A DNA stretch of 64,000 nucleotides, taken from assembly GCA_000004985.1 (NCBI GenBank), contig GG738899.1; one strand, 5' to 3'. Made by a program: the position numbers and the translations under genes. Shown here piece after piece: positions 1 through 64,000 of the stretch. The notes beneath the pieces were generated by a model, which worked only from the letters and a program-made list of their open reading frames with translations, did not search any database and was not told where the DNA came from. The stretch comes from Naegleria gruberi. Its lineage: Eukaryota. Each line of letters begins with the position of its first letter. Positions within the stretch are counted from its first letter, which is position 1.

Positions 1-614
1 ACAATAATAATAACAATAACAGGAAACGAAAGTATTGATCAAATCCTCAACAAGGATACTGAAGATGAATCTCTCAGAAAATACAAGGAACAATTGTTGG
101 GAGCTGCTGCTAAAGGAATTCCAAAGACTGATGATCCTCGTCGTGTTGTTGTTGAAACTTTTGGATTGAGATTCCCTGATGGTGAACACCCAGACATTAT
201 TAGAGAAGTTGACACCAAGGAAAAGGTTGCTACTTTGGAAAACGAACCTATCAATATCAAGGAAGGTGTCAAGTATTTATTCATTGTTACTTATAGAGTA
301 CAACACGACATTGTCCCTGCTTTGCACTTTGTTAACACAATCAAGAAGACTATGGTCACTGTCGATCAACAAGTAAGTAATTCAAATTTTGAAACAAATT
401 AGAAATTGAATTAATAATTATATAGAATACTATGATGGGAAGTTATGGTCCTCGTGCTGAACCATACACCTACAAGTCACAACCACAATATGCTCCAAGT
501 GGTATGTTGGCTCGTGGTTCTTTCAAGGCCAACACCAAGTTTGTTGATGATGATGGAAAATGTCACTTGGAAATGAACTACAGTTTGGTCATTAAGAAGG
601 ACTGGACTGATTAA
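1..614 (+). CDS. Rho GDP-dissociation inhibitor (RhoGDI), 5'-truncated by the window edge. Exon 1..372 is in frame from nt 1; intron 373..425 (GTAAGT...TATAG); exon 426..614 including the TAA stop.
   Basis: Translation ...DESLRKYKEQLLGAAAKG...KEGVKYLFIVTYRVQHDIVPALHFVNTIKKTMVTVDQQ joined to NTMMGSYGPRAEPYTYKS...GMLARGSFKANTKFVDDDGKCHLEMNYSLVIKKDWTD. This matches the conserved RhoGDI C-terminal immunoglobulin-like domain (human ...MVGSYGPRAEEY...KGMLARGSY...DDD...). The splice sites are canonical and the phase is consistent with ORFs 94..402 and 432..614. Confidence 0.85.
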
Positions 615-670
615 ACTGTAATAAAATGTAGAGATAGATGTATAGTAACAAATGATTTATTCTATTGCTG

Positions 671-2167
671 CTACTTTTTGGAGGTTGGTTGGATTTTGTT
701 TTTCAATTCTCTAATATTATTCAATAATTTCTCTTGCTCCTTCAGTAAGGCATTGAAATCCTTCACATCTTTCTGAGATCTGTATGAGGAATCACTTAGG
801 AAGCTATTCTGCTTACTAAAGGTATCTTTTGGAACTATTCTGGAGGAAGATTTCATTGTTTGGCTAGTGGAGGAAATGGTTTTTTGTTGAGGTTTAACAG
901 TTTCGATTGATATGGAGCTTTTTGGCCTTTCGGCAAAACTTGAACTAGGTCTCTTACTTGAGTTTGTTGGGGTGGTTGATCTTCTTGTCAATGATGGCGT
1001 GGAAGGTCTTTTAATTTCTGGAATTGGTCGAGAGAGGATACTATCTTCTTTAAGGAAAGTTTCTCTCCTCTGTTTCTCATCTCTTATTGCTTTTGCTCTC
1101 ATGTTCTTGCTCTCTTGAAGCTCCCTTCGCTTATCCTCAATCCTCTTCTTTCGTTTTTCTACTTCCAGTGAGTTTTGCAATTGTGTTAATGTTAAAATCG
1201 GATTACTCTCGTAGAGAGGTTTCGTCACAACTCTTTCTGAACTAGTATACACTCTAGGTTTAGGGGGAACAATCCTTTTTGGAGGTGTCGATTCCCTTTT
1301 CACTCTATCTTCCAAATAACGTTGTCTCACTTTGAGTCTTTCCACTGTCTTTTCAATTTCCTTCTTGTCTTTAAGAGTAATTGAAGAAAGATCAGAAGGA
1401 GGAGTATAAATTGCTTCCTCTGAAATTGTCTTTGAAATTGGAGAAGCTGACCTCACTGACTTTGAGTTTGTAGGAGTGGTTGGCCTATTATGTTGTCCCA
1501 ATAATTCATTTTCCAATTCCAAATCACGTTTAAACGATGGAGAAGATTTTGCTTTTGATTTGGAAGAACTCGAGGTATGATCTAATGAAAATCTACTAGC
1601 TGATGATCCAAATCCAAAACTACCATTCAATGATGACGATGTAGAATTTCTTACCAGAGTTGTGGTTGTATTTCCTTTAAGAAGGTTTGATCGTGAAGAA
1701 GAAAAGGAGCTTCGGAATGACGAATTTTCCTTAGGCTGGTGTTGAACAGTCGTACTTGTTCTAAATTCTGCGTTGGTTTTTAAAGGCTTTGATTTTGGTG
1801 GTGATAATTTTGTCAATTCATGTTGTTGATTAAAATTGAGTTCTTCATTCTCATCTTTTGATTCCTCATCATTATAAGAATGTTCTATTAAAACAAGTTG
1901 ATTAAATTCATCATCTGATTCTTCTTCTTGATCAGAATCTTGATGATTTTGAAAATGGAAAGAAGTGTTGGTTTGTATTCTTGAATTTTGATACTCGGAA
2001 TTTTCCTCAATTTCAATTAAGGAACTACTAATGGTACTTCTTGGACTGCTATCACCAAGTGAGAGTACCTCTGCATTATTTAATGATAATTGTTCTTCTC
2101 GTATGCTCGGAGTTGATTGATTTTCCAAAACATTCATCAATACTGATGAAGCTGACAACATTTTCAA
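671..2167 (-). CDS. Hypothetical Ser/Thr-rich low-complexity protein (498 aa) with a K/E-rich coiled-coil-like segment.
   Basis: Long intact ORF of compositionally biased sequence. No recognisable domain beyond a charged heptad-like region (KDKKEIEKTVERLKVRQRYLEDRVKRE). Confidence 0.45.
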   Translation of the reverse strand: MKMLSASSVLMNVLENQSTPSIREEQLSLNNAEVLSLGDSSPRSTISSSLIEIEENSEYQNSRIQTNTSFHFQNHQDSDQEEESDDEFNQLVLIEHSYNDEESKDENEELNFNQQHELTKLSPPKSKPLKTNAEFRTSTTVQHQPKENSSFRSSFSSSRSNLLKGNTTTTLVRNSTSSSLNGSFGFGSSASRFSLDHTSSSSKSKAKSSPSFKRDLELENELLGQHNRPTTPTNSKSVRSASPISKTISEEAIYTPPSDLSSITLKDKKEIEKTVERLKVRQRYLEDRVKRESTPPKRIVPPKPRVYTSSERVVTKPLYESNPILTLTQLQNSLEVEKRKKRIEDKRRELQESKNMRAKAIRDEKQRRETFLKEDSILSRPIPEIKRPSTPSLTRRSTTPTNSSKRPSSSFAERPKSSISIETVKPQQKTISSTSQTMKSSSRIVPKDTFSKQNSFLSDSSYRSQKDVKDFNALLKEQEKLLNNIRELKNKIQPTSKK

Positions 2168-2473
2168 TTAAATTCTCTGATTCCAACTCTGTTTTCTATT
2201 ATTTTGTACAAGTTTATTATCTTTTAATCAATATAAAAACCTGCTTTATCTTTAAATTATTACTCGAACTACAATTTTTTGTATTTTTTTATTAAGGAAG
2301 TTTCTTTGAATGGATTGAGTCATCAGATGGGTGGGGTTGTGGAGTTTAGTTTGCGACAACATTGCAGAATTGTTGGTGGTTGAATTATTGGATGATTGCT
2401 GTTTTAACGGATTTCAAGTGACTTATTGGAGAGGGTTATTTACAAGAGGAGGGTAATCATGAGCTATCAGAAT

Positions 2474-4807
2474 TTACCATAATCCAAAGCTAAAGACGTC
2501 TCGGTTGAGTATAGATGATGAGGTGTTTTGATTTGAATCCTCTGGGGTGGGCGTGTCTTCATCTACTTTGTGGATTCCAGAGAGAAAATCTTTTACACTA
2601 TGAAGTGAGAGTGTTCTCCTGTTATTGTTTGATTTTTCTGATTCACTTGAGGAAGTGCTGCTATCTTGTTGATGTTGTGAACGGTGGTCATCTTTGGAAT
2701 CTTTGGTTCCAAGAAATATTCCTTTCACTGATTTACCAACACTCAGTAATTGTCTATGTATCTCAATAACTGGATGGATTTTTACACTCCTCTGTTGGCC
2801 AAATATATCTTTTTTGAGGTTTAGTAGAGTTCTCACAAGTTTTTCAGAGTCAGGTCTATCTTTAGGTTCTAGAGAGAGCATTGATATGATGAGATTGGCA
2901 AATCCTTCATGATATTTGCTACACCGTTTTCTGATCAGCCCGTGGAATTGTTGTTGATCTTTCATGGCCATAATGTATGGTGAAAAATTGAGGATTTCAC
3001 ATCCAACAAGCTCTAGAAAAACTATTCCCATTGACCATATATCAGAGGAGTAAATATAATTCATGAATAAAGATGTAGGGGCTATTGGTTCCTTAGAATC
3101 CAACTCTGTTATATCTTTAACACCAATATGACACTCTGGTGATTGATATTTGATAGTACCTGCACTTGAGATTGTATCATTCAAATTTTTAGAGGTTAAT
3201 GATCTCAAATTATAAATTAAACCAAAATCTCCAATTTTACATTCTTTGAATTTTGAACTGAGTAAAATGTTCTTTGGTTTTATATCTCTGTGAAGAAGCC
3301 CATTCAAATGAAGATGATTTAGACCGGCAGACATTTGAATCATCAGAGACAGCAGGTGAGCCTCTTGAATTGTTTGGCCTTGATCTTTGTGTCCATTAAT
3401 GAATTGTTCTAAATCTCCATCATCCATGTATTCCATTACTAGACAGAGTGTAAATAGTGATGAGAATTCATTGTCTGATTTTGAAAAGTAAATGTCCTGT
3501 ATAGATATTAATTGAGGATAGCTGATTTTTCTGATTGGCCAAAATTCAACGAGGGCATCATTTGCATTATTGATATCGTCACAATTAATTTTCTTAATAC
3601 CAACTGTTACTCTATCGGATTTTCTTACAGCTTTGTACACTTTACCAAAAGATCCTCTTCCGACTTCTTCCAGAATTTCATAATGACTCTCTTCATACAG
3701 ATTTTCACTATTATTTTGTGGTAGATCAAAATTGCTGTCACATATGCTTGTCAGTTTTTCAGATGATGGTTTCTTCTTAAGGCCGGATAATATGAACGAG
3801 TCATCAAATGAAATTGTTTCGTAATCATGTAAGCTCTCTAAAGAATTATTTGGTGATATGTGGTGCTTCACACCCTCGAATTTTTGTGGTAATATTAATT
3901 TCATTCCTATTGTAACAACTCCTGTTTTATCTTTACCTCGTTTCAGAGATAGTTCAATCATATCCACAGATCTAGATCTAAAATCCATCAATCTGTTAAT
4001 ATCATACACAGCCTCTCCAATAAAGTTAACATGAGGTTTACATTTCATTATATAGTTGTGAAGCATTTCTGAAGTGGCAGAAATGTTATCCAATTGCATA
4101 GCAATTTGTGGTAGAATTTTCTTCGACTCCAACGATGAAGAATGTTCAAATACATAATGTGATTCATTACTATTATTACTAGCTGAATTGCAAATGGTCA
4201 TAACTTGTTGATATTCTGCCTCTGATAATTGGATTGGTAATATAACCTTCTCTCCTTTCCATTTGAATGTAAATCCATCAGAGAGAGGTGATTTTCTAAT
4301 TCGAGATGAATGGGCTACTACTTGTTTATATTCATCACCTAATAATTCTTCTTGTTCATCACTTCTTTTTACACTAAATGTTAAACAAGTATCAAATATC
4401 GAAGCACTAAAGTATTGAGTAAAACTCAAATCACTTGCAAGTGTTACAGTTCCAATACTAAATTCAATTCCAATATGATTCGGAGGTAAAATTAATGGTT
4501 GTTTGTTATTTTCCTCGATATCTTCTTCATCAGAATGATTATATTTATCACTAATTAAATTATCATTTTCCGTAATTAAATTATGTAACATTTCACTAAA
4601 TGATTTCCTTCTCGGATGTTCTTGTTGCTGTACTTTGAGAGTATTGTTATTATTATTCTGTACATTTGATTTTTCCTTGTTTCGATCATTACTATTATTA
4701 TTATTACTATCGGAAGATGATTGTGGTGGTGTAGTCGTTGGTGTTGGTGAGGAGGTTGATGAACTCTTGTCCAATCCCATAAACGACCTGAATCCACCAA
4801 AGAACAT
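2474..4807 (-). CDS. Ser/Thr protein kinase (777 aa) with a large N-terminal non-kinase region and a C-terminal kinase domain.
   Basis: Kinase subdomain motifs are present: GRGSFGKVYKAVRK...VGIKKI (Gly-loop and VAIK-like Lys), HRDIKPKNILL (catalytic loop), DFGL (DFG) and SDIWSMGIVFLEL (subdomain IX). Single uninterrupted ORF. Confidence 0.8.
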   Translation of the reverse strand: MFFGGFRSFMGLDKSSSTSSPTPTTTPPQSSSDSNNNNSNDRNKEKSNVQNNNNNTLKVQQQEHPRRKSFSEMLHNLITENDNLISDKYNHSDEEDIEENNKQPLILPPNHIGIEFSIGTVTLASDLSFTQYFSASIFDTCLTFSVKRSDEQEELLGDEYKQVVAHSSRIRKSPLSDGFTFKWKGEKVILPIQLSEAEYQQVMTICNSASNNSNESHYVFEHSSSLESKKILPQIAMQLDNISATSEMLHNYIMKCKPHVNFIGEAVYDINRLMDFRSRSVDMIELSLKRGKDKTGVVTIGMKLILPQKFEGVKHHISPNNSLESLHDYETISFDDSFILSGLKKKPSSEKLTSICDSNFDLPQNNSENLYEESHYEILEEVGRGSFGKVYKAVRKSDRVTVGIKKINCDDINNANDALVEFWPIRKISYPQLISIQDIYFSKSDNEFSSLFTLCLVMEYMDDGDLEQFINGHKDQGQTIQEAHLLSLMIQMSAGLNHLHLNGLLHRDIKPKNILLSSKFKECKIGDFGLIYNLRSLTSKNLNDTISSAGTIKYQSPECHIGVKDITELDSKEPIAPTSLFMNYIYSSDIWSMGIVFLELVGCEILNFSPYIMAMKDQQQFHGLIRKRCSKYHEGFANLIISMLSLEPKDRPDSEKLVRTLLNLKKDIFGQQRSVKIHPVIEIHRQLLSVGKSVKGIFLGTKDSKDDHRSQHQQDSSTSSSESEKSNNNRRTLSLHSVKDFLSGIHKVDEDTPTPEDSNQNTSSSILNRDVFSFGLW

Positions 4808-5013
4808 TTTTTATTCTTAAAATTAGCTGAGAAATGAACTTGTAGGTTTATCAGAAATGAATTGGATGATCTTGTTTAAATTGGATATATTTCTCTATGC
4901 AGTTGATCGAAATGTTCAGGCAACGTTTTCAATTCAATATTGAAAATGAATTACAAAATTCTTTATTATTTATTGATAATTTATTGAGCCGAAAGTTAAT
5001 GGTTTCGACTGCC

Positions 5014-5775
5014 TTAGTAGAAGAGTTTATTTGCAACAACATATTGTTCAGTGCTATTTGGTGCATATCCTAGATTACCTCCTTCGAATAAAATTTGGAA
5101 AGCAGCAATAGTTGCATCAAAATCAGAATTCAATTCTGAAACAACTTCATGAAATGAAATGCCTGGTTTCTTAGCAACAAGTTCATAGATAGACACTTCC
5201 AGAGTTTTTTGTTGTTGAACTTTTGGCACTTTCTTCCCTACAAGTGAACCATATTGAGAATGCAGAGATGCAACAATTACGTCCAATAAGTGAGTGGTAA
5301 ATTCATTGATATCCATAATTAGTGATAAACCTGTACCAACAATATATCTTGTTCCAGTTCTATTATCAATATTCAAAATACCATAAATTCTCAAAAAGAG
5401 TCCATTTTCAATAACACCACCACAAGCTTCAAACTTTTTCTCAGTATCAATTGCGTACAAAATTACGCTCATCCTTCCTGTACCATCATCAAGGAATAAA
5501 TTTAATTTTCGTTTCTCGGGTTCATTAGTAAATTTTACAATTTGTGCAACAAGAGTAACTTGTTCAATTCTTTTCTTCTTTGTCTTGCAGTCAATGACGA
5601 AATGATTGGTTTCTGGCATTTCGGCATGGATTAATTGTCTAATATTTACAGGTGTAATACCTCCTTTCTCGGAAGCACTTTCACTACTATTTACATGTGA
5701 TGTGTTATGTACCATGGATTGATCTACATCTTCACCACCATGCACATCACTTCCTCTAAAATCATGATCATCCAT
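5014..5775 (-). CDS. RPA2: Replication protein A 32-kDa subunit (RPA2)-like protein: S-rich N-terminus, OB fold, C-terminal winged helix.
   Basis: TPVNIRQLIHA...VTLVAQIVK...LFLDDGTGRMSVILY...ENGLFLRIYGILN follows the RPA32 OB-fold pattern (TPV.I.Q...V.iVG.i...lDDgTG.i). The C-terminal VSIYELVAKKPGISFHEVVSELN resembles the RPA32 wH domain. Confidence 0.6.
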   Translation of the reverse strand: MDDHDFRGSDVHGGEDVDQSMVHNTSHVNSSESASEKGGITPVNIRQLIHAEMPETNHFVIDCKTKKKRIEQVTLVAQIVKFTNEPEKRKLNLFLDDGTGRMSVILYAIDTEKKFEACGGVIENGLFLRIYGILNIDNRTGTRYIVGTGLSLIMDINEFTTHLLDVIVASLHSQYGSLVGKKVPKVQQQKTLEVSIYELVAKKPGISFHEVVSELNSDFDATIAAFQILFEGGNLGYAPNSTEQYVVANKLFY

Positions 5776-5939
5776 CTTGATTGCTGGGTATTTTTTTAAA
5801 TATTTGATGTTCTAAATTTAATGTTTTTCTATTCTTCTAAAAAATAGAAACAAAATTTCTAGTTTTATCTGGAAGACAAAAAACTATTGATTCATTACAG
5901 AAAATATGTCAAGTTAAATTAATAGTAATTACAATTAGT

Positions 5940-6605
5940 TTAATTCTTCTTATGATGAGAATCCTTTTCATATTCAAATTCAACCAATTCATTAGCACTG
6001 CAGTACATTTGAATAAAGTTCATCAATTGTTTACCAGCCCATGTTGGAACAAGAAGAGCCAAAGCAATAATCAACCAGAGTTGACTCAATTGATAGAAAT
6101 GAATGGCATATAAAAAGACATAGAACAATTCATTACCAACACACAAAATAGCCATGAATGTCTTGTTAGTATAATATAAAGCCAATAAGTAACTTCTGTC
6201 CCAATCAACATCCTTGTGACTAGCAGTACCAATAACCAAACTGACATACATACGGAACCAATGTGAAACAAAGTCCAAAATATTCAACAAGACAAAATAT
6301 GGAGTATAATTTGGATAAAAGTTAGAAAGAATGGTAACAAGAGCAGCAGTACTGAAACGATCAGTGACCATATCTAAAACAGCTCCGAATCTAGAACATT
6401 GATTATAATGACGAGCAGCAATACCATCCAAACCATCCAAAACAAAACTTGTTGTATAGATAACAATCACAGTTCCTGGATATGATTCATAAATAAAGAA
6501 AGATAAAAGTGAAAGGAAAACACGAAGATAACCAATCAAATTTGGAATATAAAAATAAATTTTGTAGGCCTCTGGGTTTCTTGGAGTAACTTTAGTAGCT
6601 GCCAT
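5940..6605 (-). CDS. CDIPT: CDP-diacylglycerol--inositol 3-phosphatidyltransferase (phosphatidylinositol synthase). The true ATG is at 6605 (MAATKV...); the ORF-track start at 6623 is an alternative-codon extension.
   Basis: CDP-alcohol phosphatidyltransferase signature D-G-x2-A-R-x8-G-x3-D-x3-D in LDGLDGIAARHYNQCSRFGAVLDMVTDR. The FGAVLDMVTDR stretch is characteristic of PI synthases. Multi-pass membrane protein. Confidence 0.8.
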   Translation of the reverse strand: MAATKVTPRNPEAYKIYFYIPNLIGYLRVFLSLLSFFIYESYPGTVIVIYTTSFVLDGLDGIAARHYNQCSRFGAVLDMVTDRFSTAALVTILSNFYPNYTPYFVLLNILDFVSHWFRMYVSLVIGTASHKDVDWDRSYLLALYYTNKTFMAILCVGNELFYVFLYAIHFYQLSQLWLIIALALLVPTWAGKQLMNFIQMYCSANELVEFEYEKDSHHKKN

Positions 6606-7023
6606 CTCTTTCCGAATCAACAAATAAATAATAATAATACTAGAAAAATCCGTTGTTGGATGATGAAAATATTTTTTCTTGTTGAAATTTTAAAAAATTC
6701 AAATCCAAATTTTTAAAAACAACGGAAAGTGAATCAAATTAGGCGAACAAAGCGGCACCGTTTTTTAACCCTAATATGTTGAACCAGCATTTAGATTAGG
6801 TTCAGTGTTCGTTTCGAATAGATTGGCTCAATTTCCAAGTTTACAATTTTACGGTATTGCTCTATCTCTTACCAAAAGGTTTTATTTATGAAATTAATGT
6901 CTATTTTACAGACATAAGAATATTATTTGTCTTTTATTGATTCGTTTTTCTAATAGAGGTTTCCACATTATTCGAAATGATTCACATTTAGAAGCACTGT
7001 CACTTGTCAACAATCCAAAAAAA

Positions 7024-8079
7024 ATGAGTTCAAAGGAAATGAAGATTGTCGTCGTTGGTGACGGTGCTGTTGGTAGGTGTTATTTTTACCTAGAATTGGA
7101 TTTGATAATTATTTCAATATATAGGCAAGACATGTTTACTATGGGTTTATGCTAATAACTCATTCCCAGAGACTTATGTTCCAACTGGTAAGTCTTTCTT
7201 ATATGATGATAAGATTCGAATAGAAGAATGATTAGTATTTGACAATTATAAAACAACAGTTTCGCTGGATGGTAGAACTGTAAAATTGGAATTATGGGAT
7301 ACTGGTATGTACACAAAGTTTTTTTGATCATTTTACGACGATGTAAATTATAGCTGGTCAGGAAGAGTAAGTTTTCGAATAGTGATGATGACGAGGAATA
7401 TATATTTTTATTGTATTATTATTATAATGATCGGGTGATGAAACTCTCTTTTTGGAATCAAATATTTGATCAACATGTTGATATGGTGATGAAACATTCA
7501 TGATGATGGATTCTATTGTTATTATTGTTCTTATTATTATTATATTGGAAAAATAACTAAAGATATGACCGTTTGCGTCCACTCTCATATCCTGGTACAC
7601 AAGTTTTCTTGATTTGCTTTTCAACAGTTGATGAAACTAGTTATGCTAACATTAGGTAGGTTTTTTATAATGACAAGATGATGACAATAATCTTCTACTA
7701 CTACTAAACTTTTATTATGATTCACATCAATAATAATAACATTTAAACAACAATTATTAACACAATACTTTAATATAATGATACAAAAACAATTAGAACT
7801 AAATGGTATCCAGAAGTTAATCATCACTCTGATGGTGTTCCAATTGTTCTTGTTGGTACAAAAGTTGATTTACGTGAGATGGGTGACAAATCACAAGGAG
7901 GTGACAATATTTCACCACAATTGGGTGAAAAACTAAAGGCAGAAATTAAAGCTATCAAATATGTTGAATGTTCTGCCAAGACACAACAAGGTGTTAAAAT
8001 GGTCTTTGATGAAGCCATTAGAGCTGTTCTTTTCCCAAGAAGTGGATCTGGAAAGAAATCAGGATGTGAATTATTGTAA
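7024..8079 (+). CDS. Rho-family small GTPase (Rac-like), 6 exons: 7024..7072, 7125..7187, 7236..7304, 7354..7366 (13-nt micro-exon), 7563..7655, 7797..8079. 570 nt = 189 aa plus stop; C-terminal CAAX box CELL.
   Basis: [12 protein letters not shown]|[20 protein letters not shown]|[23 protein letters not shown]|AGQE|[31 protein letters not shown]|[27 protein letters not shown]...[20 protein letters not shown]...CELL. Every junction is GT..AG and phase-consistent, and exon lengths sum to a multiple of 3. Anchored to ORFs 6937..7155 and 7879..8079. Confidence 0.8.
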
Positions 8080-8160
8080 ATTAATTTGCCTTTTTGTAGA
8101 TAATTGCTATTGTAAAGCAATAATGAATTTTATATATTATATTTAGTATTTGTTTCAATA

Positions 8161-8423
8161 GGATTGTAATTTTTGATAACCATTTCAGAGAATATGTCTA
8201 TTTCATCCCAATTTGAGTTTTCGACATTTTCTTCCTCTTGCAGTATCTTTGAAAGATTACTTTTGGAGGTTCTTCTTCTTCTTCTTGTGGTTCTGTATTC
8301 ACTTGACTCTGTGAAGAAATCTTCTTCGTCATCGTGTTAATCTTCCATACTATCAAATCCAAGACTCTTCTTCTTTGGAGATGGCTGAGGTTGTTTTGAA
8401 CAATTAAGTATGGATTTATTAGT
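8161..8423 (-). pseudogene. Degenerate partial duplicate of the 3' end (last ~80 codons, stop and 3' flank) of the SCYL1-like gene at 10414..12687.
   Basis: Blocks are near-identical to 10401..10870: ccatttcagagaa(c/t)atgtctatttcatcccaatttgagttttcgacattttcttcctcttgcagtatctttgaaagattac, then ...tccatactatcaaatccaagac(t/c)cttcttc... Internal deletions and an in-frame TAA interrupt it. The alt-frame motif RRRVLDLIVWK is shared by ORFs 8198..8461 and 10563..10904. Confidence 0.6.
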
Positions 8424-8469
8424 TGAACCACCAACCAAAACAACATCATCAATTTGTACACTGCATCTG

Positions 8470-8632
8470 TACCTGTACCTTATCTAAATATTCCCTACTT
8501 GAGGATCGTAAACACTTTTTTAGTATTCCAAAAGTTCAAGAAATGCTCAGAATTCTTTAATGGAAGGAATTGTGTAAATCAATCCAGATGAAGCAGTTGT
8601 TAATGGTGCTGCAGTTCAAGGTGTGTTTTAAT
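8470..8632 (+). pseudogene. Hsp70 (HSPA-family) gene fragment relic, frameshifted.
   Basis: Translations in shifting frames give ...[12 protein letters not shown] / FNGRELCKS / [15 protein letters not shown]-stop. This matches the highly conserved Hsp70 segment ...[39 protein letters not shown]. No start codon or upstream Hsp70 sequence is present. Confidence 0.5.
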
Positions 8633-8653
8633 TGGTAAATTCTCTTATCGATG

Positions 8654-10275
8654 TTACTCATTATGATTAGATGCACCATCTAGAAGAGATTCATTAATAC
8701 GATTGTTTTGAGATTCCACATTTCTCTTATTGGAAGAATCACTCAATTTTCCACATCTGAAACAAGATTGATAACAAATTTTCAATTCATCCAAACTAAA
8801 TTCCATATATAACAAGCCACTGACCACAATAAATAAAATAAAATTCAGAATGGCACCAATAATTGGTTCAGTAAATTCAGCTCCAGTGTTCTGAGATTCT
8901 TGAACCAGATAAATTATTACCATTAATATAAAACATGGAAATACAATGGAAACAAATATCAAAAAGTTGGCATACTAAAATTGTTAATTATTTCCATATA
9001 TATATTTAACTCACCCCAGTGTTCCAAATATTAATATCTGATACTTTTTTCATAGCTCTAGCGATAATTAATCCAACAATTAAAAATACTTTTTCATTAT
9101 TGTTATGATTTACTTTCTAAAAAAGTATTACTTACTAAATATAGATAATAACAACCAAAGTGCAATAAATATTTTGACATATTGAAAAGCAAATGACTGA
9201 ATAATAGCTATTGATACAATCCCTAATACTGAGAATATAATTGGTATAGCATAAATCAATATACTATAAATGGTTTTTCTCTTATTGACAACGCCAAAAC
9301 TATTCGTGACCAATTTCCTAACCAGGAGAATAAAGCCAAAAATAAGAAAATATGAAAATAATCTGACACTATTACCACAATGGTTCTCTGGTAATTCTCA
9401 AATCTAAGGATGTATCTATACAAATAAGTTCCAAATTCACTACAAATCCTAAAAGTAATATATAAAATAGTAATAATTGGATATAAGGATCTTAATTTGA
9501 CACACTGAATGAGTTTAGGAATGAAAACTAAGAAGAATGCAATAATTAATTGACCAAATGTCAATATTATTGAAATGATACCAACTGCAAAAGTGAGATA
9601 TTGCTTATTTGGAGAATAAAAACATTTTTCAAAGAATGCACTGTCATTAATAGAGCAAGCACAAAAGTATGAAAATGGATATCTCAAAATTCCATTCACA
9701 TTTGATTGATTAAATAAAAAAGGAAATCCAAAAATACTGTCTCCACAATAAAGCAATCTTGTTGGAAAATAATTAATCATCTCATGTAACATAACCAAAT
9801 TAGGATTACATTCTTCTCGTTTCACCATTTTCCTATAAATTAAACTGTTATTTCCACAATATTGACATGCATTAATCCATTCCTCTGCTGAACTATCCAA
9901 TCTTCTCATCATATCAAGAGTAGCAGCATTTGCATTACACAACACTTCAAAGCAAGTTTGATTTAAAGTTTTTTCTAATTTTCCAATTTTTTCACAAATA
10001 TTAATTCTCGGAGATTGATAAATTAATTTGGTTGATTCGGAATCAATGGTTGGTCCTTTGGTTATTACTAGAGAGACATTGCTGGTGTATGAAACATCGA
10101 GACAATTGAAATTATTTGGAAGAAACTGATCTAAATCATATTTCGGAAAGAGAAACATTCGCCAAACGTTTTCAATTGTGCAGTTGGAGAAGAATACTTT
10201 CTCTGAACCATGGACTGTCAGATGGCAGGAAATGAGAAGGAATGCCGAGAGGATAAAGAGATACCTTGTTGACAT
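8654..10275 (-). CDS. Seven-transmembrane receptor-like membrane protein with a signal peptide and a Cys-rich ~190-aa N-terminal ectodomain. Proposed exons 9311..10275, 9136..9263, 9015..9088, 8654..8974, with introns of 47, 47 and 40 bp.
   Basis: MSTRYLFILSAFLLISCHLTVHG (signal), many Cys in the ectodomain, then 7 hydrophobic helices spread across ORFs 9256..10275, 9128..9313 and 8654..8962. Those ORFs lie in different frames and can only be joined by short GT..AG introns. The first donor (GTCACG) is weak, so the exon model is tentative. Confidence 0.45.
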
Positions 10276-10413
10276 TTTTTTACTTTGAGCTTTTCAAACT
10301 CCGAACTAATTTGAATTAGTTAGAAAAGAGATGGAAGATAAATAGATTCATATTATTTCTTATTCTTAAATTCGGAAAGAATATGACAAAATATCCTCAG
10401 CAGCTTGAGGTCT

Positions 10414-13203
10414 TTAATTTTTGATATCCATTTCAGAGAACATGTCTATTTCATCCCAATTTGAGTTTTCGACATTTTCTTCCTCTTGCAGTATCTTTGA
10501 AAGATTACTTTCTTTTGGAGGTTCTTCTTCTTGTGGTGCAGTTGGCAGAGTTGGTTCTGGTTTCACTTGACTCTGTGTAATCTTTGATTTTGGAGGTTTT
10601 CTTTTACCACCTCTTGATGATGGGCTAGCTGTTGTTTTTGTTGTTCCAGCAGTTGGTTTTGGTGAAGTTTGGACAGTTTTAGGTGTGCTTTCTTGTTCCT
10701 TTGAGAAATCTTTGAAGAAATCTTCTTCCTCATCGTGTGGTGTGTATGAATCATCTTCCATACTATCAAATCCAAGACCCTTCTTCTTCTTTTGGGAGGA
10801 GCTGGCTGAACTTGGAGATGGTTGAGGGTTGTTTTGCACAATTGTTGTTTCTTGTGGAATAGCTTTAACTGTTTCAACAACTTGAACAGACTTTTCTTCA
10901 TCATCTGACCAATTCTTCCATTCCTCGTCTTCGCTGTGGGCTGGACTAGAATGGGATTGAGTCTGTTGAGCTACAGCTTCAATAGACTTGTTGGATGCTG
11001 TTTTGATTAATTGTAGTCTTGATTGTTGTTGAGATTCTACTTGAGCTTCAGGTGTCTTCTCTTGTGGTTGAGGATTGAATTCTTTCTTGACAACTGCTGG
11101 GGAAGACGGTGGAGTATTTTCAGTAGAACGTCCACCTTCATCTATTGAAGATTTTGATTGTTGATCACTTTCAGAGAATTGGATTACATGTTTTGGAGAT
11201 TGACCAGAGAAGATTTCAACTCGAACAAGTTCTTTTTGAGATTGTGGAGGGAAGAATGGTGTAACATTTGTAATACCATCATTTGCTGAGGTAATCATTC
11301 CTAAATTACATCGGGAAAGATCAGATTCTGACAAGTACTCTAATGCAACTTTCATTACTTGGGTAGCTTTTGATCTGACTTGTTCCTTTTCATGGAGAGT
11401 TAATGGAAGTACAGGTTTCATTACATAGGTCATGAGTTCTCTTGGATCAAATCTCGACATGTGAATTAAAATTACATTCAAAGCGTGTACTTTGAGTTCT
11501 GAAATATCCTTATCAAACAAGTTAGAGTGTAAAGCTGTTAAAATTATTCCCTTATTGGCTCCAGGTAAATTCCATAATTCCAAAAGGCATAAAAGAGCAT
11601 GAGATCTCAAAGCAATAACACTTTCAATGGCTTTTTCCTTATCAACTTCTTGGCCAATTCTAGGGAATGAGTTTTGTACAGCATAATGATGAAGGGAAGG
11701 AAGGAATTGATTATTAATAATTTCTATTCCAGTGGTGGATTGAGTAGATTGATCAAGTTTGGAAAGGTACTTGGAGAAGGCTACACAGGCATTCATAGTG
11801 AACATGACAAGTTCATTACTAGAGTCTTTGATGGCCTTCATTATTTCTGGAATAACTTCTGAAATGGCTACACTAGGAGGAATTTGATTTTGATAATATT
11901 CCAAGGTTTGAAGTATCCTAATTCTTAAACTATAATTCTTACTAATATAACATTTACGAATAAAAGTAAGAATGTGCTCATCGTAATCCTTGCCAGATAA
12001 GATACCATCAATTCCTCTCTTGGATGACTCTTTAGCTGAGAACAAGTGAGCCAAAAAGGTACCTGAGGCAGGCTCTGTAACGAACGGAAGAGTTGTCATT
12101 CTTGGCAAAATTCTCTTTTTAAAAAGTGAAAGAGACAATTTGTTAACTTGGCTCTTGAGTTCCTTAAAGAAAGATTCCTTTTCAGATGCCTTTTTCAATC
12201 TCATATCATCAAAGAATAGCATAATGCTACAGAGTGGATCTTGTTCAAAAAGTTTCAGTTTTAAAAAGCTGGCAAAGGTAGCTCTTGATTGAGGTTCACT
12301 TTCAAGTGCCTTTGACATCCAAAATTTGATGGCTGGTAATTTCAAAAAAGATTGATAGTTAACTTCGTTAGGAACGTTATTCTTCTTGCAGCTTTCTTCA
12401 ATTTCTGCGAATATCTTGGATACTAATTTTTCAAAAGCATATACATCTCTACATGTACTTGTATATTTTTGGAATTTCTTCATTCCTTCTTCTGGAGTAA
12501 TAGTTTCAGAGTATCTAATTTCCTTAGTATTTTCGTAAAAATCCTTATCAATATTACTAAATTCCATAGCAAATTGGAAATCACCAAGCATCCACCTCAT
12601 TTGTTTATCTTTTGTCACATAAACAGAATCCAAATGAACATTATTAAATGTAATTTGGCATTGATCGTTCAAAAAATTGAGAGCACTCTGAAAAAGATGT
12701 GAGATGACTATTCAAACTAAAATACTCACAGATATTTGAAGTAATCCCAACAAAATTTCCGACATTTCCAATGATGGCAAAACAGATCTGAGGGGTACAA
12801 CAGGCTCTGTAGCTATATAAAAGTGTGAATTATTCAACTCAATGTCATCAACATATTTCAAAATTGATGGATGTCTAAGAGTTTTTAAAAACTTCATTCC
12901 TCTTCTAGCACACTCAATAATTGTTTTTGCAGGTTCCTCATCCAATGGTGAAATTTTAGTTTTTGGCTTTTCCGCAGTTTGATTATCATTTTCATTCTTT
13001 TGTTGTCTCAAAATCTTTGGTAAATCTTTAGCTTGTTTATCCGTTAATTCAAATTCAAAAACAGAAACATTTCTATTATCACTTTGAACATTCTTCTGAA
13101 AAACACCATCATATAATTTCCAAAATTTAAATCTCTTATCCGTATCAACCAATGGAACTGGTTGGAGGGATGAAAACTTTTGTGAGACGTTAGAATTTCC
13201 CAT
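10414..13203 (-). CDS. SCYL1: SCY1-like pseudokinase (N-terminal kinase-like protein, SCYL1-type). Exon 1 12730..13203 (ATG 13203), intron 12688..12729 (GTGAGT...CAG, 42 bp), exon 2 10414..12687; about 915 aa.
   Basis: The N-terminal exon ...VSVFEFEL...GMKFLKTLRHPSILKYVDDIELNNSHFYIATEPVVPL...SEILLGLLQIS joins SALNFLNDQCQITFNNVHLDSVYVTKDKQMRWMLGDFQFAMEF. This matches the SCYL1 pattern (RLKTLRHPNILAYIDGLE...VTEAVTPL...[33 protein letters not shown]). It is followed by a HEAT-like region and an acidic S/T/P-rich tail. The splice is phase-consistent with both ORF-track frames. Confidence 0.75.
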
Positions 13204-13450
13204 CTTGTTGATTGTGATGATGAAAAAAGCCTTCGGAAAAGTAAGCTTTCACCTTGTTGGTGTTTTATTTTTTTAAATAATAATAAAATTAATCGTTGTT
13301 ACAGTATGATGTAATATTGCTTCTAATTAGAAGGTTACAGTTATTAGAAATGTTGTTGTTTGATTGTAAAATAATAATCAAAATACTATAGTAATTTTAA
13401 TTAAATATATTAAATTATTAAAAAATTTGTCGCAATATTAAATTGGATCC

Positions 13451-13957
13451 ATGAACAAGCCTTCCTTGTTGCAAATTTTGTTCAAACGTCATTCGGTGGG
13501 AACTCTCAAACCAACCCGTTCGTTGTTGGATCAGTGGATTGGAAAATTCTCTGAAAAGATTCATGATAAAGTTTGGAATCAATGGTTTACAGTTTCATCA
13601 ATTTACAAGACACAATTAATGTTCGGAAATGTTGAATCTCTTGAGGATGGAAAATATGAGAAGCAAGTTATGAAGGAAAGATTATTATTCTATCAAAAAC
13701 AAAAACGATTATTATTAAAGAAGGCTAAGGAAAGATATCAGGAACAACTTTTGATGGATGAGCTAGCTGTTCTCAATGCAGATATATTTGATGAAATTGA
13801 TAGAAAATATAGAAAGAAAACTCTTGGTGATAGAGTTGAATTTTGGAAGTTGTTTTTCAAGTACTTGTTCACAAAGAAGGAGAAACCATTATTATTGCTT
13901 TCCGATGTCAAGGATTATGATAAATATGCAGAGGAATTCAAGATTAAATCATCATAA
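13451..13957 (+). CDS. Hypothetical basic 168-aa protein; possibly a small mitochondrial or ribosome-associated protein, family unassigned.
   Basis: Clean ATG-initiated ORF, K/R-rich and coiled-coil-like (KQKRLLLKKAKERYQEQLLMDELAVLNADIF). No diagnostic motif recognised. Confidence 0.4.
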   Translation: MNKPSLLQILFKRHSVGTLKPTRSLLDQWIGKFSEKIHDKVWNQWFTVSSIYKTQLMFGNVESLEDGKYEKQVMKERLLFYQKQKRLLLKKAKERYQEQLLMDELAVLNADIFDEIDRKYRKKTLGDRVEFWKLFFKYLFTKKEKPLLLLSDVKDYDKYAEEFKIKSS

Positions 13958-14036
13958 CAATTTAATTTGTGTTTTGGAATGAAAAGAATAATTCAGATTG
14001 AGTGTAATAACTAAAGGAGAAAGAGAAGAACATGTT

Positions 14037-15176
14037 TTATGAAGCAGTTTCTATGGTCAAATCAATAAAAAAGGAAGATCTATCATTGAGCAAGTTCTTA
14101 AAGTTATCATTGAGTTTTTTCTTTTTAGACGAGTTCTTTTTTGCCATACTAACCAATGAAAAGCCATGTCCATATTTCACATCTATAAAGTTGAATCTTT
14201 CCAACAGTTCACTCAAATATTCATGTACTGTTGAGCTATTGTATTTTGGCTCTTTTAGACCTAACTGATTATTTTGGTTAGCTCCACAACAATAAATCTT
14301 ATTATTCTGTTTATCAATCTCAAAATATGATAAATAGGAAGGTAGAATCTCAAAGGTAGATTCTTTAAATTGACTTAAATCAGTTGAATAACCATGACTA
14401 TAATAAGATTTTGCGGTTCCATCCTTCAAGTTCTTGATTTTAAAGCAACTGGCTGAAATTAGATCATAAAATACATAATTTGGAGAATTCAATGTTTCTA
14501 TCCAAGCAGAACCAGAATAAATAAATATTCTTCCATTTTTAGTGGTAAAGGCAAATGAATCCATTGATCCAAGCGCAATTTCTGAAATTTCAGAATATCC
14601 AAATCGTTGTAAAACATCAAATTCCTGTATTCTACCCTCGCAATTCAAAACAATAAACCTCTTATCAATTACAGTCAATATAGTATTTTCAAAAGTCTCT
14701 AAATGTGTGAATTTTTCTTGACCAGGTTTTAAACTCAGTTCCTTGAATGGAATAAACCATGATGATTTAATGGTTTTCCCTTTTCCACAATCATATTCTC
14801 CAGATATCATAATTTTTTTCCAATCATTGCAAATAAGTACTGAATGATTTCTTCCACAAGCAAACTCATTCACACAAAACGTTTTCACAACTACTTGTTC
14901 ACACTTTTCCTTTTTTTTCTTTCTATTCTTATCTGGATTCAATCTTTCCTCCTTTCTTTTATCTTTCCTCCTCTCCTTCTTATTCTTAATTTCATATGAA
15001 ACATTACTTTTCGAAACTCTTGTATTCAAATTATCCTCCATAATCTCACCAATATCAAATAGACATGGATTCCATGCCGAGACGTTTTTAGCCTTTGAAG
15101 AACATGCACATTGTCCCTTGGAATTTCCTCCGAATGAAAATAATTCACCAAATTTTGCTAATTTAATAATCATCAT
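14037..15176 (-). CDS. RCC1-repeat (beta-propeller) protein, 379 aa; upstream exons not excluded.
   Basis: Repeated RCC1-like blades: ELFSFGGNSKGQC, CGRNHSVLI, IYCCGANQNNQLG, KYGHGFSLV, with a lysine-rich insert. Confidence 0.5.
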   Translation of the reverse strand: MMIIKLAKFGELFSFGGNSKGQCACSSKAKNVSAWNPCLFDIGEIMEDNLNTRVSKSNVSYEIKNKKERRKDKRKEERLNPDKNRKKKKEKCEQVVVKTFCVNEFACGRNHSVLICNDWKKIMISGEYDCGKGKTIKSSWFIPFKELSLKPGQEKFTHLETFENTILTVIDKRFIVLNCEGRIQEFDVLQRFGYSEISEIALGSMDSFAFTTKNGRIFIYSGSAWIETLNSPNYVFYDLISASCFKIKNLKDGTAKSYYSHGYSTDLSQFKESTFEILPSYLSYFEIDKQNNKIYCCGANQNNQLGLKEPKYNSSTVHEYLSELLERFNFIDVKYGHGFSLVSMAKKNSSKKKKLNDNFKNLLNDRSSFFIDLTIETAS

Positions 15177-15603
15177 TCATCATTTAATTGTATACTAACA
15201 TTTCATCATTATGTGATTAACTCCACATTTGACATCAAAAATAATTATATCCGATGGTAGACTTGGTAATTTACAAAAACTTGTAGAATGCCATACTTGA
15301 CTATTGTGACCACTTATCTTTTGATGATTTAGTATAAATTAAATTGTTGTTGTGGTATATATTTCTACCTACATAGAAAGCAAGCTCTTCCCCTTCATTA
15401 CTTGTTGACATTTTTTTCAGTTCCAAAATTGAATTTTTATTATTATCTTGTTGTAAAGTTAAGAATACAAATAATGAAGGATGCATTGACTATGGTAATG
15501 TAAAAGTATCATCCAAAATGCTAATGAAACATAAAAAAGGAGGAACTCCATATGAATAGAATGTATTGTTGCTATAAAGAAGTTATTTTCATCATGAATA
15601 ACA

Positions 15604-15675
15604 TCCCGTGTAGTCCAATGGCTAGGATACCTGGCTTTCACCCAGGAGGTCCGGGTTCAATTACCGGCATGGGAG
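15604..15675 (+). tRNA. tRNA-Glu (anticodon UUC), 72 nt.
   Basis: Acceptor stem TCCCGTG/CATGGGA (one G-U pair). Anticodon stem CCTGG/CCAGG with loop CTTTCAC (TTC). T arm CCGGG-TTCAATT-ACCGG, which has an A where the stem-closing C61 is expected. The anticodon position is anchored by ORF 15459..15641. Overall close to eukaryotic tRNA-Glu(UUC). Confidence 0.65.
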
Positions 15676-15792
15676 GATAATTTTAAACTTTTGGAAATCA
15701 ATCCTCAAGGAATCCGCTTGTTGATGACTTTATTAAGGGTGATGATTCATCAAAGCAGAATCTTATAAACTAAGAATTTACTCCATTAATGT

Positions 15793-16332
15793 TTAAATAT
15801 TGGATTCAAATACTCGTCTCTTCTCTAGTTTTGCCTTTCCGAATTCAATCACATATCCCACAGATTTAATCTGATTCAACAACAACAAGACAAACGACAT
15901 TGAATTCAAAATAAGATGGGAGGTGCCAGCAAAAGGACCAAGATAAAAACAAGAATGCACAAAAGCAACAAAATTAACAAGGCTGTACATAAACATTCCA
16001 AGTGGATCTCTGGTTGCCATCGAATAAAAACCACATGCAACTCCAGCCATAGATAACAAGAGGATCCATACCGGTTGGGAGGTGTTAAACAAAAACAATA
16101 CTGACAATACAAAAATTAAGAACAGTTGGAATGAAAACATATTTGCCAAGTTTGCCAAATTAGCTGGTCTGTTGTATTGCTTTTTCTGTACCACTTCAAT
16201 AAATTGTTCAATGTACTTTGCGAACATATCATAGAGTGGAGTTTCGCTGTGGTTAGTGGTATTGTTATTCATTTCTCCAATAGGTGCTGAAGGTGATGCT
16301 TCCAATGTTTGATGAGCTTCGGAATTGTTCAT
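15793..16332 (-). CDS. Hypothetical small multi-pass membrane protein (179 aa).
   Basis: ATG ORF with an N-rich N-terminus and 3-4 hydrophobic helices (FQLFLIFVLSVLFLF, VWILLLSMAGVACGFY, LVNFVAFVHSCFYLGPFA, MSFVLLLL). No family motif recognised. Confidence 0.4.
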   Translation of the reverse strand: MNNSEAHQTLEASPSAPIGEMNNNTTNHSETPLYDMFAKYIEQFIEVVQKKQYNRPANLANLANMFSFQLFLIFVLSVLFLFNTSQPVWILLLSMAGVACGFYSMATRDPLGMFMYSLVNFVAFVHSCFYLGPFAGTSHLILNSMSFVLLLLNQIKSVGYVIEFGKAKLEKRRVFESNI

Positions 16333-16647
16333 TTGTTTTTTAATAGAGATGTGTTCTTTACTGCAACGTGTTTTTTATGTGACATAATTATATCTTCCTT
16401 TTCAAAAGTCTCCGCTTCACTAAATTACAGTTGCTTTTCAAGCTTATTCGTCATGTCAACTATTTTCTTAAGCTTAACATTCTCTGGTTGTGTTATATTA
16501 TTGTAACGTGGTAATGAAAGCTAGTCTATTGCTCATTCATATCCTGTGTTTAGCTGTTTATTAGAGAGTCAACCAATTCCTTAATAGCTTCAATGCTACC
16601 AAGTTATCGTTGATGATATATTAGAACACGATTAGTTTTTGAACAAA

Positions 16648-16657
16648 ACACGTGTTT
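16648..16657. promoter_or_regulatory. ACACGTGT (E-box/G-box-like palindrome) promoter-proximal motif, copy 1; about 80 bp upstream of the SPFH gene ATG. A second partial copy AACAAAACGTGTT lies 20 bp downstream.
   Basis: AACACGTGTTTC. The same core recurs at 43464..43472 and 63334..63343, in each case 30-80 bp upstream of an ATG. Confidence 0.35.
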
Positions 16658-16734
16658 CTGAAATTGGAACAAAACGTGTTATTGGGTTCTTTAAAGTTCA
16701 ACAGCAGCAATTTTGATTTCAACAACAATAAAAA

Positions 16735-17775
16735 ATGTCACAAGAACTTGTAGCCTTGGAAGCAGCCTATCAATACATCTATTTATTCGGAGGAGGTATT
16801 TTAGCCTTCATTGTATTGAGAATTATATTGAATTGTATAATAACAGTCTCAACGAATGAAGTTGTTCTAGTTGAATATTTGGGAAAGTATTCGAGAACAT
16901 TAACGAGTGGTTTTCATATTCTTCTTCCGTTTGTAGAATCAGTGAAGGAAGTAACTTGGATAAGAACCATTGAAGATACTCTAACAAGAAGAACTAAATT
17001 GAGTACAGTTAGAACAGGTAGAATTTCAACATCAGAAGTAATGTTTGATTTTCCTGCATTGGATGTCAGTACAAAGGATAGAATTATTGCCAAAGTCAAT
17101 GGTATTATGTTTTTCAAAATTGTTAATCCATATAAGGCAGTTTATGAAATTTCTGATTTGTATCAATCGATGGAACAATTAGTTTATACTTCAATGAGAG
17201 ATGCCATTTCAAAGATTACACTCGATGAAGCTATTGAAGGTAAATCTACAATCAAAGCTTCTATTCATGAAGATTTTAAAGGATTGGAAAATTCTTGGGG
17301 AGTTAAATTGACCAAATTTGATATTCAATCAATTGAAGCTCCAGAATCTATTCAAAAGAGTATTGAGAAATTAGTTTCAGCCCAAAGAGAAGCCCAAGCC
17401 GAATTGGAAAAAACACGTGCCTTACAAGAAGCTAAAAAGCTCAAAATTCAAACAGAACAAGAAATTCAATTACTGGAATGTGACGCCAAGAATAAGCGAA
17501 ACATTATGGAAGCCAACACTGAAGCACAAGTTTTGAAAGCAAAGGCAGAATCAGAAGCTATGAATATTGAAAAGATGGCAAAAGCTGAAGCTATCTATTT
17601 GGAAAAAATTCTTTCAGTTAAAGGTATTTCACAAGAATATTTACTTCAAAAGGAATACACCAAGTCAATTGAGCATTTAGCAAAGTCAGGAAATAGAACA
17701 TTTATAATTCCATTCGAAAGTGCAAAATATTTTGGCATGAACAATGTTTCCTCTCTTCAAGAAGTTCAACAATAA
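16735..17775 (+). CDS. SPFH/band-7 domain protein (stomatin/prohibitin/HflK-like) with an N-terminal TM anchor and a C-terminal coiled coil.
   Basis: N-terminal hydrophobic anchor, then the SPFH core (VVLVEYLGKYSRTLTSGFHILLPFVESV...IMFFKIVNPYKAVYEISD...) and an A/E/K-rich coiled coil. Confidence 0.7.
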   Translation: MSQELVALEAAYQYIYLFGGGILAFIVLRIILNCIITVSTNEVVLVEYLGKYSRTLTSGFHILLPFVESVKEVTWIRTIEDTLTRRTKLSTVRTGRISTSEVMFDFPALDVSTKDRIIAKVNGIMFFKIVNPYKAVYEISDLYQSMEQLVYTSMRDAISKITLDEAIEGKSTIKASIHEDFKGLENSWGVKLTKFDIQSIEAPESIQKSIEKLVSAQREAQAELEKTRALQEAKKLKIQTEQEIQLLECDAKNKRNIMEANTEAQVLKAKAESEAMNIEKMAKAEAIYLEKILSVKGISQEYLLQKEYTKSIEHLAKSGNRTFIIPFESAKYFGMNNVSSLQEVQQ

Positions 17776-18138
17776 CTTTCATATTCTCTTTAATAATACT
17801 ATTGGACTGCGTTTGTTTCTCAAGAGGTTATTTCTATCTTTGAATATTTAATTGTTGGTATAAACTAAATATTGTAGTTGTTTTGTAACATTAAATACAA
17901 TTGTGGCCCAAAGTACCATGTATTGGTGAACTTGGTTGAAATTATAGAAAAGCATCTTGTTTAGAAATATTCGAAATTAACCTAAAACCATACATCCTTA
18001 CTCAAAAGGAGAGACATTGAAAAATAAACAAGGGGTTTGGTTACTTGTTAAAAACATGGTTCGATATAGTTGACCACCACAACATGGCACATAATTTCGA
18101 AAGAACAGAAGAAACCATCTCTTTAAAAAACAAACAAG

Positions 18139-21100
18139 ATGCCAGAAGTAATTACCAGCAGCACTGTTGGTAGAACAGCTTTCGGTCCCAACCTTTCCTT
18201 GTTGAAGGTAAGTTATTACTCATTTACATCTCGCAGTAATTTTTTTTTGACTTTCTAATAACAAACAAACTAAGAACTTCAAAATGAACATGTTGAAAAT
18301 AATATATAGGGTGGTACAATCTCTCAAACAATTGTTGGTTTAATAGTTTCTGCTTCTGTTGTTGCCTCTCTCGTTGTTACCATTGTAATGATTAGTGTTG
18401 GTGCAGGTGTTCAAAATCCAACATTGAAACCAGACTATTATGAACTTTACAAAAAGACACCATCAAAACTCTATCCTCTTCTCAATGATATTGATCCAAG
18501 AGGTGGTAATTTGACAATTTTAAATGTTACTCAACCATTACATGGTAAAGCTGTGTTATCTTCTGCTGGCATGGTTATTTATACAAGTATTGGTTCTTAT
18601 GCTGGTAATGATACTTTCGAATATTCGGTTACTAATGGATGGACAACTGCGACTGAACATGTTTATCTTAGTATTTTGAATCGTGCTCCAGAAGTAGTTG
18701 ACATGACATATACTGTTAATAAGAATTCAAAGAAAAATTCATTTGATTTATTTGGATATGAAAGTGAAATGGGTGCTAAAATTAAGGATATTGACGGTGA
18801 TGATTTATCTATTACTGACATTATTCTAGTTTCTCCTAATGTTGGTAGTTTAATCTCATTCGATCAAAATTACTTGTACTATACTCCTGCTTATGGTTTT
18901 AATAATATTGAATTACTTAACTATACAATCTCAGATGGTTATGCCAATGTTTCAGGTGTCATTACTATTAATGTTGCCAATGATAAACCAACAGCTGAAC
19001 CTGACACTTATACCATTACAAAGAATGCTTTGGGTACTTTTAATATTCTAGATAATGATTTTGATATTAATGGTGATAACATTTCAATTACCACTGCTGG
19101 TTTAGGTTCATCTGGTGTTGTTTTAATTTCCTCTGATAATTCAAATATCGAATATATTCCAAAGCCATTTGTAGCTCCATATACTGATGCTTTTGAATAT
19201 GAAATCACTGATGGAGCTTTGACAAGTTCTAGTTATGTTTTTGTAAAGATTGTCAATTCTCCTCCAACTGTTTCTGATAAGGTTTTCAATGTTGCAAAGA
19301 ATTCAAAGAATAATCTTTTAGATTTGACATTCTCTGATCCAGATGTACTTGATACTGTTACCTTGACAGCTGTTAGTAAGCTTGCTCGTGGTAATTCCTC
19401 ATTGTCTGTTACTAGCTCAATGGCATCTGTTTATTATCCAACAGGTGACTTTTTACAAGTTAAGAAGAATTTGTACTCTCTTGTTTATACACCAGATCAA
19501 GGTGTTATTTATACTGATTCCTTTAAGGTCAAAGTTAGTGATGGTGTGGATGTTGCTTATGCCACCATTACTATTAATGTAGTTCCTTCTCCTCCTGTTC
19601 CTGTTAATGATACTGTCACTTGTCAAAAGAATGGACAAGTCTCTCTTGATGTTATCAGTAATGATTATAGTGCTTCTGGTGATGTTTTGAAATTGAATTT
19701 TGCATCATCTACTTCCAATTTTGGTGGTAAACTTGTTAAGATTGATGATAATAATGTAAAATATGAGCCAGCTAAAGGATTCCTTGGTCAAGATGAAGCT
19801 CAATACATTGTTATTAACACTAACACTGATGGATCTAGTGAAGGTACTTTCAATAGAGAGGGATATGTTCTTGTTAATGTTGTGAACTCACCTCCAGTTG
19901 CTGTTCCATTAACTTTGACAGTTTCAAAGGGTTTGACAAGTGCTCTTAATTTATTAAGAGATAGTTATGATCCAAATGGTGATTCTATTAATTATAATAG
20001 TATTGCTAAGAGTACTTATGGAGTTTCATTGTCCTTCACTTCTGGTAATGCAAATGTTAATTATGCTGCCTTGTCATCTGTCTACGTTGATTATGTTGAC
20101 TTTACTGTTGTTGATATTGATGGAGCTATTTCACAAGTTGCTACAGCTACCATTAACGTTGTTAATGATGCTCCTGTTCCAGTTGATGATACTGCTGCTG
20201 TTTCTTGGAATAGAAGTATTGTCATTGATGTTTTGGCAAATGACAAGGATGTTAATGGTGATTCTCTAAGTGTTAAGAGTGTTAGTTATACTTCTAATAA
20301 TGGTGCAACTGTTACTGTTCATCAAGGTGGTAAAACTGTTCTCTACACTCCAAAGGATGGATTTGTAGGAAATGATACCTTCTCCTATGTTTGTTTTGAT
20401 GGAATTGATTCATCTGTCACTTCTGGATTGGTGACAGTTGTTGTTAGTAATACTGCTCCATCTACTTCTCCAGTTACTGTTAGTGTTCATTGGAGAGATT
20501 CTTCAGTTATTATTCCAGTATTGACCTATGCCAGTGATATTGATGGTGATTCTCTTCATGTTGAATCTTTCACACAAGGATCAAAGGGATCTGTTTCACG
20601 TGTTACACTTACTGATGGTACAGATGGTTTGCAATTTACTACTTCTGGGTCAAATAACTATGTTGGAAGTGATTCTTTTACTTTTGTTGTTAGTGATTAT
20701 GGTAAATCAAGTGTTGGAAGTGTCAACATTCAAATTACTGACACTGCTCCTGTTGCCAATGCTGATTCATTCTCAATGCATTGGAGATCAACTGATAATG
20801 TTTTATCTGTTCTTGCTAATGATGTCGATGCTAATATTGATCCAATTACTGTCAAATCATTTACTAAACCACAAGGTTTTACTGGAACACTTGTCAATGT
20901 TAATTCTCATTTGACATTTACACCAAGTGCTTCAAGTGTTGGTACTCAAACATTTACTTACACTGCTACTGATGGTCCATCAACAAGTAATGATGCTACT
21001 GTCACATTAACTGTTACCAATAAGGATATTCCACAAGATAAGACAATTTCCAAGACTGTTCACTGGTCAACTCAATCAACTGGTACTACTATTACCATTT

Positions 21101-24100
21101 TCTCAAGTGCCAATCCAGTTGATACTGATGGTGATTCATTGAGTATTTCTTCTACTCTTGTTTCTCCTTCAAGTGGTTCAATTACAATTTCCAATTCTGA
21201 TATTCCAAGTGTTGTTTACAAACAAAATACTGGATTCCTTGGAACTGATACTTTCAAGATTCAAATCTCTGATGGTGCTGCTACTGCTATTGTTACCATT
21301 TCTGTTACTGTTTATGATAATGCTCCATTGTCTAATGATATTTCTGAAAATAGACATTTTACTGAAGTTAGTAATGGATATACTAAGAATGCAATTTCAT
21401 TCTTCAATGTTACTGATATCGATTCTCAAGATAGTGTCACTGTTAAGGATGCTACTGTTGGATCTTGTGGTTCTGTCTCAAAGACTTCTTCAACTGTCAC
21501 ATTCACAAGTAATAAGGGAAGTGTTGGTGTTTGTACTGTAACTATCACATTTACTGATGGTCTATTGAATTCTGTATCCAAGTGGAATGTCAATGTTCAA
21601 AATCAAGATCCTTCTGCCGCACCAATTAGCACTACCGTTCACTGGAGTAAGAGTCAAGCTATTATTGACATTATGTCAACTTTGTCTGATGCTGATAATG
21701 ATGCCTTGTCTTATTCAGTTTCATCTTATGATTCCACATTCGGTAGCCCATCTATCAATTCTGATAAGGCTCTCGTATGGACTCTTCCACAAACACCAAA
21801 ATTAGGAACAACTCAAATTGTAATTTCATTCACAGATGGATGGGTCAGTAAGACTGCTTCTTATCCATTGATTGTTCAAAACGTTGCACCAACTGCAGTT
21901 GCAAAGACAATTTCATCAAAGTGGTCTGCATGTCTTTCTGGTATTACTATTGATATTTTGAGTGAATGCTCAGATAATGACGGAGATAGTTTGTCATTTG
22001 ACAGTACTACGCCAATTGTTACTGCTCCAGCTCAAGGAAGTGCTTCAATTGTTTCTTCAAAGGTTTATTACAAACAATCAACTGCTTCTGTTGGTTCTTA
22101 TTCCATTACTTACAAGATTACTGATGGTATTCAAACTTCATCAAACTCTATTACTGTCAATTGTGAAGATAATGCTCCTGTTGCTAATGCTGATTCAATT
22201 ACTGTTAATTGGAATACCTCTGATGTCGATATTACTATTTTGTCTAACGATATTGATTCAGATAATGATATTCTTTCTGTCACTAATCTTTCAGCTGTCA
22301 GTGAAGGTTCTTTAACTAATTTAGGTACTTTTGTTAAATATACTTTGAAGAAACCACCAACCCTTTCTGACAAGACATTCACCTATAAGGCATTCGACGG
22401 AGCTCTCTATTCCTCTGCTGCAACTGTCACTGTCAAAGTTGTCAATGCCAACAAGCCACAAATTAGTGATCAAAGTACAACTGCTCACTGGAGAACTGTC
22501 AAGGATGGTGTTTCATACACTGTCTATGATACTCTTACCGATGCTGATGGTGATTATTATTCACTTTCATTTGGTAGTGGTTCAAGTGCTTATTGTTCAC
22601 TTATTGACCTTTCGAATGGTATTAAGGGTGTTAAATATACTAGAAATGCATTCGATTCCACTGATTCTTGTAAAGTAGTTCTCTCTGATGGATTCAGTAC
22701 AAGTGCTGCCACATTAACAACCAACTCTTACAATAATGTTCCAGTTGCTGCCAACTTTACTTTAGATTATTCTGGTGGTAATATTCAATATGGTATTTCA
22801 ATTGATGTTTTGTCATCTGCTACAGATGCTGATATTCAAGATGTTCCATTCCTTTCCATTTTAAGTGTTGGAAATTCCAAATTATATGGTAGTGAAGCTG
22901 CAAATATTGTAAATGGACAAGTTTTCTATTTCCCAGATCAATCATTAGTTAAAGCATTGGGTACTGATACTGTTGCTTATACTATTAGTGATGGTTTATC
23001 AACATCTATTGGTTATCTCACTATTAACATCAAGTCAACTTCTCCATCCAGTACTGAACAATATTACAATGTTCATTTTAGATATTCAAGTGTTGGTTAT
23101 GTTTTCACACCATTGACAAAGATTGCAGATGCCACTAAACTTGATACTACTGTTGTTCAAGGAAGTGAACCAAATCAAGGTGGTTCAGTTGTTGTTTCTA
23201 GTGTTGATGAAAAGACAGTTACTTACAAACCATCTGGTTCCTATTTAGGTAATGAAATTTTCAAGTTAAAGTATTATACTGCTAGTGGTAGTAGTGATAT
23301 TACTTTTACAATGAATATTTATGATACTGCTCCAATTGCTCAATCACTTTCTGGTTCAGTTCATTTTGGTAAATCAACAACATTCAATTTAACTGCTTCA
23401 ACTTCAGATGCTGATCCATTGGATGTCAATAATTTGTCATTCTCAATTACTGGTCAACCATCTCAAGGATCTTTGAGTGTTTCATCAAATATTGCCACTT
23501 ATACTGCATCATCAACTGTTGGAACCTATTCTGGTATTTACAGAGTTTCAGATTCTATGAAATCTTCTACTGGTTCTATTACTTTGACTGTAACTAATAC
23601 TGTTCCTACTTCACAAACTAAAACCATTTCAGTTCCTTGGAGAACTTTCAAGGCAGGTTTTAATATTGATGTCTTGAATTTAGCACCAGCTGATTTTGAT
23701 AATGATGGAGATGAGTTGAGTTTGGTTTCAATTGCTCTTCAACCATCAGTTGGTTCAGTAACTAAATTGGATAGTAAGAGAGTTAGTATTGTTGGTTCAG
23801 GAAACTTTGTTGGTTCACTTACATTCAAATACATTGTTAGTGATGGTGCCTCAAATGGTCAAGTCACAACCACAGTTAACTTGAATGTTTACAACACTGC
23901 TCCAGTTGGTATTCCAGATAAGCTCTCTACCCACTGGAATGTTGCCTCAAAGACATTGAATGTTATTGCCAATGACACTGATGCTGAATCAGATCCTTTA
24001 ACTGTCACATCCGTTTATGGATCTTTAGCTTCAACTGCTCCAACTTTCACTTCTGATAGTATTGTCTATTATCCAAAGAATGCTCCATCAACAGATACAG

Positions 24101-27100
24101 TTTATTATACAGTTTCTGATAATGTTGCTACATCTATTTCATATGTCACTGTTACTGTAACTAACACTGCTCCAACTACAACTTCTCAATCATTTGTTGG
24201 TTCTTGGTCTTCAGCTAAGAATGGTTTAACATTTGACGTTGTTTCTACTTCTTCTGATGCTAATGGAGATTCATTGTCATTGCAATCATGCTCTTCATCA
24301 GTTACTTCCTCTCAAGGTAATGTCACTTGTTCTGGAAATGTCAAATTCACTCCAGCCAGTGGTTTCGTTGGTAGTATCAACCCAATCAGTTATATTATCA
24401 CTGATGGTAGAGACACTGTCACTGGTACTGTTTCCATTACAATTTTGAATAATGCTCCTACTGCTAATACTACAAATACTTTCAGATATCATTGGAGAAG
24501 TGTTTTGAGTAATACTGTTATTGATCTTTCTTCATATCTCAAAGATGCTGATGGTGATGCTGTTACTTTGACAGCTGTCACAAAGACACTTGTTGGTGTT
24601 GCTTCTCTTGGATCAGGAAATACCATTAACTATAAGGTTAATAGTGCTTACACTGGTACTGATTCAGTCACTGTCTCATTCACTGATGGATGGTCAACTT
24701 CAAGTGCCACTTTCAATATTGTAATTTACAATAACGCTCCTGTTGCTCAAAATATCATTACTTCAACTCACTTGGCAACTTTGAACATTCCTGTGATTGG
24801 ATCTGGTTCAAATCAACCAACAGATGCTGATGGAAGTGTTGATCTTAATAATTTAGTCATTTCTTCATTCTCAAATCCATCAGTTGGAAGTGTTTCTTTG
24901 AGTGGTGATAAGAAATCATTCACATTCACTAACGTTGCTGGAAATGTTGCCACTCAAACATTTACCTATGTCGTTTCAGATGGAAAGGATACTTCTGCAT
25001 CAAAGACTGTTACAATTTCCATTACAAACAATGCACCATCTGCAACTCCAATTACCATTTCTAAACATTGGGCTACAGTACAAGGTGGATTAGATATTAA
25101 TTTATTGTCTGTTGTAACTGATTCTGATGGTGATTCTCTTTCAATTACTTCATTCACTCAAACAAATAATGGAGCTGTTTCTTCAATCAATTCAACATCT
25201 GTCAAGTATATTCCAACACCATTGACTGCTGGTTTCACAACTTCATTCACCTATTCAGTTTATGATGGTTATACTACAATTTCAAATACTGTTACAATTT
25301 CAATTACCAATACACCACCTGTTGCAGTTGATGATACCATCACTGTTCACTGGACCAATAATACATTGTATTTGAAACCAGTTGTGAATGATTATGATTT
25401 GGATAATGATTACATTTATATTAACAAATTGTATCCATCTCAATTTATGAATGCCTATGCATCAATGGGTAATTATATCATCATTTCAAAGGGAACAACT
25501 ATTGTTAATAACTTTGCAAGTGTTGTCGTTCCTGGAAGCGTTGCAACTGCTGGATTTGTTAATCAAGTTCTTCAACCAACTGGCTCACTAAATGTTAATA
25601 ATGCTGCTCAACTTGCCATTGTTAATGCTGCTACTAATTTGTATCAATCATTGAGTTTATATACTTGTACTGCTTCATTAGATCAATCATTCCCATCTTC
25701 AAATGTTTTGAGTTTCTCACCTGGTGTCTATTGTTTCCCACAAGGTTTATCTGGTTCTGGTACCATCTTGTTGAGTGGTTCAGGTCTTTACATTTTCAGT
25801 ATTTCCACTAATTTGAATGCTAACTTCCAATGGTCATTCACAAATGGAGCTAGTGCTTCAAATGTTTATTGGTTGGTTGGTGCTGCTGGTATTTCAGGAA
25901 CTTTCTATGGTCATGTTTTGAGTAATGGTCAACTCAATTTCAATAATGTTGTTCAAAATGGTGTTATTATGAGTTTAGGATCAAATTCAATGAGTTTGAA
26001 TAGTGTTACTTTTGGTTCCGTTGTTATTCCAACTGGACAAACTGCCTTGGAATTACAATCTGACAAGTTGACTGTCTATTATAAGAATACTTTCATTAAT
26101 GGACCAGCAACTGACTCATTCCAATACACAATTACTGATCAAATTGCCACTTCTAATGTTGCTATTGTCAAATTGGTCTTTACCAATACTGCTCCAGTTG
26201 CCACTTCATTCTCAGCTGGTAAAGTTACATGGAAAAATACCTTAACAACTGCAAGTGTTGTTTCCAAGTATTGTTCTGATGCTGATAAGGATTCATTGAG
26301 TTTATTCGGAGTTACTCAAGGTAAATACGGAACTACTACAGTTACCGATTCTACAAGTGGTACCATTGTTTATACACCAAGTAGTTCAATTTCCTATACC
26401 TCTGTTGATTCCAATGGAGCTAGTTATGTAACTGATCAAATTACTTTTGGATGTTATGATGGAGCTCAAGTTACATATAACACATTCTCTGTTGTCGTTT
26501 ACAATACAGCTCCAAAGAGTGCTTCTAAATCACTTAGTGTTCAAAGAGATACTTCAAATCCAACTGTTACATTGAATGATTTGTTGGTTGGTGCTACAGA
26601 TGCTGAGGGTGATTCAATTTCTGTATCAAGTGTTTCAATGATTTCACAAAATACTGGTGCTTCTGTCTTGTTATCATCCAATACTGCTAAACTCACTTAC
26701 ATAACTTCATATTTAGGTTCAATTGTCTTTTCATTCACTTTAACTGATGGTCAATTGAGTTCAACTTATAATTATAATGTCACTATTACTGGTGCTCCAT
26801 TCTATTGTGTTGATTATACCATTAGTACTACCAAAGATTCCTCTGCTGTCACTTTCGAAACTGATTTAAAGTCTAAATTGTCAAGCTATTGTGTTAATGA
26901 TGTTTGTACTTTGGCTCTTGCTTCAACTGCATCACTCAATGGAGTTGGTTCAATTGCTGCCAATGGTAATAACTTGTTGACATATACTCAAAATTCCAAG
27001 TCATCATCAAATGGAGAATCCTATTCCACTTACTCATATTCTAATAGGGCAGGTCAAAGCGCAATTTGTAAGATTATCATTAATCAACCAAATAATGCAC

Positions 27101-29412
27101 CAACTGTCTATGATTATACTTATAGTTACTCAATTAGTAGAGCTTCTAATGATTATGTTACATTTGATTATGTTAGTTTATCATCCTCTGATGATCCAGA
27201 TGCTTCTGACTCAATTGTATTGAGTAGTATTTCAAGTGTTGGTACATGTACAACTAGTTCTATCAGTAGTTTGTCAATTACTAGTGATAACCAAATCAAA
27301 TTCTTGAGAAATCCATCATTCATTGGAAGTTGTTCATTCTCTTTGGTTGTTTCTGATAGTGATTTGAGAAATCCAATCTCTAAAACTGCAAAAATTACAA
27401 TCAATGCCATTTCTTCTCCACCAGTTGCTGTCAATGATGCTGTTTCTACAACCTATAACACATATATTGATATTCCAGTTTCCACATTACTTGGAAACGA
27501 TTATGATTCACTTGGTGGTACATTCTCATTCACTGGTATTAATTGCCCAACAGGTGATTCAACTTATTGTACAGCAGGCACTCCAACTATTCTCAATCCA
27601 TCTGATCCTGCAAATACAAGAATCATCAGAGTTCAACCAATTAAGGGATCTTGTAATTCTCAAAAATTCGTTTATGGTATCAAATCTGATTCTGATTCAA
27701 CAACTGCCACAGCTATTGTTACAGTTTCTTATACCAAATGTACATGTTCTTTGAATATGGATATTGTATTTGTTTTGGATGGTAGTTCATCTATTGATGC
27801 AGGAAATTGGATTAACATGCAAAACTTTGCATCCAATTTAACTGTTGGATTTGGTTCAAACATTTCACCAACTGCCACCAAGATTGGTATCATTCAATTC
27901 TCTACAACAACTGTAACTCACTTGGATTTGAAAGATGGTACTTCCAAGACAGCTGTTCTTAATGCCATTTCATCAGCTGGTCAACTCAAATCCAGTACCA
28001 ACTCAATTTTAGGTATTAACAATGCTGTTTCAATGGTTTTAAGTCAAGGTAGAAAGGATATCACTAGAAAACTCTTAATTCACATTACAGATGGTATGTC
28101 CAATTTACCTTGTGGTATGGGAGCTTGTCGTGCCATGTATGGTAGTGATAAGTCATTATATGGATCTGTTCCTAATTATTGTAAGTCACCTCGTTTCCCA
28201 GGTACTGATGCAACAATATGCTCATGGAATGAACCACTCAGTAGATGTAATCCTTGTTCTGATGCTACTCTTAGATCAACTGATTTGAATTCTTGGACAG
28301 TTGGAGGTGCTTCAAATCCAGAAAAATCAACTTATGGATCTATTTGGAATTGGAGACAATTAGTTGTAGGTATTGGTGATGGTTTGAGTTCTGGGTATGG
28401 ACAACTTCAAATTCAAAAGATGAATTACGATCCAAACAATTTAATTGTTGTCGATTGGTCTGATTTGAGCTCTGTTTATCAAACTGTTATTGATAATAGT
28501 TGTAATCTTGTCGATTCCACTCAAACCAACGTTCTTGTTCCACTTTCAAGTTCTGGATATTCTATTCAATATCTTGGAAAGACATTGTCCAAATCAAGTT
28601 ACCTTAATTATGAAGCAACCATTTCAACATTCACTTATCGTGTTAGTGTCTCTTCATCAGCACCTGCTTTACAAAGATTTACCTTAGGATTACAACCTGG
28701 TTACAATCAAGATAACTTTGTAAATTATGATCCATACTTCCCAGTTTTCATTGGTCAAGACACTACCACTAATTTGAATGGTTTCACTTTCTTATCACTT
28801 CCAAATTCATATACAATTGCAGCTGGTTCATCAGATACCTATACATTGAGTATTGCTGGTGATATTCCTGAAGGTGTTATTACTTATGGTATGTCGGGTG
28901 GTTCACAATACACACAAGGAACTGTTAAGGGACCAAGTGGAGTGATCAACTCAACCACAGTTGCTCTTCCACCAAATATTAATTACGGTGATGATTCAAG
29001 TTATAGAACTACCTATTGTTCCTCAACCAAATGTTATTTCTTTACCAAGATGAATTATGCCTATCGTATTGAAGCAATGAGTAAGATTTGTAAATATTGG
29101 TCTGCCAATGCAACACTAGTTCAAATTCAATCATCCACTGAAAAGACCACACTCATCAATAATGTTTTACCTTACGATGAGAGTGCTACCTTCTTCTTAG
29201 GTACTAAGGATTCCGATATTGCAGTTGGATCAACAACTACATGGCAAGATGGTACATCCATGTCCTCCTATACAAATTATCAAAGCAAACAACCTGGTTC
29301 CTACACTATTATTTATGCTTCATATAATGCTAATTCTCCAACTGGTACTTGGTGGAAGGGAGGTAGTTATGATACCAACACTCAATATTTACTTTGTCAA
29401 TTTAAGAAATAA
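18139..29412 (+). CDS. Giant type-II membrane adhesin-like protein (~3,720 aa). Exon 1 18139..18207, intron 18208..18309, exon 2 18310..29412. Architecture: TM anchor, about 28 tandem cadherin-like Ca-binding repeats, a DUF3494 (ice-binding-like) beta-helix, vWA domain, C-type lectin domain.
   Basis: MPEVITSSTVGRTAFGPNLSLLK|GGTISQTIVGLIVSASVVASLVVTIVMISVG is the TM segment. It is followed by ~95-100-aa repeats, each ending V-x-N-x-A-P-(V/T)-A (VVNDAPVPVDD, VSNTAPSTSP, VYNTAPVGIPD, ITNNAPSATP...) and containing D-x-D-G-D-S-L. The DUF3494-like stretch is at ~25440..26070; vWA has DIVFVLDGSSSID (MIDAS); the CTLD has KCYFF...WQDG...QP...WWKGG...CQF. The single 11.1-kb ORF is anchored to ORF 18388..29412. 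Confidence 0.8.
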
Positions 29413-29521
29413 GTCTATTGAGAGGCCAAATGTTAATTAAATAAACCCAATCTTTATAAAATACCATTCGGAGTATATTCCACTCCTCGCAACTACGGTT
29501 CAGCTCCTACTAAATGAAATA

Positions 29522-29529
29522 GAGCGCAC
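29522..29529. promoter_or_regulatory. GC-rich GAGCGCAC core-promoter-like motif about 50 bp upstream of ATG 29577.
   Basis: AGAGCGCACT here. GAGCGCAC at 31566..31573 lies ~35 nt upstream of acid-phosphatase ATG 31534 (minus strand), with CTGCGCGC nearby. GAGTGCGCAC at 41124..41133 lies ~20 nt upstream of F-box ATG 41150. Confidence 0.35.
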
Positions 29530-29576
29530 TGGTTCTTTTGCAATAATTTGAAACAAACAAAAAAACAAACAACCAA

Positions 29577-30215
29577 ATGATTAAGCTTGCCATTGCTCTC
29601 ATTCTCCTTGTTGGATGGATCACCTTGTTGGTCCAATCGAAGGATGTTAAATTTTGCATGCCTCCTATTGCTTCCTTCACACAAACCACGAAACATGTTT
29701 CATATTATGGAACGGCCAGAAATTCCTCCTACAAGCTCAAAATTCAATACGATAGTAATTTGAATAAGCAACGCACAGATACTTATGAACAAGATGGCAC
29801 CTTGATCTCATCTGTAATTTCCTTACTAGATGCCTCTAATAATACCATTCTCTATTCCATAAAGAATAATGAATGTTCCTGTATTAATGAAGGTCAGACC
29901 GATGGAGCTATTTGGGCTCAATGTATAACTCAACCAGTTTTAGCTAAGGAAACTATTGCTGAACAACCAGCTCTCAAAGTTGGATACAACACTACAAATT
30001 CTCAATGGACTAATGATGAATATTATTGGATTGTTCCAGCTAGAGAACCAGGTTATTGGTGGTTCCTTTCACAAATTGAATATGTTATTGATAGGAATAA
30101 TGTTGAATTGGGAAGTAGTACTTTTTCTGATCATACTCCTAATGTGAATTATCTTTCACTTGTTGTTCCAACTAATTGTCCTTCAATGGGTGATTGTCCA
30201 TCTCCAAGAAGATGA
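29577..30215 (+). CDS. Small secreted Cys-containing protein (212 aa) with a signal peptide; possibly ependymin-related (low confidence).
   Basis: MIKLAIALILLVGWITLLVQS is a signal peptide. Conserved-looking Cys positions (FCMPP..., ECSCINEG, AQCITQ, TNCPSMGDCPSP), N-glycosylation sites, and no TM segment. Confidence 0.5.
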   Translation: MIKLAIALILLVGWITLLVQSKDVKFCMPPIASFTQTTKHVSYYGTARNSSYKLKIQYDSNLNKQRTDTYEQDGTLISSVISLLDASNNTILYSIKNNECSCINEGQTDGAIWAQCITQPVLAKETIAEQPALKVGYNTTNSQWTNDEYYWIVPAREPGYWWFLSQIEYVIDRNNVELGSSTFSDHTPNVNYLSLVVPTNCPSMGDCPSPRR

Positions 30216-30316
30216 GATATCAAAATAAAAATCAGTCCAATAACGAAGTTCAATTGTTTCCAACCTCTATCAGAAAATATTACAATTAAGATTTTGATGA
30301 TTTTGAACTTATATCA

Positions 30317-31534
30317 TTATTTATCAACTCTAAACTTGAAAATTTCTTTACCATTCTCATCCATTGCAGTGACGAAAATGAAATCCTTTTGAACTTCAAC
30401 ACTGAAAAATCCAGGTGCAGTATAAACATTCAAAGATAATGGATTGTAAACATCTGGAATGATGTTTGAACTACCAGCACCTGAAATAATGTAATTTGTC
30501 TTGTGTTCTGGTTCTTTAAGCCAATTGAGAAGATGTACGTGACCACAAGTGTACAATGGCACTTGATACTTTTCCATGTATGGCAAGAAGGTATTCATCA
30601 TATCCTTACTATTTCCACCAATACCTCCAGAATAAACTATTTAAATTAATAAGAAATGTGAAATTTCAAAACCTACTGTGATGATGACCAAATACTAAAG
30701 TCCAAGAATTATTCTTTCCTTGATTTGTAGATAAAACCCCATCTAACATGTCCAATTGTTCTTGCTTTCTTTTATATTGAGATTCTAAATTAGAACTCTT
30801 CATTAATGGATCAGTCCAGAATGAAACAAATGGACTTGTATCTAACATGACCATTGAAACATCAAATCCACTCAATGTAGAATTCTTAACTAGTGTGTAA
30901 AAATGTGAAGGAAGAACCCAACGATTACTAATCTTGGTATAATCAATTTGAGCTTGAACATTTCCTCTGTAATCTATTTCGAATAATAACAATAAATATA
31001 AATCTCAACCAAAATATACTTACCATGATTTCCTAAAAGCATATGCCATTTCAAATCCTCAATTCCATCGACATTATAAATATCTTCAAACTTGCTCTTG
31101 AATTGTTCATCATTAACATTTTCAACACCATAATTATAAATATTATCACCAATACCAATTACAAAATGACATTTTTGTGTTTTACAGAACTTTCCCATAC
31201 TGGCAGCAACAGCCTTTTGACCATCATCTGCACGTCCCATATCTCCAACAACAAGAAAACGTAAAAAATCATCTGATGCTGTATATTCAGGAGTAGGATA
31301 AATATTTACATTCTTTCTTCCTAAATAAATTGCAATAGCAATAGCAATTACAATACATGTAATTAAACAACACAATCCACAGCCTAGCAAACTACCCACA
31401 CAAATCTTTTTATTCCGAGACCATTTTGTTTTTTTAGGAAGTACATATTTACTATCATCTGCCAACTCGATATCCCTCAAATTGCTATCCGAGCCATTAG
31501 AGAGTGCATCATCATAGTGGAATGATCGAGACAT
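30317..31534 (-). CDS. Membrane-anchored purple/tartrate-resistant acid phosphatase type-5-like metallophosphoesterase, 3 exons: 31024..31534 (ATG 31534), 30677..30973, 30317..30636; introns 50 and 40 bp.
   Basis: Metallophosphatase motifs GDMG, GDNIY, GNH|D (split by intron 1), GHHH, GHVH, and overall similarity to ACP5/PAP (…VAGHYPVWS… versus GHHHIYSGG…). N-terminal TM helix ICVGSLLGCGLCCLITCIVIAIAIAIYL. All junctions are phase-consistent with the three ORF-track frames. Confidence 0.75.
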
Positions 31535-31962
31535 TTTTTTATGAGGCTGAAATTGAATTTTTGAAGAGCGCACTTTCTAAAAACTTAGCGCGCAGTTTTT
31601 TTTCCAATTAGAAGTAAAAAAGATAACAATAATTGGCTCTTAATGTTTCAATTGGTTGAGAGGAAGGTATCTAATTGAAATTGGAATCAAACGAGAAGGG
31701 TGATACAGTATTAAGGTATGAATAACATGTTTAAGATTCATCATCCTATTAATTCCTCTTTACTATTCGAAACTTGGAGATTGATATTATTATTCATGAA
31801 AATCTTTCAAAGTGTTACATGGGTATTTGGCTGAGTCTTATTATGTACAATAGGAGAAATGCGGGTCACCCACACTGTTTGAGAATGTTACACATGAAAA
31901 AGCATCTATCTGTTGTGTAAATAAATATTTGGACAACTCTGAAAGTTATTGAAAAAAAAAGA

Positions 31963-32877
31963 ATGAAATTCACTCCTACATTGTTAGTTTTGAGTTGCAT
32001 GTTGTGCATGGTCATGTGCATGGCCATGAGTAGTCATGTTGTTGTATTAGCATCAACTCCAGAGCAAGCAGATGATACCTATTATTCCGCTCAACAAGTT
32101 GAACATGTTTTGAATGGAAAGAAACAACATTTGAAACAAGTCCAAATTTCCCTATTGGAAACTAACATGGGTTTGGAAGCAAGTGATTTGTTTGGAAAAT
32201 CATCTCCATTGCATGATGTCTATGTTTCTAAAAAGCAAACAAGAAAGACTGAATTATTAGAATTAAAGAGTGAATTAGAATATGAAATTGATAATTTCCA
32301 AAAATTGCTTGCTAAGAAACTTGCCATTAATGAAATGGGAGAATCCACCATCTTGACAACAGCTCATGCTATCAGATTCTATCAAGAAATTATCAATGAA
32401 GTAAAGATGAAACCATTGAAATTACTTTATAAGGCATCAAGAGATGGTTTCCAATCAAAGCAATTCCACACCAAATGTGATAATCAAGGAGCAACTGTTA
32501 CAATTATTAAGGCTGATACAGGTGCTATTTTCGGTGGATATACATCTGCTGCTTGGAATACTACTGTCATGAGTCAATTTGCCTATTCTGAACGTGCCTT
32601 TTTGTTTAGTTTAGTTTCTAATAGTGGTGAAGAAAGATTTAAAAAGTTGAATCAACTTGCTCCACCTAATTCACCAAGTCAAGGAAGATCAATTTATTCC
32701 CATTCTCGTTTTGGTCCTACTTTCGGTGGAGGTCATGATTTATATATTTGTTCTAATGCCCACGAAAATACTGGAAGTTATTGTCATCCAAATACTTATG
32801 CTGATTTCGGAAAAGAGTATTTAGCAGGTTCTTATAAGGAATGGCTTGTAAAGGATATTGAAGTTTATTCACTTTAA
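31963..32877 (+). CDS. TLDc-domain protein with a signal peptide (304 aa).
   Basis: LLYKASRDGFQSKQFHTKCDNQGATVTIIKADTGAIFGGYTSAAWN...YSERAFLFSL is the TLDc (Oxr1/NCOA7-type) signature. Confidence 0.65.
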   Translation: MKFTPTLLVLSCMLCMVMCMAMSSHVVVLASTPEQADDTYYSAQQVEHVLNGKKQHLKQVQISLLETNMGLEASDLFGKSSPLHDVYVSKKQTRKTELLELKSELEYEIDNFQKLLAKKLAINEMGESTILTTAHAIRFYQEIINEVKMKPLKLLYKASRDGFQSKQFHTKCDNQGATVTIIKADTGAIFGGYTSAAWNTTVMSQFAYSERAFLFSLVSNSGEERFKKLNQLAPPNSPSQGRSIYSHSRFGPTFGGGHDLYICSNAHENTGSYCHPNTYADFGKEYLAGSYKEWLVKDIEVYSL

Positions 32878-33314
32878 ATATCCCATCTTCCATATTATTA
32901 TTAATAGGAGGAATTCAAGTAAAGATTTATTAATTCCTCTAAATAATGAATAATTTGTTTTACAGTTTCATTTGCATAATGTTTCTGGATTCTATAAGTC
33001 AATTATGGAGTTATTGTAATCAAAGATCTCAAAGAATGATGAAATAGTAGATGTTGTTTGTCAACTGATGAACAACTTTAAAATGGCTCATTTGTATCTC
33101 TTGAAAAAACTAATTGTTTCAAAAGCAGTGCAAATTGTTAAAGGAGTAAATGTAAAGTATGAAATGCAGCCACAGCAATACATTACTAAACTGATACTTA
33201 AAGCTAAAATGTGAAATTCCATAAAAACTAACTCGTTTCTCCCTCATGGTTTAATTATGATCAATAAACAATTTCAAATTATTAAATATTAATAATTTGA
33301 ATTTTGAACAAAAA

Positions 33315-34766
33315 ATGAGTGAACAACAACAAGAAACTACCACCATTCCTACAACCACTAGTACAACTGATGGTACTACTGTAGGATCTACAACAACTAC
33401 CATTTCATCATCGGAGTTGGTAAATGAACAAAATGACAAGAAGAGAAAGAATAAATTTAATAATAATAATAATAACAATAAGAAAAATAAGAAGCAAAAT
33501 AACAAACAACAAAATAGTAACAAGGAAAGAGATGATGAAGATGCAGATTTTGATGTGAGTGGAGAAGATTTAATGATTGAAGATGAATCTACATTGGTTC
33601 ATTCATCATTTCCATTTGTTATTTCCTTCTCTTATAATGGAATTCCTTTCAATGGATTACAAATTCAAAATGGAGAAAATTTAGTTAAACATCCACATTT
33701 ATTAACTATTGAAGCAGTTTTATTGGATATTCTTTATGGTTCTAATGGTGAATCAGATTTTGAACAAGATGAAACAATTATTAGATATACTAAATCTAAA
33801 AATTGTAAAGATATTAGATTACAAAGAGCTTGTAGAACTGATAGAGGAGTTTCTGCTGTTAGAAATGCATTTGCATGTGTAATGACATTACCAAATACTC
33901 AAAATCATAAGGATACATTTAAATTTAATAACGAAGAACTTTGTAAAACATTGAATGATAGAATTAATAATCATGTTAGAATTAAGAATCTCAATTTGAT
34001 GGATCAAATCAAAATTTTCAATATTCAAAGAGTTCCATCAAGATTTGTATTACACCATTGGTGTCAATTTAGAAGATATCTCTATGTTTTACCATTATCT
34101 GCTTTGGATTTATCATCAAGAAATATTATTACAAAATGTAACAATATTTTCAATTTAGAAACAAATGAACAAAAATGTCAAAAATTGAATGAACTACTTG
34201 GACATTTTGAAGGAATTCACTTATTCCACAATTTTACAGTAGATGCTAAACCAGGTTCAGACAGTTCTAGAAGACATGTTAAAACTTTGAAAATTATTGA
34301 ACAAAACTTAGAAGGAGACTTGCCTCATGTTGTTATTGAAATTAGTGGAAGAAGTTTCATGTTACATCAAATTAGAATGATGATTGGTACTGTTATTGCT
34401 CTCATGCGTGGTATGGCACCAAATATGAATACTACAGTACAAGATAATACTATTGTCAATGATTTTTTCGAAAATTTATTCAAAGCACAAACAGAAGTGT
34501 TATTACCAATGGCTCCAAGTGAAGGATTATTCTTGGACAATTTGGATTTCCCAAATTTCAATGCCAATATTGTTAAACCACCTTTTGAACCAATTAAATG
34601 GACTGGAACAGCAGATGAACATGCAGAAATCTTTAAAAAGGATGTAATTTTACCAAACATTCTCAAAGTTTTGAAAGAAAAGAATGTTGTCAGTAATTGG
34701 CTCATTGATATTCATTGTAATAAGGCAAAATACTTTGCCAAGCTCGCTAATAAAAAGAAAAGGTAA
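33315..34766 (+). CDS. tRNA pseudouridine synthase, TruA/Pus1-Pus3 family. True ATG at 33315 (MSEQQQ); the ORF-track start at 33297 is TTG.
   Basis: Catalytic motif ACRTDRGVSAV (RTDxGVHA-type, with the catalytic Asp) and FMLHQIRMMIG (FLxHQVRxMVG-type). The N-terminus is N/T-rich low complexity (NKFNNNNNNNKKNKKQNNKQQN). Confidence 0.75.
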   Translation: MSEQQQETTTIPTTTSTTDGTTVGSTTTTISSSELVNEQNDKKRKNKFNNNNNNNKKNKKQNNKQQNSNKERDDEDADFDVSGEDLMIEDESTLVHSSFPFVISFSYNGIPFNGLQIQNGENLVKHPHLLTIEAVLLDILYGSNGESDFEQDETIIRYTKSKNCKDIRLQRACRTDRGVSAVRNAFACVMTLPNTQNHKDTFKFNNEELCKTLNDRINNHVRIKNLNLMDQIKIFNIQRVPSRFVLHHWCQFRRYLYVLPLSALDLSSRNIITKCNNIFNLETNEQKCQKLNELLGHFEGIHLFHNFTVDAKPGSDSSRRHVKTLKIIEQNLEGDLPHVVIEISGRSFMLHQIRMMIGTVIALMRGMAPNMNTTVQDNTIVNDFFENLFKAQTEVLLPMAPSEGLFLDNLDFPNFNANIVKPPFEPIKWTGTADEHAEIFKKDVILPNILKVLKEKNVVSNWLIDIHCNKAKYFAKLANKKKR

Positions 34767-34870
34767 AACATTCAGTCAAAAAATTCCCGCCAATTTCGGA
34801 TACAACAAACTACAACAACAAGAAAAAAATACCTCAACACACAGCCTGCAATCTATAGTATCATCAAAAA

Positions 34871-36379
34871 ATGAGGAAAAAAACACAACAAAATCAATCA
34901 TTTCAAGTAGTCTATGAAAATGTTACAGAATTTGAAAAAGCCTTACTCACAAATCAAAATACACCTAACCATGTACTAGTTCTTGATGTACACGCAACAT
35001 GGTGCGGCAAGTGTAATTCAGTATTGTCTACCTTTGAAAAAATTAATATGGATTATGGAGATGACCATCAAATCATTTTTGGTGTGTTGGACTCACAAAA
35101 ATTGGTGACTGAGTTGAATGAAATTATGAAACCTGCTGTTCGTCTAGGAGTGACCATCATGAGTGCAAGAGGTTCATCTAAAAATCTATTAACGCTAGGA
35201 GAAGATGAAGTTCTCAATGATGAAGTTAAAGCAAAGAAATTGTATAAAGAGGATGTAAAAAGAAAAAATTATAAGGCTCTTTTGGAAACATTTGTAGGAT
35301 TATCGGAACCACATTTCCTAATTTTTAAGGAAGGAGAATTAATAAGAAAAATTAGAGGTGTAAATACACCAATGATCCATAAACTGATCGTCCAATTGCT
35401 TACTAATGAACCAGCAGAACATCCTGAGGAACCAAAGGTTGACAAAAATGCTGAGGTACAACTCGTAGTTGAACCAGAGAAGGAAGAAGTTAAACCAGTC
35501 GAGGAAGAAAAAAAGGAGGAAGTCATTGTAGAACAATCTGCAGAGGAACAAAAAACAGAAACAATAGCAACTGAGGAGACAGTAGTCGAGGAAGAAAAGA
35601 AAGAGGAAACAGTTGAGGAACAAAAGGCTGAAAGCTCAGTTGAAACTAAAACTGAAACAACTGTAGATGCTACTACTGTAACTGAAACTAAATCTGAAAC
35701 CACCACTGAGACAACAGAAACAGAAGAAAAAACAGAAGTTAAAGAAACGACAGAAATCCATGAAGAGGAAGCCAAGACTGCAACAGAATCTGTGTCTTTG
35801 GAAACTGTTGAACATTCAACTGATAATCATGAAATAACTACCGAGAAAACTTCTGAAGTGGAAGCACCTCCAAGACCAGTTGAGGATGTTGTTTTTGAGG
35901 AAAAACCTGTTGAAACAGTGGCTGTATCAGAAGAAGTGGAATCACATGGAGATATTTCTAATGAAGAGCAAGTTGAAACAAAAACTGAAGTCAAAACTGA
36001 ACAAGTCGAAACAAAAACTGAAACCAAGGTAGAAACTAAAACTGAAACAACTGTAGATACTACCACAGCAACAAATACAGAAACCACTACCACCACTACA
36101 ACTACAACTGAGGAAGTTAAACCTGAAGTGACTGGAAAGTACAAGGAAAAGTCTGGAAAGATTTGGGCTGTCACAACCTCCACCGCTTCAACATTTGAGT
36201 TATTAAATGAACAGGATGGAAGAAAGGCCACTGGTAAATATACTAAGGATTCCTCAGGAAATTATTCCATCACAATAACTTTCCATGATCCTAGTGGAGA
36301 TGTTGATTTGAACTCTGTAACACCAAACCTTAACACTATTCCACTCAGTAATGAAGATGCCTTCACAAAGGTAGAATAA
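34871..36379 (+). CDS. Thioredoxin-fold protein (WCGKC motif) with a long acidic E/K/T-rich repeat region (502 aa).
   Basis: VLVLDVHATWCGKCNSVLSTFEKI is a Trx-like CxxC active site (CGKC rather than CGPC). It is followed by a low-complexity acidic tract in which the module VETKTETTVD(A/T)TT occurs twice. Confidence 0.55.
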   Translation: MRKKTQQNQSFQVVYENVTEFEKALLTNQNTPNHVLVLDVHATWCGKCNSVLSTFEKINMDYGDDHQIIFGVLDSQKLVTELNEIMKPAVRLGVTIMSARGSSKNLLTLGEDEVLNDEVKAKKLYKEDVKRKNYKALLETFVGLSEPHFLIFKEGELIRKIRGVNTPMIHKLIVQLLTNEPAEHPEEPKVDKNAEVQLVVEPEKEEVKPVEEEKKEEVIVEQSAEEQKTETIATEETVVEEEKKEETVEEQKAESSVETKTETTVDATTVTETKSETTTETTETEEKTEVKETTEIHEEEAKTATESVSLETVEHSTDNHEITTEKTSEVEAPPRPVEDVVFEEKPVETVAVSEEVESHGDISNEEQVETKTEVKTEQVETKTETKVETKTETTVDTTTATNTETTTTTTTTTEEVKPEVTGKYKEKSGKIWAVTTSTASTFELLNEQDGRKATGKYTKDSSGNYSITITFHDPSGDVDLNSVTPNLNTIPLSNEDAFTKVE

Positions 36380-36444
36380 AGAAATGACGCTACAGTGACA
36401 ACTGACACTAAAACTACAGAAATTAAATAAATAATTGTAAATAT

Positions 36445-36895
36445 TTATCCAGATTTGAATAATAAAATTGCTAATCCATTCAGTGTAAAATAAATAAAAC
36501 ATTTAGCTTCGTAAGTTACCTTTAATTTTTAAATGTCACAAATTCACTCCAACTCAACTTACCATAGATCCGAAACTTTTTCCTACTATACAATGCCTTT
36601 TTCATATTTTAAATCCAAATGCTATTACTACTAATAAAACTTACCAGTATTTGCCTTTAAATAATTTTAATAACTTTCATGTATGAACAACACATTAAAA
36701 CCTACCATAAACTTCATCAAATTGTTTTTTAATAAATGTAGCAATATCCCTTTCCACAGAATATTTATCCATAGCTTGTTTGGTTACCGTTATTACTAGA
36801 TCCTTCATTTCATCAGTCATATCTATATTCTTTATATTCAGATTATCATCGGAAGTTGATTTGACAGCACCACTGCTACTAGCAATCGAAGACAT
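36445..36895 (-). CDS. DYNLL: Dynein light chain LC8 (DYNLL), 102 aa, 4 exons: 36706..36895, 36645..36654 (10-nt micro-exon), 36563..36596, 36445..36519.
   Basis: [102 protein letters not shown]. This matches human LC8 ([82 protein letters not shown]). The ATG is anchored to ORF 36695..37057. Confidence 0.7.
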
Positions 36896-36923
36896 TTTTT
36901 TCACAATAATTGAAAGTTTATTA

Positions 36924-39605
36924 TTATTGGTCTGACGAGGAAGCAACATTTGAAGAAACAAAAATAATCTTTTCGATTGTGGTAAAGAGTTCAACCAATT
37001 CTTTTTCTTTGGAGAGTGACATTCCACTTTCTTCATCATTCTTCTTCTTTTTAGCAACTAAACATTCAACAACTAATTGTTGACATTTTGTTAAAGTTGG
37101 AATAATCAAATCTTGATAAGCTGATCCTAATTGACCTTTCGAATATTCTTCCATAATAGAAGGTTCTTCAAGATAGGATAAAACAGGTGAAACTAACTTT
37201 CCAGGAATGAATAAAAGAATTGGCTTATCTCCCATCATTAATAAATATTGACAAATTGAAATCAATCTTGTACCATAAATAATAGCTCCAGAAGATAAAC
37301 TATCATCACTCAATTTAGCCAAATGTTCAACATGATTAATCTTCAATTCTTGTTTTCTTTCTTTCAAATAAGTTTTTTCTCTCTTTTTATCTAAAATCTT
37401 AATAAAAACGCTAAATTGTTTTGCAGTAAATTCAAATTGACTAATAAATGATTGCAATGTAGTATTATTAGCATTCAAACTTTCAACAAGAGTATTTAAT
37501 TCCTTAACTTCCTCCTCTCTTGTCTTATCAAGTTCAACCTTCTGATTAAGTTGTTTCATTAATAATTTAATTTCTCTATTTAATTCAACAAATTGAGTTT
37601 GTTGTTCTTCACTTGCCATTGATAATAAAGTATTATATTCTCTAATGAAATGTAAATTCTTTTCATTAATGTTAATACTTGTAGTATCAACAGGTTTCTT
37701 ACTACTTGATTGTTTACCAGATTGTTGTGTTGGAGTTGATCTTAATAAATTTTTACAAGTATCATAAACCATTAAATAAACAATCATTGTACATTTAGTT
37801 TTGATAATATGTTTTTCAACTGGAACAATAAATTCCTTTTCAATACTTTCTTTACGTTGTCTATGTAAAATTTCAATAGATTTGTTATGTATAACAATTT
37901 GTGTATATAATTCATTGAGTTTTTCTTCAACATTAAGTTCACTGCTCAATTTTTGTTCCAATTTCATAGTTTGTTGATTAACTATTTGTTCCTTGGTTTC
38001 TAAATATAATTTTTCAAGTTTAGGAATGAAATAATTTACAATAGATTCAATAATAGAATCATCTGATCCACCAAACTTGTTAATCATATTTTCATTTTCT
38101 TTATCATTATCTAAATATACAAGTAATTGTTTTTCAATGTGTGAATAAATATCATCCTTCTTTGGTAGTAATTTCTTAATTTGATCATTTTCATTAGAAA
38201 CTGGTGTTGATGATTTGGTTGATTTACTCTTTTGCTTCTTATTCTTATCATTTGAAGGTTGGGAAGGAGGAGGTGTACTAGTTGTTGATGGATTACTCTT
38301 TAAATAAATTTCAATAGCTTGAATAGCAATAGATTTGAATTGATCATTTAAGATTTGATCAATCATTTCAACAGTCATAATATATCTATTATCAAAAACA
38401 ATAATATCCTTGATATTCTTACTAAGAGTAATATACTTATCAACTAATTGTTTCATTTCACATGAAGTATCAATAAGAACACAATGATCACCACCATTAT
38501 TTTCAATATGTAATGGAATTGATTTGTGTTTATCATTATTACCATTAATAGTAGTATCGAATATATTTTTAAAAGATTCAATCATTTTCATGTGAATAAT
38601 AATTTCATCTTCAATATTAATAAGATCATGTTCTTTCATTTCTCCATAACCTGTTAAATAGTTAATAATTTGTTGTGTATTTTTAAATGCTTTATATCCT
38701 AACATTGATTCAACTCTTTCAACAGAAACATAACCATTACTATGAATAAATTTACAAACTTGATCAGTTGCCATCTTTTCATAAATATTTGGAACATATA
38801 AAGTACTATTAACTTGTAAAGTACCATTAATTTGTTTGTTCTTTATCAAATCTTTAACAATATTTTGATAAAGTTCTAATTCAATTTCAATATCATCAGC
38901 ATATTCATTACCATTACTTTCATTCATTAAATAAAACTTTTTAGTTACTTTTAATAAATCATTACATTCCATAGATCTACTAGTAATACTATTACAAATA
39001 CCAATTGTAATAGATTTTAAATTATTAATATATTTCTCTGTATATAAAGAGTTATTACTAAATATTGTTCCATTTAATAATAAGTGCATATATTTTGTAA
39101 TGATATGTTCTTTAATAAAATCAGAAGGTAAAAACAATTGTTTTGTTAATGTTCCGATATAAATATAACCTGATAATTTGAGTAATTCATTAATTTCCAT
39201 AACAACTGATTCAAGATAGGAAGGTGTCAAAATTTCGCATCCATTAATCAAGTCAGGAAGAACAATTTGTTTTTGTATTAAATTATGAATAGGTTGTTCT
39301 AAATAGGTAAAATCGACTCGTAATAATTTTGGTAATTCATTCTTATTAATTCTTCCTCCATATTTTTCTAATAGAATTTGTAATTCATATTCAATTTGAT
39401 CTCTAGTAATATATTCTTTACCATCAGATGTAAAACATAATTGTTCAGCAAAATTAGGATCTTGCTTTTTAATATATTGGATCAATTCAATAATGTTATG
39501 TTCATTCAATTTGTAAGATCCACCCGAAAGTGATTCTTGTTGTACTTGTTCAAATTGCTGTTGCAATTGTTCAATAGATAATTCCATTAAATCTATATCA
39601 GCCAT
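36924..39605 (-). CDS. UFL1: E3 UFM1-protein ligase 1 (UFL1) homologue, 893 aa, single exon.
   Basis: The N-terminus ...CFTSDGKEYITRDQIEYELQILLEKYGGRINKNELPKLLRVDFTYLEQPIHNLI matches human UFL1 (...[53 protein letters not shown]). Length and overall organisation are the same. Confidence 0.8.
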   Translation of the reverse strand: MADIDLMELSIEQLQQQFEQVQQESLSGGSYKLNEHNIIELIQYIKKQDPNFAEQLCFTSDGKEYITRDQIEYELQILLEKYGGRINKNELPKLLRVDFTYLEQPIHNLIQKQIVLPDLINGCEILTPSYLESVVMEINELLKLSGYIYIGTLTKQLFLPSDFIKEHIITKYMHLLLNGTIFSNNSLYTEKYINNLKSITIGICNSITSRSMECNDLLKVTKKFYLMNESNGNEYADDIEIELELYQNIVKDLIKNKQINGTLQVNSTLYVPNIYEKMATDQVCKFIHSNGYVSVERVESMLGYKAFKNTQQIINYLTGYGEMKEHDLINIEDEIIIHMKMIESFKNIFDTTINGNNDKHKSIPLHIENNGGDHCVLIDTSCEMKQLVDKYITLSKNIKDIIVFDNRYIMTVEMIDQILNDQFKSIAIQAIEIYLKSNPSTTSTPPPSQPSNDKNKKQKSKSTKSSTPVSNENDQIKKLLPKKDDIYSHIEKQLLVYLDNDKENENMINKFGGSDDSIIESIVNYFIPKLEKLYLETKEQIVNQQTMKLEQKLSSELNVEEKLNELYTQIVIHNKSIEILHRQRKESIEKEFIVPVEKHIIKTKCTMIVYLMVYDTCKNLLRSTPTQQSGKQSSSKKPVDTTSININEKNLHFIREYNTLLSMASEEQQTQFVELNREIKLLMKQLNQKVELDKTREEEVKELNTLVESLNANNTTLQSFISQFEFTAKQFSVFIKILDKKREKTYLKERKQELKINHVEHLAKLSDDSLSSGAIIYGTRLISICQYLLMMGDKPILLFIPGKLVSPVLSYLEEPSIMEEYSKGQLGSAYQDLIIPTLTKCQQLVVECLVAKKKKNDEESGMSLSKEKELVELFTTIEKIIFVSSNVASSSDQ

Positions 39606-39724
39606 TTTGTCTATCTATTATATTGTTCGATGAAGATGAAGAGAATTGATGATGATGCAGAACACTCAAGGCTTGTTCTTTGATCCTTAAGACAACAATT
39701 TGATTTTTTTAAAATGAATAAAAA

Positions 39725-40837
39725 ATGAATTTTTCATTGTCCAACAAGCCTAAAATTTCCATGTCGATTGGTGTCAACAAGGCTTCCAACAACACCTCAT
39801 CAACAACTGCTACATCATCATCAACAATAGGTAAATCTGGGAATGCCATCAAACAGCAGGGTTCCACAAATACATCATCCACAGTGAGTACTAAATCAAC
39901 AACTTCCAAATCATCATTGTTTGAAGAGGATGAGGAACAAATTGTCGATACCAAATCTAACAACAATAATCAAAAGAAAGGACAACAACACTCTTCTCAT
40001 GCCCACTTTTATGCTAAACTTCAACAGGAAAAGAATAATGATAAGAAGCCATCCATGAATATAGATGTGTCAAGTTGGGGAAGGGATGAGGAAGATGAAT
40101 CGGAACAAACAAACATGATTGAAAGTGGTTTCTCCAACATTAGAAATGTTGTTTCATCACAATCTAATAATTATCCTCTCAACAAGTCAACATCAAATCA
40201 GAATGAAGTAACAGTAGAAGGAGAATCTAAAAAACCAGAAGGCTCCAAATATATTGCTCATTTAGTTAAAGTGGCTGAGGATAGAAAGAAGGAAAAGGAA
40301 TTAGCACAAATGAGAAGAGTACAAAAACAAGCAGAGGCTAACAGTGCCACTACTTCCGAAACTCAAGTATTTGTTACAGAAGAATATAAACAATATTTAA
40401 AGGAACAAGAAAGATGGACCGAACAAAAGGAAAAACAATTACAAGATGAAATTAACAATGATGTAACAAAGAAGGGAATGGGAAACTTTTATAAGAATTT
40501 ATTATCAACACCCAATTCTTCTAATGCAAGTATTAACATGACTCCTGATAGTAATAATCAACAACAACAACAATCAAATGTTATTAATAAGCCTTATGTT
40601 TCAAAGGTTGATGAAAAGAAAGCCTTGGAGGAAACAATTAATAGAAATGATGAACAAGAATTATCATCAGAAAAGAAGAGAAAGAGACAAGATGAGGATA
40701 TTTCAACAACAGCAACAAATAAGGAAGATTTGATCATTGCACCAATTTCAACCAATATCAATAAGGATGAGGCTAAATTGAGTGCTAGAGAAAGATATCT
40801 CAGAAGAAAGGCAGAAAAAGAGAAATCAATTGAATAA
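39725..40837 (+). CDS. Nuclear speckle splicing regulatory protein 1 (NSRP1/CCDC55, DUF2040)-like coiled-coil protein, 370 aa.
   Basis: S/T/N-rich N-terminus. Central charged coiled coil with KKGMGNFYKNLL (NSRP1-type G..NFY.NLL) and a C-terminal ERYLRRKAEKEK. Confidence 0.4.
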   Translation: MNFSLSNKPKISMSIGVNKASNNTSSTTATSSSTIGKSGNAIKQQGSTNTSSTVSTKSTTSKSSLFEEDEEQIVDTKSNNNNQKKGQQHSSHAHFYAKLQQEKNNDKKPSMNIDVSSWGRDEEDESEQTNMIESGFSNIRNVVSSQSNNYPLNKSTSNQNEVTVEGESKKPEGSKYIAHLVKVAEDRKKEKELAQMRRVQKQAEANSATTSETQVFVTEEYKQYLKEQERWTEQKEKQLQDEINNDVTKKGMGNFYKNLLSTPNSSNASINMTPDSNNQQQQQSNVINKPYVSKVDEKKALEETINRNDEQELSSEKKRKRQDEDISTTATNKEDLIIAPISTNINKDEAKLSARERYLRRKAEKEKSIE

Positions 40838-41002
40838 CAAATATTGGAATCCTTGTAAAGATAGAAGATACGTTTCGAATGAAATTTCCTTAATTCAAAG
40901 ATCAGATTAAGCAACCTTTTTGGTACTATAGCTGTAGGAGGTGTGGATTTACGGATTCCAATGTGAGGTTGGAGAAAATGGTCAAAATATTGGAATTTCC
41001 AG

Positions 41003-41022
41003 GTTCATATTCGAATATGAAC
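41003..41022. promoter_or_regulatory. 20-bp perfect palindrome GTTCATATTCGAATATGAAC about 130 bp upstream of the F-box gene ATG, inside a dyad-rich block (40990..41100).
   Basis: Self-complementary 20-mer. Flanked by the inverted pair TGCAACTTCAAATTGG / CAATTTGAAGTGCA. Confidence 0.4.
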
Positions 41023-41149
41023 GCAATGCAACTTCAAATTGGCATATGAAGCCAATATAAACTCATTCAATTTGAAGTGCAACTCTCAATTTGAAACTAT
41101 TCATCCCACCCATTGAAACGAAAGAGTGCGCACCAATTCAAACAAAAAA

Positions 41150-42655
41150 ATGTTACCACAACAAGAAAGCCTTCATGAACAAGAAGAGGTTAATTCAAAT
41201 AGTATTATGGAAGATGCTATTGTTGAAGCCTTTGAGAATGATGATGATTATATAACTGATCCAACAGTTAATATTGATAATTTTGATACATTATCTTTAT
41301 CATCACTTTCATCATTGGTGATCGGAAGTAATAAATCACATCATGATTCAATGACAGGATCTTCATCTCTATTAGAAGAACATCACGAATTATTACTCAA
41401 TTCATCTCGTAATATTATTGCTAATTCATTCAATGAACTTCCGAATGAAATACTTGTACACATCTTAATTTACTTGAATGGTGCTCAAATTATTAAATTA
41501 GAATGTTTATCAAAGAGATTTTATCAATTAATTCATCATGAAGATGAATCAGAACGTAATTATAATAAAAAGATTAGAAGAGGAAGAATACCTTCAAAGG
41601 AAAAGAGAAAACATCAAAGAAGATTGTCAATTAATTTGGCAAATATGATTGCAAGCTCTGGTTTAGATTTGAATTCAATCACTTCTGGTTATGAATTTTG
41701 GATGTTTTTAAATGAAGTACACTTTAGAGTATGTATTTACAATATTTCACATTTACAAATACTTTTATACAACTATAATATATTATTCAATATCTTTTAC
41801 AAATAATACTAATACAAATAATAATATAAATAGGATGAAACTCAAAAACGTAGAAGAGATTATTCTTCAGCAATTCAACCTAGAATTTTCTACATGTATC
41901 AATTAAGAGTTCAATGGTTAAATGAAAAGTATAATTTAGAAAAAGCCATCAGATCACTTGAAGATGAAATTACATCTCATTCCTATTTTAATGAGGTTTG
42001 CATATTTTCACCACATTTACTCTATCTTCAATATTTATTATTTTTATTAGATAGAGATTATGCTGCTATGGATTTGAGATTTCATGCATTCAATGAATTG
42101 AATTTAAATATTGATACTCATGTTAAACCACTTATTAATCATATTTTACATTCAATTTATGATAATAGTGATTCCAAATTATCAATGGTTGCTATTGTCA
42201 ATTTGGCATCACCTGATATTATTAAGAGACCAATTACTAGCAGTTCAGTACATGGAATTACACAAGAATCTCAAGCTCAACAATTACTTGAAGAAGCTTA
42301 TGCTCATGATTTTAAAGATAGACAAGATGTTGGTATGATTAAATTCATTCATGAAATGCATTTCAATAATCCAATTACAACCTCAACTTCAATGAGTAAT
42401 AGAACATTGAGTAAGGTTGATAATGAAAAAGTTCAATCATCACTCAATACAATCTATGCTAAATGGTTTAAGAAATGGGGTGAAATTATCAAAACAAAAC
42501 CTGAATATTCCTCACTCAATTATTACAATACTAGACAAATTGAAACCATTCAAATCAAGTCAGGATTTACCTATGATAATTTATTGAGATGTGCAAATGG
42601 TTGGTTAAAGAGAGAATATGTTTATGCAAGACTTTTAAAGAAGGAATTACAATAA
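41150..42655 (+). CDS. F-box domain protein. Exon 1 41150..41728, intron 41729..41833 (GTATGT...AATAG), exon 2 41834..42655.
   Basis: F-box: LPNEILVHILIYLNGAQIIKLECLSKRFYQLI. The splice joins ...FWMFLNEVHFR|DETQKRRRDYSSAIQPRIFYMYQLRV..., bridging ORFs 41126..41806 and 41894..42655 in phase. The true ATG is MLPQQE at 41150. Confidence 0.6.
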
Positions 42656-42743
42656 TCTTTTTTATATATAAATTTAAATATTATCATATTATATCACATA
42701 CTATATTTTGTAAATAGATCTTTACTCAGCATCCGGATCAAAA

Positions 42744-42965
42744 TTATTTAACTTTTCTATACTTGTATTCCAATTCCTTATATATTTCCATATATTTATC
42801 ATCCTTAATATATGTATCCATAAAATCTCTATACATTCTCTTCACATCATAATGAGCAGAAAGATAAAATCCAGAAACGACACCTATCACAAAGTACATG
42901 TTTTTTTTAATTTGAGTTTTCCTTACAAGACTGCCAGGAGAATTGTTTTCCTTCACGATGTTCAT
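42744..42965 (-). CDS. Hypothetical 73-aa single-TM protein (possibly a small mitochondrial or ER membrane subunit).
   Basis: ATG ORF. Central TM with GxxxG (YFVIGVVSGFYLSAHY) and a charged C-terminal tail. It sits only ~36 nt downstream of the SPCS1 stop on the same strand. Confidence 0.35.
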   Translation of the reverse strand: MNIVKENNSPGSLVRKTQIKKNMYFVIGVVSGFYLSAHYDVKRMYRDFMDTYIKDDKYMEIYKELEYKYRKVK

Positions 42966-43001
42966 TAAAGGAACTTTTGATTACATTGGATATATTGGTC
43001 T

Positions 43002-43402
43002 TTATTTTGATTTCTTATCATTATTATTAGTATCTAATTCATCACTAATTGGAATATCACTTCTCCATTTAACAGCAGCTCTTTTATAGAATGGCCAAGG
43101 TGGAACAACAAATATCAAGGCTAAAACTATTCCTAACAGGAAAATTCCTAATGTAAATGAAAACCTTTCAAAATAAAATCCAACAATAAATCCTATTATC
43201 TATTTAAACGTAATTATTAATATTATTCAATTATTCGTGATGATCAATTTTGGTTCCGATGATGAATAAAATAATGATGATTTATAAATTGATTAATACA
43301 TCTATAATAATATATATATTGAAACATTACTGATGATGAAATTAATAAATATCTGTACACTGATTCGGCAAGACTTTGTCCTCTAAAATCGATTGAAGTC
43401 AT
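43002..43402 (-). CDS. SPCS1: Signal peptidase complex subunit 1 (SPCS1/Spc12), 2 exons: ~43360..43402 and ~43005..43200, with a ~160-bp intron; coordinates ±1-2 nt.
   Basis: MTSIDFRGQSLAES|IIGFIVGFYFERFSFTLGIFLLGIVLALIFVVPPWPFYKRAAVKWRSD... matches SPCS1 (DYKGQKLAEQ...GFIYGY...LTLPPWPIYRRHPLKW). The donor is GTGTAC, which is non-consensus. Confidence 0.55.
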
Positions 43403-43547
43403 TTTTTATTATTTGAATTTTATTATTACTACTTGGTTGACGACGTATTTTGTTTATCATCATACACGTGTTTTTATTTCGAAAATAATGACAATAGGTT
43501 TTATTACACTCTTACAACATTGATGATTTATTAGAAAAGCCTAATTG

Positions 43548-43598
43548 NNNNNNNNNNNNNNNNNNNNNNNNNNNNNNNNNNNNNNNNNNNNNNNNNNN
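43548..43598. other. Assembly gap (51 N).
   Basis: Run of n. Confidence 0.99.
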
Positions 43599-45163
43599 GT
43601 GATTCAACTTATTGTACAGCAGGCACTCCAACTATTCTCAATCCATCTGATCCTGCAAATACAAGAATCATCAGAGTTCAACCAATTAAGGGATCTTGTA
43701 ATTCTCAAAAATTCGTTTATGGTATCAAATCTGATTCTGATTCAACAACTGCCACAGCTATTGTTACAGTTTCTTATACCAAATGTACATGTTCTTTGAA
43801 TATGGATATTGTATTTGTTTTGGATGGTAGTTCATCTATTGATGCAGGAAATTGGATTAACATGCAAAACTTTGCATCCAATTTAACTGTTGGATTTGGT
43901 TCAAACATTTCACCAACTGCCACCAAGATTGGTATCATTCAATTCTCTACAACAACTGTAACTCACTTGGATTTGAAAGATGGTACTTCCAAGACAGCTG
44001 TTCTTAATGCCATTTCATCAGCTGGTCAACTCAAATCCAGTACCAACTCAATTTTAGGTATTAACAATGCTGTTTCAATGGTTTTAAGTCAAGGTAGAAA
44101 GGATATCACTAGAAAACTCTTAATTCACATTACAGATGGTATGTCCAATTTACCTTGTGGTATGGGAGCTTGTCGTGCCATGTATGGTAGTGATAAGTCA
44201 TTATATGGATCTGTTCCTAATTATTGTAAATCACCTCGTTTCCCAGGTACTGATGCAACAATATGCTCATGGAATGAGCCACTCAGTAGATGTAATCCTT
44301 GTTCTGATGCTACTCTTAGATCAACTGATTTGAATTCTTGGACAGTTGGAGGTGCTTCAAATCCAGAAAAATCAACTTATGGATCTATTTGGAATTGGAG
44401 ACAATTAGTTGTAGGTATTGGTGATGGTTTGAGTTCAGGGTATGGACAACTTCAAATTCAAAAGATGAATTACGATCCAAACAATTTAATTGTTGTCGAT
44501 TGGTCTGATTTGAGCTCTGTTTATCAAACTGTTATTGATAATAGTTGTAATCTTGTCGATTCCACTCAAACCAACGTTCTTGTTCCACTTTCAAGTTCTG
44601 GATATTCTATTCAATATCTTGGAAAGACATTGTCCAAATCAAGTTACCTTAATTATGAAGCAACCATTTCAACATTCACTTATCGTGTTAGTGTCTCTTC
44701 ATCAGCACCTGCTTTACAAAGATTTACCTTAGGATTACAACCTGGTTACAATCAAGATAACTTTGTAAATTATGATCCATACTTCCCAGTTTTCATTGGT
44801 CAAGACACTACCACTAATTTGAATGGTTTCACTTTCTTATCACTTCCAAATTCATATACAATTGCAGCTGGTTCATCAGATACCTATACATTGAGTATTG
44901 CTGGTGATATTCCTGAAGGTGTTATTACTTATGGTATGTCGGGTGGTTCACAATACACACAAGGAACTGTTAAGGGACCAAGTGGAGTGATCAACTCAAC
45001 CACAGTTGCTCTTCCACCAAATATTAATTACGGTGATGATTCAAGTTATAGAACTACCTATTGTTCCTCAACCAAATGTTATTTCTTTACCAAGATGAAT
45101 TATGCCTATCGTATTGAAGCAATGAGTAAGATTTGTAAATATTGGTCTGCCAATGCAACACTA
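43599..45163 (+). CDS. 3'-partial second copy (paralogue or haplotig) of the giant adhesin gene covering the last cadherin-like repeat, vWA and most of the CTLD. It has no 5' part (gap) and no stop (runs into the next gap).
   Basis: 1,565 nt co-linear with 27554..29118 at >99.8% identity. I see only 3 substitutions (aag>aaa, gaa>gag, tct>tca), all synonymous in the adhesin frame. Confidence 0.6.
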
Positions 45164-48100
45164 NNNNNNNNNNNNNNNNNNNNNNNNNNNNNNNNNNNNN
45201 NNNNNNNNNNNNNNNNNNNNNNNNNNNNNNNNNNNNNNNNNNNNNNNNNNNNNNNNNNNNNNNNNNNNNNNNNNNNNNNNNNNNNNNNNNNNNNNNNNNN
45301 NNNNNNNNNNNNNNNNNNNNNNNNNNNNNNNNNNNNNNNNNNNNNNNNNNNNNNNNNNNNNNNNNNNNNNNNNNNNNNNNNNNNNNNNNNNNNNNNNNNN
45401 NNNNNNNNNNNNNNNNNNNNNNNNNNNNNNNNNNNNNNNNNNNNNNNNNNNNNNNNNNNNNNNNNNNNNNNNNNNNNNNNNNNNNNNNNNNNNNNNNNNN
45501 NNNNNNNNNNNNNNNNNNNNNNNNNNNNNNNNNNNNNNNNNNNNNNNNNNNNNNNNNNNNNNNNNNNNNNNNNNNNNNNNNNNNNNNNNNNNNNNNNNNN
45601 NNNNNNNNNNNNNNNNNNNNNNNNNNNNNNNNNNNNNNNNNNNNNNNNNNNNNNNNNNNNNNNNNNNNNNNNNNNNNNNNNNNNNNNNNNNNNNNNNNNN
45701 NNNNNNNNNNNNNNNNNNNNNNNNNNNNNNNNNNNNNNNNNNNNNNNNNNNNNNNNNNNNNNNNNNNNNNNNNNNNNNNNNNNNNNNNNNNNNNNNNNNN
45801 NNNNNNNNNNNNNNNNNNNNNNNNNNNNNNNNNNNNNNNNNNNNNNNNNNNNNNNNNNNNNNNNNNNNNNNNNNNNNNNNNNNNNNNNNNNNNNNNNNNN
45901 NNNNNNNNNNNNNNNNNNNNNNNNNNNNNNNNNNNNNNNNNNNNNNNNNNNNNNNNNNNNNNNNNNNNNNNNNNNNNNNNNNNNNNNNNNNNNNNNNNNN
46001 NNNNNNNNNNNNNNNNNNNNNNNNNNNNNNNNNNNNNNNNNNNNNNNNNNNNNNNNNNNNNNNNNNNNNNNNNNNNNNNNNNNNNNNNNNNNNNNNNNNN
46101 NNNNNNNNNNNNNNNNNNNNNNNNNNNNNNNNNNNNNNNNNNNNNNNNNNNNNNNNNNNNNNNNNNNNNNNNNNNNNNNNNNNNNNNNNNNNNNNNNNNN
46201 NNNNNNNNNNNNNNNNNNNNNNNNNNNNNNNNNNNNNNNNNNNNNNNNNNNNNNNNNNNNNNNNNNNNNNNNNNNNNNNNNNNNNNNNNNNNNNNNNNNN
46301 NNNNNNNNNNNNNNNNNNNNNNNNNNNNNNNNNNNNNNNNNNNNNNNNNNNNNNNNNNNNNNNNNNNNNNNNNNNNNNNNNNNNNNNNNNNNNNNNNNNN
46401 NNNNNNNNNNNNNNNNNNNNNNNNNNNNNNNNNNNNNNNNNNNNNNNNNNNNNNNNNNNNNNNNNNNNNNNNNNNNNNNNNNNNNNNNNNNNNNNNNNNN
46501 NNNNNNNNNNNNNNNNNNNNNNNNNNNNNNNNNNNNNNNNNNNNNNNNNNNNNNNNNNNNNNNNNNNNNNNNNNNNNNNNNNNNNNNNNNNNNNNNNNNN
46601 NNNNNNNNNNNNNNNNNNNNNNNNNNNNNNNNNNNNNNNNNNNNNNNNNNNNNNNNNNNNNNNNNNNNNNNNNNNNNNNNNNNNNNNNNNNNNNNNNNNN
46701 NNNNNNNNNNNNNNNNNNNNNNNNNNNNNNNNNNNNNNNNNNNNNNNNNNNNNNNNNNNNNNNNNNNNNNNNNNNNNNNNNNNNNNNNNNNNNNNNNNNN
46801 NNNNNNNNNNNNNNNNNNNNNNNNNNNNNNNNNNNNNNNNNNNNNNNNNNNNNNNNNNNNNNNNNNNNNNNNNNNNNNNNNNNNNNNNNNNNNNNNNNNN
46901 NNNNNNNNNNNNNNNNNNNNNNNNNNNNNNNNNNNNNNNNNNNNNNNNNNNNNNNNNNNNNNNNNNNNNNNNNNNNNNNNNNNNNNNNNNNNNNNNNNNN
47001 NNNNNNNNNNNNNNNNNNNNNNNNNNNNNNNNNNNNNNNNNNNNNNNNNNNNNNNNNNNNNNNNNNNNNNNNNNNNNNNNNNNNNNNNNNNNNNNNNNNN
47101 NNNNNNNNNNNNNNNNNNNNNNNNNNNNNNNNNNNNNNNNNNNNNNNNNNNNNNNNNNNNNNNNNNNNNNNNNNNNNNNNNNNNNNNNNNNNNNNNNNNN
47201 NNNNNNNNNNNNNNNNNNNNNNNNNNNNNNNNNNNNNNNNNNNNNNNNNNNNNNNNNNNNNNNNNNNNNNNNNNNNNNNNNNNNNNNNNNNNNNNNNNNN
47301 NNNNNNNNNNNNNNNNNNNNNNNNNNNNNNNNNNNNNNNNNNNNNNNNNNNNNNNNNNNNNNNNNNNNNNNNNNNNNNNNNNNNNNNNNNNNNNNNNNNN
47401 NNNNNNNNNNNNNNNNNNNNNNNNNNNNNNNNNNNNNNNNNNNNNNNNNNNNNNNNNNNNNNNNNNNNNNNNNNNNNNNNNNNNNNNNNNNNNNNNNNNN
47501 NNNNNNNNNNNNNNNNNNNNNNNNNNNNNNNNNNNNNNNNNNNNNNNNNNNNNNNNNNNNNNNNNNNNNNNNNNNNNNNNNNNNNNNNNNNNNNNNNNNN
47601 NNNNNNNNNNNNNNNNNNNNNNNNNNNNNNNNNNNNNNNNNNNNNNNNNNNNNNNNNNNNNNNNNNNNNNNNNNNNNNNNNNNNNNNNNNNNNNNNNNNN
47701 NNNNNNNNNNNNNNNNNNNNNNNNNNNNNNNNNNNNNNNNNNNNNNNNNNNNNNNNNNNNNNNNNNNNNNNNNNNNNNNNNNNNNNNNNNNNNNNNNNNN
47801 NNNNNNNNNNNNNNNNNNNNNNNNNNNNNNNNNNNNNNNNNNNNNNNNNNNNNNNNNNNNNNNNNNNNNNNNNNNNNNNNNNNNNNNNNNNNNNNNNNNN
47901 NNNNNNNNNNNNNNNNNNNNNNNNNNNNNNNNNNNNNNNNNNNNNNNNNNNNNNNNNNNNNNNNNNNNNNNNNNNNNNNNNNNNNNNNNNNNNNNNNNNN
48001 NNNNNNNNNNNNNNNNNNNNNNNNNNNNNNNNNNNNNNNNNNNNNNNNNNNNNNNNNNNNNNNNNNNNNNNNNNNNNNNNNNNNNNNNNNNNNNNNNNNN

Positions 48101-51100
48101 NNNNNNNNNNNNNNNNNNNNNNNNNNNNNNNNNNNNNNNNNNNNNNNNNNNNNNNNNNNNNNNNNNNNNNNNNNNNNNNNNNNNNNNNNNNNNNNNNNNN
48201 NNNNNNNNNNNNNNNNNNNNNNNNNNNNNNNNNNNNNNNNNNNNNNNNNNNNNNNNNNNNNNNNNNNNNNNNNNNNNNNNNNNNNNNNNNNNNNNNNNNN
48301 NNNNNNNNNNNNNNNNNNNNNNNNNNNNNNNNNNNNNNNNNNNNNNNNNNNNNNNNNNNNNNNNNNNNNNNNNNNNNNNNNNNNNNNNNNNNNNNNNNNN
48401 NNNNNNNNNNNNNNNNNNNNNNNNNNNNNNNNNNNNNNNNNNNNNNNNNNNNNNNNNNNNNNNNNNNNNNNNNNNNNNNNNNNNNNNNNNNNNNNNNNNN
48501 NNNNNNNNNNNNNNNNNNNNNNNNNNNNNNNNNNNNNNNNNNNNNNNNNNNNNNNNNNNNNNNNNNNNNNNNNNNNNNNNNNNNNNNNNNNNNNNNNNNN
48601 NNNNNNNNNNNNNNNNNNNNNNNNNNNNNNNNNNNNNNNNNNNNNNNNNNNNNNNNNNNNNNNNNNNNNNNNNNNNNNNNNNNNNNNNNNNNNNNNNNNN
48701 NNNNNNNNNNNNNNNNNNNNNNNNNNNNNNNNNNNNNNNNNNNNNNNNNNNNNNNNNNNNNNNNNNNNNNNNNNNNNNNNNNNNNNNNNNNNNNNNNNNN
48801 NNNNNNNNNNNNNNNNNNNNNNNNNNNNNNNNNNNNNNNNNNNNNNNNNNNNNNNNNNNNNNNNNNNNNNNNNNNNNNNNNNNNNNNNNNNNNNNNNNNN
48901 NNNNNNNNNNNNNNNNNNNNNNNNNNNNNNNNNNNNNNNNNNNNNNNNNNNNNNNNNNNNNNNNNNNNNNNNNNNNNNNNNNNNNNNNNNNNNNNNNNNN
49001 NNNNNNNNNNNNNNNNNNNNNNNNNNNNNNNNNNNNNNNNNNNNNNNNNNNNNNNNNNNNNNNNNNNNNNNNNNNNNNNNNNNNNNNNNNNNNNNNNNNN
49101 NNNNNNNNNNNNNNNNNNNNNNNNNNNNNNNNNNNNNNNNNNNNNNNNNNNNNNNNNNNNNNNNNNNNNNNNNNNNNNNNNNNNNNNNNNNNNNNNNNNN
49201 NNNNNNNNNNNNNNNNNNNNNNNNNNNNNNNNNNNNNNNNNNNNNNNNNNNNNNNNNNNNNNNNNNNNNNNNNNNNNNNNNNNNNNNNNNNNNNNNNNNN
49301 NNNNNNNNNNNNNNNNNNNNNNNNNNNNNNNNNNNNNNNNNNNNNNNNNNNNNNNNNNNNNNNNNNNNNNNNNNNNNNNNNNNNNNNNNNNNNNNNNNNN
49401 NNNNNNNNNNNNNNNNNNNNNNNNNNNNNNNNNNNNNNNNNNNNNNNNNNNNNNNNNNNNNNNNNNNNNNNNNNNNNNNNNNNNNNNNNNNNNNNNNNNN
49501 NNNNNNNNNNNNNNNNNNNNNNNNNNNNNNNNNNNNNNNNNNNNNNNNNNNNNNNNNNNNNNNNNNNNNNNNNNNNNNNNNNNNNNNNNNNNNNNNNNNN
49601 NNNNNNNNNNNNNNNNNNNNNNNNNNNNNNNNNNNNNNNNNNNNNNNNNNNNNNNNNNNNNNNNNNNNNNNNNNNNNNNNNNNNNNNNNNNNNNNNNNNN
49701 NNNNNNNNNNNNNNNNNNNNNNNNNNNNNNNNNNNNNNNNNNNNNNNNNNNNNNNNNNNNNNNNNNNNNNNNNNNNNNNNNNNNNNNNNNNNNNNNNNNN
49801 NNNNNNNNNNNNNNNNNNNNNNNNNNNNNNNNNNNNNNNNNNNNNNNNNNNNNNNNNNNNNNNNNNNNNNNNNNNNNNNNNNNNNNNNNNNNNNNNNNNN
49901 NNNNNNNNNNNNNNNNNNNNNNNNNNNNNNNNNNNNNNNNNNNNNNNNNNNNNNNNNNNNNNNNNNNNNNNNNNNNNNNNNNNNNNNNNNNNNNNNNNNN
50001 NNNNNNNNNNNNNNNNNNNNNNNNNNNNNNNNNNNNNNNNNNNNNNNNNNNNNNNNNNNNNNNNNNNNNNNNNNNNNNNNNNNNNNNNNNNNNNNNNNNN
50101 NNNNNNNNNNNNNNNNNNNNNNNNNNNNNNNNNNNNNNNNNNNNNNNNNNNNNNNNNNNNNNNNNNNNNNNNNNNNNNNNNNNNNNNNNNNNNNNNNNNN
50201 NNNNNNNNNNNNNNNNNNNNNNNNNNNNNNNNNNNNNNNNNNNNNNNNNNNNNNNNNNNNNNNNNNNNNNNNNNNNNNNNNNNNNNNNNNNNNNNNNNNN
50301 NNNNNNNNNNNNNNNNNNNNNNNNNNNNNNNNNNNNNNNNNNNNNNNNNNNNNNNNNNNNNNNNNNNNNNNNNNNNNNNNNNNNNNNNNNNNNNNNNNNN
50401 NNNNNNNNNNNNNNNNNNNNNNNNNNNNNNNNNNNNNNNNNNNNNNNNNNNNNNNNNNNNNNNNNNNNNNNNNNNNNNNNNNNNNNNNNNNNNNNNNNNN
50501 NNNNNNNNNNNNNNNNNNNNNNNNNNNNNNNNNNNNNNNNNNNNNNNNNNNNNNNNNNNNNNNNNNNNNNNNNNNNNNNNNNNNNNNNNNNNNNNNNNNN
50601 NNNNNNNNNNNNNNNNNNNNNNNNNNNNNNNNNNNNNNNNNNNNNNNNNNNNNNNNNNNNNNNNNNNNNNNNNNNNNNNNNNNNNNNNNNNNNNNNNNNN
50701 NNNNNNNNNNNNNNNNNNNNNNNNNNNNNNNNNNNNNNNNNNNNNNNNNNNNNNNNNNNNNNNNNNNNNNNNNNNNNNNNNNNNNNNNNNNNNNNNNNNN
50801 NNNNNNNNNNNNNNNNNNNNNNNNNNNNNNNNNNNNNNNNNNNNNNNNNNNNNNNNNNNNNNNNNNNNNNNNNNNNNNNNNNNNNNNNNNNNNNNNNNNN
50901 NNNNNNNNNNNNNNNNNNNNNNNNNNNNNNNNNNNNNNNNNNNNNNNNNNNNNNNNNNNNNNNNNNNNNNNNNNNNNNNNNNNNNNNNNNNNNNNNNNNN
51001 NNNNNNNNNNNNNNNNNNNNNNNNNNNNNNNNNNNNNNNNNNNNNNNNNNNNNNNNNNNNNNNNNNNNNNNNNNNNNNNNNNNNNNNNNNNNNNNNNNNN

Positions 51101-54100
51101 NNNNNNNNNNNNNNNNNNNNNNNNNNNNNNNNNNNNNNNNNNNNNNNNNNNNNNNNNNNNNNNNNNNNNNNNNNNNNNNNNNNNNNNNNNNNNNNNNNNN
51201 NNNNNNNNNNNNNNNNNNNNNNNNNNNNNNNNNNNNNNNNNNNNNNNNNNNNNNNNNNNNNNNNNNNNNNNNNNNNNNNNNNNNNNNNNNNNNNNNNNNN
51301 NNNNNNNNNNNNNNNNNNNNNNNNNNNNNNNNNNNNNNNNNNNNNNNNNNNNNNNNNNNNNNNNNNNNNNNNNNNNNNNNNNNNNNNNNNNNNNNNNNNN
51401 NNNNNNNNNNNNNNNNNNNNNNNNNNNNNNNNNNNNNNNNNNNNNNNNNNNNNNNNNNNNNNNNNNNNNNNNNNNNNNNNNNNNNNNNNNNNNNNNNNNN
51501 NNNNNNNNNNNNNNNNNNNNNNNNNNNNNNNNNNNNNNNNNNNNNNNNNNNNNNNNNNNNNNNNNNNNNNNNNNNNNNNNNNNNNNNNNNNNNNNNNNNN
51601 NNNNNNNNNNNNNNNNNNNNNNNNNNNNNNNNNNNNNNNNNNNNNNNNNNNNNNNNNNNNNNNNNNNNNNNNNNNNNNNNNNNNNNNNNNNNNNNNNNNN
51701 NNNNNNNNNNNNNNNNNNNNNNNNNNNNNNNNNNNNNNNNNNNNNNNNNNNNNNNNNNNNNNNNNNNNNNNNNNNNNNNNNNNNNNNNNNNNNNNNNNNN
51801 NNNNNNNNNNNNNNNNNNNNNNNNNNNNNNNNNNNNNNNNNNNNNNNNNNNNNNNNNNNNNNNNNNNNNNNNNNNNNNNNNNNNNNNNNNNNNNNNNNNN
51901 NNNNNNNNNNNNNNNNNNNNNNNNNNNNNNNNNNNNNNNNNNNNNNNNNNNNNNNNNNNNNNNNNNNNNNNNNNNNNNNNNNNNNNNNNNNNNNNNNNNN
52001 NNNNNNNNNNNNNNNNNNNNNNNNNNNNNNNNNNNNNNNNNNNNNNNNNNNNNNNNNNNNNNNNNNNNNNNNNNNNNNNNNNNNNNNNNNNNNNNNNNNN
52101 NNNNNNNNNNNNNNNNNNNNNNNNNNNNNNNNNNNNNNNNNNNNNNNNNNNNNNNNNNNNNNNNNNNNNNNNNNNNNNNNNNNNNNNNNNNNNNNNNNNN
52201 NNNNNNNNNNNNNNNNNNNNNNNNNNNNNNNNNNNNNNNNNNNNNNNNNNNNNNNNNNNNNNNNNNNNNNNNNNNNNNNNNNNNNNNNNNNNNNNNNNNN
52301 NNNNNNNNNNNNNNNNNNNNNNNNNNNNNNNNNNNNNNNNNNNNNNNNNNNNNNNNNNNNNNNNNNNNNNNNNNNNNNNNNNNNNNNNNNNNNNNNNNNN
52401 NNNNNNNNNNNNNNNNNNNNNNNNNNNNNNNNNNNNNNNNNNNNNNNNNNNNNNNNNNNNNNNNNNNNNNNNNNNNNNNNNNNNNNNNNNNNNNNNNNNN
52501 NNNNNNNNNNNNNNNNNNNNNNNNNNNNNNNNNNNNNNNNNNNNNNNNNNNNNNNNNNNNNNNNNNNNNNNNNNNNNNNNNNNNNNNNNNNNNNNNNNNN
52601 NNNNNNNNNNNNNNNNNNNNNNNNNNNNNNNNNNNNNNNNNNNNNNNNNNNNNNNNNNNNNNNNNNNNNNNNNNNNNNNNNNNNNNNNNNNNNNNNNNNN
52701 NNNNNNNNNNNNNNNNNNNNNNNNNNNNNNNNNNNNNNNNNNNNNNNNNNNNNNNNNNNNNNNNNNNNNNNNNNNNNNNNNNNNNNNNNNNNNNNNNNNN
52801 NNNNNNNNNNNNNNNNNNNNNNNNNNNNNNNNNNNNNNNNNNNNNNNNNNNNNNNNNNNNNNNNNNNNNNNNNNNNNNNNNNNNNNNNNNNNNNNNNNNN
52901 NNNNNNNNNNNNNNNNNNNNNNNNNNNNNNNNNNNNNNNNNNNNNNNNNNNNNNNNNNNNNNNNNNNNNNNNNNNNNNNNNNNNNNNNNNNNNNNNNNNN
53001 NNNNNNNNNNNNNNNNNNNNNNNNNNNNNNNNNNNNNNNNNNNNNNNNNNNNNNNNNNNNNNNNNNNNNNNNNNNNNNNNNNNNNNNNNNNNNNNNNNNN
53101 NNNNNNNNNNNNNNNNNNNNNNNNNNNNNNNNNNNNNNNNNNNNNNNNNNNNNNNNNNNNNNNNNNNNNNNNNNNNNNNNNNNNNNNNNNNNNNNNNNNN
53201 NNNNNNNNNNNNNNNNNNNNNNNNNNNNNNNNNNNNNNNNNNNNNNNNNNNNNNNNNNNNNNNNNNNNNNNNNNNNNNNNNNNNNNNNNNNNNNNNNNNN
53301 NNNNNNNNNNNNNNNNNNNNNNNNNNNNNNNNNNNNNNNNNNNNNNNNNNNNNNNNNNNNNNNNNNNNNNNNNNNNNNNNNNNNNNNNNNNNNNNNNNNN
53401 NNNNNNNNNNNNNNNNNNNNNNNNNNNNNNNNNNNNNNNNNNNNNNNNNNNNNNNNNNNNNNNNNNNNNNNNNNNNNNNNNNNNNNNNNNNNNNNNNNNN
53501 NNNNNNNNNNNNNNNNNNNNNNNNNNNNNNNNNNNNNNNNNNNNNNNNNNNNNNNNNNNNNNNNNNNNNNNNNNNNNNNNNNNNNNNNNNNNNNNNNNNN
53601 NNNNNNNNNNNNNNNNNNNNNNNNNNNNNNNNNNNNNNNNNNNNNNNNNNNNNNNNNNNNNNNNNNNNNNNNNNNNNNNNNNNNNNNNNNNNNNNNNNNN
53701 NNNNNNNNNNNNNNNNNNNNNNNNNNNNNNNNNNNNNNNNNNNNNNNNNNNNNNNNNNNNNNNNNNNNNNNNNNNNNNNNNNNNNNNNNNNNNNNNNNNN
53801 NNNNNNNNNNNNNNNNNNNNNNNNNNNNNNNNNNNNNNNNNNNNNNNNNNNNNNNNNNNNNNNNNNNNNNNNNNNNNNNNNNNNNNNNNNNNNNNNNNNN
53901 NNNNNNNNNNNNNNNNNNNNNNNNNNNNNNNNNNNNNNNNNNNNNNNNNNNNNNNNNNNNNNNNNNNNNNNNNNNNNNNNNNNNNNNNNNNNNNNNNNNN
54001 NNNNNNNNNNNNNNNNNNNNNNNNNNNNNNNNNNNNNNNNNNNNNNNNNNNNNNNNNNNNNNNNNNNNNNNNNNNNNNNNNNNNNNNNNNNNNNNNNNNN

Positions 54101-57100
54101 NNNNNNNNNNNNNNNNNNNNNNNNNNNNNNNNNNNNNNNNNNNNNNNNNNNNNNNNNNNNNNNNNNNNNNNNNNNNNNNNNNNNNNNNNNNNNNNNNNNN
54201 NNNNNNNNNNNNNNNNNNNNNNNNNNNNNNNNNNNNNNNNNNNNNNNNNNNNNNNNNNNNNNNNNNNNNNNNNNNNNNNNNNNNNNNNNNNNNNNNNNNN
54301 NNNNNNNNNNNNNNNNNNNNNNNNNNNNNNNNNNNNNNNNNNNNNNNNNNNNNNNNNNNNNNNNNNNNNNNNNNNNNNNNNNNNNNNNNNNNNNNNNNNN
54401 NNNNNNNNNNNNNNNNNNNNNNNNNNNNNNNNNNNNNNNNNNNNNNNNNNNNNNNNNNNNNNNNNNNNNNNNNNNNNNNNNNNNNNNNNNNNNNNNNNNN
54501 NNNNNNNNNNNNNNNNNNNNNNNNNNNNNNNNNNNNNNNNNNNNNNNNNNNNNNNNNNNNNNNNNNNNNNNNNNNNNNNNNNNNNNNNNNNNNNNNNNNN
54601 NNNNNNNNNNNNNNNNNNNNNNNNNNNNNNNNNNNNNNNNNNNNNNNNNNNNNNNNNNNNNNNNNNNNNNNNNNNNNNNNNNNNNNNNNNNNNNNNNNNN
54701 NNNNNNNNNNNNNNNNNNNNNNNNNNNNNNNNNNNNNNNNNNNNNNNNNNNNNNNNNNNNNNNNNNNNNNNNNNNNNNNNNNNNNNNNNNNNNNNNNNNN
54801 NNNNNNNNNNNNNNNNNNNNNNNNNNNNNNNNNNNNNNNNNNNNNNNNNNNNNNNNNNNNNNNNNNNNNNNNNNNNNNNNNNNNNNNNNNNNNNNNNNNN
54901 NNNNNNNNNNNNNNNNNNNNNNNNNNNNNNNNNNNNNNNNNNNNNNNNNNNNNNNNNNNNNNNNNNNNNNNNNNNNNNNNNNNNNNNNNNNNNNNNNNNN
55001 NNNNNNNNNNNNNNNNNNNNNNNNNNNNNNNNNNNNNNNNNNNNNNNNNNNNNNNNNNNNNNNNNNNNNNNNNNNNNNNNNNNNNNNNNNNNNNNNNNNN
55101 NNNNNNNNNNNNNNNNNNNNNNNNNNNNNNNNNNNNNNNNNNNNNNNNNNNNNNNNNNNNNNNNNNNNNNNNNNNNNNNNNNNNNNNNNNNNNNNNNNNN
55201 NNNNNNNNNNNNNNNNNNNNNNNNNNNNNNNNNNNNNNNNNNNNNNNNNNNNNNNNNNNNNNNNNNNNNNNNNNNNNNNNNNNNNNNNNNNNNNNNNNNN
55301 NNNNNNNNNNNNNNNNNNNNNNNNNNNNNNNNNNNNNNNNNNNNNNNNNNNNNNNNNNNNNNNNNNNNNNNNNNNNNNNNNNNNNNNNNNNNNNNNNNNN
55401 NNNNNNNNNNNNNNNNNNNNNNNNNNNNNNNNNNNNNNNNNNNNNNNNNNNNNNNNNNNNNNNNNNNNNNNNNNNNNNNNNNNNNNNNNNNNNNNNNNNN
55501 NNNNNNNNNNNNNNNNNNNNNNNNNNNNNNNNNNNNNNNNNNNNNNNNNNNNNNNNNNNNNNNNNNNNNNNNNNNNNNNNNNNNNNNNNNNNNNNNNNNN
55601 NNNNNNNNNNNNNNNNNNNNNNNNNNNNNNNNNNNNNNNNNNNNNNNNNNNNNNNNNNNNNNNNNNNNNNNNNNNNNNNNNNNNNNNNNNNNNNNNNNNN
55701 NNNNNNNNNNNNNNNNNNNNNNNNNNNNNNNNNNNNNNNNNNNNNNNNNNNNNNNNNNNNNNNNNNNNNNNNNNNNNNNNNNNNNNNNNNNNNNNNNNNN
55801 NNNNNNNNNNNNNNNNNNNNNNNNNNNNNNNNNNNNNNNNNNNNNNNNNNNNNNNNNNNNNNNNNNNNNNNNNNNNNNNNNNNNNNNNNNNNNNNNNNNN
55901 NNNNNNNNNNNNNNNNNNNNNNNNNNNNNNNNNNNNNNNNNNNNNNNNNNNNNNNNNNNNNNNNNNNNNNNNNNNNNNNNNNNNNNNNNNNNNNNNNNNN
56001 NNNNNNNNNNNNNNNNNNNNNNNNNNNNNNNNNNNNNNNNNNNNNNNNNNNNNNNNNNNNNNNNNNNNNNNNNNNNNNNNNNNNNNNNNNNNNNNNNNNN
56101 NNNNNNNNNNNNNNNNNNNNNNNNNNNNNNNNNNNNNNNNNNNNNNNNNNNNNNNNNNNNNNNNNNNNNNNNNNNNNNNNNNNNNNNNNNNNNNNNNNNN
56201 NNNNNNNNNNNNNNNNNNNNNNNNNNNNNNNNNNNNNNNNNNNNNNNNNNNNNNNNNNNNNNNNNNNNNNNNNNNNNNNNNNNNNNNNNNNNNNNNNNNN
56301 NNNNNNNNNNNNNNNNNNNNNNNNNNNNNNNNNNNNNNNNNNNNNNNNNNNNNNNNNNNNNNNNNNNNNNNNNNNNNNNNNNNNNNNNNNNNNNNNNNNN
56401 NNNNNNNNNNNNNNNNNNNNNNNNNNNNNNNNNNNNNNNNNNNNNNNNNNNNNNNNNNNNNNNNNNNNNNNNNNNNNNNNNNNNNNNNNNNNNNNNNNNN
56501 NNNNNNNNNNNNNNNNNNNNNNNNNNNNNNNNNNNNNNNNNNNNNNNNNNNNNNNNNNNNNNNNNNNNNNNNNNNNNNNNNNNNNNNNNNNNNNNNNNNN
56601 NNNNNNNNNNNNNNNNNNNNNNNNNNNNNNNNNNNNNNNNNNNNNNNNNNNNNNNNNNNNNNNNNNNNNNNNNNNNNNNNNNNNNNNNNNNNNNNNNNNN
56701 NNNNNNNNNNNNNNNNNNNNNNNNNNNNNNNNNNNNNNNNNNNNNNNNNNNNNNNNNNNNNNNNNNNNNNNNNNNNNNNNNNNNNNNNNNNNNNNNNNNN
56801 NNNNNNNNNNNNNNNNNNNNNNNNNNNNNNNNNNNNNNNNNNNNNNNNNNNNNNNNNNNNNNNNNNNNNNNNNNNNNNNNNNNNNNNNNNNNNNNNNNNN
56901 NNNNNNNNNNNNNNNNNNNNNNNNNNNNNNNNNNNNNNNNNNNNNNNNNNNNNNNNNNNNNNNNNNNNNNNNNNNNNNNNNNNNNNNNNNNNNNNNNNNN
57001 NNNNNNNNNNNNNNNNNNNNNNNNNNNNNNNNNNNNNNNNNNNNNNNNNNNNNNNNNNNNNNNNNNNNNNNNNNNNNNNNNNNNNNNNNNNNNNNNNNNN

Positions 57101-59552
57101 NNNNNNNNNNNNNNNNNNNNNNNNNNNNNNNNNNNNNNNNNNNNNNNNNNNNNNNNNNNNNNNNNNNNNNNNNNNNNNNNNNNNNNNNNNNNNNNNNNNN
57201 NNNNNNNNNNNNNNNNNNNNNNNNNNNNNNNNNNNNNNNNNNNNNNNNNNNNNNNNNNNNNNNNNNNNNNNNNNNNNNNNNNNNNNNNNNNNNNNNNNNN
57301 NNNNNNNNNNNNNNNNNNNNNNNNNNNNNNNNNNNNNNNNNNNNNNNNNNNNNNNNNNNNNNNNNNNNNNNNNNNNNNNNNNNNNNNNNNNNNNNNNNNN
57401 NNNNNNNNNNNNNNNNNNNNNNNNNNNNNNNNNNNNNNNNNNNNNNNNNNNNNNNNNNNNNNNNNNNNNNNNNNNNNNNNNNNNNNNNNNNNNNNNNNNN
57501 NNNNNNNNNNNNNNNNNNNNNNNNNNNNNNNNNNNNNNNNNNNNNNNNNNNNNNNNNNNNNNNNNNNNNNNNNNNNNNNNNNNNNNNNNNNNNNNNNNNN
57601 NNNNNNNNNNNNNNNNNNNNNNNNNNNNNNNNNNNNNNNNNNNNNNNNNNNNNNNNNNNNNNNNNNNNNNNNNNNNNNNNNNNNNNNNNNNNNNNNNNNN
57701 NNNNNNNNNNNNNNNNNNNNNNNNNNNNNNNNNNNNNNNNNNNNNNNNNNNNNNNNNNNNNNNNNNNNNNNNNNNNNNNNNNNNNNNNNNNNNNNNNNNN
57801 NNNNNNNNNNNNNNNNNNNNNNNNNNNNNNNNNNNNNNNNNNNNNNNNNNNNNNNNNNNNNNNNNNNNNNNNNNNNNNNNNNNNNNNNNNNNNNNNNNNN
57901 NNNNNNNNNNNNNNNNNNNNNNNNNNNNNNNNNNNNNNNNNNNNNNNNNNNNNNNNNNNNNNNNNNNNNNNNNNNNNNNNNNNNNNNNNNNNNNNNNNNN
58001 NNNNNNNNNNNNNNNNNNNNNNNNNNNNNNNNNNNNNNNNNNNNNNNNNNNNNNNNNNNNNNNNNNNNNNNNNNNNNNNNNNNNNNNNNNNNNNNNNNNN
58101 NNNNNNNNNNNNNNNNNNNNNNNNNNNNNNNNNNNNNNNNNNNNNNNNNNNNNNNNNNNNNNNNNNNNNNNNNNNNNNNNNNNNNNNNNNNNNNNNNNNN
58201 NNNNNNNNNNNNNNNNNNNNNNNNNNNNNNNNNNNNNNNNNNNNNNNNNNNNNNNNNNNNNNNNNNNNNNNNNNNNNNNNNNNNNNNNNNNNNNNNNNNN
58301 NNNNNNNNNNNNNNNNNNNNNNNNNNNNNNNNNNNNNNNNNNNNNNNNNNNNNNNNNNNNNNNNNNNNNNNNNNNNNNNNNNNNNNNNNNNNNNNNNNNN
58401 NNNNNNNNNNNNNNNNNNNNNNNNNNNNNNNNNNNNNNNNNNNNNNNNNNNNNNNNNNNNNNNNNNNNNNNNNNNNNNNNNNNNNNNNNNNNNNNNNNNN
58501 NNNNNNNNNNNNNNNNNNNNNNNNNNNNNNNNNNNNNNNNNNNNNNNNNNNNNNNNNNNNNNNNNNNNNNNNNNNNNNNNNNNNNNNNNNNNNNNNNNNN
58601 NNNNNNNNNNNNNNNNNNNNNNNNNNNNNNNNNNNNNNNNNNNNNNNNNNNNNNNNNNNNNNNNNNNNNNNNNNNNNNNNNNNNNNNNNNNNNNNNNNNN
58701 NNNNNNNNNNNNNNNNNNNNNNNNNNNNNNNNNNNNNNNNNNNNNNNNNNNNNNNNNNNNNNNNNNNNNNNNNNNNNNNNNNNNNNNNNNNNNNNNNNNN
58801 NNNNNNNNNNNNNNNNNNNNNNNNNNNNNNNNNNNNNNNNNNNNNNNNNNNNNNNNNNNNNNNNNNNNNNNNNNNNNNNNNNNNNNNNNNNNNNNNNNNN
58901 NNNNNNNNNNNNNNNNNNNNNNNNNNNNNNNNNNNNNNNNNNNNNNNNNNNNNNNNNNNNNNNNNNNNNNNNNNNNNNNNNNNNNNNNNNNNNNNNNNNN
59001 NNNNNNNNNNNNNNNNNNNNNNNNNNNNNNNNNNNNNNNNNNNNNNNNNNNNNNNNNNNNNNNNNNNNNNNNNNNNNNNNNNNNNNNNNNNNNNNNNNNN
59101 NNNNNNNNNNNNNNNNNNNNNNNNNNNNNNNNNNNNNNNNNNNNNNNNNNNNNNNNNNNNNNNNNNNNNNNNNNNNNNNNNNNNNNNNNNNNNNNNNNNN
59201 NNNNNNNNNNNNNNNNNNNNNNNNNNNNNNNNNNNNNNNNNNNNNNNNNNNNNNNNNNNNNNNNNNNNNNNNNNNNNNNNNNNNNNNNNNNNNNNNNNNN
59301 NNNNNNNNNNNNNNNNNNNNNNNNNNNNNNNNNNNNNNNNNNNNNNNNNNNNNNNNNNNNNNNNNNNNNNNNNNNNNNNNNNNNNNNNNNNNNNNNNNNN
59401 NNNNNNNNNNNNNNNNNNNNNNNNNNNNNNNNNNNNNNNNNNNNNNNNNNNNNNNNNNNNNNNNNNNNNNNNNNNNNNNNNNNNNNNNNNNNNNNNNNNN
59501 NNNNNNNNNNNNNNNNNNNNNNNNNNNNNNNNNNNNNNNNNNNNNNNNNNNN
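45164..59552. other. Assembly gap (14,389 N).
   Basis: Run of n. All ORF-track proteins made of X here are artefacts. Confidence 0.99.
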
Positions 59553-60470
59553 ACAAATGTGGTGATCATAAAGCAGTAGAACATCAACATCATCAACATC
59601 ATGGTGAACAATGTTCTCATCAACATCATCATCAACATGATAAAGTAGAATCATCATCTGCTAATCTTTCTGCTGTACAAATTAATAGCATGTCATTTGA
59701 TCAAATTGCTAGTGGATGGGATTCAAATCCAAACAAGTCTCAATTCTCTCGTAATGTAGCTAATGGTATTATGGAAGTACATGAACATGCTAGAAATCAA
59801 AGTGAAAAATTATCAAATTCTAATTTACTTGTTATGGATTTTGGAGCAGGAACTGGTACTTTAACTTTAATGTTTTTGAATCATTATCTTTCACAAATTG
59901 AAAGAATTGATGCTGTTGATGTTAGTTCTGGAATGTTATCACAATTACAAGATAAAATTACCAAATTAACAAATGATAACATGTTAACATGTGGTGAAAA
60001 GATTGTTATTAATAATATTGACTTGGAATTGGCTGAACAATCTTTACATCCTATTAGTTTAAATAAGGGTAAATATAATGTTATCATGTCTGGTATGGTT
60101 TTCCACCACTTGGAAAATATTCCAGAAAAGATTAAATTAATTTCATCTTATTTGGCTCCTGGAGGTATGTTTATTTTGGATTAGAATAATCATCATTTAT
60201 ACTATATTTAAATAATATTAAGGTGTTTTAATTTTCACAGATATTGATAAGGATGAAGAACATTCTGATAAATTCCATTGTAAACATATGAGTGATGCAG
60301 TTCAATATAAGGGTGGATTCAGTGCTTCTGAATTAAAAGTTTGGTTAAATGATGCTGGTTTAGTTAATGAACAATTTTTCAGAAATGTTGAAAATGCAAA
60401 GAAGGGAAATGATGGAATGGAACGAAAATTCACTTTAATGACCACATTAGCTTTCAAACCAGAAATTTAA
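59553..60470 (+). CDS. Class I SAM-dependent methyltransferase with a His-rich N-region, 5'-truncated by the gap. Exon ..59553..60164, intron 60165..60240, exon 60241..60470.
   Basis: Motif I LVMDFGAGTGTLTLMFL, motif post-II/III VIMSGMVFHHL...LAPGG. The splice GGAG|gtatgt...cacag|ATATT continues in frame into DIDKDEEHS...MERKFTLMTTLAFKPEI and joins ORF 60288..60470. Confidence 0.65.
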
Positions 60471-63259
60471 TAAAACTCTTTCATATTTGGATCTAACATA
60501 AAGTTTTCAACAATTGATAAAACTGAAGATCCTTTCTCAACTCGAGGAGATTCTATTGGTTTGGCTTTTTGATATAACAATTCTTCCAATCTCTTTGATG
60601 GTACATTCCTAACTGGTGTTTTCAATTGTGCTTGTTGGAATTGTTGTGAATAAGACATTGTCTGTTGTTGAGATTGTCTTATTGGATCTGATCTTGAAAC
60701 TTCCATTATTGGCTTTGGCCTTTCTGGTATTCTTTCTCGTTCTTGATTAAGTTTTTCTGTTGGAATTGGTGTAATTATTGGTCTAGGTCTTTCTGGTACC
60801 TTTTCTCTTTCTGTAATTCTTTCAGGTACCTTATCTATAGGTTGAGTAGGCTTAGAAATTATATTTTGTTGAGTTGATGCTCTATTAGAATATTGTGGTA
60901 CATAACCACCCATATTACTTGGATTTGTTTGATTTCTTACTATTGATTGAGGCTTAACTGGTGGTGGATTTTGAGGAGGTAAGGAAATTTCTTGTTGTTT
61001 TGGAATTGGTGTTGAAGATTGTCTTGTTAATCTTGGTGGAGGTTTGGAAACTATAAAGTTTGAAACATTATCTTGTTGAGGAGTTTCTTCATCTTCATGG
61101 ACATTTGGCTTATCTTTTGGAATTGGTGGTGGTTTAGATTTTACAGGTGAATCAATTTTAGAAATATTTGATGCATCTATTATTTCAGATGAATTTAAAA
61201 CTGGTTCATCTCTAATTGCTGTCTCTTCATTCTTCGATGTTACTAAAACAGGTTCAAAATTACCCTTATGTGGATTTGTTTTTTTATCCATTTGAATTTG
61301 ATCTTTAATTTTAGATTCAATTCTATTCAAATTATATGGAATACTGTAATGATATTATGTAAAAATTGTAATGAAAATATTTGAACATACCCAAATTTAG
61401 GTGGAACAGAAGAATGCCTAGTATTTGATTGTTTTTTCAAAGGTGTCTTTTTTGTAGGATCTTTCTTAGATGTTACTCCTTTCTTCTTTTTTGCAGGAGA
61501 TGCCATATTAGTTGACCATGCAATTGATTTTGGATTTTCTTCTTCTTGAATAATTGGTCCTTCTTCTATTGGAATTGTTAATTTTTGAGGTCTTGGTTTT
61601 GAGATTGGTACTTGCTCATTAATAATATCTGAATTTGCTCTTCCTCTAGGTGTTGTTACTTGAGAAGGTGTTTGACTATTTGAATAGGATGATGGAGGAG
61701 GTGAAATACTACTAGTAGCATTATAATTTATAATTTTGAATTGGATTTGATTGAATTGGAATTGCTGGTTGTTGGGATGGTTGCATGTAAACTTGTGATT
61801 GTTGAGGTGGAAAAGAAGATTGAGGAGGATTAATATGATGATGAATTACAGGTGAACTTAATGGATGACTTTGATAGGAAGGATAATGAACAAATGTTGG
61901 TTGGTGAGGAATAATTTGAGGTGAAAATGTTGGTGGATAGGCATGTTGAGTATTATTTGGATATGGAGGGTTGAAATAATCATGAACATTAGGTATTGCT
62001 TGTTGGTGATTTGGTGTATTGGAATAATAAGAAGGACGTTGCTGAGCATCATATTGAGGTTGTTGTCTCATTAATGTTGGTGAATCATCATATGAATTAT
62101 TGGAATAAGGATTGTTATTATAATTATTTTGTTGTTGCTGTTGTTGATAAGATGATCTATTGTTATTATTATTGGATTGTTGTCCCTTATTGGGTGATGA
62201 TGGTATCATATTATTAGGCTTTTCAGTCAAGTAATCACCTTCTCTATTATTATAATTTGAATACTGTTGTTGTTGATTATTGTTGTTTGATTGAAAATTA
62301 ACTCCTTGTCTTTCACCTTTTCGCCATCTAGAAGAAGGCTTGAATCTACTTTCATCATTTTCATAATTATCATCATACTCCTGTTGTTGTCTATTATATC
62401 CATTATTATTATTATTATTGAATCCAGTGTTATTATTATTATTGTATGACTGTCTTTGATCATAAGGTTGTTGAGGCTGTTGCTGTTGTGGTTGAGAATT
62501 GTTTGTATTGTGGAGTGATTCTATAATATATAAATTTGAATAAGACATCATCTCCGATATTAAATTAAAACATACCAGCAATATCTCTAATAACTTCCAG
62601 TGATGAATAAGGTCCATTTCTCTTATTGACTGTCCTAATTCCAATCAAGACAAGATATGCAATAATTTGATCCAATTCTTCGGAGAAGGNNNNNNNNNNN
62701 NNNNNNNNNNNNNNNNNNNNNNNNNNNNNNNNNNNNNNNGTAAATTTTTAAAACTAGTAAAACTCCAATTAATTATATTTTCAATTTGTTTGTTAATTAA
62801 TTCTAATTCATTTAAATTATTAATCATATCATTATCAATTGTAATTATTAAATGATTTGGAAATTTTATTTCATTTTCATCTTTAAATTCTAAATTATTA
62901 ACATTTATTGTTTTGGATTTAAATAATTTTATAATCATTAAATATATTAAATATATTAAATATAATATTAAATAAAGTGTATGTATTATATAATTAAGAA
63001 TTCTTCTAAATATATTATTACTATTATTACTAATATTATTACTATTATTATCAATTTTATCATAATTCAATGATGAGCCTAATGATGATGATGATGAGGC
63101 TTTTAAAGGTGGAGAAGGAGAAAGTGATTCCGTTGTAGTAGGTGATGATGATGATAACTTTCTTGTTGTTGATAATAATTCATCTTCCTCTTGTTTTATA
63201 TATTTCTTACTAGTCGTCAAGTTAGGCTGATGATGATGATGATTATTCTTGTTGGACAT
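60467..63259 (-). CDS. Q/N/P-rich low-complexity multi-exon gene. The terminal exon 60467..61343 is well defined (intron 61344..61390). Upstream Q/N-rich exons (61391..~62644) and the N-terminal exon (~62645..63259, interrupted by the 50-N gap 62690..62739) are tentative.
   Basis: GTATGT...ACAG intron joins ...SSVPPKFG|IPYNLNRIESKIKDQ... The C-terminal exon is Pro-rich (KPPPIPKDKP..., PPQNPPPVKP) and ends ...SKRLEELLYQKAKPIESPRVEKGSSVLSIVENFMLDPNMKEFY. Upstream frames (61721..62644 and 62645..63259) are open and Q/N-rich, but I could not fully reconcile their phases. Confidence 0.35.
62690..62739. other. Assembly gap (50 N).
   Basis: Run of n. Confidence 0.99.
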
Positions 63260-63580
63260 TTTTTTGCAAATTGAAATTTCGGAAATTTAAAACACGTAAA
63301 ATTCATTGAAGGCTTGAAAATTTAAACTCTTCGACACGTGTATGAAAAACAACTAGATTGTAAAGAGATCTCTTAATATTAAATATATTTAATGGATGAG
63401 AATTTCATGATAACATTTCTAATAAAAAATTAAATATAAAAAAATGAAAGTAATGAAATATGCTTCATTGTACGTTTCTTTTTTTAAAGGCTTTTTTATT
63501 CATCATCACTTTATCATCATCAAATAATCATCATAATCAACAACAACATGAACATTATCATATATACATCATCATCATCA

Positions 63581-63625
63581 ATATAATAATAATAATAATA
63601 TAAATATAAATATAAATAATAACAA
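63581..63625. repeat. AT microsatellite / simple repeat ((ATA)n, (TAAATA)n).
   Basis: ataataataataataataatataaatataaatataaataataaca. Confidence 0.7.
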
Positions 63626-63630
63626 GTGGA

Positions 63631-63843
63631 ATGATAATACCAGTTATATTAGCAATAGTAGGAGTACGTGATGATGAAAAGAAAGGATTAATGTTTCATA
63701 ATGAAAGACTTGAATATGAAGAATTATTAAGAGAGAAATTTCATGTACAAAAAAATCATAGAATGTATGATCAAATTAATCCACAAATATTTAAAAATCA
63801 AAATCCAGCACTTTTACATCAAATTAGAACAAGAAGAGATTAA
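63631..63843 (+). CDS. Possible small ORF (70 aa) in an extremely AT-rich region.
   Basis: ATG ORF MIIPVILAIVGVRDDEKKGLMFHNERLEYEELLREKF... with no recognised motif; could be spurious. Confidence 0.2.
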   Translation: MIIPVILAIVGVRDDEKKGLMFHNERLEYEELLREKFHVQKNHRMYDQINPQIFKNQNPALLHQIRTRRD

Positions 63844-64000
63844 TTATTATTATTATATTATTAAATATTATTGTAATAGTATTATTGTAATAATTAATTT
63901 AAAAGAAATTTATTCATTTAAAGTATTAATTTCAATATTCTTAATATTATTAACATTTTCAGTTTCATTTTGAATTTCTAATTTTGGAATTGTAATTAAG

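What the first reader, a model, noticed from the sequence alone, without database searches (positions are those of the whole stretch)
36445..36960. UFL1 stop and LC8 dynein-light-chain ATG separated by only 28 nt on the same strand; LC8 contains a 10-nt micro-exon
UFL1 ends ...SSDQ-TAA-TAA-TAA, and 22 nt after the triple stop lies the ATG of a well-conserved LC8 gene. That leaves no room for a conventional 3' UTR plus promoter. The options are a bicistronic or read-through transcript, an LC8 promoter embedded in UFL1 coding sequence, or trans-splicing or polycistronic processing. The LC8 model also needs a 10-nt exon (GCAAATACTG = G-K-Y-W) to keep the invariant WHCIVG block in frame.
Basis: seen in the sequence. 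Interest (0 to 1): 0.55.

Follow-up and report, generated by a model that had tools for sequence, protein, structure and literature searches.

The report
Tightly packed UFL1–LC8 genes in Naegleria
In the compact genome of the amoeba Naegleria gruberi, an apparently unannotated dynein light-chain (LC8) gene with a 10-base micro-exon starts 28 bases after the stop codon of the UFL1 gene, most likely as a separate transcript that overlaps its neighbour rather than as an operon.

Summary
The window is Naegleria gruberi and both genes lie on the minus strand. UFL1 (36924..39605) ends CAA-TAA-TAA-TAA. The LC8 ATG (36895) lies 28 nt after the first stop and 22 nt after the third. A four-exon LC8 model with a 10-nt exon (36645..36654) gives a 102-aa protein that matches Pfam Dynein_light at 1.6e-33.

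A close relative (metagenome contig) has the same UFL1–LC8 junction with a 30-nt gap. A more distant relative has LC8 19 nt after a different gene, NSRP1. N. fowleri and N. lovaniensis have no LC8 at this site; the N. fowleri orthologue stands alone elsewhere, with one intron and an uninterrupted GKYW.

The only AATAAA on this strand for more than 3 kb sits in the tandem stops. Published direct-RNA data show that N. gruberi uses AAUAAA and has 22–39-nt 3' UTRs, so a UFL1 3' UTR fits in the gap. The spacer has no AG acceptor and no notable RNA structure.

Best reading: two abutting or overlapping Pol II units, with the LC8 promoter inside the UFL1 3' coding sequence. No transcript data could be examined. 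The micro-exon is well supported by comparison. Modest interest; a new member of a known kind.

The parts
36924..39605 (-). UFL1 (E3 UFM1-protein ligase 1) coding sequence. It is a single exon of 893 aa plus the first TAA, and corresponds to NAEGRDRAFT_72758.
   Evidence: ORF. Pfam PF09743 at 4.7e-65. 100% identical to the N. gruberi protein P0001. The C-terminus aligns to the end with the N. fowleri and N. lovaniensis orthologues.
36918..36926 (-). Three tandem in-frame TAA stop codons of UFL1.
   Evidence: Read directly. The close relative L004 has two (TAA TAA).
36917..36922 (-). AATAAA hexamer, the predicted poly(A) signal of UFL1. It overlaps the second and third TAA.
   Evidence: It is the only AATAAA on the minus strand in 36250..37400, and there is none in the 2.7-kb UFL1 CDS, against 4.1 expected. 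AAUAAA is the N. gruberi poly(A) signal (PMC11529991). It is conserved in L004.
36896..36923 (-). 28-nt spacer between the first UFL1 stop and the LC8 ATG. It contains the AATAAA, a U-rich stretch (CTTTCAATTATTGTG) and an A6 run before the ATG.
   Evidence: TGTGAAAAAAATG is identical in L004. An A-run before the ATG is general among genes in this window. The spacer has no AG dinucleotide and no unusual RNA structure (z = +0.32).
36706..36895 (-). LC8 exon 1 (190 nt; Met1 to the first base of Gly64).
   Evidence: The start codon is conserved: L004, L005 and N. fowleri have in-frame stops at -15, -6 and -39. Against L004 there are 20 synonymous and 13 non-synonymous codon differences.
36655..36705 (-). 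LC8 intron 1 (51 nt, GTAGGT..AAAG, phase 1).
   Evidence: An intron is present at the same position in L004 (GTATGT). It is absent in N. fowleri and L005.
36645..36654 (-). 10-nt micro-exon GCAAATACTG. It supplies the last two bases of the Gly codon, Lys, Tyr, and the first two bases of the Trp codon.
   Evidence: It restores exactly the G-K-Y-W that is uninterrupted in N. fowleri (GGA AAA TAT TGG) and L005 (GGC AAG TAT TGG).
36597..36644 (-). LC8 intron 2 (48 nt, GTAAGT..AAAG, phase 2).
   Evidence: It is absent in N. fowleri and L005. It is not significantly similar to intron 1.
36563..36596 (-). LC8 exon 3 (34 nt; last base of the Trp codon, then [11 protein letters not shown]).
36520..36562 (-). 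LC8 intron 3 (43 nt, phase 0, between Met and Val).
   Evidence: The same intron position is found in N. fowleri and L005.
36445..36519 (-). LC8 exon 4 ([24 protein letters not shown] plus TAA at 36447-36445). A GATAAA variant hexamer overlaps the stop.
36380..36444 (.). 65-nt spacer between the convergent stops of LC8 and the thioredoxin-domain gene.
   Evidence: The thioredoxin-domain gene's stop lies inside an AATAAA (36375-36380, plus strand).
34871..36379 (+). Convergent thioredoxin-domain gene (NAEGRDRAFT_59268).
   Evidence: The same convergent neighbour follows LC8 in L005 and follows UFL1 directly in N. fowleri and N. lovaniensis.

Best explanation
UFL1 and LC8 are two separate RNA polymerase II genes packed head to tail in a compact genome. 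The 28-nt spacer serves both genes.

(1) UFL1 mRNA is cleaved and polyadenylated under the AAUAAA that overlaps its tandem stop codons. This gives a 3' UTR of about 20-28 nt that ends in, or just before, the A-run preceding the LC8 AUG. The signal is shown; the cleavage position is inferred from published N. gruberi statistics.

(2) LC8 is transcribed from its own start site, a short distance upstream of its AUG. The start is probably within the 53-nt stretch that is free of upstream AUGs, which covers the spacer plus the last 25 nt of the UFL1 ORF. Its promoter therefore lies inside the UFL1 3' coding sequence, and the two transcripts abut or overlap by a few tens of bases. This step is inferred.

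(3) The LC8 pre-mRNA loses three short introns (51, 48 and 43 nt), each presumably recognised on its own (intron definition). This joins in a 10-nt micro-exon that restores the conserved G-K-Y-W before HCIVG. The step is shown by sequence and comparison, not by reads.

(4) The LC8 3' end lies within the 65 nt before the convergent thioredoxin-domain gene.

The arrangement reflects genome compaction. It is not functional coupling of UFL1 and LC8.
For: Organism and gene identities.

Poly(A) signal:
- 36922..36917 is the only AATAAA on this strand across more than 3 kb, and the UFL1 CDS has 0 against 4.1 expected (P(0) = 0.01).
- Across 24 ORFs in the window, sense-strand AATAAA is depleted (8 observed, 34.9 expected) while antisense is not (55 against 47.4). 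The hexamer therefore appears to be a selected signal in this genome.
- Direct RNA sequencing shows that N. gruberi uses AAUAAA, with a median 3' UTR of 39 nt, or 22 nt when the hexamer overlaps the stop, and with U-rich downstream elements (PMC11529991).
- The spacer downstream of the hexamer is U-rich.

LC8 as an independent, functional gene:
- The ATG is preceded by the A-run typical of genes in this window.
- The ATG is the conserved start in four taxa.
- The nearest upstream ATG is at -54.
- The gene appears to be under purifying selection against L004.
- The N. fowleri orthologue is a stand-alone gene about 690 nt from a divergent neighbour.
- In L005 the upstream gene is NSRP1, not UFL1, with a 19-nt gap. 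The pairing is therefore not conserved, but tight packing is.

General compaction in these genomes:
- The UFL1 and NSRP1 ATGs are 119 nt apart.
- The LC8 and thioredoxin-domain gene stops are 65 nt apart.
- In N. fowleri the UFL1 and thioredoxin-domain gene stops are 1 nt apart.

Precedent: transcripts that start in the upstream gene or end in the downstream gene are known in compacted eukaryotic genomes (PMC3629993).

Micro-exon.
Against: - No transcript data could be consulted, so the transcription start site, the poly(A) site and the splice junctions are all inferred.
- No promoter-like signal was found. Synonymous sites in the last 30 UFL1 codons are no more conserved than elsewhere between N. 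gruberi and L004.
- No k-mer is shared upstream of LC8 among three taxa beyond chance.
- An initiator-like TTCAA that I noticed in the spacer is not enriched upstream of other ATGs in the window.
- In L005 the upstream gene's AATAAA ends only 5 nt before the LC8 ATG. There the upstream mRNA must run into the LC8 coding sequence, and any LC8 leader longer than about 5 nt would carry the upstream gene's poly(A) signal. The neat picture of a 3' end followed by a start site cannot hold everywhere.
- A tight upstream gap recurs with two different upstream genes, which is also what co-transcription would predict.
Confidence: 0.66

Rival explanations
1. Dicistronic expression. Most LC8-coding RNA comes from the UFL1 promoter by read-through. 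LC8 is then translated either by termination-reinitiation across the 28-nt spacer or from a processed downstream RNA.
For: The 28-nt gap is the smallest of about 12 same-strand gaps in the window. No promoter signal was detectable. Gaps of 19-30 nt upstream of LC8 occur in three taxa with two different upstream genes. In L005 an 8-codon upstream ORF ends 3 nt before the LC8 AUG (stop codon at -6 to -4).
Against: A strongly selected AATAAA sits at the UFL1 stop, so most UFL1 transcripts should end before LC8. ORF1 is 893 codons and contains many AUGs, which rules out leaky scanning and makes reinitiation inefficient (established knowledge of eukaryotic translation). The spacer has no unusual structure. 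The N. fowleri orthologue works as a stand-alone gene. Heterolobosea average about 2 genes per same-strand run and lack polycistronic architecture.
Confidence: 0.1
2. Polycistronic precursor resolved by spliced-leader trans-splicing, as in Euglenozoa or nematodes.
For: Heterolobosea are the sister group of Euglenozoa. The gap is operon-like. L004 and L005 each have an AG shortly upstream of the ATG (TTTAAAG at -13; CAGCAG at -9).
Against: N. gruberi has no AG in the 28-nt spacer; the only AG within 65 nt lies inside the UFL1 CDS at 36933. N. fowleri has no AG in the last ~39 nt before its ATG. The papers I searched report no spliced leader or polycistronic architecture for Heterolobosea.
Confidence: 0.02
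3. LC8 is transcribed from a start site far inside UFL1, or from further upstream, giving a long leader. Translation would then begin at the in-frame ATG at -54 and produce an LC8 with 18 extra N-terminal residues.
For: The LC8 frame is open for 54 codons upstream, and the ATG at -54 is in frame.
Against: The extension is not conserved: L004, L005 and N. fowleri have in-frame stops at -15, -6 and -39. Such a leader would carry the UFL1 AATAAA and its U-rich element. The -54 ATG lacks the A-rich context typical of genes in this window.
Confidence: 0.07
4. This LC8 copy is an unexpressed relic or pseudogene squeezed between two genes, which would explain why it is missing from the annotation.
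For: No identical or near-identical N. gruberi protein exists in a 5.8-billion-protein database that does hold its neighbours. N. fowleri and N. lovaniensis lack a gene at this site.
Against: The ORF is intact, all six splice sites are canonical and the family hallmarks are conserved. In the conserved part of exon 1 (residue 19 onward) nearly all differences from L004 are synonymous; the few replacements there are conservative (D/E, V/I, R/K, T/A). The gene is kept next to the thioredoxin-domain gene in three lineages. A 10-nt exon and a 28-nt gap are typical reasons for gene finders to miss a gene.
Confidence: 0.05

Closest known systems
Overlapping transcription units in compacted eukaryotic genomes (microsporidia such as Encephalitozoon cuniculi and Antonospora locustae; nucleomorphs). 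Williams et al. 2005 PNAS, as cited in PMC3629993.
   Same: Intergenic spacers are too short to hold a UTR plus a promoter. Transcripts start inside the upstream gene or end inside the downstream gene. Neighbours are functionally unrelated.
   Different: It is not a reduced parasite or an organelle remnant. Overlap is inferred here, not observed.
'Dual-use' stop codon/poly(A) signals with ultrashort 3' UTRs in Giardia and N. gruberi (PMC11529991).
   Same: AAUAAA sits at the stop codon, the predicted 3' UTR is about 20 nt, and the hexamer is depleted in coding sequence.
   Different: The UFL1 hexamer overlaps the second and third tandem TAA, not the first TAA where translation ends. It therefore falls just outside that paper's strict overlap window. 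The neighbouring thioredoxin-domain gene (GAATAAAG) is a strict case.
Eukaryotic operons resolved by spliced-leader trans-splicing (kinetoplastids, euglenids, nematodes; PMC7668243).
   Same: Same-strand genes are separated by tens of bases, and the upstream gene's poly(A) signal lies close to the downstream start.
   Different: The N. gruberi spacer has no AG acceptor, no spliced leader is known in Heterolobosea, and the gene pairing is not conserved.
Polycistronic mRNAs in green algae and some fungi (recalled from memory: Gallaher et al. 2021 PNAS; Gordon et al. 2015 PLoS One).
   Same: Two ORFs lie on one strand with a very short inter-ORF distance.
   Different: In those cases the upstream ORF is usually short and has a weak start context, which allows leaky scanning. 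Here ORF1 is 893 codons.
Micro-exons (about 30 nt or less) in short-intron genomes.
   Same: A 10-nt exon has canonical AG and GT flanks, lies between introns of about 50 nt, and is needed to keep the frame and a conserved motif.
   Different: The two flanking introns are lineage-specific. They are present in the N. gruberi clade (intron 1 is also seen in L004) and absent in N. fowleri and L005.

Membership tests
LC8 / DYNLL dynein light chain (Pfam PF01221) | Full-length match to the Dynein_light profile above the curated cut-off | tested here: met
   115.4 bits against a cut-off of 29.1, E = 1.6e-33, profile positions 3-86 of 86. Best solved-structure matches are DYNLL1/2 at about 2e-29.
LC8 / DYNLL dynein light chain (Pfam PF01221) | Conserved WHCIVG block and C-terminal ILLFKSG | tested here: met
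   [12 protein letters not shown] and AILLFKSG* are present once the micro-exon is spliced in.
UFL1 (E3 UFM1-protein ligase 1, Pfam PF09743) | N-terminal E3_UFM1_ligase domain | tested here: met
   220.4 bits, E = 4.7e-65, residues 11-306. Orthologues are found in N. fowleri and N. lovaniensis at 67-68% identity.
Operon resolved by spliced-leader trans-splicing | Same-strand genes separated by about 100 nt or less | tested here: met
   28 nt.
Operon resolved by spliced-leader trans-splicing | 3' splice acceptor (AG after a pyrimidine-rich tract) between the upstream stop and the downstream AUG | tested here: not met
   The 28-nt spacer has no AG. The only AG within 65 nt is at 36933, inside the UFL1 CDS.
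Operon resolved by spliced-leader trans-splicing | A spliced-leader RNA, and mRNAs that carry a common 5' leader | not testable with these tools
   No transcript data and no whole genome were available. The papers I searched report polycistrony only in Euglenozoa, not Heterolobosea.
Operon resolved by spliced-leader trans-splicing | The gene pair is conserved as a unit | tested here: not met
   The upstream gene is UFL1 in N. gruberi and L004, and NSRP1 in L005. LC8 stands alone in N. fowleri.
Dual-use stop codon / poly(A) signal (PMC11529991) | AAUAAA lies within the window from 2 nt upstream to 5 nt downstream of the stop codon | tested here: inconclusive
   The hexamer starts at the second base after the first TAA, which is outside the strict window. 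It does overlap the second and third in-frame TAA. The thioredoxin-domain gene meets the criterion strictly.
Dual-use stop codon / poly(A) signal (PMC11529991) | Measured 3' UTR of about 22 nt | not testable with these tools
   The paper's supplementary tables are not held, and no reads were available.
Overlapping transcription units of compact eukaryotic genomes | The spacer is shorter than the typical 3' UTR plus 5' UTR plus core promoter | tested here: met
   The spacer is 28 nt, against a median 3' UTR of 39 nt in this species.
Overlapping transcription units of compact eukaryotic genomes | Transcripts are observed to start in the upstream gene or end in the downstream gene | not testable with these tools
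   No RNA data. The spliced LC8 protein could not be looked up, and the metagenome scan found no relatives.
Micro-exon | A very short exon with canonical flanking splice sites that is required for frame and conserved sequence | tested here: met
   The sequence is AG|GCAAATACTG|GTAAGT. It is the best of all enumerated models. The orthologues encode the same GKYW without interruption.
Micro-exon | Exon-exon junction reads | not testable with these tools
   No RNA-seq access.

The most novel reading that the evidence does not exclude
UFL1-LC8 in N. gruberi, and NSRP1-LC8 in the L005 relative, are genuine dicistronic transcription units. On this reading LC8 has no promoter of its own and its mRNA is generated from a read-through precursor. 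That would be the first operon-like gene expression found in Heterolobosea, the sister lineage of the polycistronic Euglenozoa.
Probability: 0.07. Interest if true: 0.7.

Novelty: new member of a known kind. Interest (0 to 1): 0.3.

Why it matters
In practical terms, a conserved and apparently functional LC8 gene seems to be missing from the N. gruberi protein set. It was probably missed because of its 10-nt exon and its 28-nt distance from UFL1. It should be added to the annotation, and similar genes may have been missed elsewhere in the genome.

In biological terms, the locus is a compact test case for three questions:
- How a free-living protist places a promoter, a poly(A) site and a translation start within about 50 bases.
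- How polymerase coming from UFL1 is kept from interfering with LC8.
- How a 10-nt exon is spliced between two introns of about 50 nt.

If the minority reading (true co-transcription) were right, it would bear on how polycistronic transcription arose in the Discoba.

Tried and rejected
(1) Initiator motif. I noticed TTTCAATT in the spacer and in a few other upstream regions. TTCAA is not enriched at -35..-6 of 24 ATGs in the window, and the top k-mers are merely AT-rich and do not survive multiple testing.

(2) Promoter footprint inside UFL1. The synonymous-difference rate between N. gruberi and L004 in the last 30 codons (0.40) lies within the range seen elsewhere (0.26-0.48). With only two sequences the power is low.

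(3) Shared motif upstream of LC8 in N. gruberi, L005 and N. fowleri. Nothing was found beyond chance.

(4) RNA structure that might drive reinitiation. The 120 nt around the junction give z = +0.32.

(5) Non-coding RNA in the region. There are no Rfam or tRNA hits near it.

(6) The two micro-exon-flanking introns as duplicates or copies of a mobile 'introner' element. They are not more similar to each other than shuffled controls, and they have no other copies in the window.

(7) Transcript evidence. The spliced LC8 protein could not be looked up. The metagenome scan found no relatives. The supplementary tables of the 3'-UTR paper are not held.

(8) A bacterial-type promoter/terminator scan was run but is irrelevant for a eukaryote.

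(9) Genome-wide intergenic statistics for Naegleria could not be found in the searchable literature.


Full report
**Identity and observation**

The window is AT-rich (about 30-35% GC) and contains long runs of N, so it is a draft scaffold. An 893-aa single-exon ORF on the minus strand (36924..39605) is 100% identical to a Naegleria gruberi predicted protein (XP_002672297, NAEGRDRAFT_72758). It carries the E3_UFM1_ligase domain at 4.7e-65.

Read on the minus strand, this ORF ends ...TCA GAC CAA TAA TAA TAA, followed by ACTTTCAATTATTGTGAAAAAA and then ATG. The first TAA is at 36926-36924 and the ATG at 36895-36893.

**The LC8 gene model**

From that ATG, a four-exon model gives a 102-aa protein:
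- Exons are 190, 10, 34 and 75 nt.
- Introns are 51, 48 and 43 nt, all GT..AG.

The protein matches Pfam Dynein_light end to end (1.6e-33) and resembles DYNLL1/2 most closely among solved structures.

The 10-nt exon GCAAATACTG (36654..36645) is required. I enumerated every GT/AG combination with up to two introns, and the micro-exon model came out clearly best. The only in-frame model that skips the micro-exon uses a poor GTTTTA donor and deletes K-Y-W, including the Trp of WHCIVG.

**Comparative evidence**

Five related loci were recovered.

- In N. lovaniensis (L001) and N. fowleri (L002), UFL1 is followed directly by the convergent thioredoxin-domain gene. There is no LC8 between them. In N. 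fowleri the two stop codons are 1 nt apart.
- The N. fowleri LC8 orthologue (P0007, 78% identity over the 80% of the query that aligns; 72% in my own pairwise alignment) lies at another locus (L003). It is about 690 nt from a divergent neighbour. It has a single intron, at the position of N. gruberi intron 3, and encodes GKYW without interruption.
- Metagenome contig L004 is a close relative of N. gruberi. It has UFL1 ...NE TAA TAA, then 30 nt from the first stop, then the LC8 ATG. The sequence TGTGAAAAAAATG is identical to N. gruberi, and an intron sits at the intron-1 position. The contig ends before the micro-exon.
- Contig L005 is a more distant relative, roughly equidistant from N. gruberi and N. 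fowleri, at 43% GC. Here LC8 starts 19 nt after the stop of NSRP1 rather than UFL1. Only intron 3 is present, and the thioredoxin-domain gene lies convergently 16 nt downstream.

Four conclusions follow:
- The junction is not an assembly artefact.
- The adjacency of LC8 and the thioredoxin-domain gene is old, and it was lost in the N. fowleri/N. lovaniensis lineage.
- The gene upstream of LC8 is not conserved, but a very short upstream gap recurs.
- The two introns that create the micro-exon are specific to the N. gruberi clade. Whether they were gained there or lost twice elsewhere cannot be decided from these taxa.

**What the spacer contains**

The hexamer AATAAA at 36922..36917 overlaps the second and third TAA. 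It is the only AATAAA on this strand between 36250 and 37400, and the whole UFL1 CDS contains none, against 4.1 expected from codon shuffles (P(0) = 0.01). Across 24 ORFs in the window, the hexamer is depleted more than fourfold on the sense strand (8 against 34.9) but not on the antisense strand (55 against 47.4).

This agrees with published direct-RNA sequencing (PMC11529991). That study reports four things for N. gruberi:
- It uses AAUAAA.
- Its median 3' UTR is 39 nt.
- About 11-13% of its stop codons overlap the hexamer, and those genes have a median 3' UTR of 22 nt.
- It uses U-rich downstream elements.

The sequence after the UFL1 hexamer (CUUUCAAUUAUUGUG) is U-rich. A UFL1 3' UTR of about 20-28 nt, ending in the A-run before the LC8 AUG, is therefore what this organism's known rules predict. 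The cleavage position is my inference. What cannot fit is a promoter.

**LC8 start and leader**

The A-run before the ATG is the usual start context of genes in this window. L004, L005 and N. fowleri have in-frame stops 15, 6 and 39 nt upstream of their ATGs, so this ATG is the conserved start. The 54-codon open frame upstream in N. gruberi is not meaningful.

The nearest upstream ATG is at -54 in N. gruberi, -53 in L004 and -74 in N. fowleri. This is consistent with a leader of at most about 50 nt, so the core promoter would overlap the last part of the UFL1 coding sequence.

I could not find a sequence signature of that promoter:
- There is no excess synonymous conservation at the UFL1 3' end.
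- No motif is shared among the taxa.
- An initiator-like TTCAA that I spotted is not enriched upstream of other genes.

**Tests of the alternatives**

- Spliced-leader trans-splicing needs an AG acceptor. The N. gruberi spacer has none, and N. fowleri has none in the last ~39 nt. A recent survey of Discoba finds about 2 genes per same-strand run and no polycistronic architecture in Heterolobosea.
- A translated dicistronic mRNA would need reinitiation after an 893-codon ORF, and the junction has no unusual structure (z = +0.32). LC8 also functions as a stand-alone gene in N. fowleri.
- A pseudogene is unlikely. The ORF is intact, the splice sites are canonical, and in the conserved part of exon 1 nearly all differences from L004 are synonymous (over the whole exon, 20 synonymous and 13 non-synonymous codon differences). 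The gene is also retained in three lineages.
- One real caveat remains. In L005 the upstream gene's AATAAA ends 5 nt before the LC8 ATG. There the upstream mRNA must extend into LC8, and any LC8 leader longer than about 5 nt would carry the upstream gene's poly(A) signal. Physical overlap of the two transcripts, rather than neat abutment, is therefore likely in at least some lineages.

**Context**

The neighbourhood is compact throughout. The UFL1 and NSRP1 ATGs are 119 nt apart, and the LC8 and thioredoxin-domain gene stops are 65 nt apart. The stop of the pseudouridine-synthase gene and the ATG of the thioredoxin-domain gene are 104 nt apart. Even so, 28 nt is the smallest of about 12 same-strand gaps in the window (ORF-based and approximate).

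Overlapping transcripts in compacted eukaryotic genomes are a known phenomenon (PMC3629993, citing Williams et al. 2005).

**Annotation status**

Two searches of a 5.8-billion-protein database returned no identical or near-identical N. gruberi LC8. That database contains the N. gruberi UFL1 and thioredoxin-domain proteins. The two flanking genes also have consecutive UniProt accessions (D2VUR5 and D2VUR6). The gene therefore appears to be unannotated.

**Verdict**

The most likely mechanism is two independent, abutting or overlapping Pol II transcription units (confidence about 0.66). In this model the UFL1 poly(A) signal is built into its tandem stops, the LC8 promoter lies inside the UFL1 3' coding sequence, and a genuine 10-nt micro-exon is flanked by lineage-specific introns.

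This is a new example of known kinds of compaction and micro-exon use, so interest is modest. Public long-read RNA data for this strain would settle it quickly.

Noticed in passing
L002 3757-3763 (N. fowleri): The stop codons of the convergent UFL1 and thioredoxin-domain genes are separated by a single base (TAA A TTA). If each has a 3' UTR of normal length for Naegleria, it must run antisense through the other gene's coding sequence. This is tighter than the finding under study.
   Followed up: partly
window, 24 ORFs of at least 130 aa: AATAAA is depleted more than fourfold on the sense strand of ORFs (8 observed, 34.9 expected from codon shuffles) but not on the antisense strand (55 against 47.4). 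This fits selection against premature poly(A) signals.
   Followed up: yes
window 36375-36380 (+): The thioredoxin-domain gene's stop codon lies inside an AATAAA (GAATAAAG). This is a strict 'dual-use' stop/poly(A) signal. Further AATAAA and ATTAAA copies on the plus strand overlap the LC8 3' end.
   Followed up: partly
L005 450-482: In this relative the AATAAA of NSRP1 ends 5 nt before the LC8 ATG. An 8-codon upstream ORF (MMINFTAE) starts inside the NSRP1 CDS and ends 3 nt before the LC8 ATG. The intergenic gaps on this contig are 19, 16 and 56 nt.
   Followed up: partly
window 18388-29412 (+): A single 3,674-aa ORF contains at least 14 bacterial Ig-like (Big_9) or cadherin-like repeats and a VWA domain. 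It looks like a giant adhesin-like protein with bacterial-type domains.
   Followed up: partly
L001 6001-9031 and 9040-9453 (N. lovaniensis): The deposited UFL1 model (P0003, 907 aa) lacks about 45 residues that are present in N. fowleri and N. gruberi, which probably reflects a spurious intron. The thioredoxin-domain gene model stops at 9453, although a 122-aa ORF continues in another frame toward UFL1, which suggests a frameshift or a missed intron.
   Followed up: no
window 39606-39724: UFL1 and the NSRP1-like gene are divergent, with only 119 nt between their ATGs. This implies a very compact bidirectional promoter.
   Followed up: no
window 45164-59552; 43548-43598; 62690-62739: There is a 14.4-kb run of N and two gaps of about 50 nt. 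About a quarter of the window is unsequenced scaffold gap.
   Followed up: no
window 15604-15675 (+): This is a tRNA-Glu (anticodon TTC) and is the only Rfam or ARAGORN hit in the window.
   Followed up: no

Follow-up and report, generated by a model that had tools for sequence, protein, structure and literature searches.

A gap-flanked partial copy of a giant adhesin-like gene in the Naegleria gruberi NEG-M assembly is probably an unmerged allele

The DNA analysed here (the window) is a 64,000-nt stretch of contig GG738899.1 of the Naegleria gruberi assembly GCA_000004985.1. Its UFL1 ORF matches an N. gruberi protein at 100%, and its adhesin matches XP_002672240.1 equally well. It contains a giant adhesin-like gene and, further downstream, a small contig bounded by N runs (the island) that repeats part of the 3' region of this gene. 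The features on which the argument depends are as follows.

18388..29412, plus strand: adhesin-like gene NAEGRDRAFT_72752, an uninterrupted ORF of 3,674 codons, matching XP_002672240.1
27554..29118, plus strand: copy 1, part of the adhesin ORF in the long left contig
28185..28392, plus strand: SNP cluster of 208 nt holding all three differences found by comparison of the copies (island positions 44230, 44278 and 44437)
43002..43402, minus strand: SPC12/SPCS1 gene, two exons (Pfam PF06645, E 1.6e-25)
43548..43598, no strand: gap of 51 N between the left contig and the island
43599..45163, plus strand: island contig ('second copy'), 1,565 nt, with N runs at both edges
45164..59552, no strand: gap of 14,389 N after the island
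59553..60470, plus strand: class-I SAM-dependent methyltransferase gene, one intron, exon 1 at 59553-60184, 5'-truncated by about 46 nt of CDS
62690..62739, no strand: further small gap of 50 N

The gene with the duplicated end is the already annotated NAEGRDRAFT_72752, of which the JGI model (2,816 aa) falls 858 aa below the uninterrupted ORF. Its product comprises approximately 24 Big_9/cadherin-like repeats, an ice-binding-like domain (encoded at about 25495-25977), a VWA domain (aa 3125-3239) and a Cys-rich C-terminal domain. The last of these was labelled 'CTLD' in the initial annotation, a name that finds no Pfam match even at E<=10 and has in its favour a weak match to the snaclec agglucetin in a PDB sequence search (E 0.03-0.04); the AlphaFold prediction for the C-terminal 618 aa, made from a two-sequence alignment, has a mean pLDDT of 32.7, too low for use. 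The 618-aa C-terminal module is shared, at 42-60% identity, with heterolobosean giant surface proteins of the 'Tandem-95 repeat' or Big_9/cadherin-like type that carry a C-terminal VWA module, those compared being NAEGRDRAFT_79811, NAEGRDRAFT_79080, C9374_012226 of N. lovaniensis and ABK040_005755 of Willaertia magna, although this likeness concerns the host gene and not the duplicated island. The N. gruberi adhesin family includes at least three diverged paralogues, and the known paralogues are only 53-60% identical to the island module, while no second N. gruberi protein with at least 90% identity to the adhesin was found in the protein collection. The adhesin homologue search also returned a locus (L003) that is the orthologue of a different paralogue, NAEGRDRAFT_79080, and is therefore uninformative on the NAEGRDRAFT_72752 locus. 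No relatives emerged when JGI metagenome contigs were scanned with the methyltransferase and with the adhesin C-terminal alignment. Look-ups by exact protein sequence with the adhesin, UFL1, SPCS1 exon 1 and ORFs of 73 and 253 aa gave no entry, in an index from which the NEG-M genome is apparently absent.

All 1,565 nt of the island align to 27554-29118 with three mismatches and no indels, giving an identity of 99.81%, which is far above chance, and the two segments share their orientation and lie 16,045 nt apart. The mismatches (copy 1/island) are 28185 G/44230 A, 28233 A/44278 G and 28392 T/44437 A, and each is a third-position change that is synonymous in ORF 18388-29412 (AAG/AAA at Lys3266, GAA/GAG at Glu3282 and TCT/TCA at Ser3335). 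The repetition of copy 1 in the same orientation with three synonymous substitutions, as described in the initial annotation, is thus borne out by the alignment. Synonymous changes account for 22.9% of the possible single-base changes in the island stretch, so three synonymous changes out of three would have a probability of approximately 0.012 if they were random errors. The corresponding value is approximately 0.3 under purifying selection on both sequences and approximately 0.04 for a truncated pseudogene, the latter two figures being our own estimates with an assumed omega of about 0.15.

The island is open in the adhesin frame (island frame 3) over 521 codons, with neither a start nor a stop, and corresponds to adhesin residues ~3057-3577. 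It begins 9,166 nt into the adhesin gene and falls short of the stop codon by 294 nt. It includes the last repeat and the VWA domain, as first annotated, followed by a middle region, but of the Cys-rich C-terminal domain only about 30 residues, those at its start. Within the island, the SNP cluster is flanked by identical sequence of 631 nt on the left and 726 nt on the right, each shorter than one Sanger read. Neither the island nor the adjoining contig ends contain a novel junction or unique sequence, and every base of the island falls inside the span of copy 1. At the three variant sites the bases of the L003 paralogue differ from the island variants, which gives no sign of gene conversion from this paralogue.

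From 29118, where copy 1 ends, to 43547, where the left contig ends, is 14,429 nt; the N run that follows the island is 14,389 long, shorter by 40 nt (0.3%). If gap size were unrelated to the position of copy 1, a value within 1 kb of 14,429 would be expected only approximately 5% of the time, on the assumption that gap sizes range up to that of a fosmid. The 51-N gap looks like a floor-sized placeholder, presumably of about 50 N, for a negative or overlapping gap estimate. Against this reading, it is one N above the apparent 50-N floor. Searches for overlap between the contig ends at 43547 and 59553, and between the flanks of the 50-N gap, returned chance matches only.

The genes on either side of the interval are those reported earlier, namely SPCS1, ending at about 43400 (its ATG is at 43402), and the methyltransferase, resuming at 59553, and the adjoining gaps, described earlier as a 51-N gap upstream of the island and a 14.4-kb gap downstream, were confirmed at 51 N and 14,389 N. 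Upstream of the SPCS1 ATG, 145 nt remain before the left contig ends, and the methyltransferase contig begins within a stretch rich in His codons. A search with the methyltransferase retrieved a contig of the ENA metagenome ERZ929261 (L002) from a strain that is 99% identical in nucleotides to NEG-M, which extends 299 nt upstream of the methyltransferase ATG. The longest ORF in these 299 nt has at most 47 codons, and they show no similarity to the adhesin 3' end or to the sequence downstream of it. As judged from its sequence, this stretch, which stops before SPCS1, is compatible with a short intergenic region between SPCS1 and the methyltransferase. The left end of L002 and the end of the left contig do not overlap. 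L002 puts the genuine sequence missing from the 14,389-N gap at no less than ~345 nt, of which about 46 nt are methyltransferase CDS and 299 nt lie upstream. This value stands against the -40 nt implied by the gap arithmetic, a mismatch that only the uncertainty of clone-size estimates could accommodate.

These observations suggest that the island is probably an unmerged allelic contig placed in the next gap, and hence an assembly artefact rather than a new gene copy. This explanation is favoured because of the gap arithmetic, the floor of about 50 N, the flanks shorter than a read, the exclusively synonymous changes, the reported heterozygosity and the single-copy state of relatives. N. gruberi NEG-M is described as heterozygous, in a mosaic pattern, in passages of two papers that cite Fritz-Laylin 2010 (PMC9928731; PMC6201504). 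Sanger reads of the alternative allele over a heterozygous 208-nt SNP cluster of NAEGRDRAFT_72752 would have assembled into a small contig, while reads that did not span the cluster, being the same in both haplotypes, would have been absorbed by the main contig, so that the island would extend past the cluster by 631 and 726 nt, each below the length of a read. Mate pairs would then have set the island at its true position of 27.5-29.1 kb, inside the long left contig, and since a contig cannot be written within another contig, it would have been listed after the left contig. The scaffolder may have raised the resulting negative gap to its minimum of about 50 N, with the second gap preserving the island's true distance from the contig that follows. 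A false tandem duplicate would in this way add approximately 16 kb to the interval between SPCS1 and the methyltransferase, which in reality is probably a divergent, only partly sequenced intergenic region with a length of about 0.5-1 kb. The allelic nature of the three differences, the behaviour of the scaffolder and the true size of the interval are what we infer from these data. The initial annotation had offered an allelic or haplotig fragment misplaced in the scaffold as its second choice; this alternative fits every test that was run. At 99.8% identity most assemblers would be expected to merge the reads, and a very recent real duplication would also be this identical; both points count against an unmerged allele.

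The proposed origin corresponds to a described class of assembly error. Kelley & Salzberg 2010 (Genome Biol 11:R28) reported 'duplicated contained contigs', which are false segmental duplications arising from unmerged haplotypes and are defined as contigs of which more than 93% aligns, at more than 95% identity, to nearby sequence from a different contig within their scaffold (PMC2864568). Most of them are shorter than 2 kb (one worked example measures 1,537 bp), and in the cow, chimpanzee and chicken assemblies ~30-52% were found by mate pairs to be erroneous haplotype duplicates (PMC2864568). The island exceeds both thresholds, with 100% of its 1,565 nt aligned at 99.81%. Like members of the class, it is a small contig whose full length aligns to a larger neighbour in its own scaffold, it mimics a recent tandem duplication, and the assembly to which it belongs was made by Sanger whole-genome shotgun sequencing from a heterozygous organism; placement by mate links, as in the class, is presumed for the island. 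Heterozygosity itself is drawn solely from the literature, from the passages already cited (PMC9928731; PMC6201504). The island differs from typical members in its higher identity, since false duplicates have a median identity of 98.1% and few exceed 99.5% (PMC2864568). The class is defined by mate-pair likelihood, for which the gap sizes around the island serve as an indirect proxy; this proxy is positive, but a real 16-kb tandem unit would give identical numbers. The island is also similar to collapsed recent tandem or segmental duplications, in which only the differing reads are resolved, in being near-identical to a sequence 16 kb upstream, in the same orientation, and flanked by gaps. However, it differs from these in carrying no junction sequence, in occupying a position incompatible with a full-length copy and in showing exclusively synonymous differences, which are unexpected for a truncated copy.

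A real and very young copy-number change in NEG-M, perhaps in one haplotype only, in the form of either a 16-kb segmental duplication or a full adhesin gene hidden in the gap, is considered unlikely. Of its two forms, the former is closer to the scaffold, which would be right as drawn: a very recent tandem duplication with a unit of ~16 kb (~27.5-43.5 kb) would have its junction in the 51-N gap, its second copy would start mid-adhesin as a fragment of ~1.9 kb truncated at the 5' end, and the 14.4-kb gap would hold the collapsed second copies of about eight genes located between 29.5 and 43.5 kb. The gap arithmetic is predicted alike by such a duplication and by an allelic overlay, and the gaps at face value agree with the duplication, with 51 N for the junction and 14,389 N for the 14,429-nt remainder of the unit. 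The left contig, moreover, ends at the exact site expected for a fork at a repeat boundary, and an identity of 99.81% is typical of young duplications, few haplotype artefacts being so similar (PMC2864568). Nevertheless, neither the island nor the left contig carries any assembled read across the junction, which would be unique sequence, although these are only 51 nt apart, and a copy of 16 kb would have its differences confined to one 208-nt patch. The truncated adhesin would be a pseudogene, for which three synonymous changes out of three carry the probability of ~0.04 estimated above, and in a de Bruijn assembly a shared repeat boundary predicts the overlap between the left end of L002 and the end of the left contig that is lacking. 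Taken with these points, a duplication of this kind appears distinctly improbable.

The other form, an intact second plus-strand adhesin of ~11 kb located in the SPCS1-methyltransferase interval, a gene whose body would have been collapsed onto the identical copy 1 with the SNP-bearing reads alone resolved, was the reading preferred in the initial annotation and is very unlikely. The interval as drawn (16,005 nt) could contain the 11,025-nt gene, as had been pointed out, synonymous-only differences would suit two functional copies, and the diverged paralogues attest to earlier duplication in the family. The fit, however, holds for the total length alone and ignores the reported gap sizes, the island lying at the opposite end of the interval from that required by a full-length plus-strand copy. 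Since it begins 9,166 nt into the gene, at least 9.2 kb would be needed upstream of it, and approximately 0.3-5 kb would be needed on its 3' side, whereas the scaffold has 51 N and 14,389 N, respectively; both gap estimates would have to err by 9-10 kb in opposite directions, and this geometry contradicts the collapsed full-length duplicate. The 299 nt upstream of the methyltransferase in the 99%-identical strain, devoid of adhesin 3' end and downstream sequence, also argue against it, as do the N. lovaniensis and W. magna homologues, which lack a tandem copy. Finally, the island may not represent variation at the adhesin locus at all, being produced by read or cloning errors or by a near-identical copy elsewhere in the genome that was drawn in by similarity. 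It is small enough to consist of two to four reads, and no part of a Sanger draft scaffold is less reliable than its tiny gap-flanked contigs, but random errors would yield three synonymous third-position changes with the p of ~0.012 given above. A copy elsewhere would have unique flanks and would form a longer contig, the known paralogues reach no more than 53-60% identity in the island module, and a misplaced contig would not yield the coincidence of 14,429 and 14,389. Such an origin is given the slimmest chance of all. 

The 10 kb to each side of the adhesin homologue was free of any tandem copy in both N. lovaniensis and Willaertia magna, where the genes lie on contigs 0.15 and 1.0 Mb long; as neither locus is syntenic with the window, this is a weak test. 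In N. lovaniensis the gene order around UFL1 is kept for thioredoxin-UFL1-NSRP1 and then broken before SPCS1, and is uninformative on the gap.

Should the island be an unmerged allele, the distance between SPCS1 and the methyltransferase is approximately 16 kb too long in the NEG-M reference, a phantom partial adhesin splits read mappings over 27.5-29.1 kb and three heterozygous sites are concealed. The main value of the island consequently lies in the caution it imposes on the use of the NEG-M assembly and not in any evidence for the evolution of adhesin copy number, a suggestion made earlier that the island feature does not support. If, on the other hand, the duplication is real, it would constitute a modest case of a free-living amoeba in which a giant surface-protein locus has recently changed in structure, relevant to curators of Naegleria genomes and unsurprising for specialists, and a real change in copy number would make this giant surface-adhesin locus structurally polymorphic in NEG-M, a laboratory strain. 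Nanopore reads of Romero Charria et al. 2024 under EBI BioStudies S-BSST1363, together with EM-seq and WGBS data for NEG-M, are publicly available (PMC12344493).

The contig at 43599-45163 (the island) is collinear, with no indels, with 27554-29118 (copy 1) in the 3' part of the adhesin ORF (18388-29412, plus strand). The features that bear on its placement are listed below.

Features surrounding the island
27554-29118, plus strand: copy 1
36924-39605: UFL1-like ORF, matching a predicted protein of Naegleria gruberi at 100 % identity
start at 43402, minus strand: SPC12/SPCS1, two exons
43548-43598: run of 51 N
43599-45163, same strand as 27554-29118: island, 1,565 nt, bounded by the first two N runs
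45164-59552: run of 14,389 N
3' of the 14,389-N gap: SAM-dependent methyltransferase, 5' end missing
62690-62739: run of 50 N

The two sequences differ at three positions (copy 1/island: 28185 G/A, 28233 A/G and 28392 T/A), which fall in the codons Lys3266, Glu3282 and Ser3335 and are in each case synonymous third-position changes. The differences are confined to 208 nt (island offsets 632-839) flanked by 631 and 726 identical bases, and comparison with copy 1 revealed no junction and no unique base in the island. The initial annotation accurately described a near-identical, gap-flanked second copy with synonymous-only differences. It also correctly assigned the island to the end of the adhesin, but the domain content is smaller than proposed. 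The island starts 9,166 nt into the ORF and breaks off 294 nt short of the stop codon, so that no more than the initial ~30 residues of the Cys-rich C-terminal domain are present.

The gap does lie between SPCS1 and the methyltransferase, and the summed interval between them would accommodate the 11-kb tandem adhesin paralogue that had been preferred as an explanation; the position of the island inside that interval would not. A full-length plus-strand copy needs at least 9.2 kb upstream and at most ~5 kb downstream of the island, whereas the scaffold gives 51 N and 14,389 N, respectively, so that both estimates would have to be 9-10 kb off, in opposite directions. The collapsed paralogue is therefore not supported, and a full-length second gene is very unlikely. 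On the other hand, copy 1 ends (29118) 14,429 nt before its contig does (43547), a distance that differs by only 40 nt from the 14,389-N gap, and the 51-N gap is close to an apparent floor value (the window's remaining small gap measures 50 N). These sizes are expected if the island truly sits atop copy 1. Assuming gap sizes up to fosmid size, an unrelated gap would come within 1 kb of 14,429 with a chance of ~5 %.

The sequence beyond the gap is represented in a metagenome contig (L002, ENA ERZ929261) that shares 99.04 % identity with window 59617-61290 and provides the missing methyltransferase start. Window position 59553 corresponds to about position 346 of this contig; thus, ~46 nt of coding sequence and at least 299 nt upstream are truly absent from the window, and a true sequence gap exists before the methyltransferase. 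The 299 nt contain no ORF longer than 47 codons and resemble neither the adhesin 3' end nor its downstream region nor the end of the left contig, which holds copy 1. According to L002, no adhesin sequence lies immediately 5' of the methyltransferase. A short intergenic region between divergent SPCS1 and methyltransferase genes would agree with this pattern; L002 ends before reaching SPCS1. The His-rich N-terminus of the methyltransferase carries a 39-nt in-frame indel (13 codons; window 59553-59645 versus L002 346-399), and the NEG-M contig begins within this gene's CAT/CAA-rich stretch. The source of L002 is a public metagenome (run ERR1078381, project PRJEB11402) containing an N. gruberi-like strain with ~99 % nucleotide identity to NEG-M, which could serve as an independent check on NEG-M assembly gaps.

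The island is probably a mis-scaffolded allelic fragment, which the initial annotation had listed as its alternative and which is in line with both the geometry and the substitution pattern. Mate pairs would have put the island at 27.5-29.1 kb; as it could not be placed within another contig, it may have been output after the left contig, with the floor value in place of the negative gap and the spacing to the following contig preserved at its true size. The island would then consist of a handful of Sanger reads, all spanning the differing sites, while reads missing those sites would match the main contig and be merged into it. Passages in two published reports describe Naegleria as mainly heterozygous diploid and attribute mosaic heterozygosity to N. 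gruberi NEG-M (PMC9928731, PMC6201504).

Synonymous changes represent 22.9 % of the possible single-base changes in this stretch, which gives p ~0.012 for three synonymous changes out of three at random and speaks against errors of sequencing or cloning. An origin in errors or in a foreign copy is very unlikely. The pattern rather favours purifying selection on both sequences. By a rough estimate (omega ~0.15), the probability of three synonymous changes out of three is ~0.3 for alleles or two intact genes, compared with ~0.04 where one of the copies is a pseudogene truncated at its 5' end. The strongest rival, a real tandem segmental duplication of ~16 kb (unit ~27.5-43.5 kb), predicts the same gap numbers but is nonetheless unlikely: no assembled read crosses the junction, though the contigs are just 51 nt apart, the would-be truncated pseudogene has only synonymous changes, and the left-contig end is not overlapped by L002. 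Since the geometry speaks against a full second gene and the substitutions against a truncated copy, only the allelic reading fits both.

As a mis-scaffolded allele, the island would be an assembly artefact of a known type, in a gene already annotated. Its layout matches that of duplicated contained contigs, which are false segmental duplications arising where heterozygous genomes are assembled from Sanger whole-genome data (Kelley & Salzberg 2010, PMC2864568). Such contigs are small (mostly <2 kb; the island is 1,565 nt) and, like the island, contained in a neighbouring contig, beside which mate links put them, creating an apparent recent duplication. The alignment of the island to copy 1 is above the thresholds of that study. 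Few of the artefacts in that study exceeded 99.5 % identity, compared with 99.8 % here, which speaks against placing the island in this class.

The adhesin ORF corresponds to NAEGRDRAFT_72752 (XP_002672240.1), deposited as a 2,816-aa model versus the 3,674 aa encoded by the uninterrupted ORF. The last ~1,506 aa of the model are identical to and collinear with the ORF; ~858 aa of repeats seem to have been spliced out, and an ~80-aa extra N-terminus is taken from upstream. Pfam identified 24 Big_9 stretches with overlapping Cadherin_4 and Cadherin_5 matches and one VWA domain (aa 3125-3239). An ice-binding-like domain (PF11999, E 8.9e-10, 39 bits versus a cutoff of 28.7; window 25495-25977, aa ~2370-2530) sits between the cadherin-like repeat arrays and is missing from the whole-protein Pfam table (E<=0.01). 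The earlier C-type lectin label for the Cys-rich C-terminal domain was not borne out by Pfam, even at E<=10, the sole other signal being a weak match (E 0.03) to a snake-venom C-type lectin-like protein.

The protein collection contains no second N. gruberi protein at least 90 % identical to NAEGRDRAFT_72752. At least two diverged paralogues on other scaffolds share its 618-aa C-terminal module, NAEGRDRAFT_79811 (53 % identity) and NAEGRDRAFT_79080 (~59 %). Homologues were found in N. lovaniensis and Willaertia magna; both are single genes that lack a tandem copy in the surrounding 10 kb, but as neither locus is syntenic with the window, this counts only weakly against a tandem duplication. 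Another contig of the same metagenome (k127_207918, 2531-4801) carries only the 3' module of NAEGRDRAFT_79080 (one or two repeats, VWA and C-terminal domain; 753-756 aa), in an ORF that begins directly after a stop codon and adjoins a minus-strand DUF4495 gene. Possible causes are an intron, chimerism of the metagenome contig or genuine truncation of the copy.

Elsewhere in the window, the 50-N gap, whose flanks do not overlap each other, breaks an apparent single minus-strand Q/N/P-rich coding region (ORFs 61721-62644 and 62645-63259). A 104-nt direct repeat (8160-8263 and 10408-10511) has copies 2,248 nt apart with 95 % identity, the second overlapping the 3' end of a minus-strand ORF (10414-12672).
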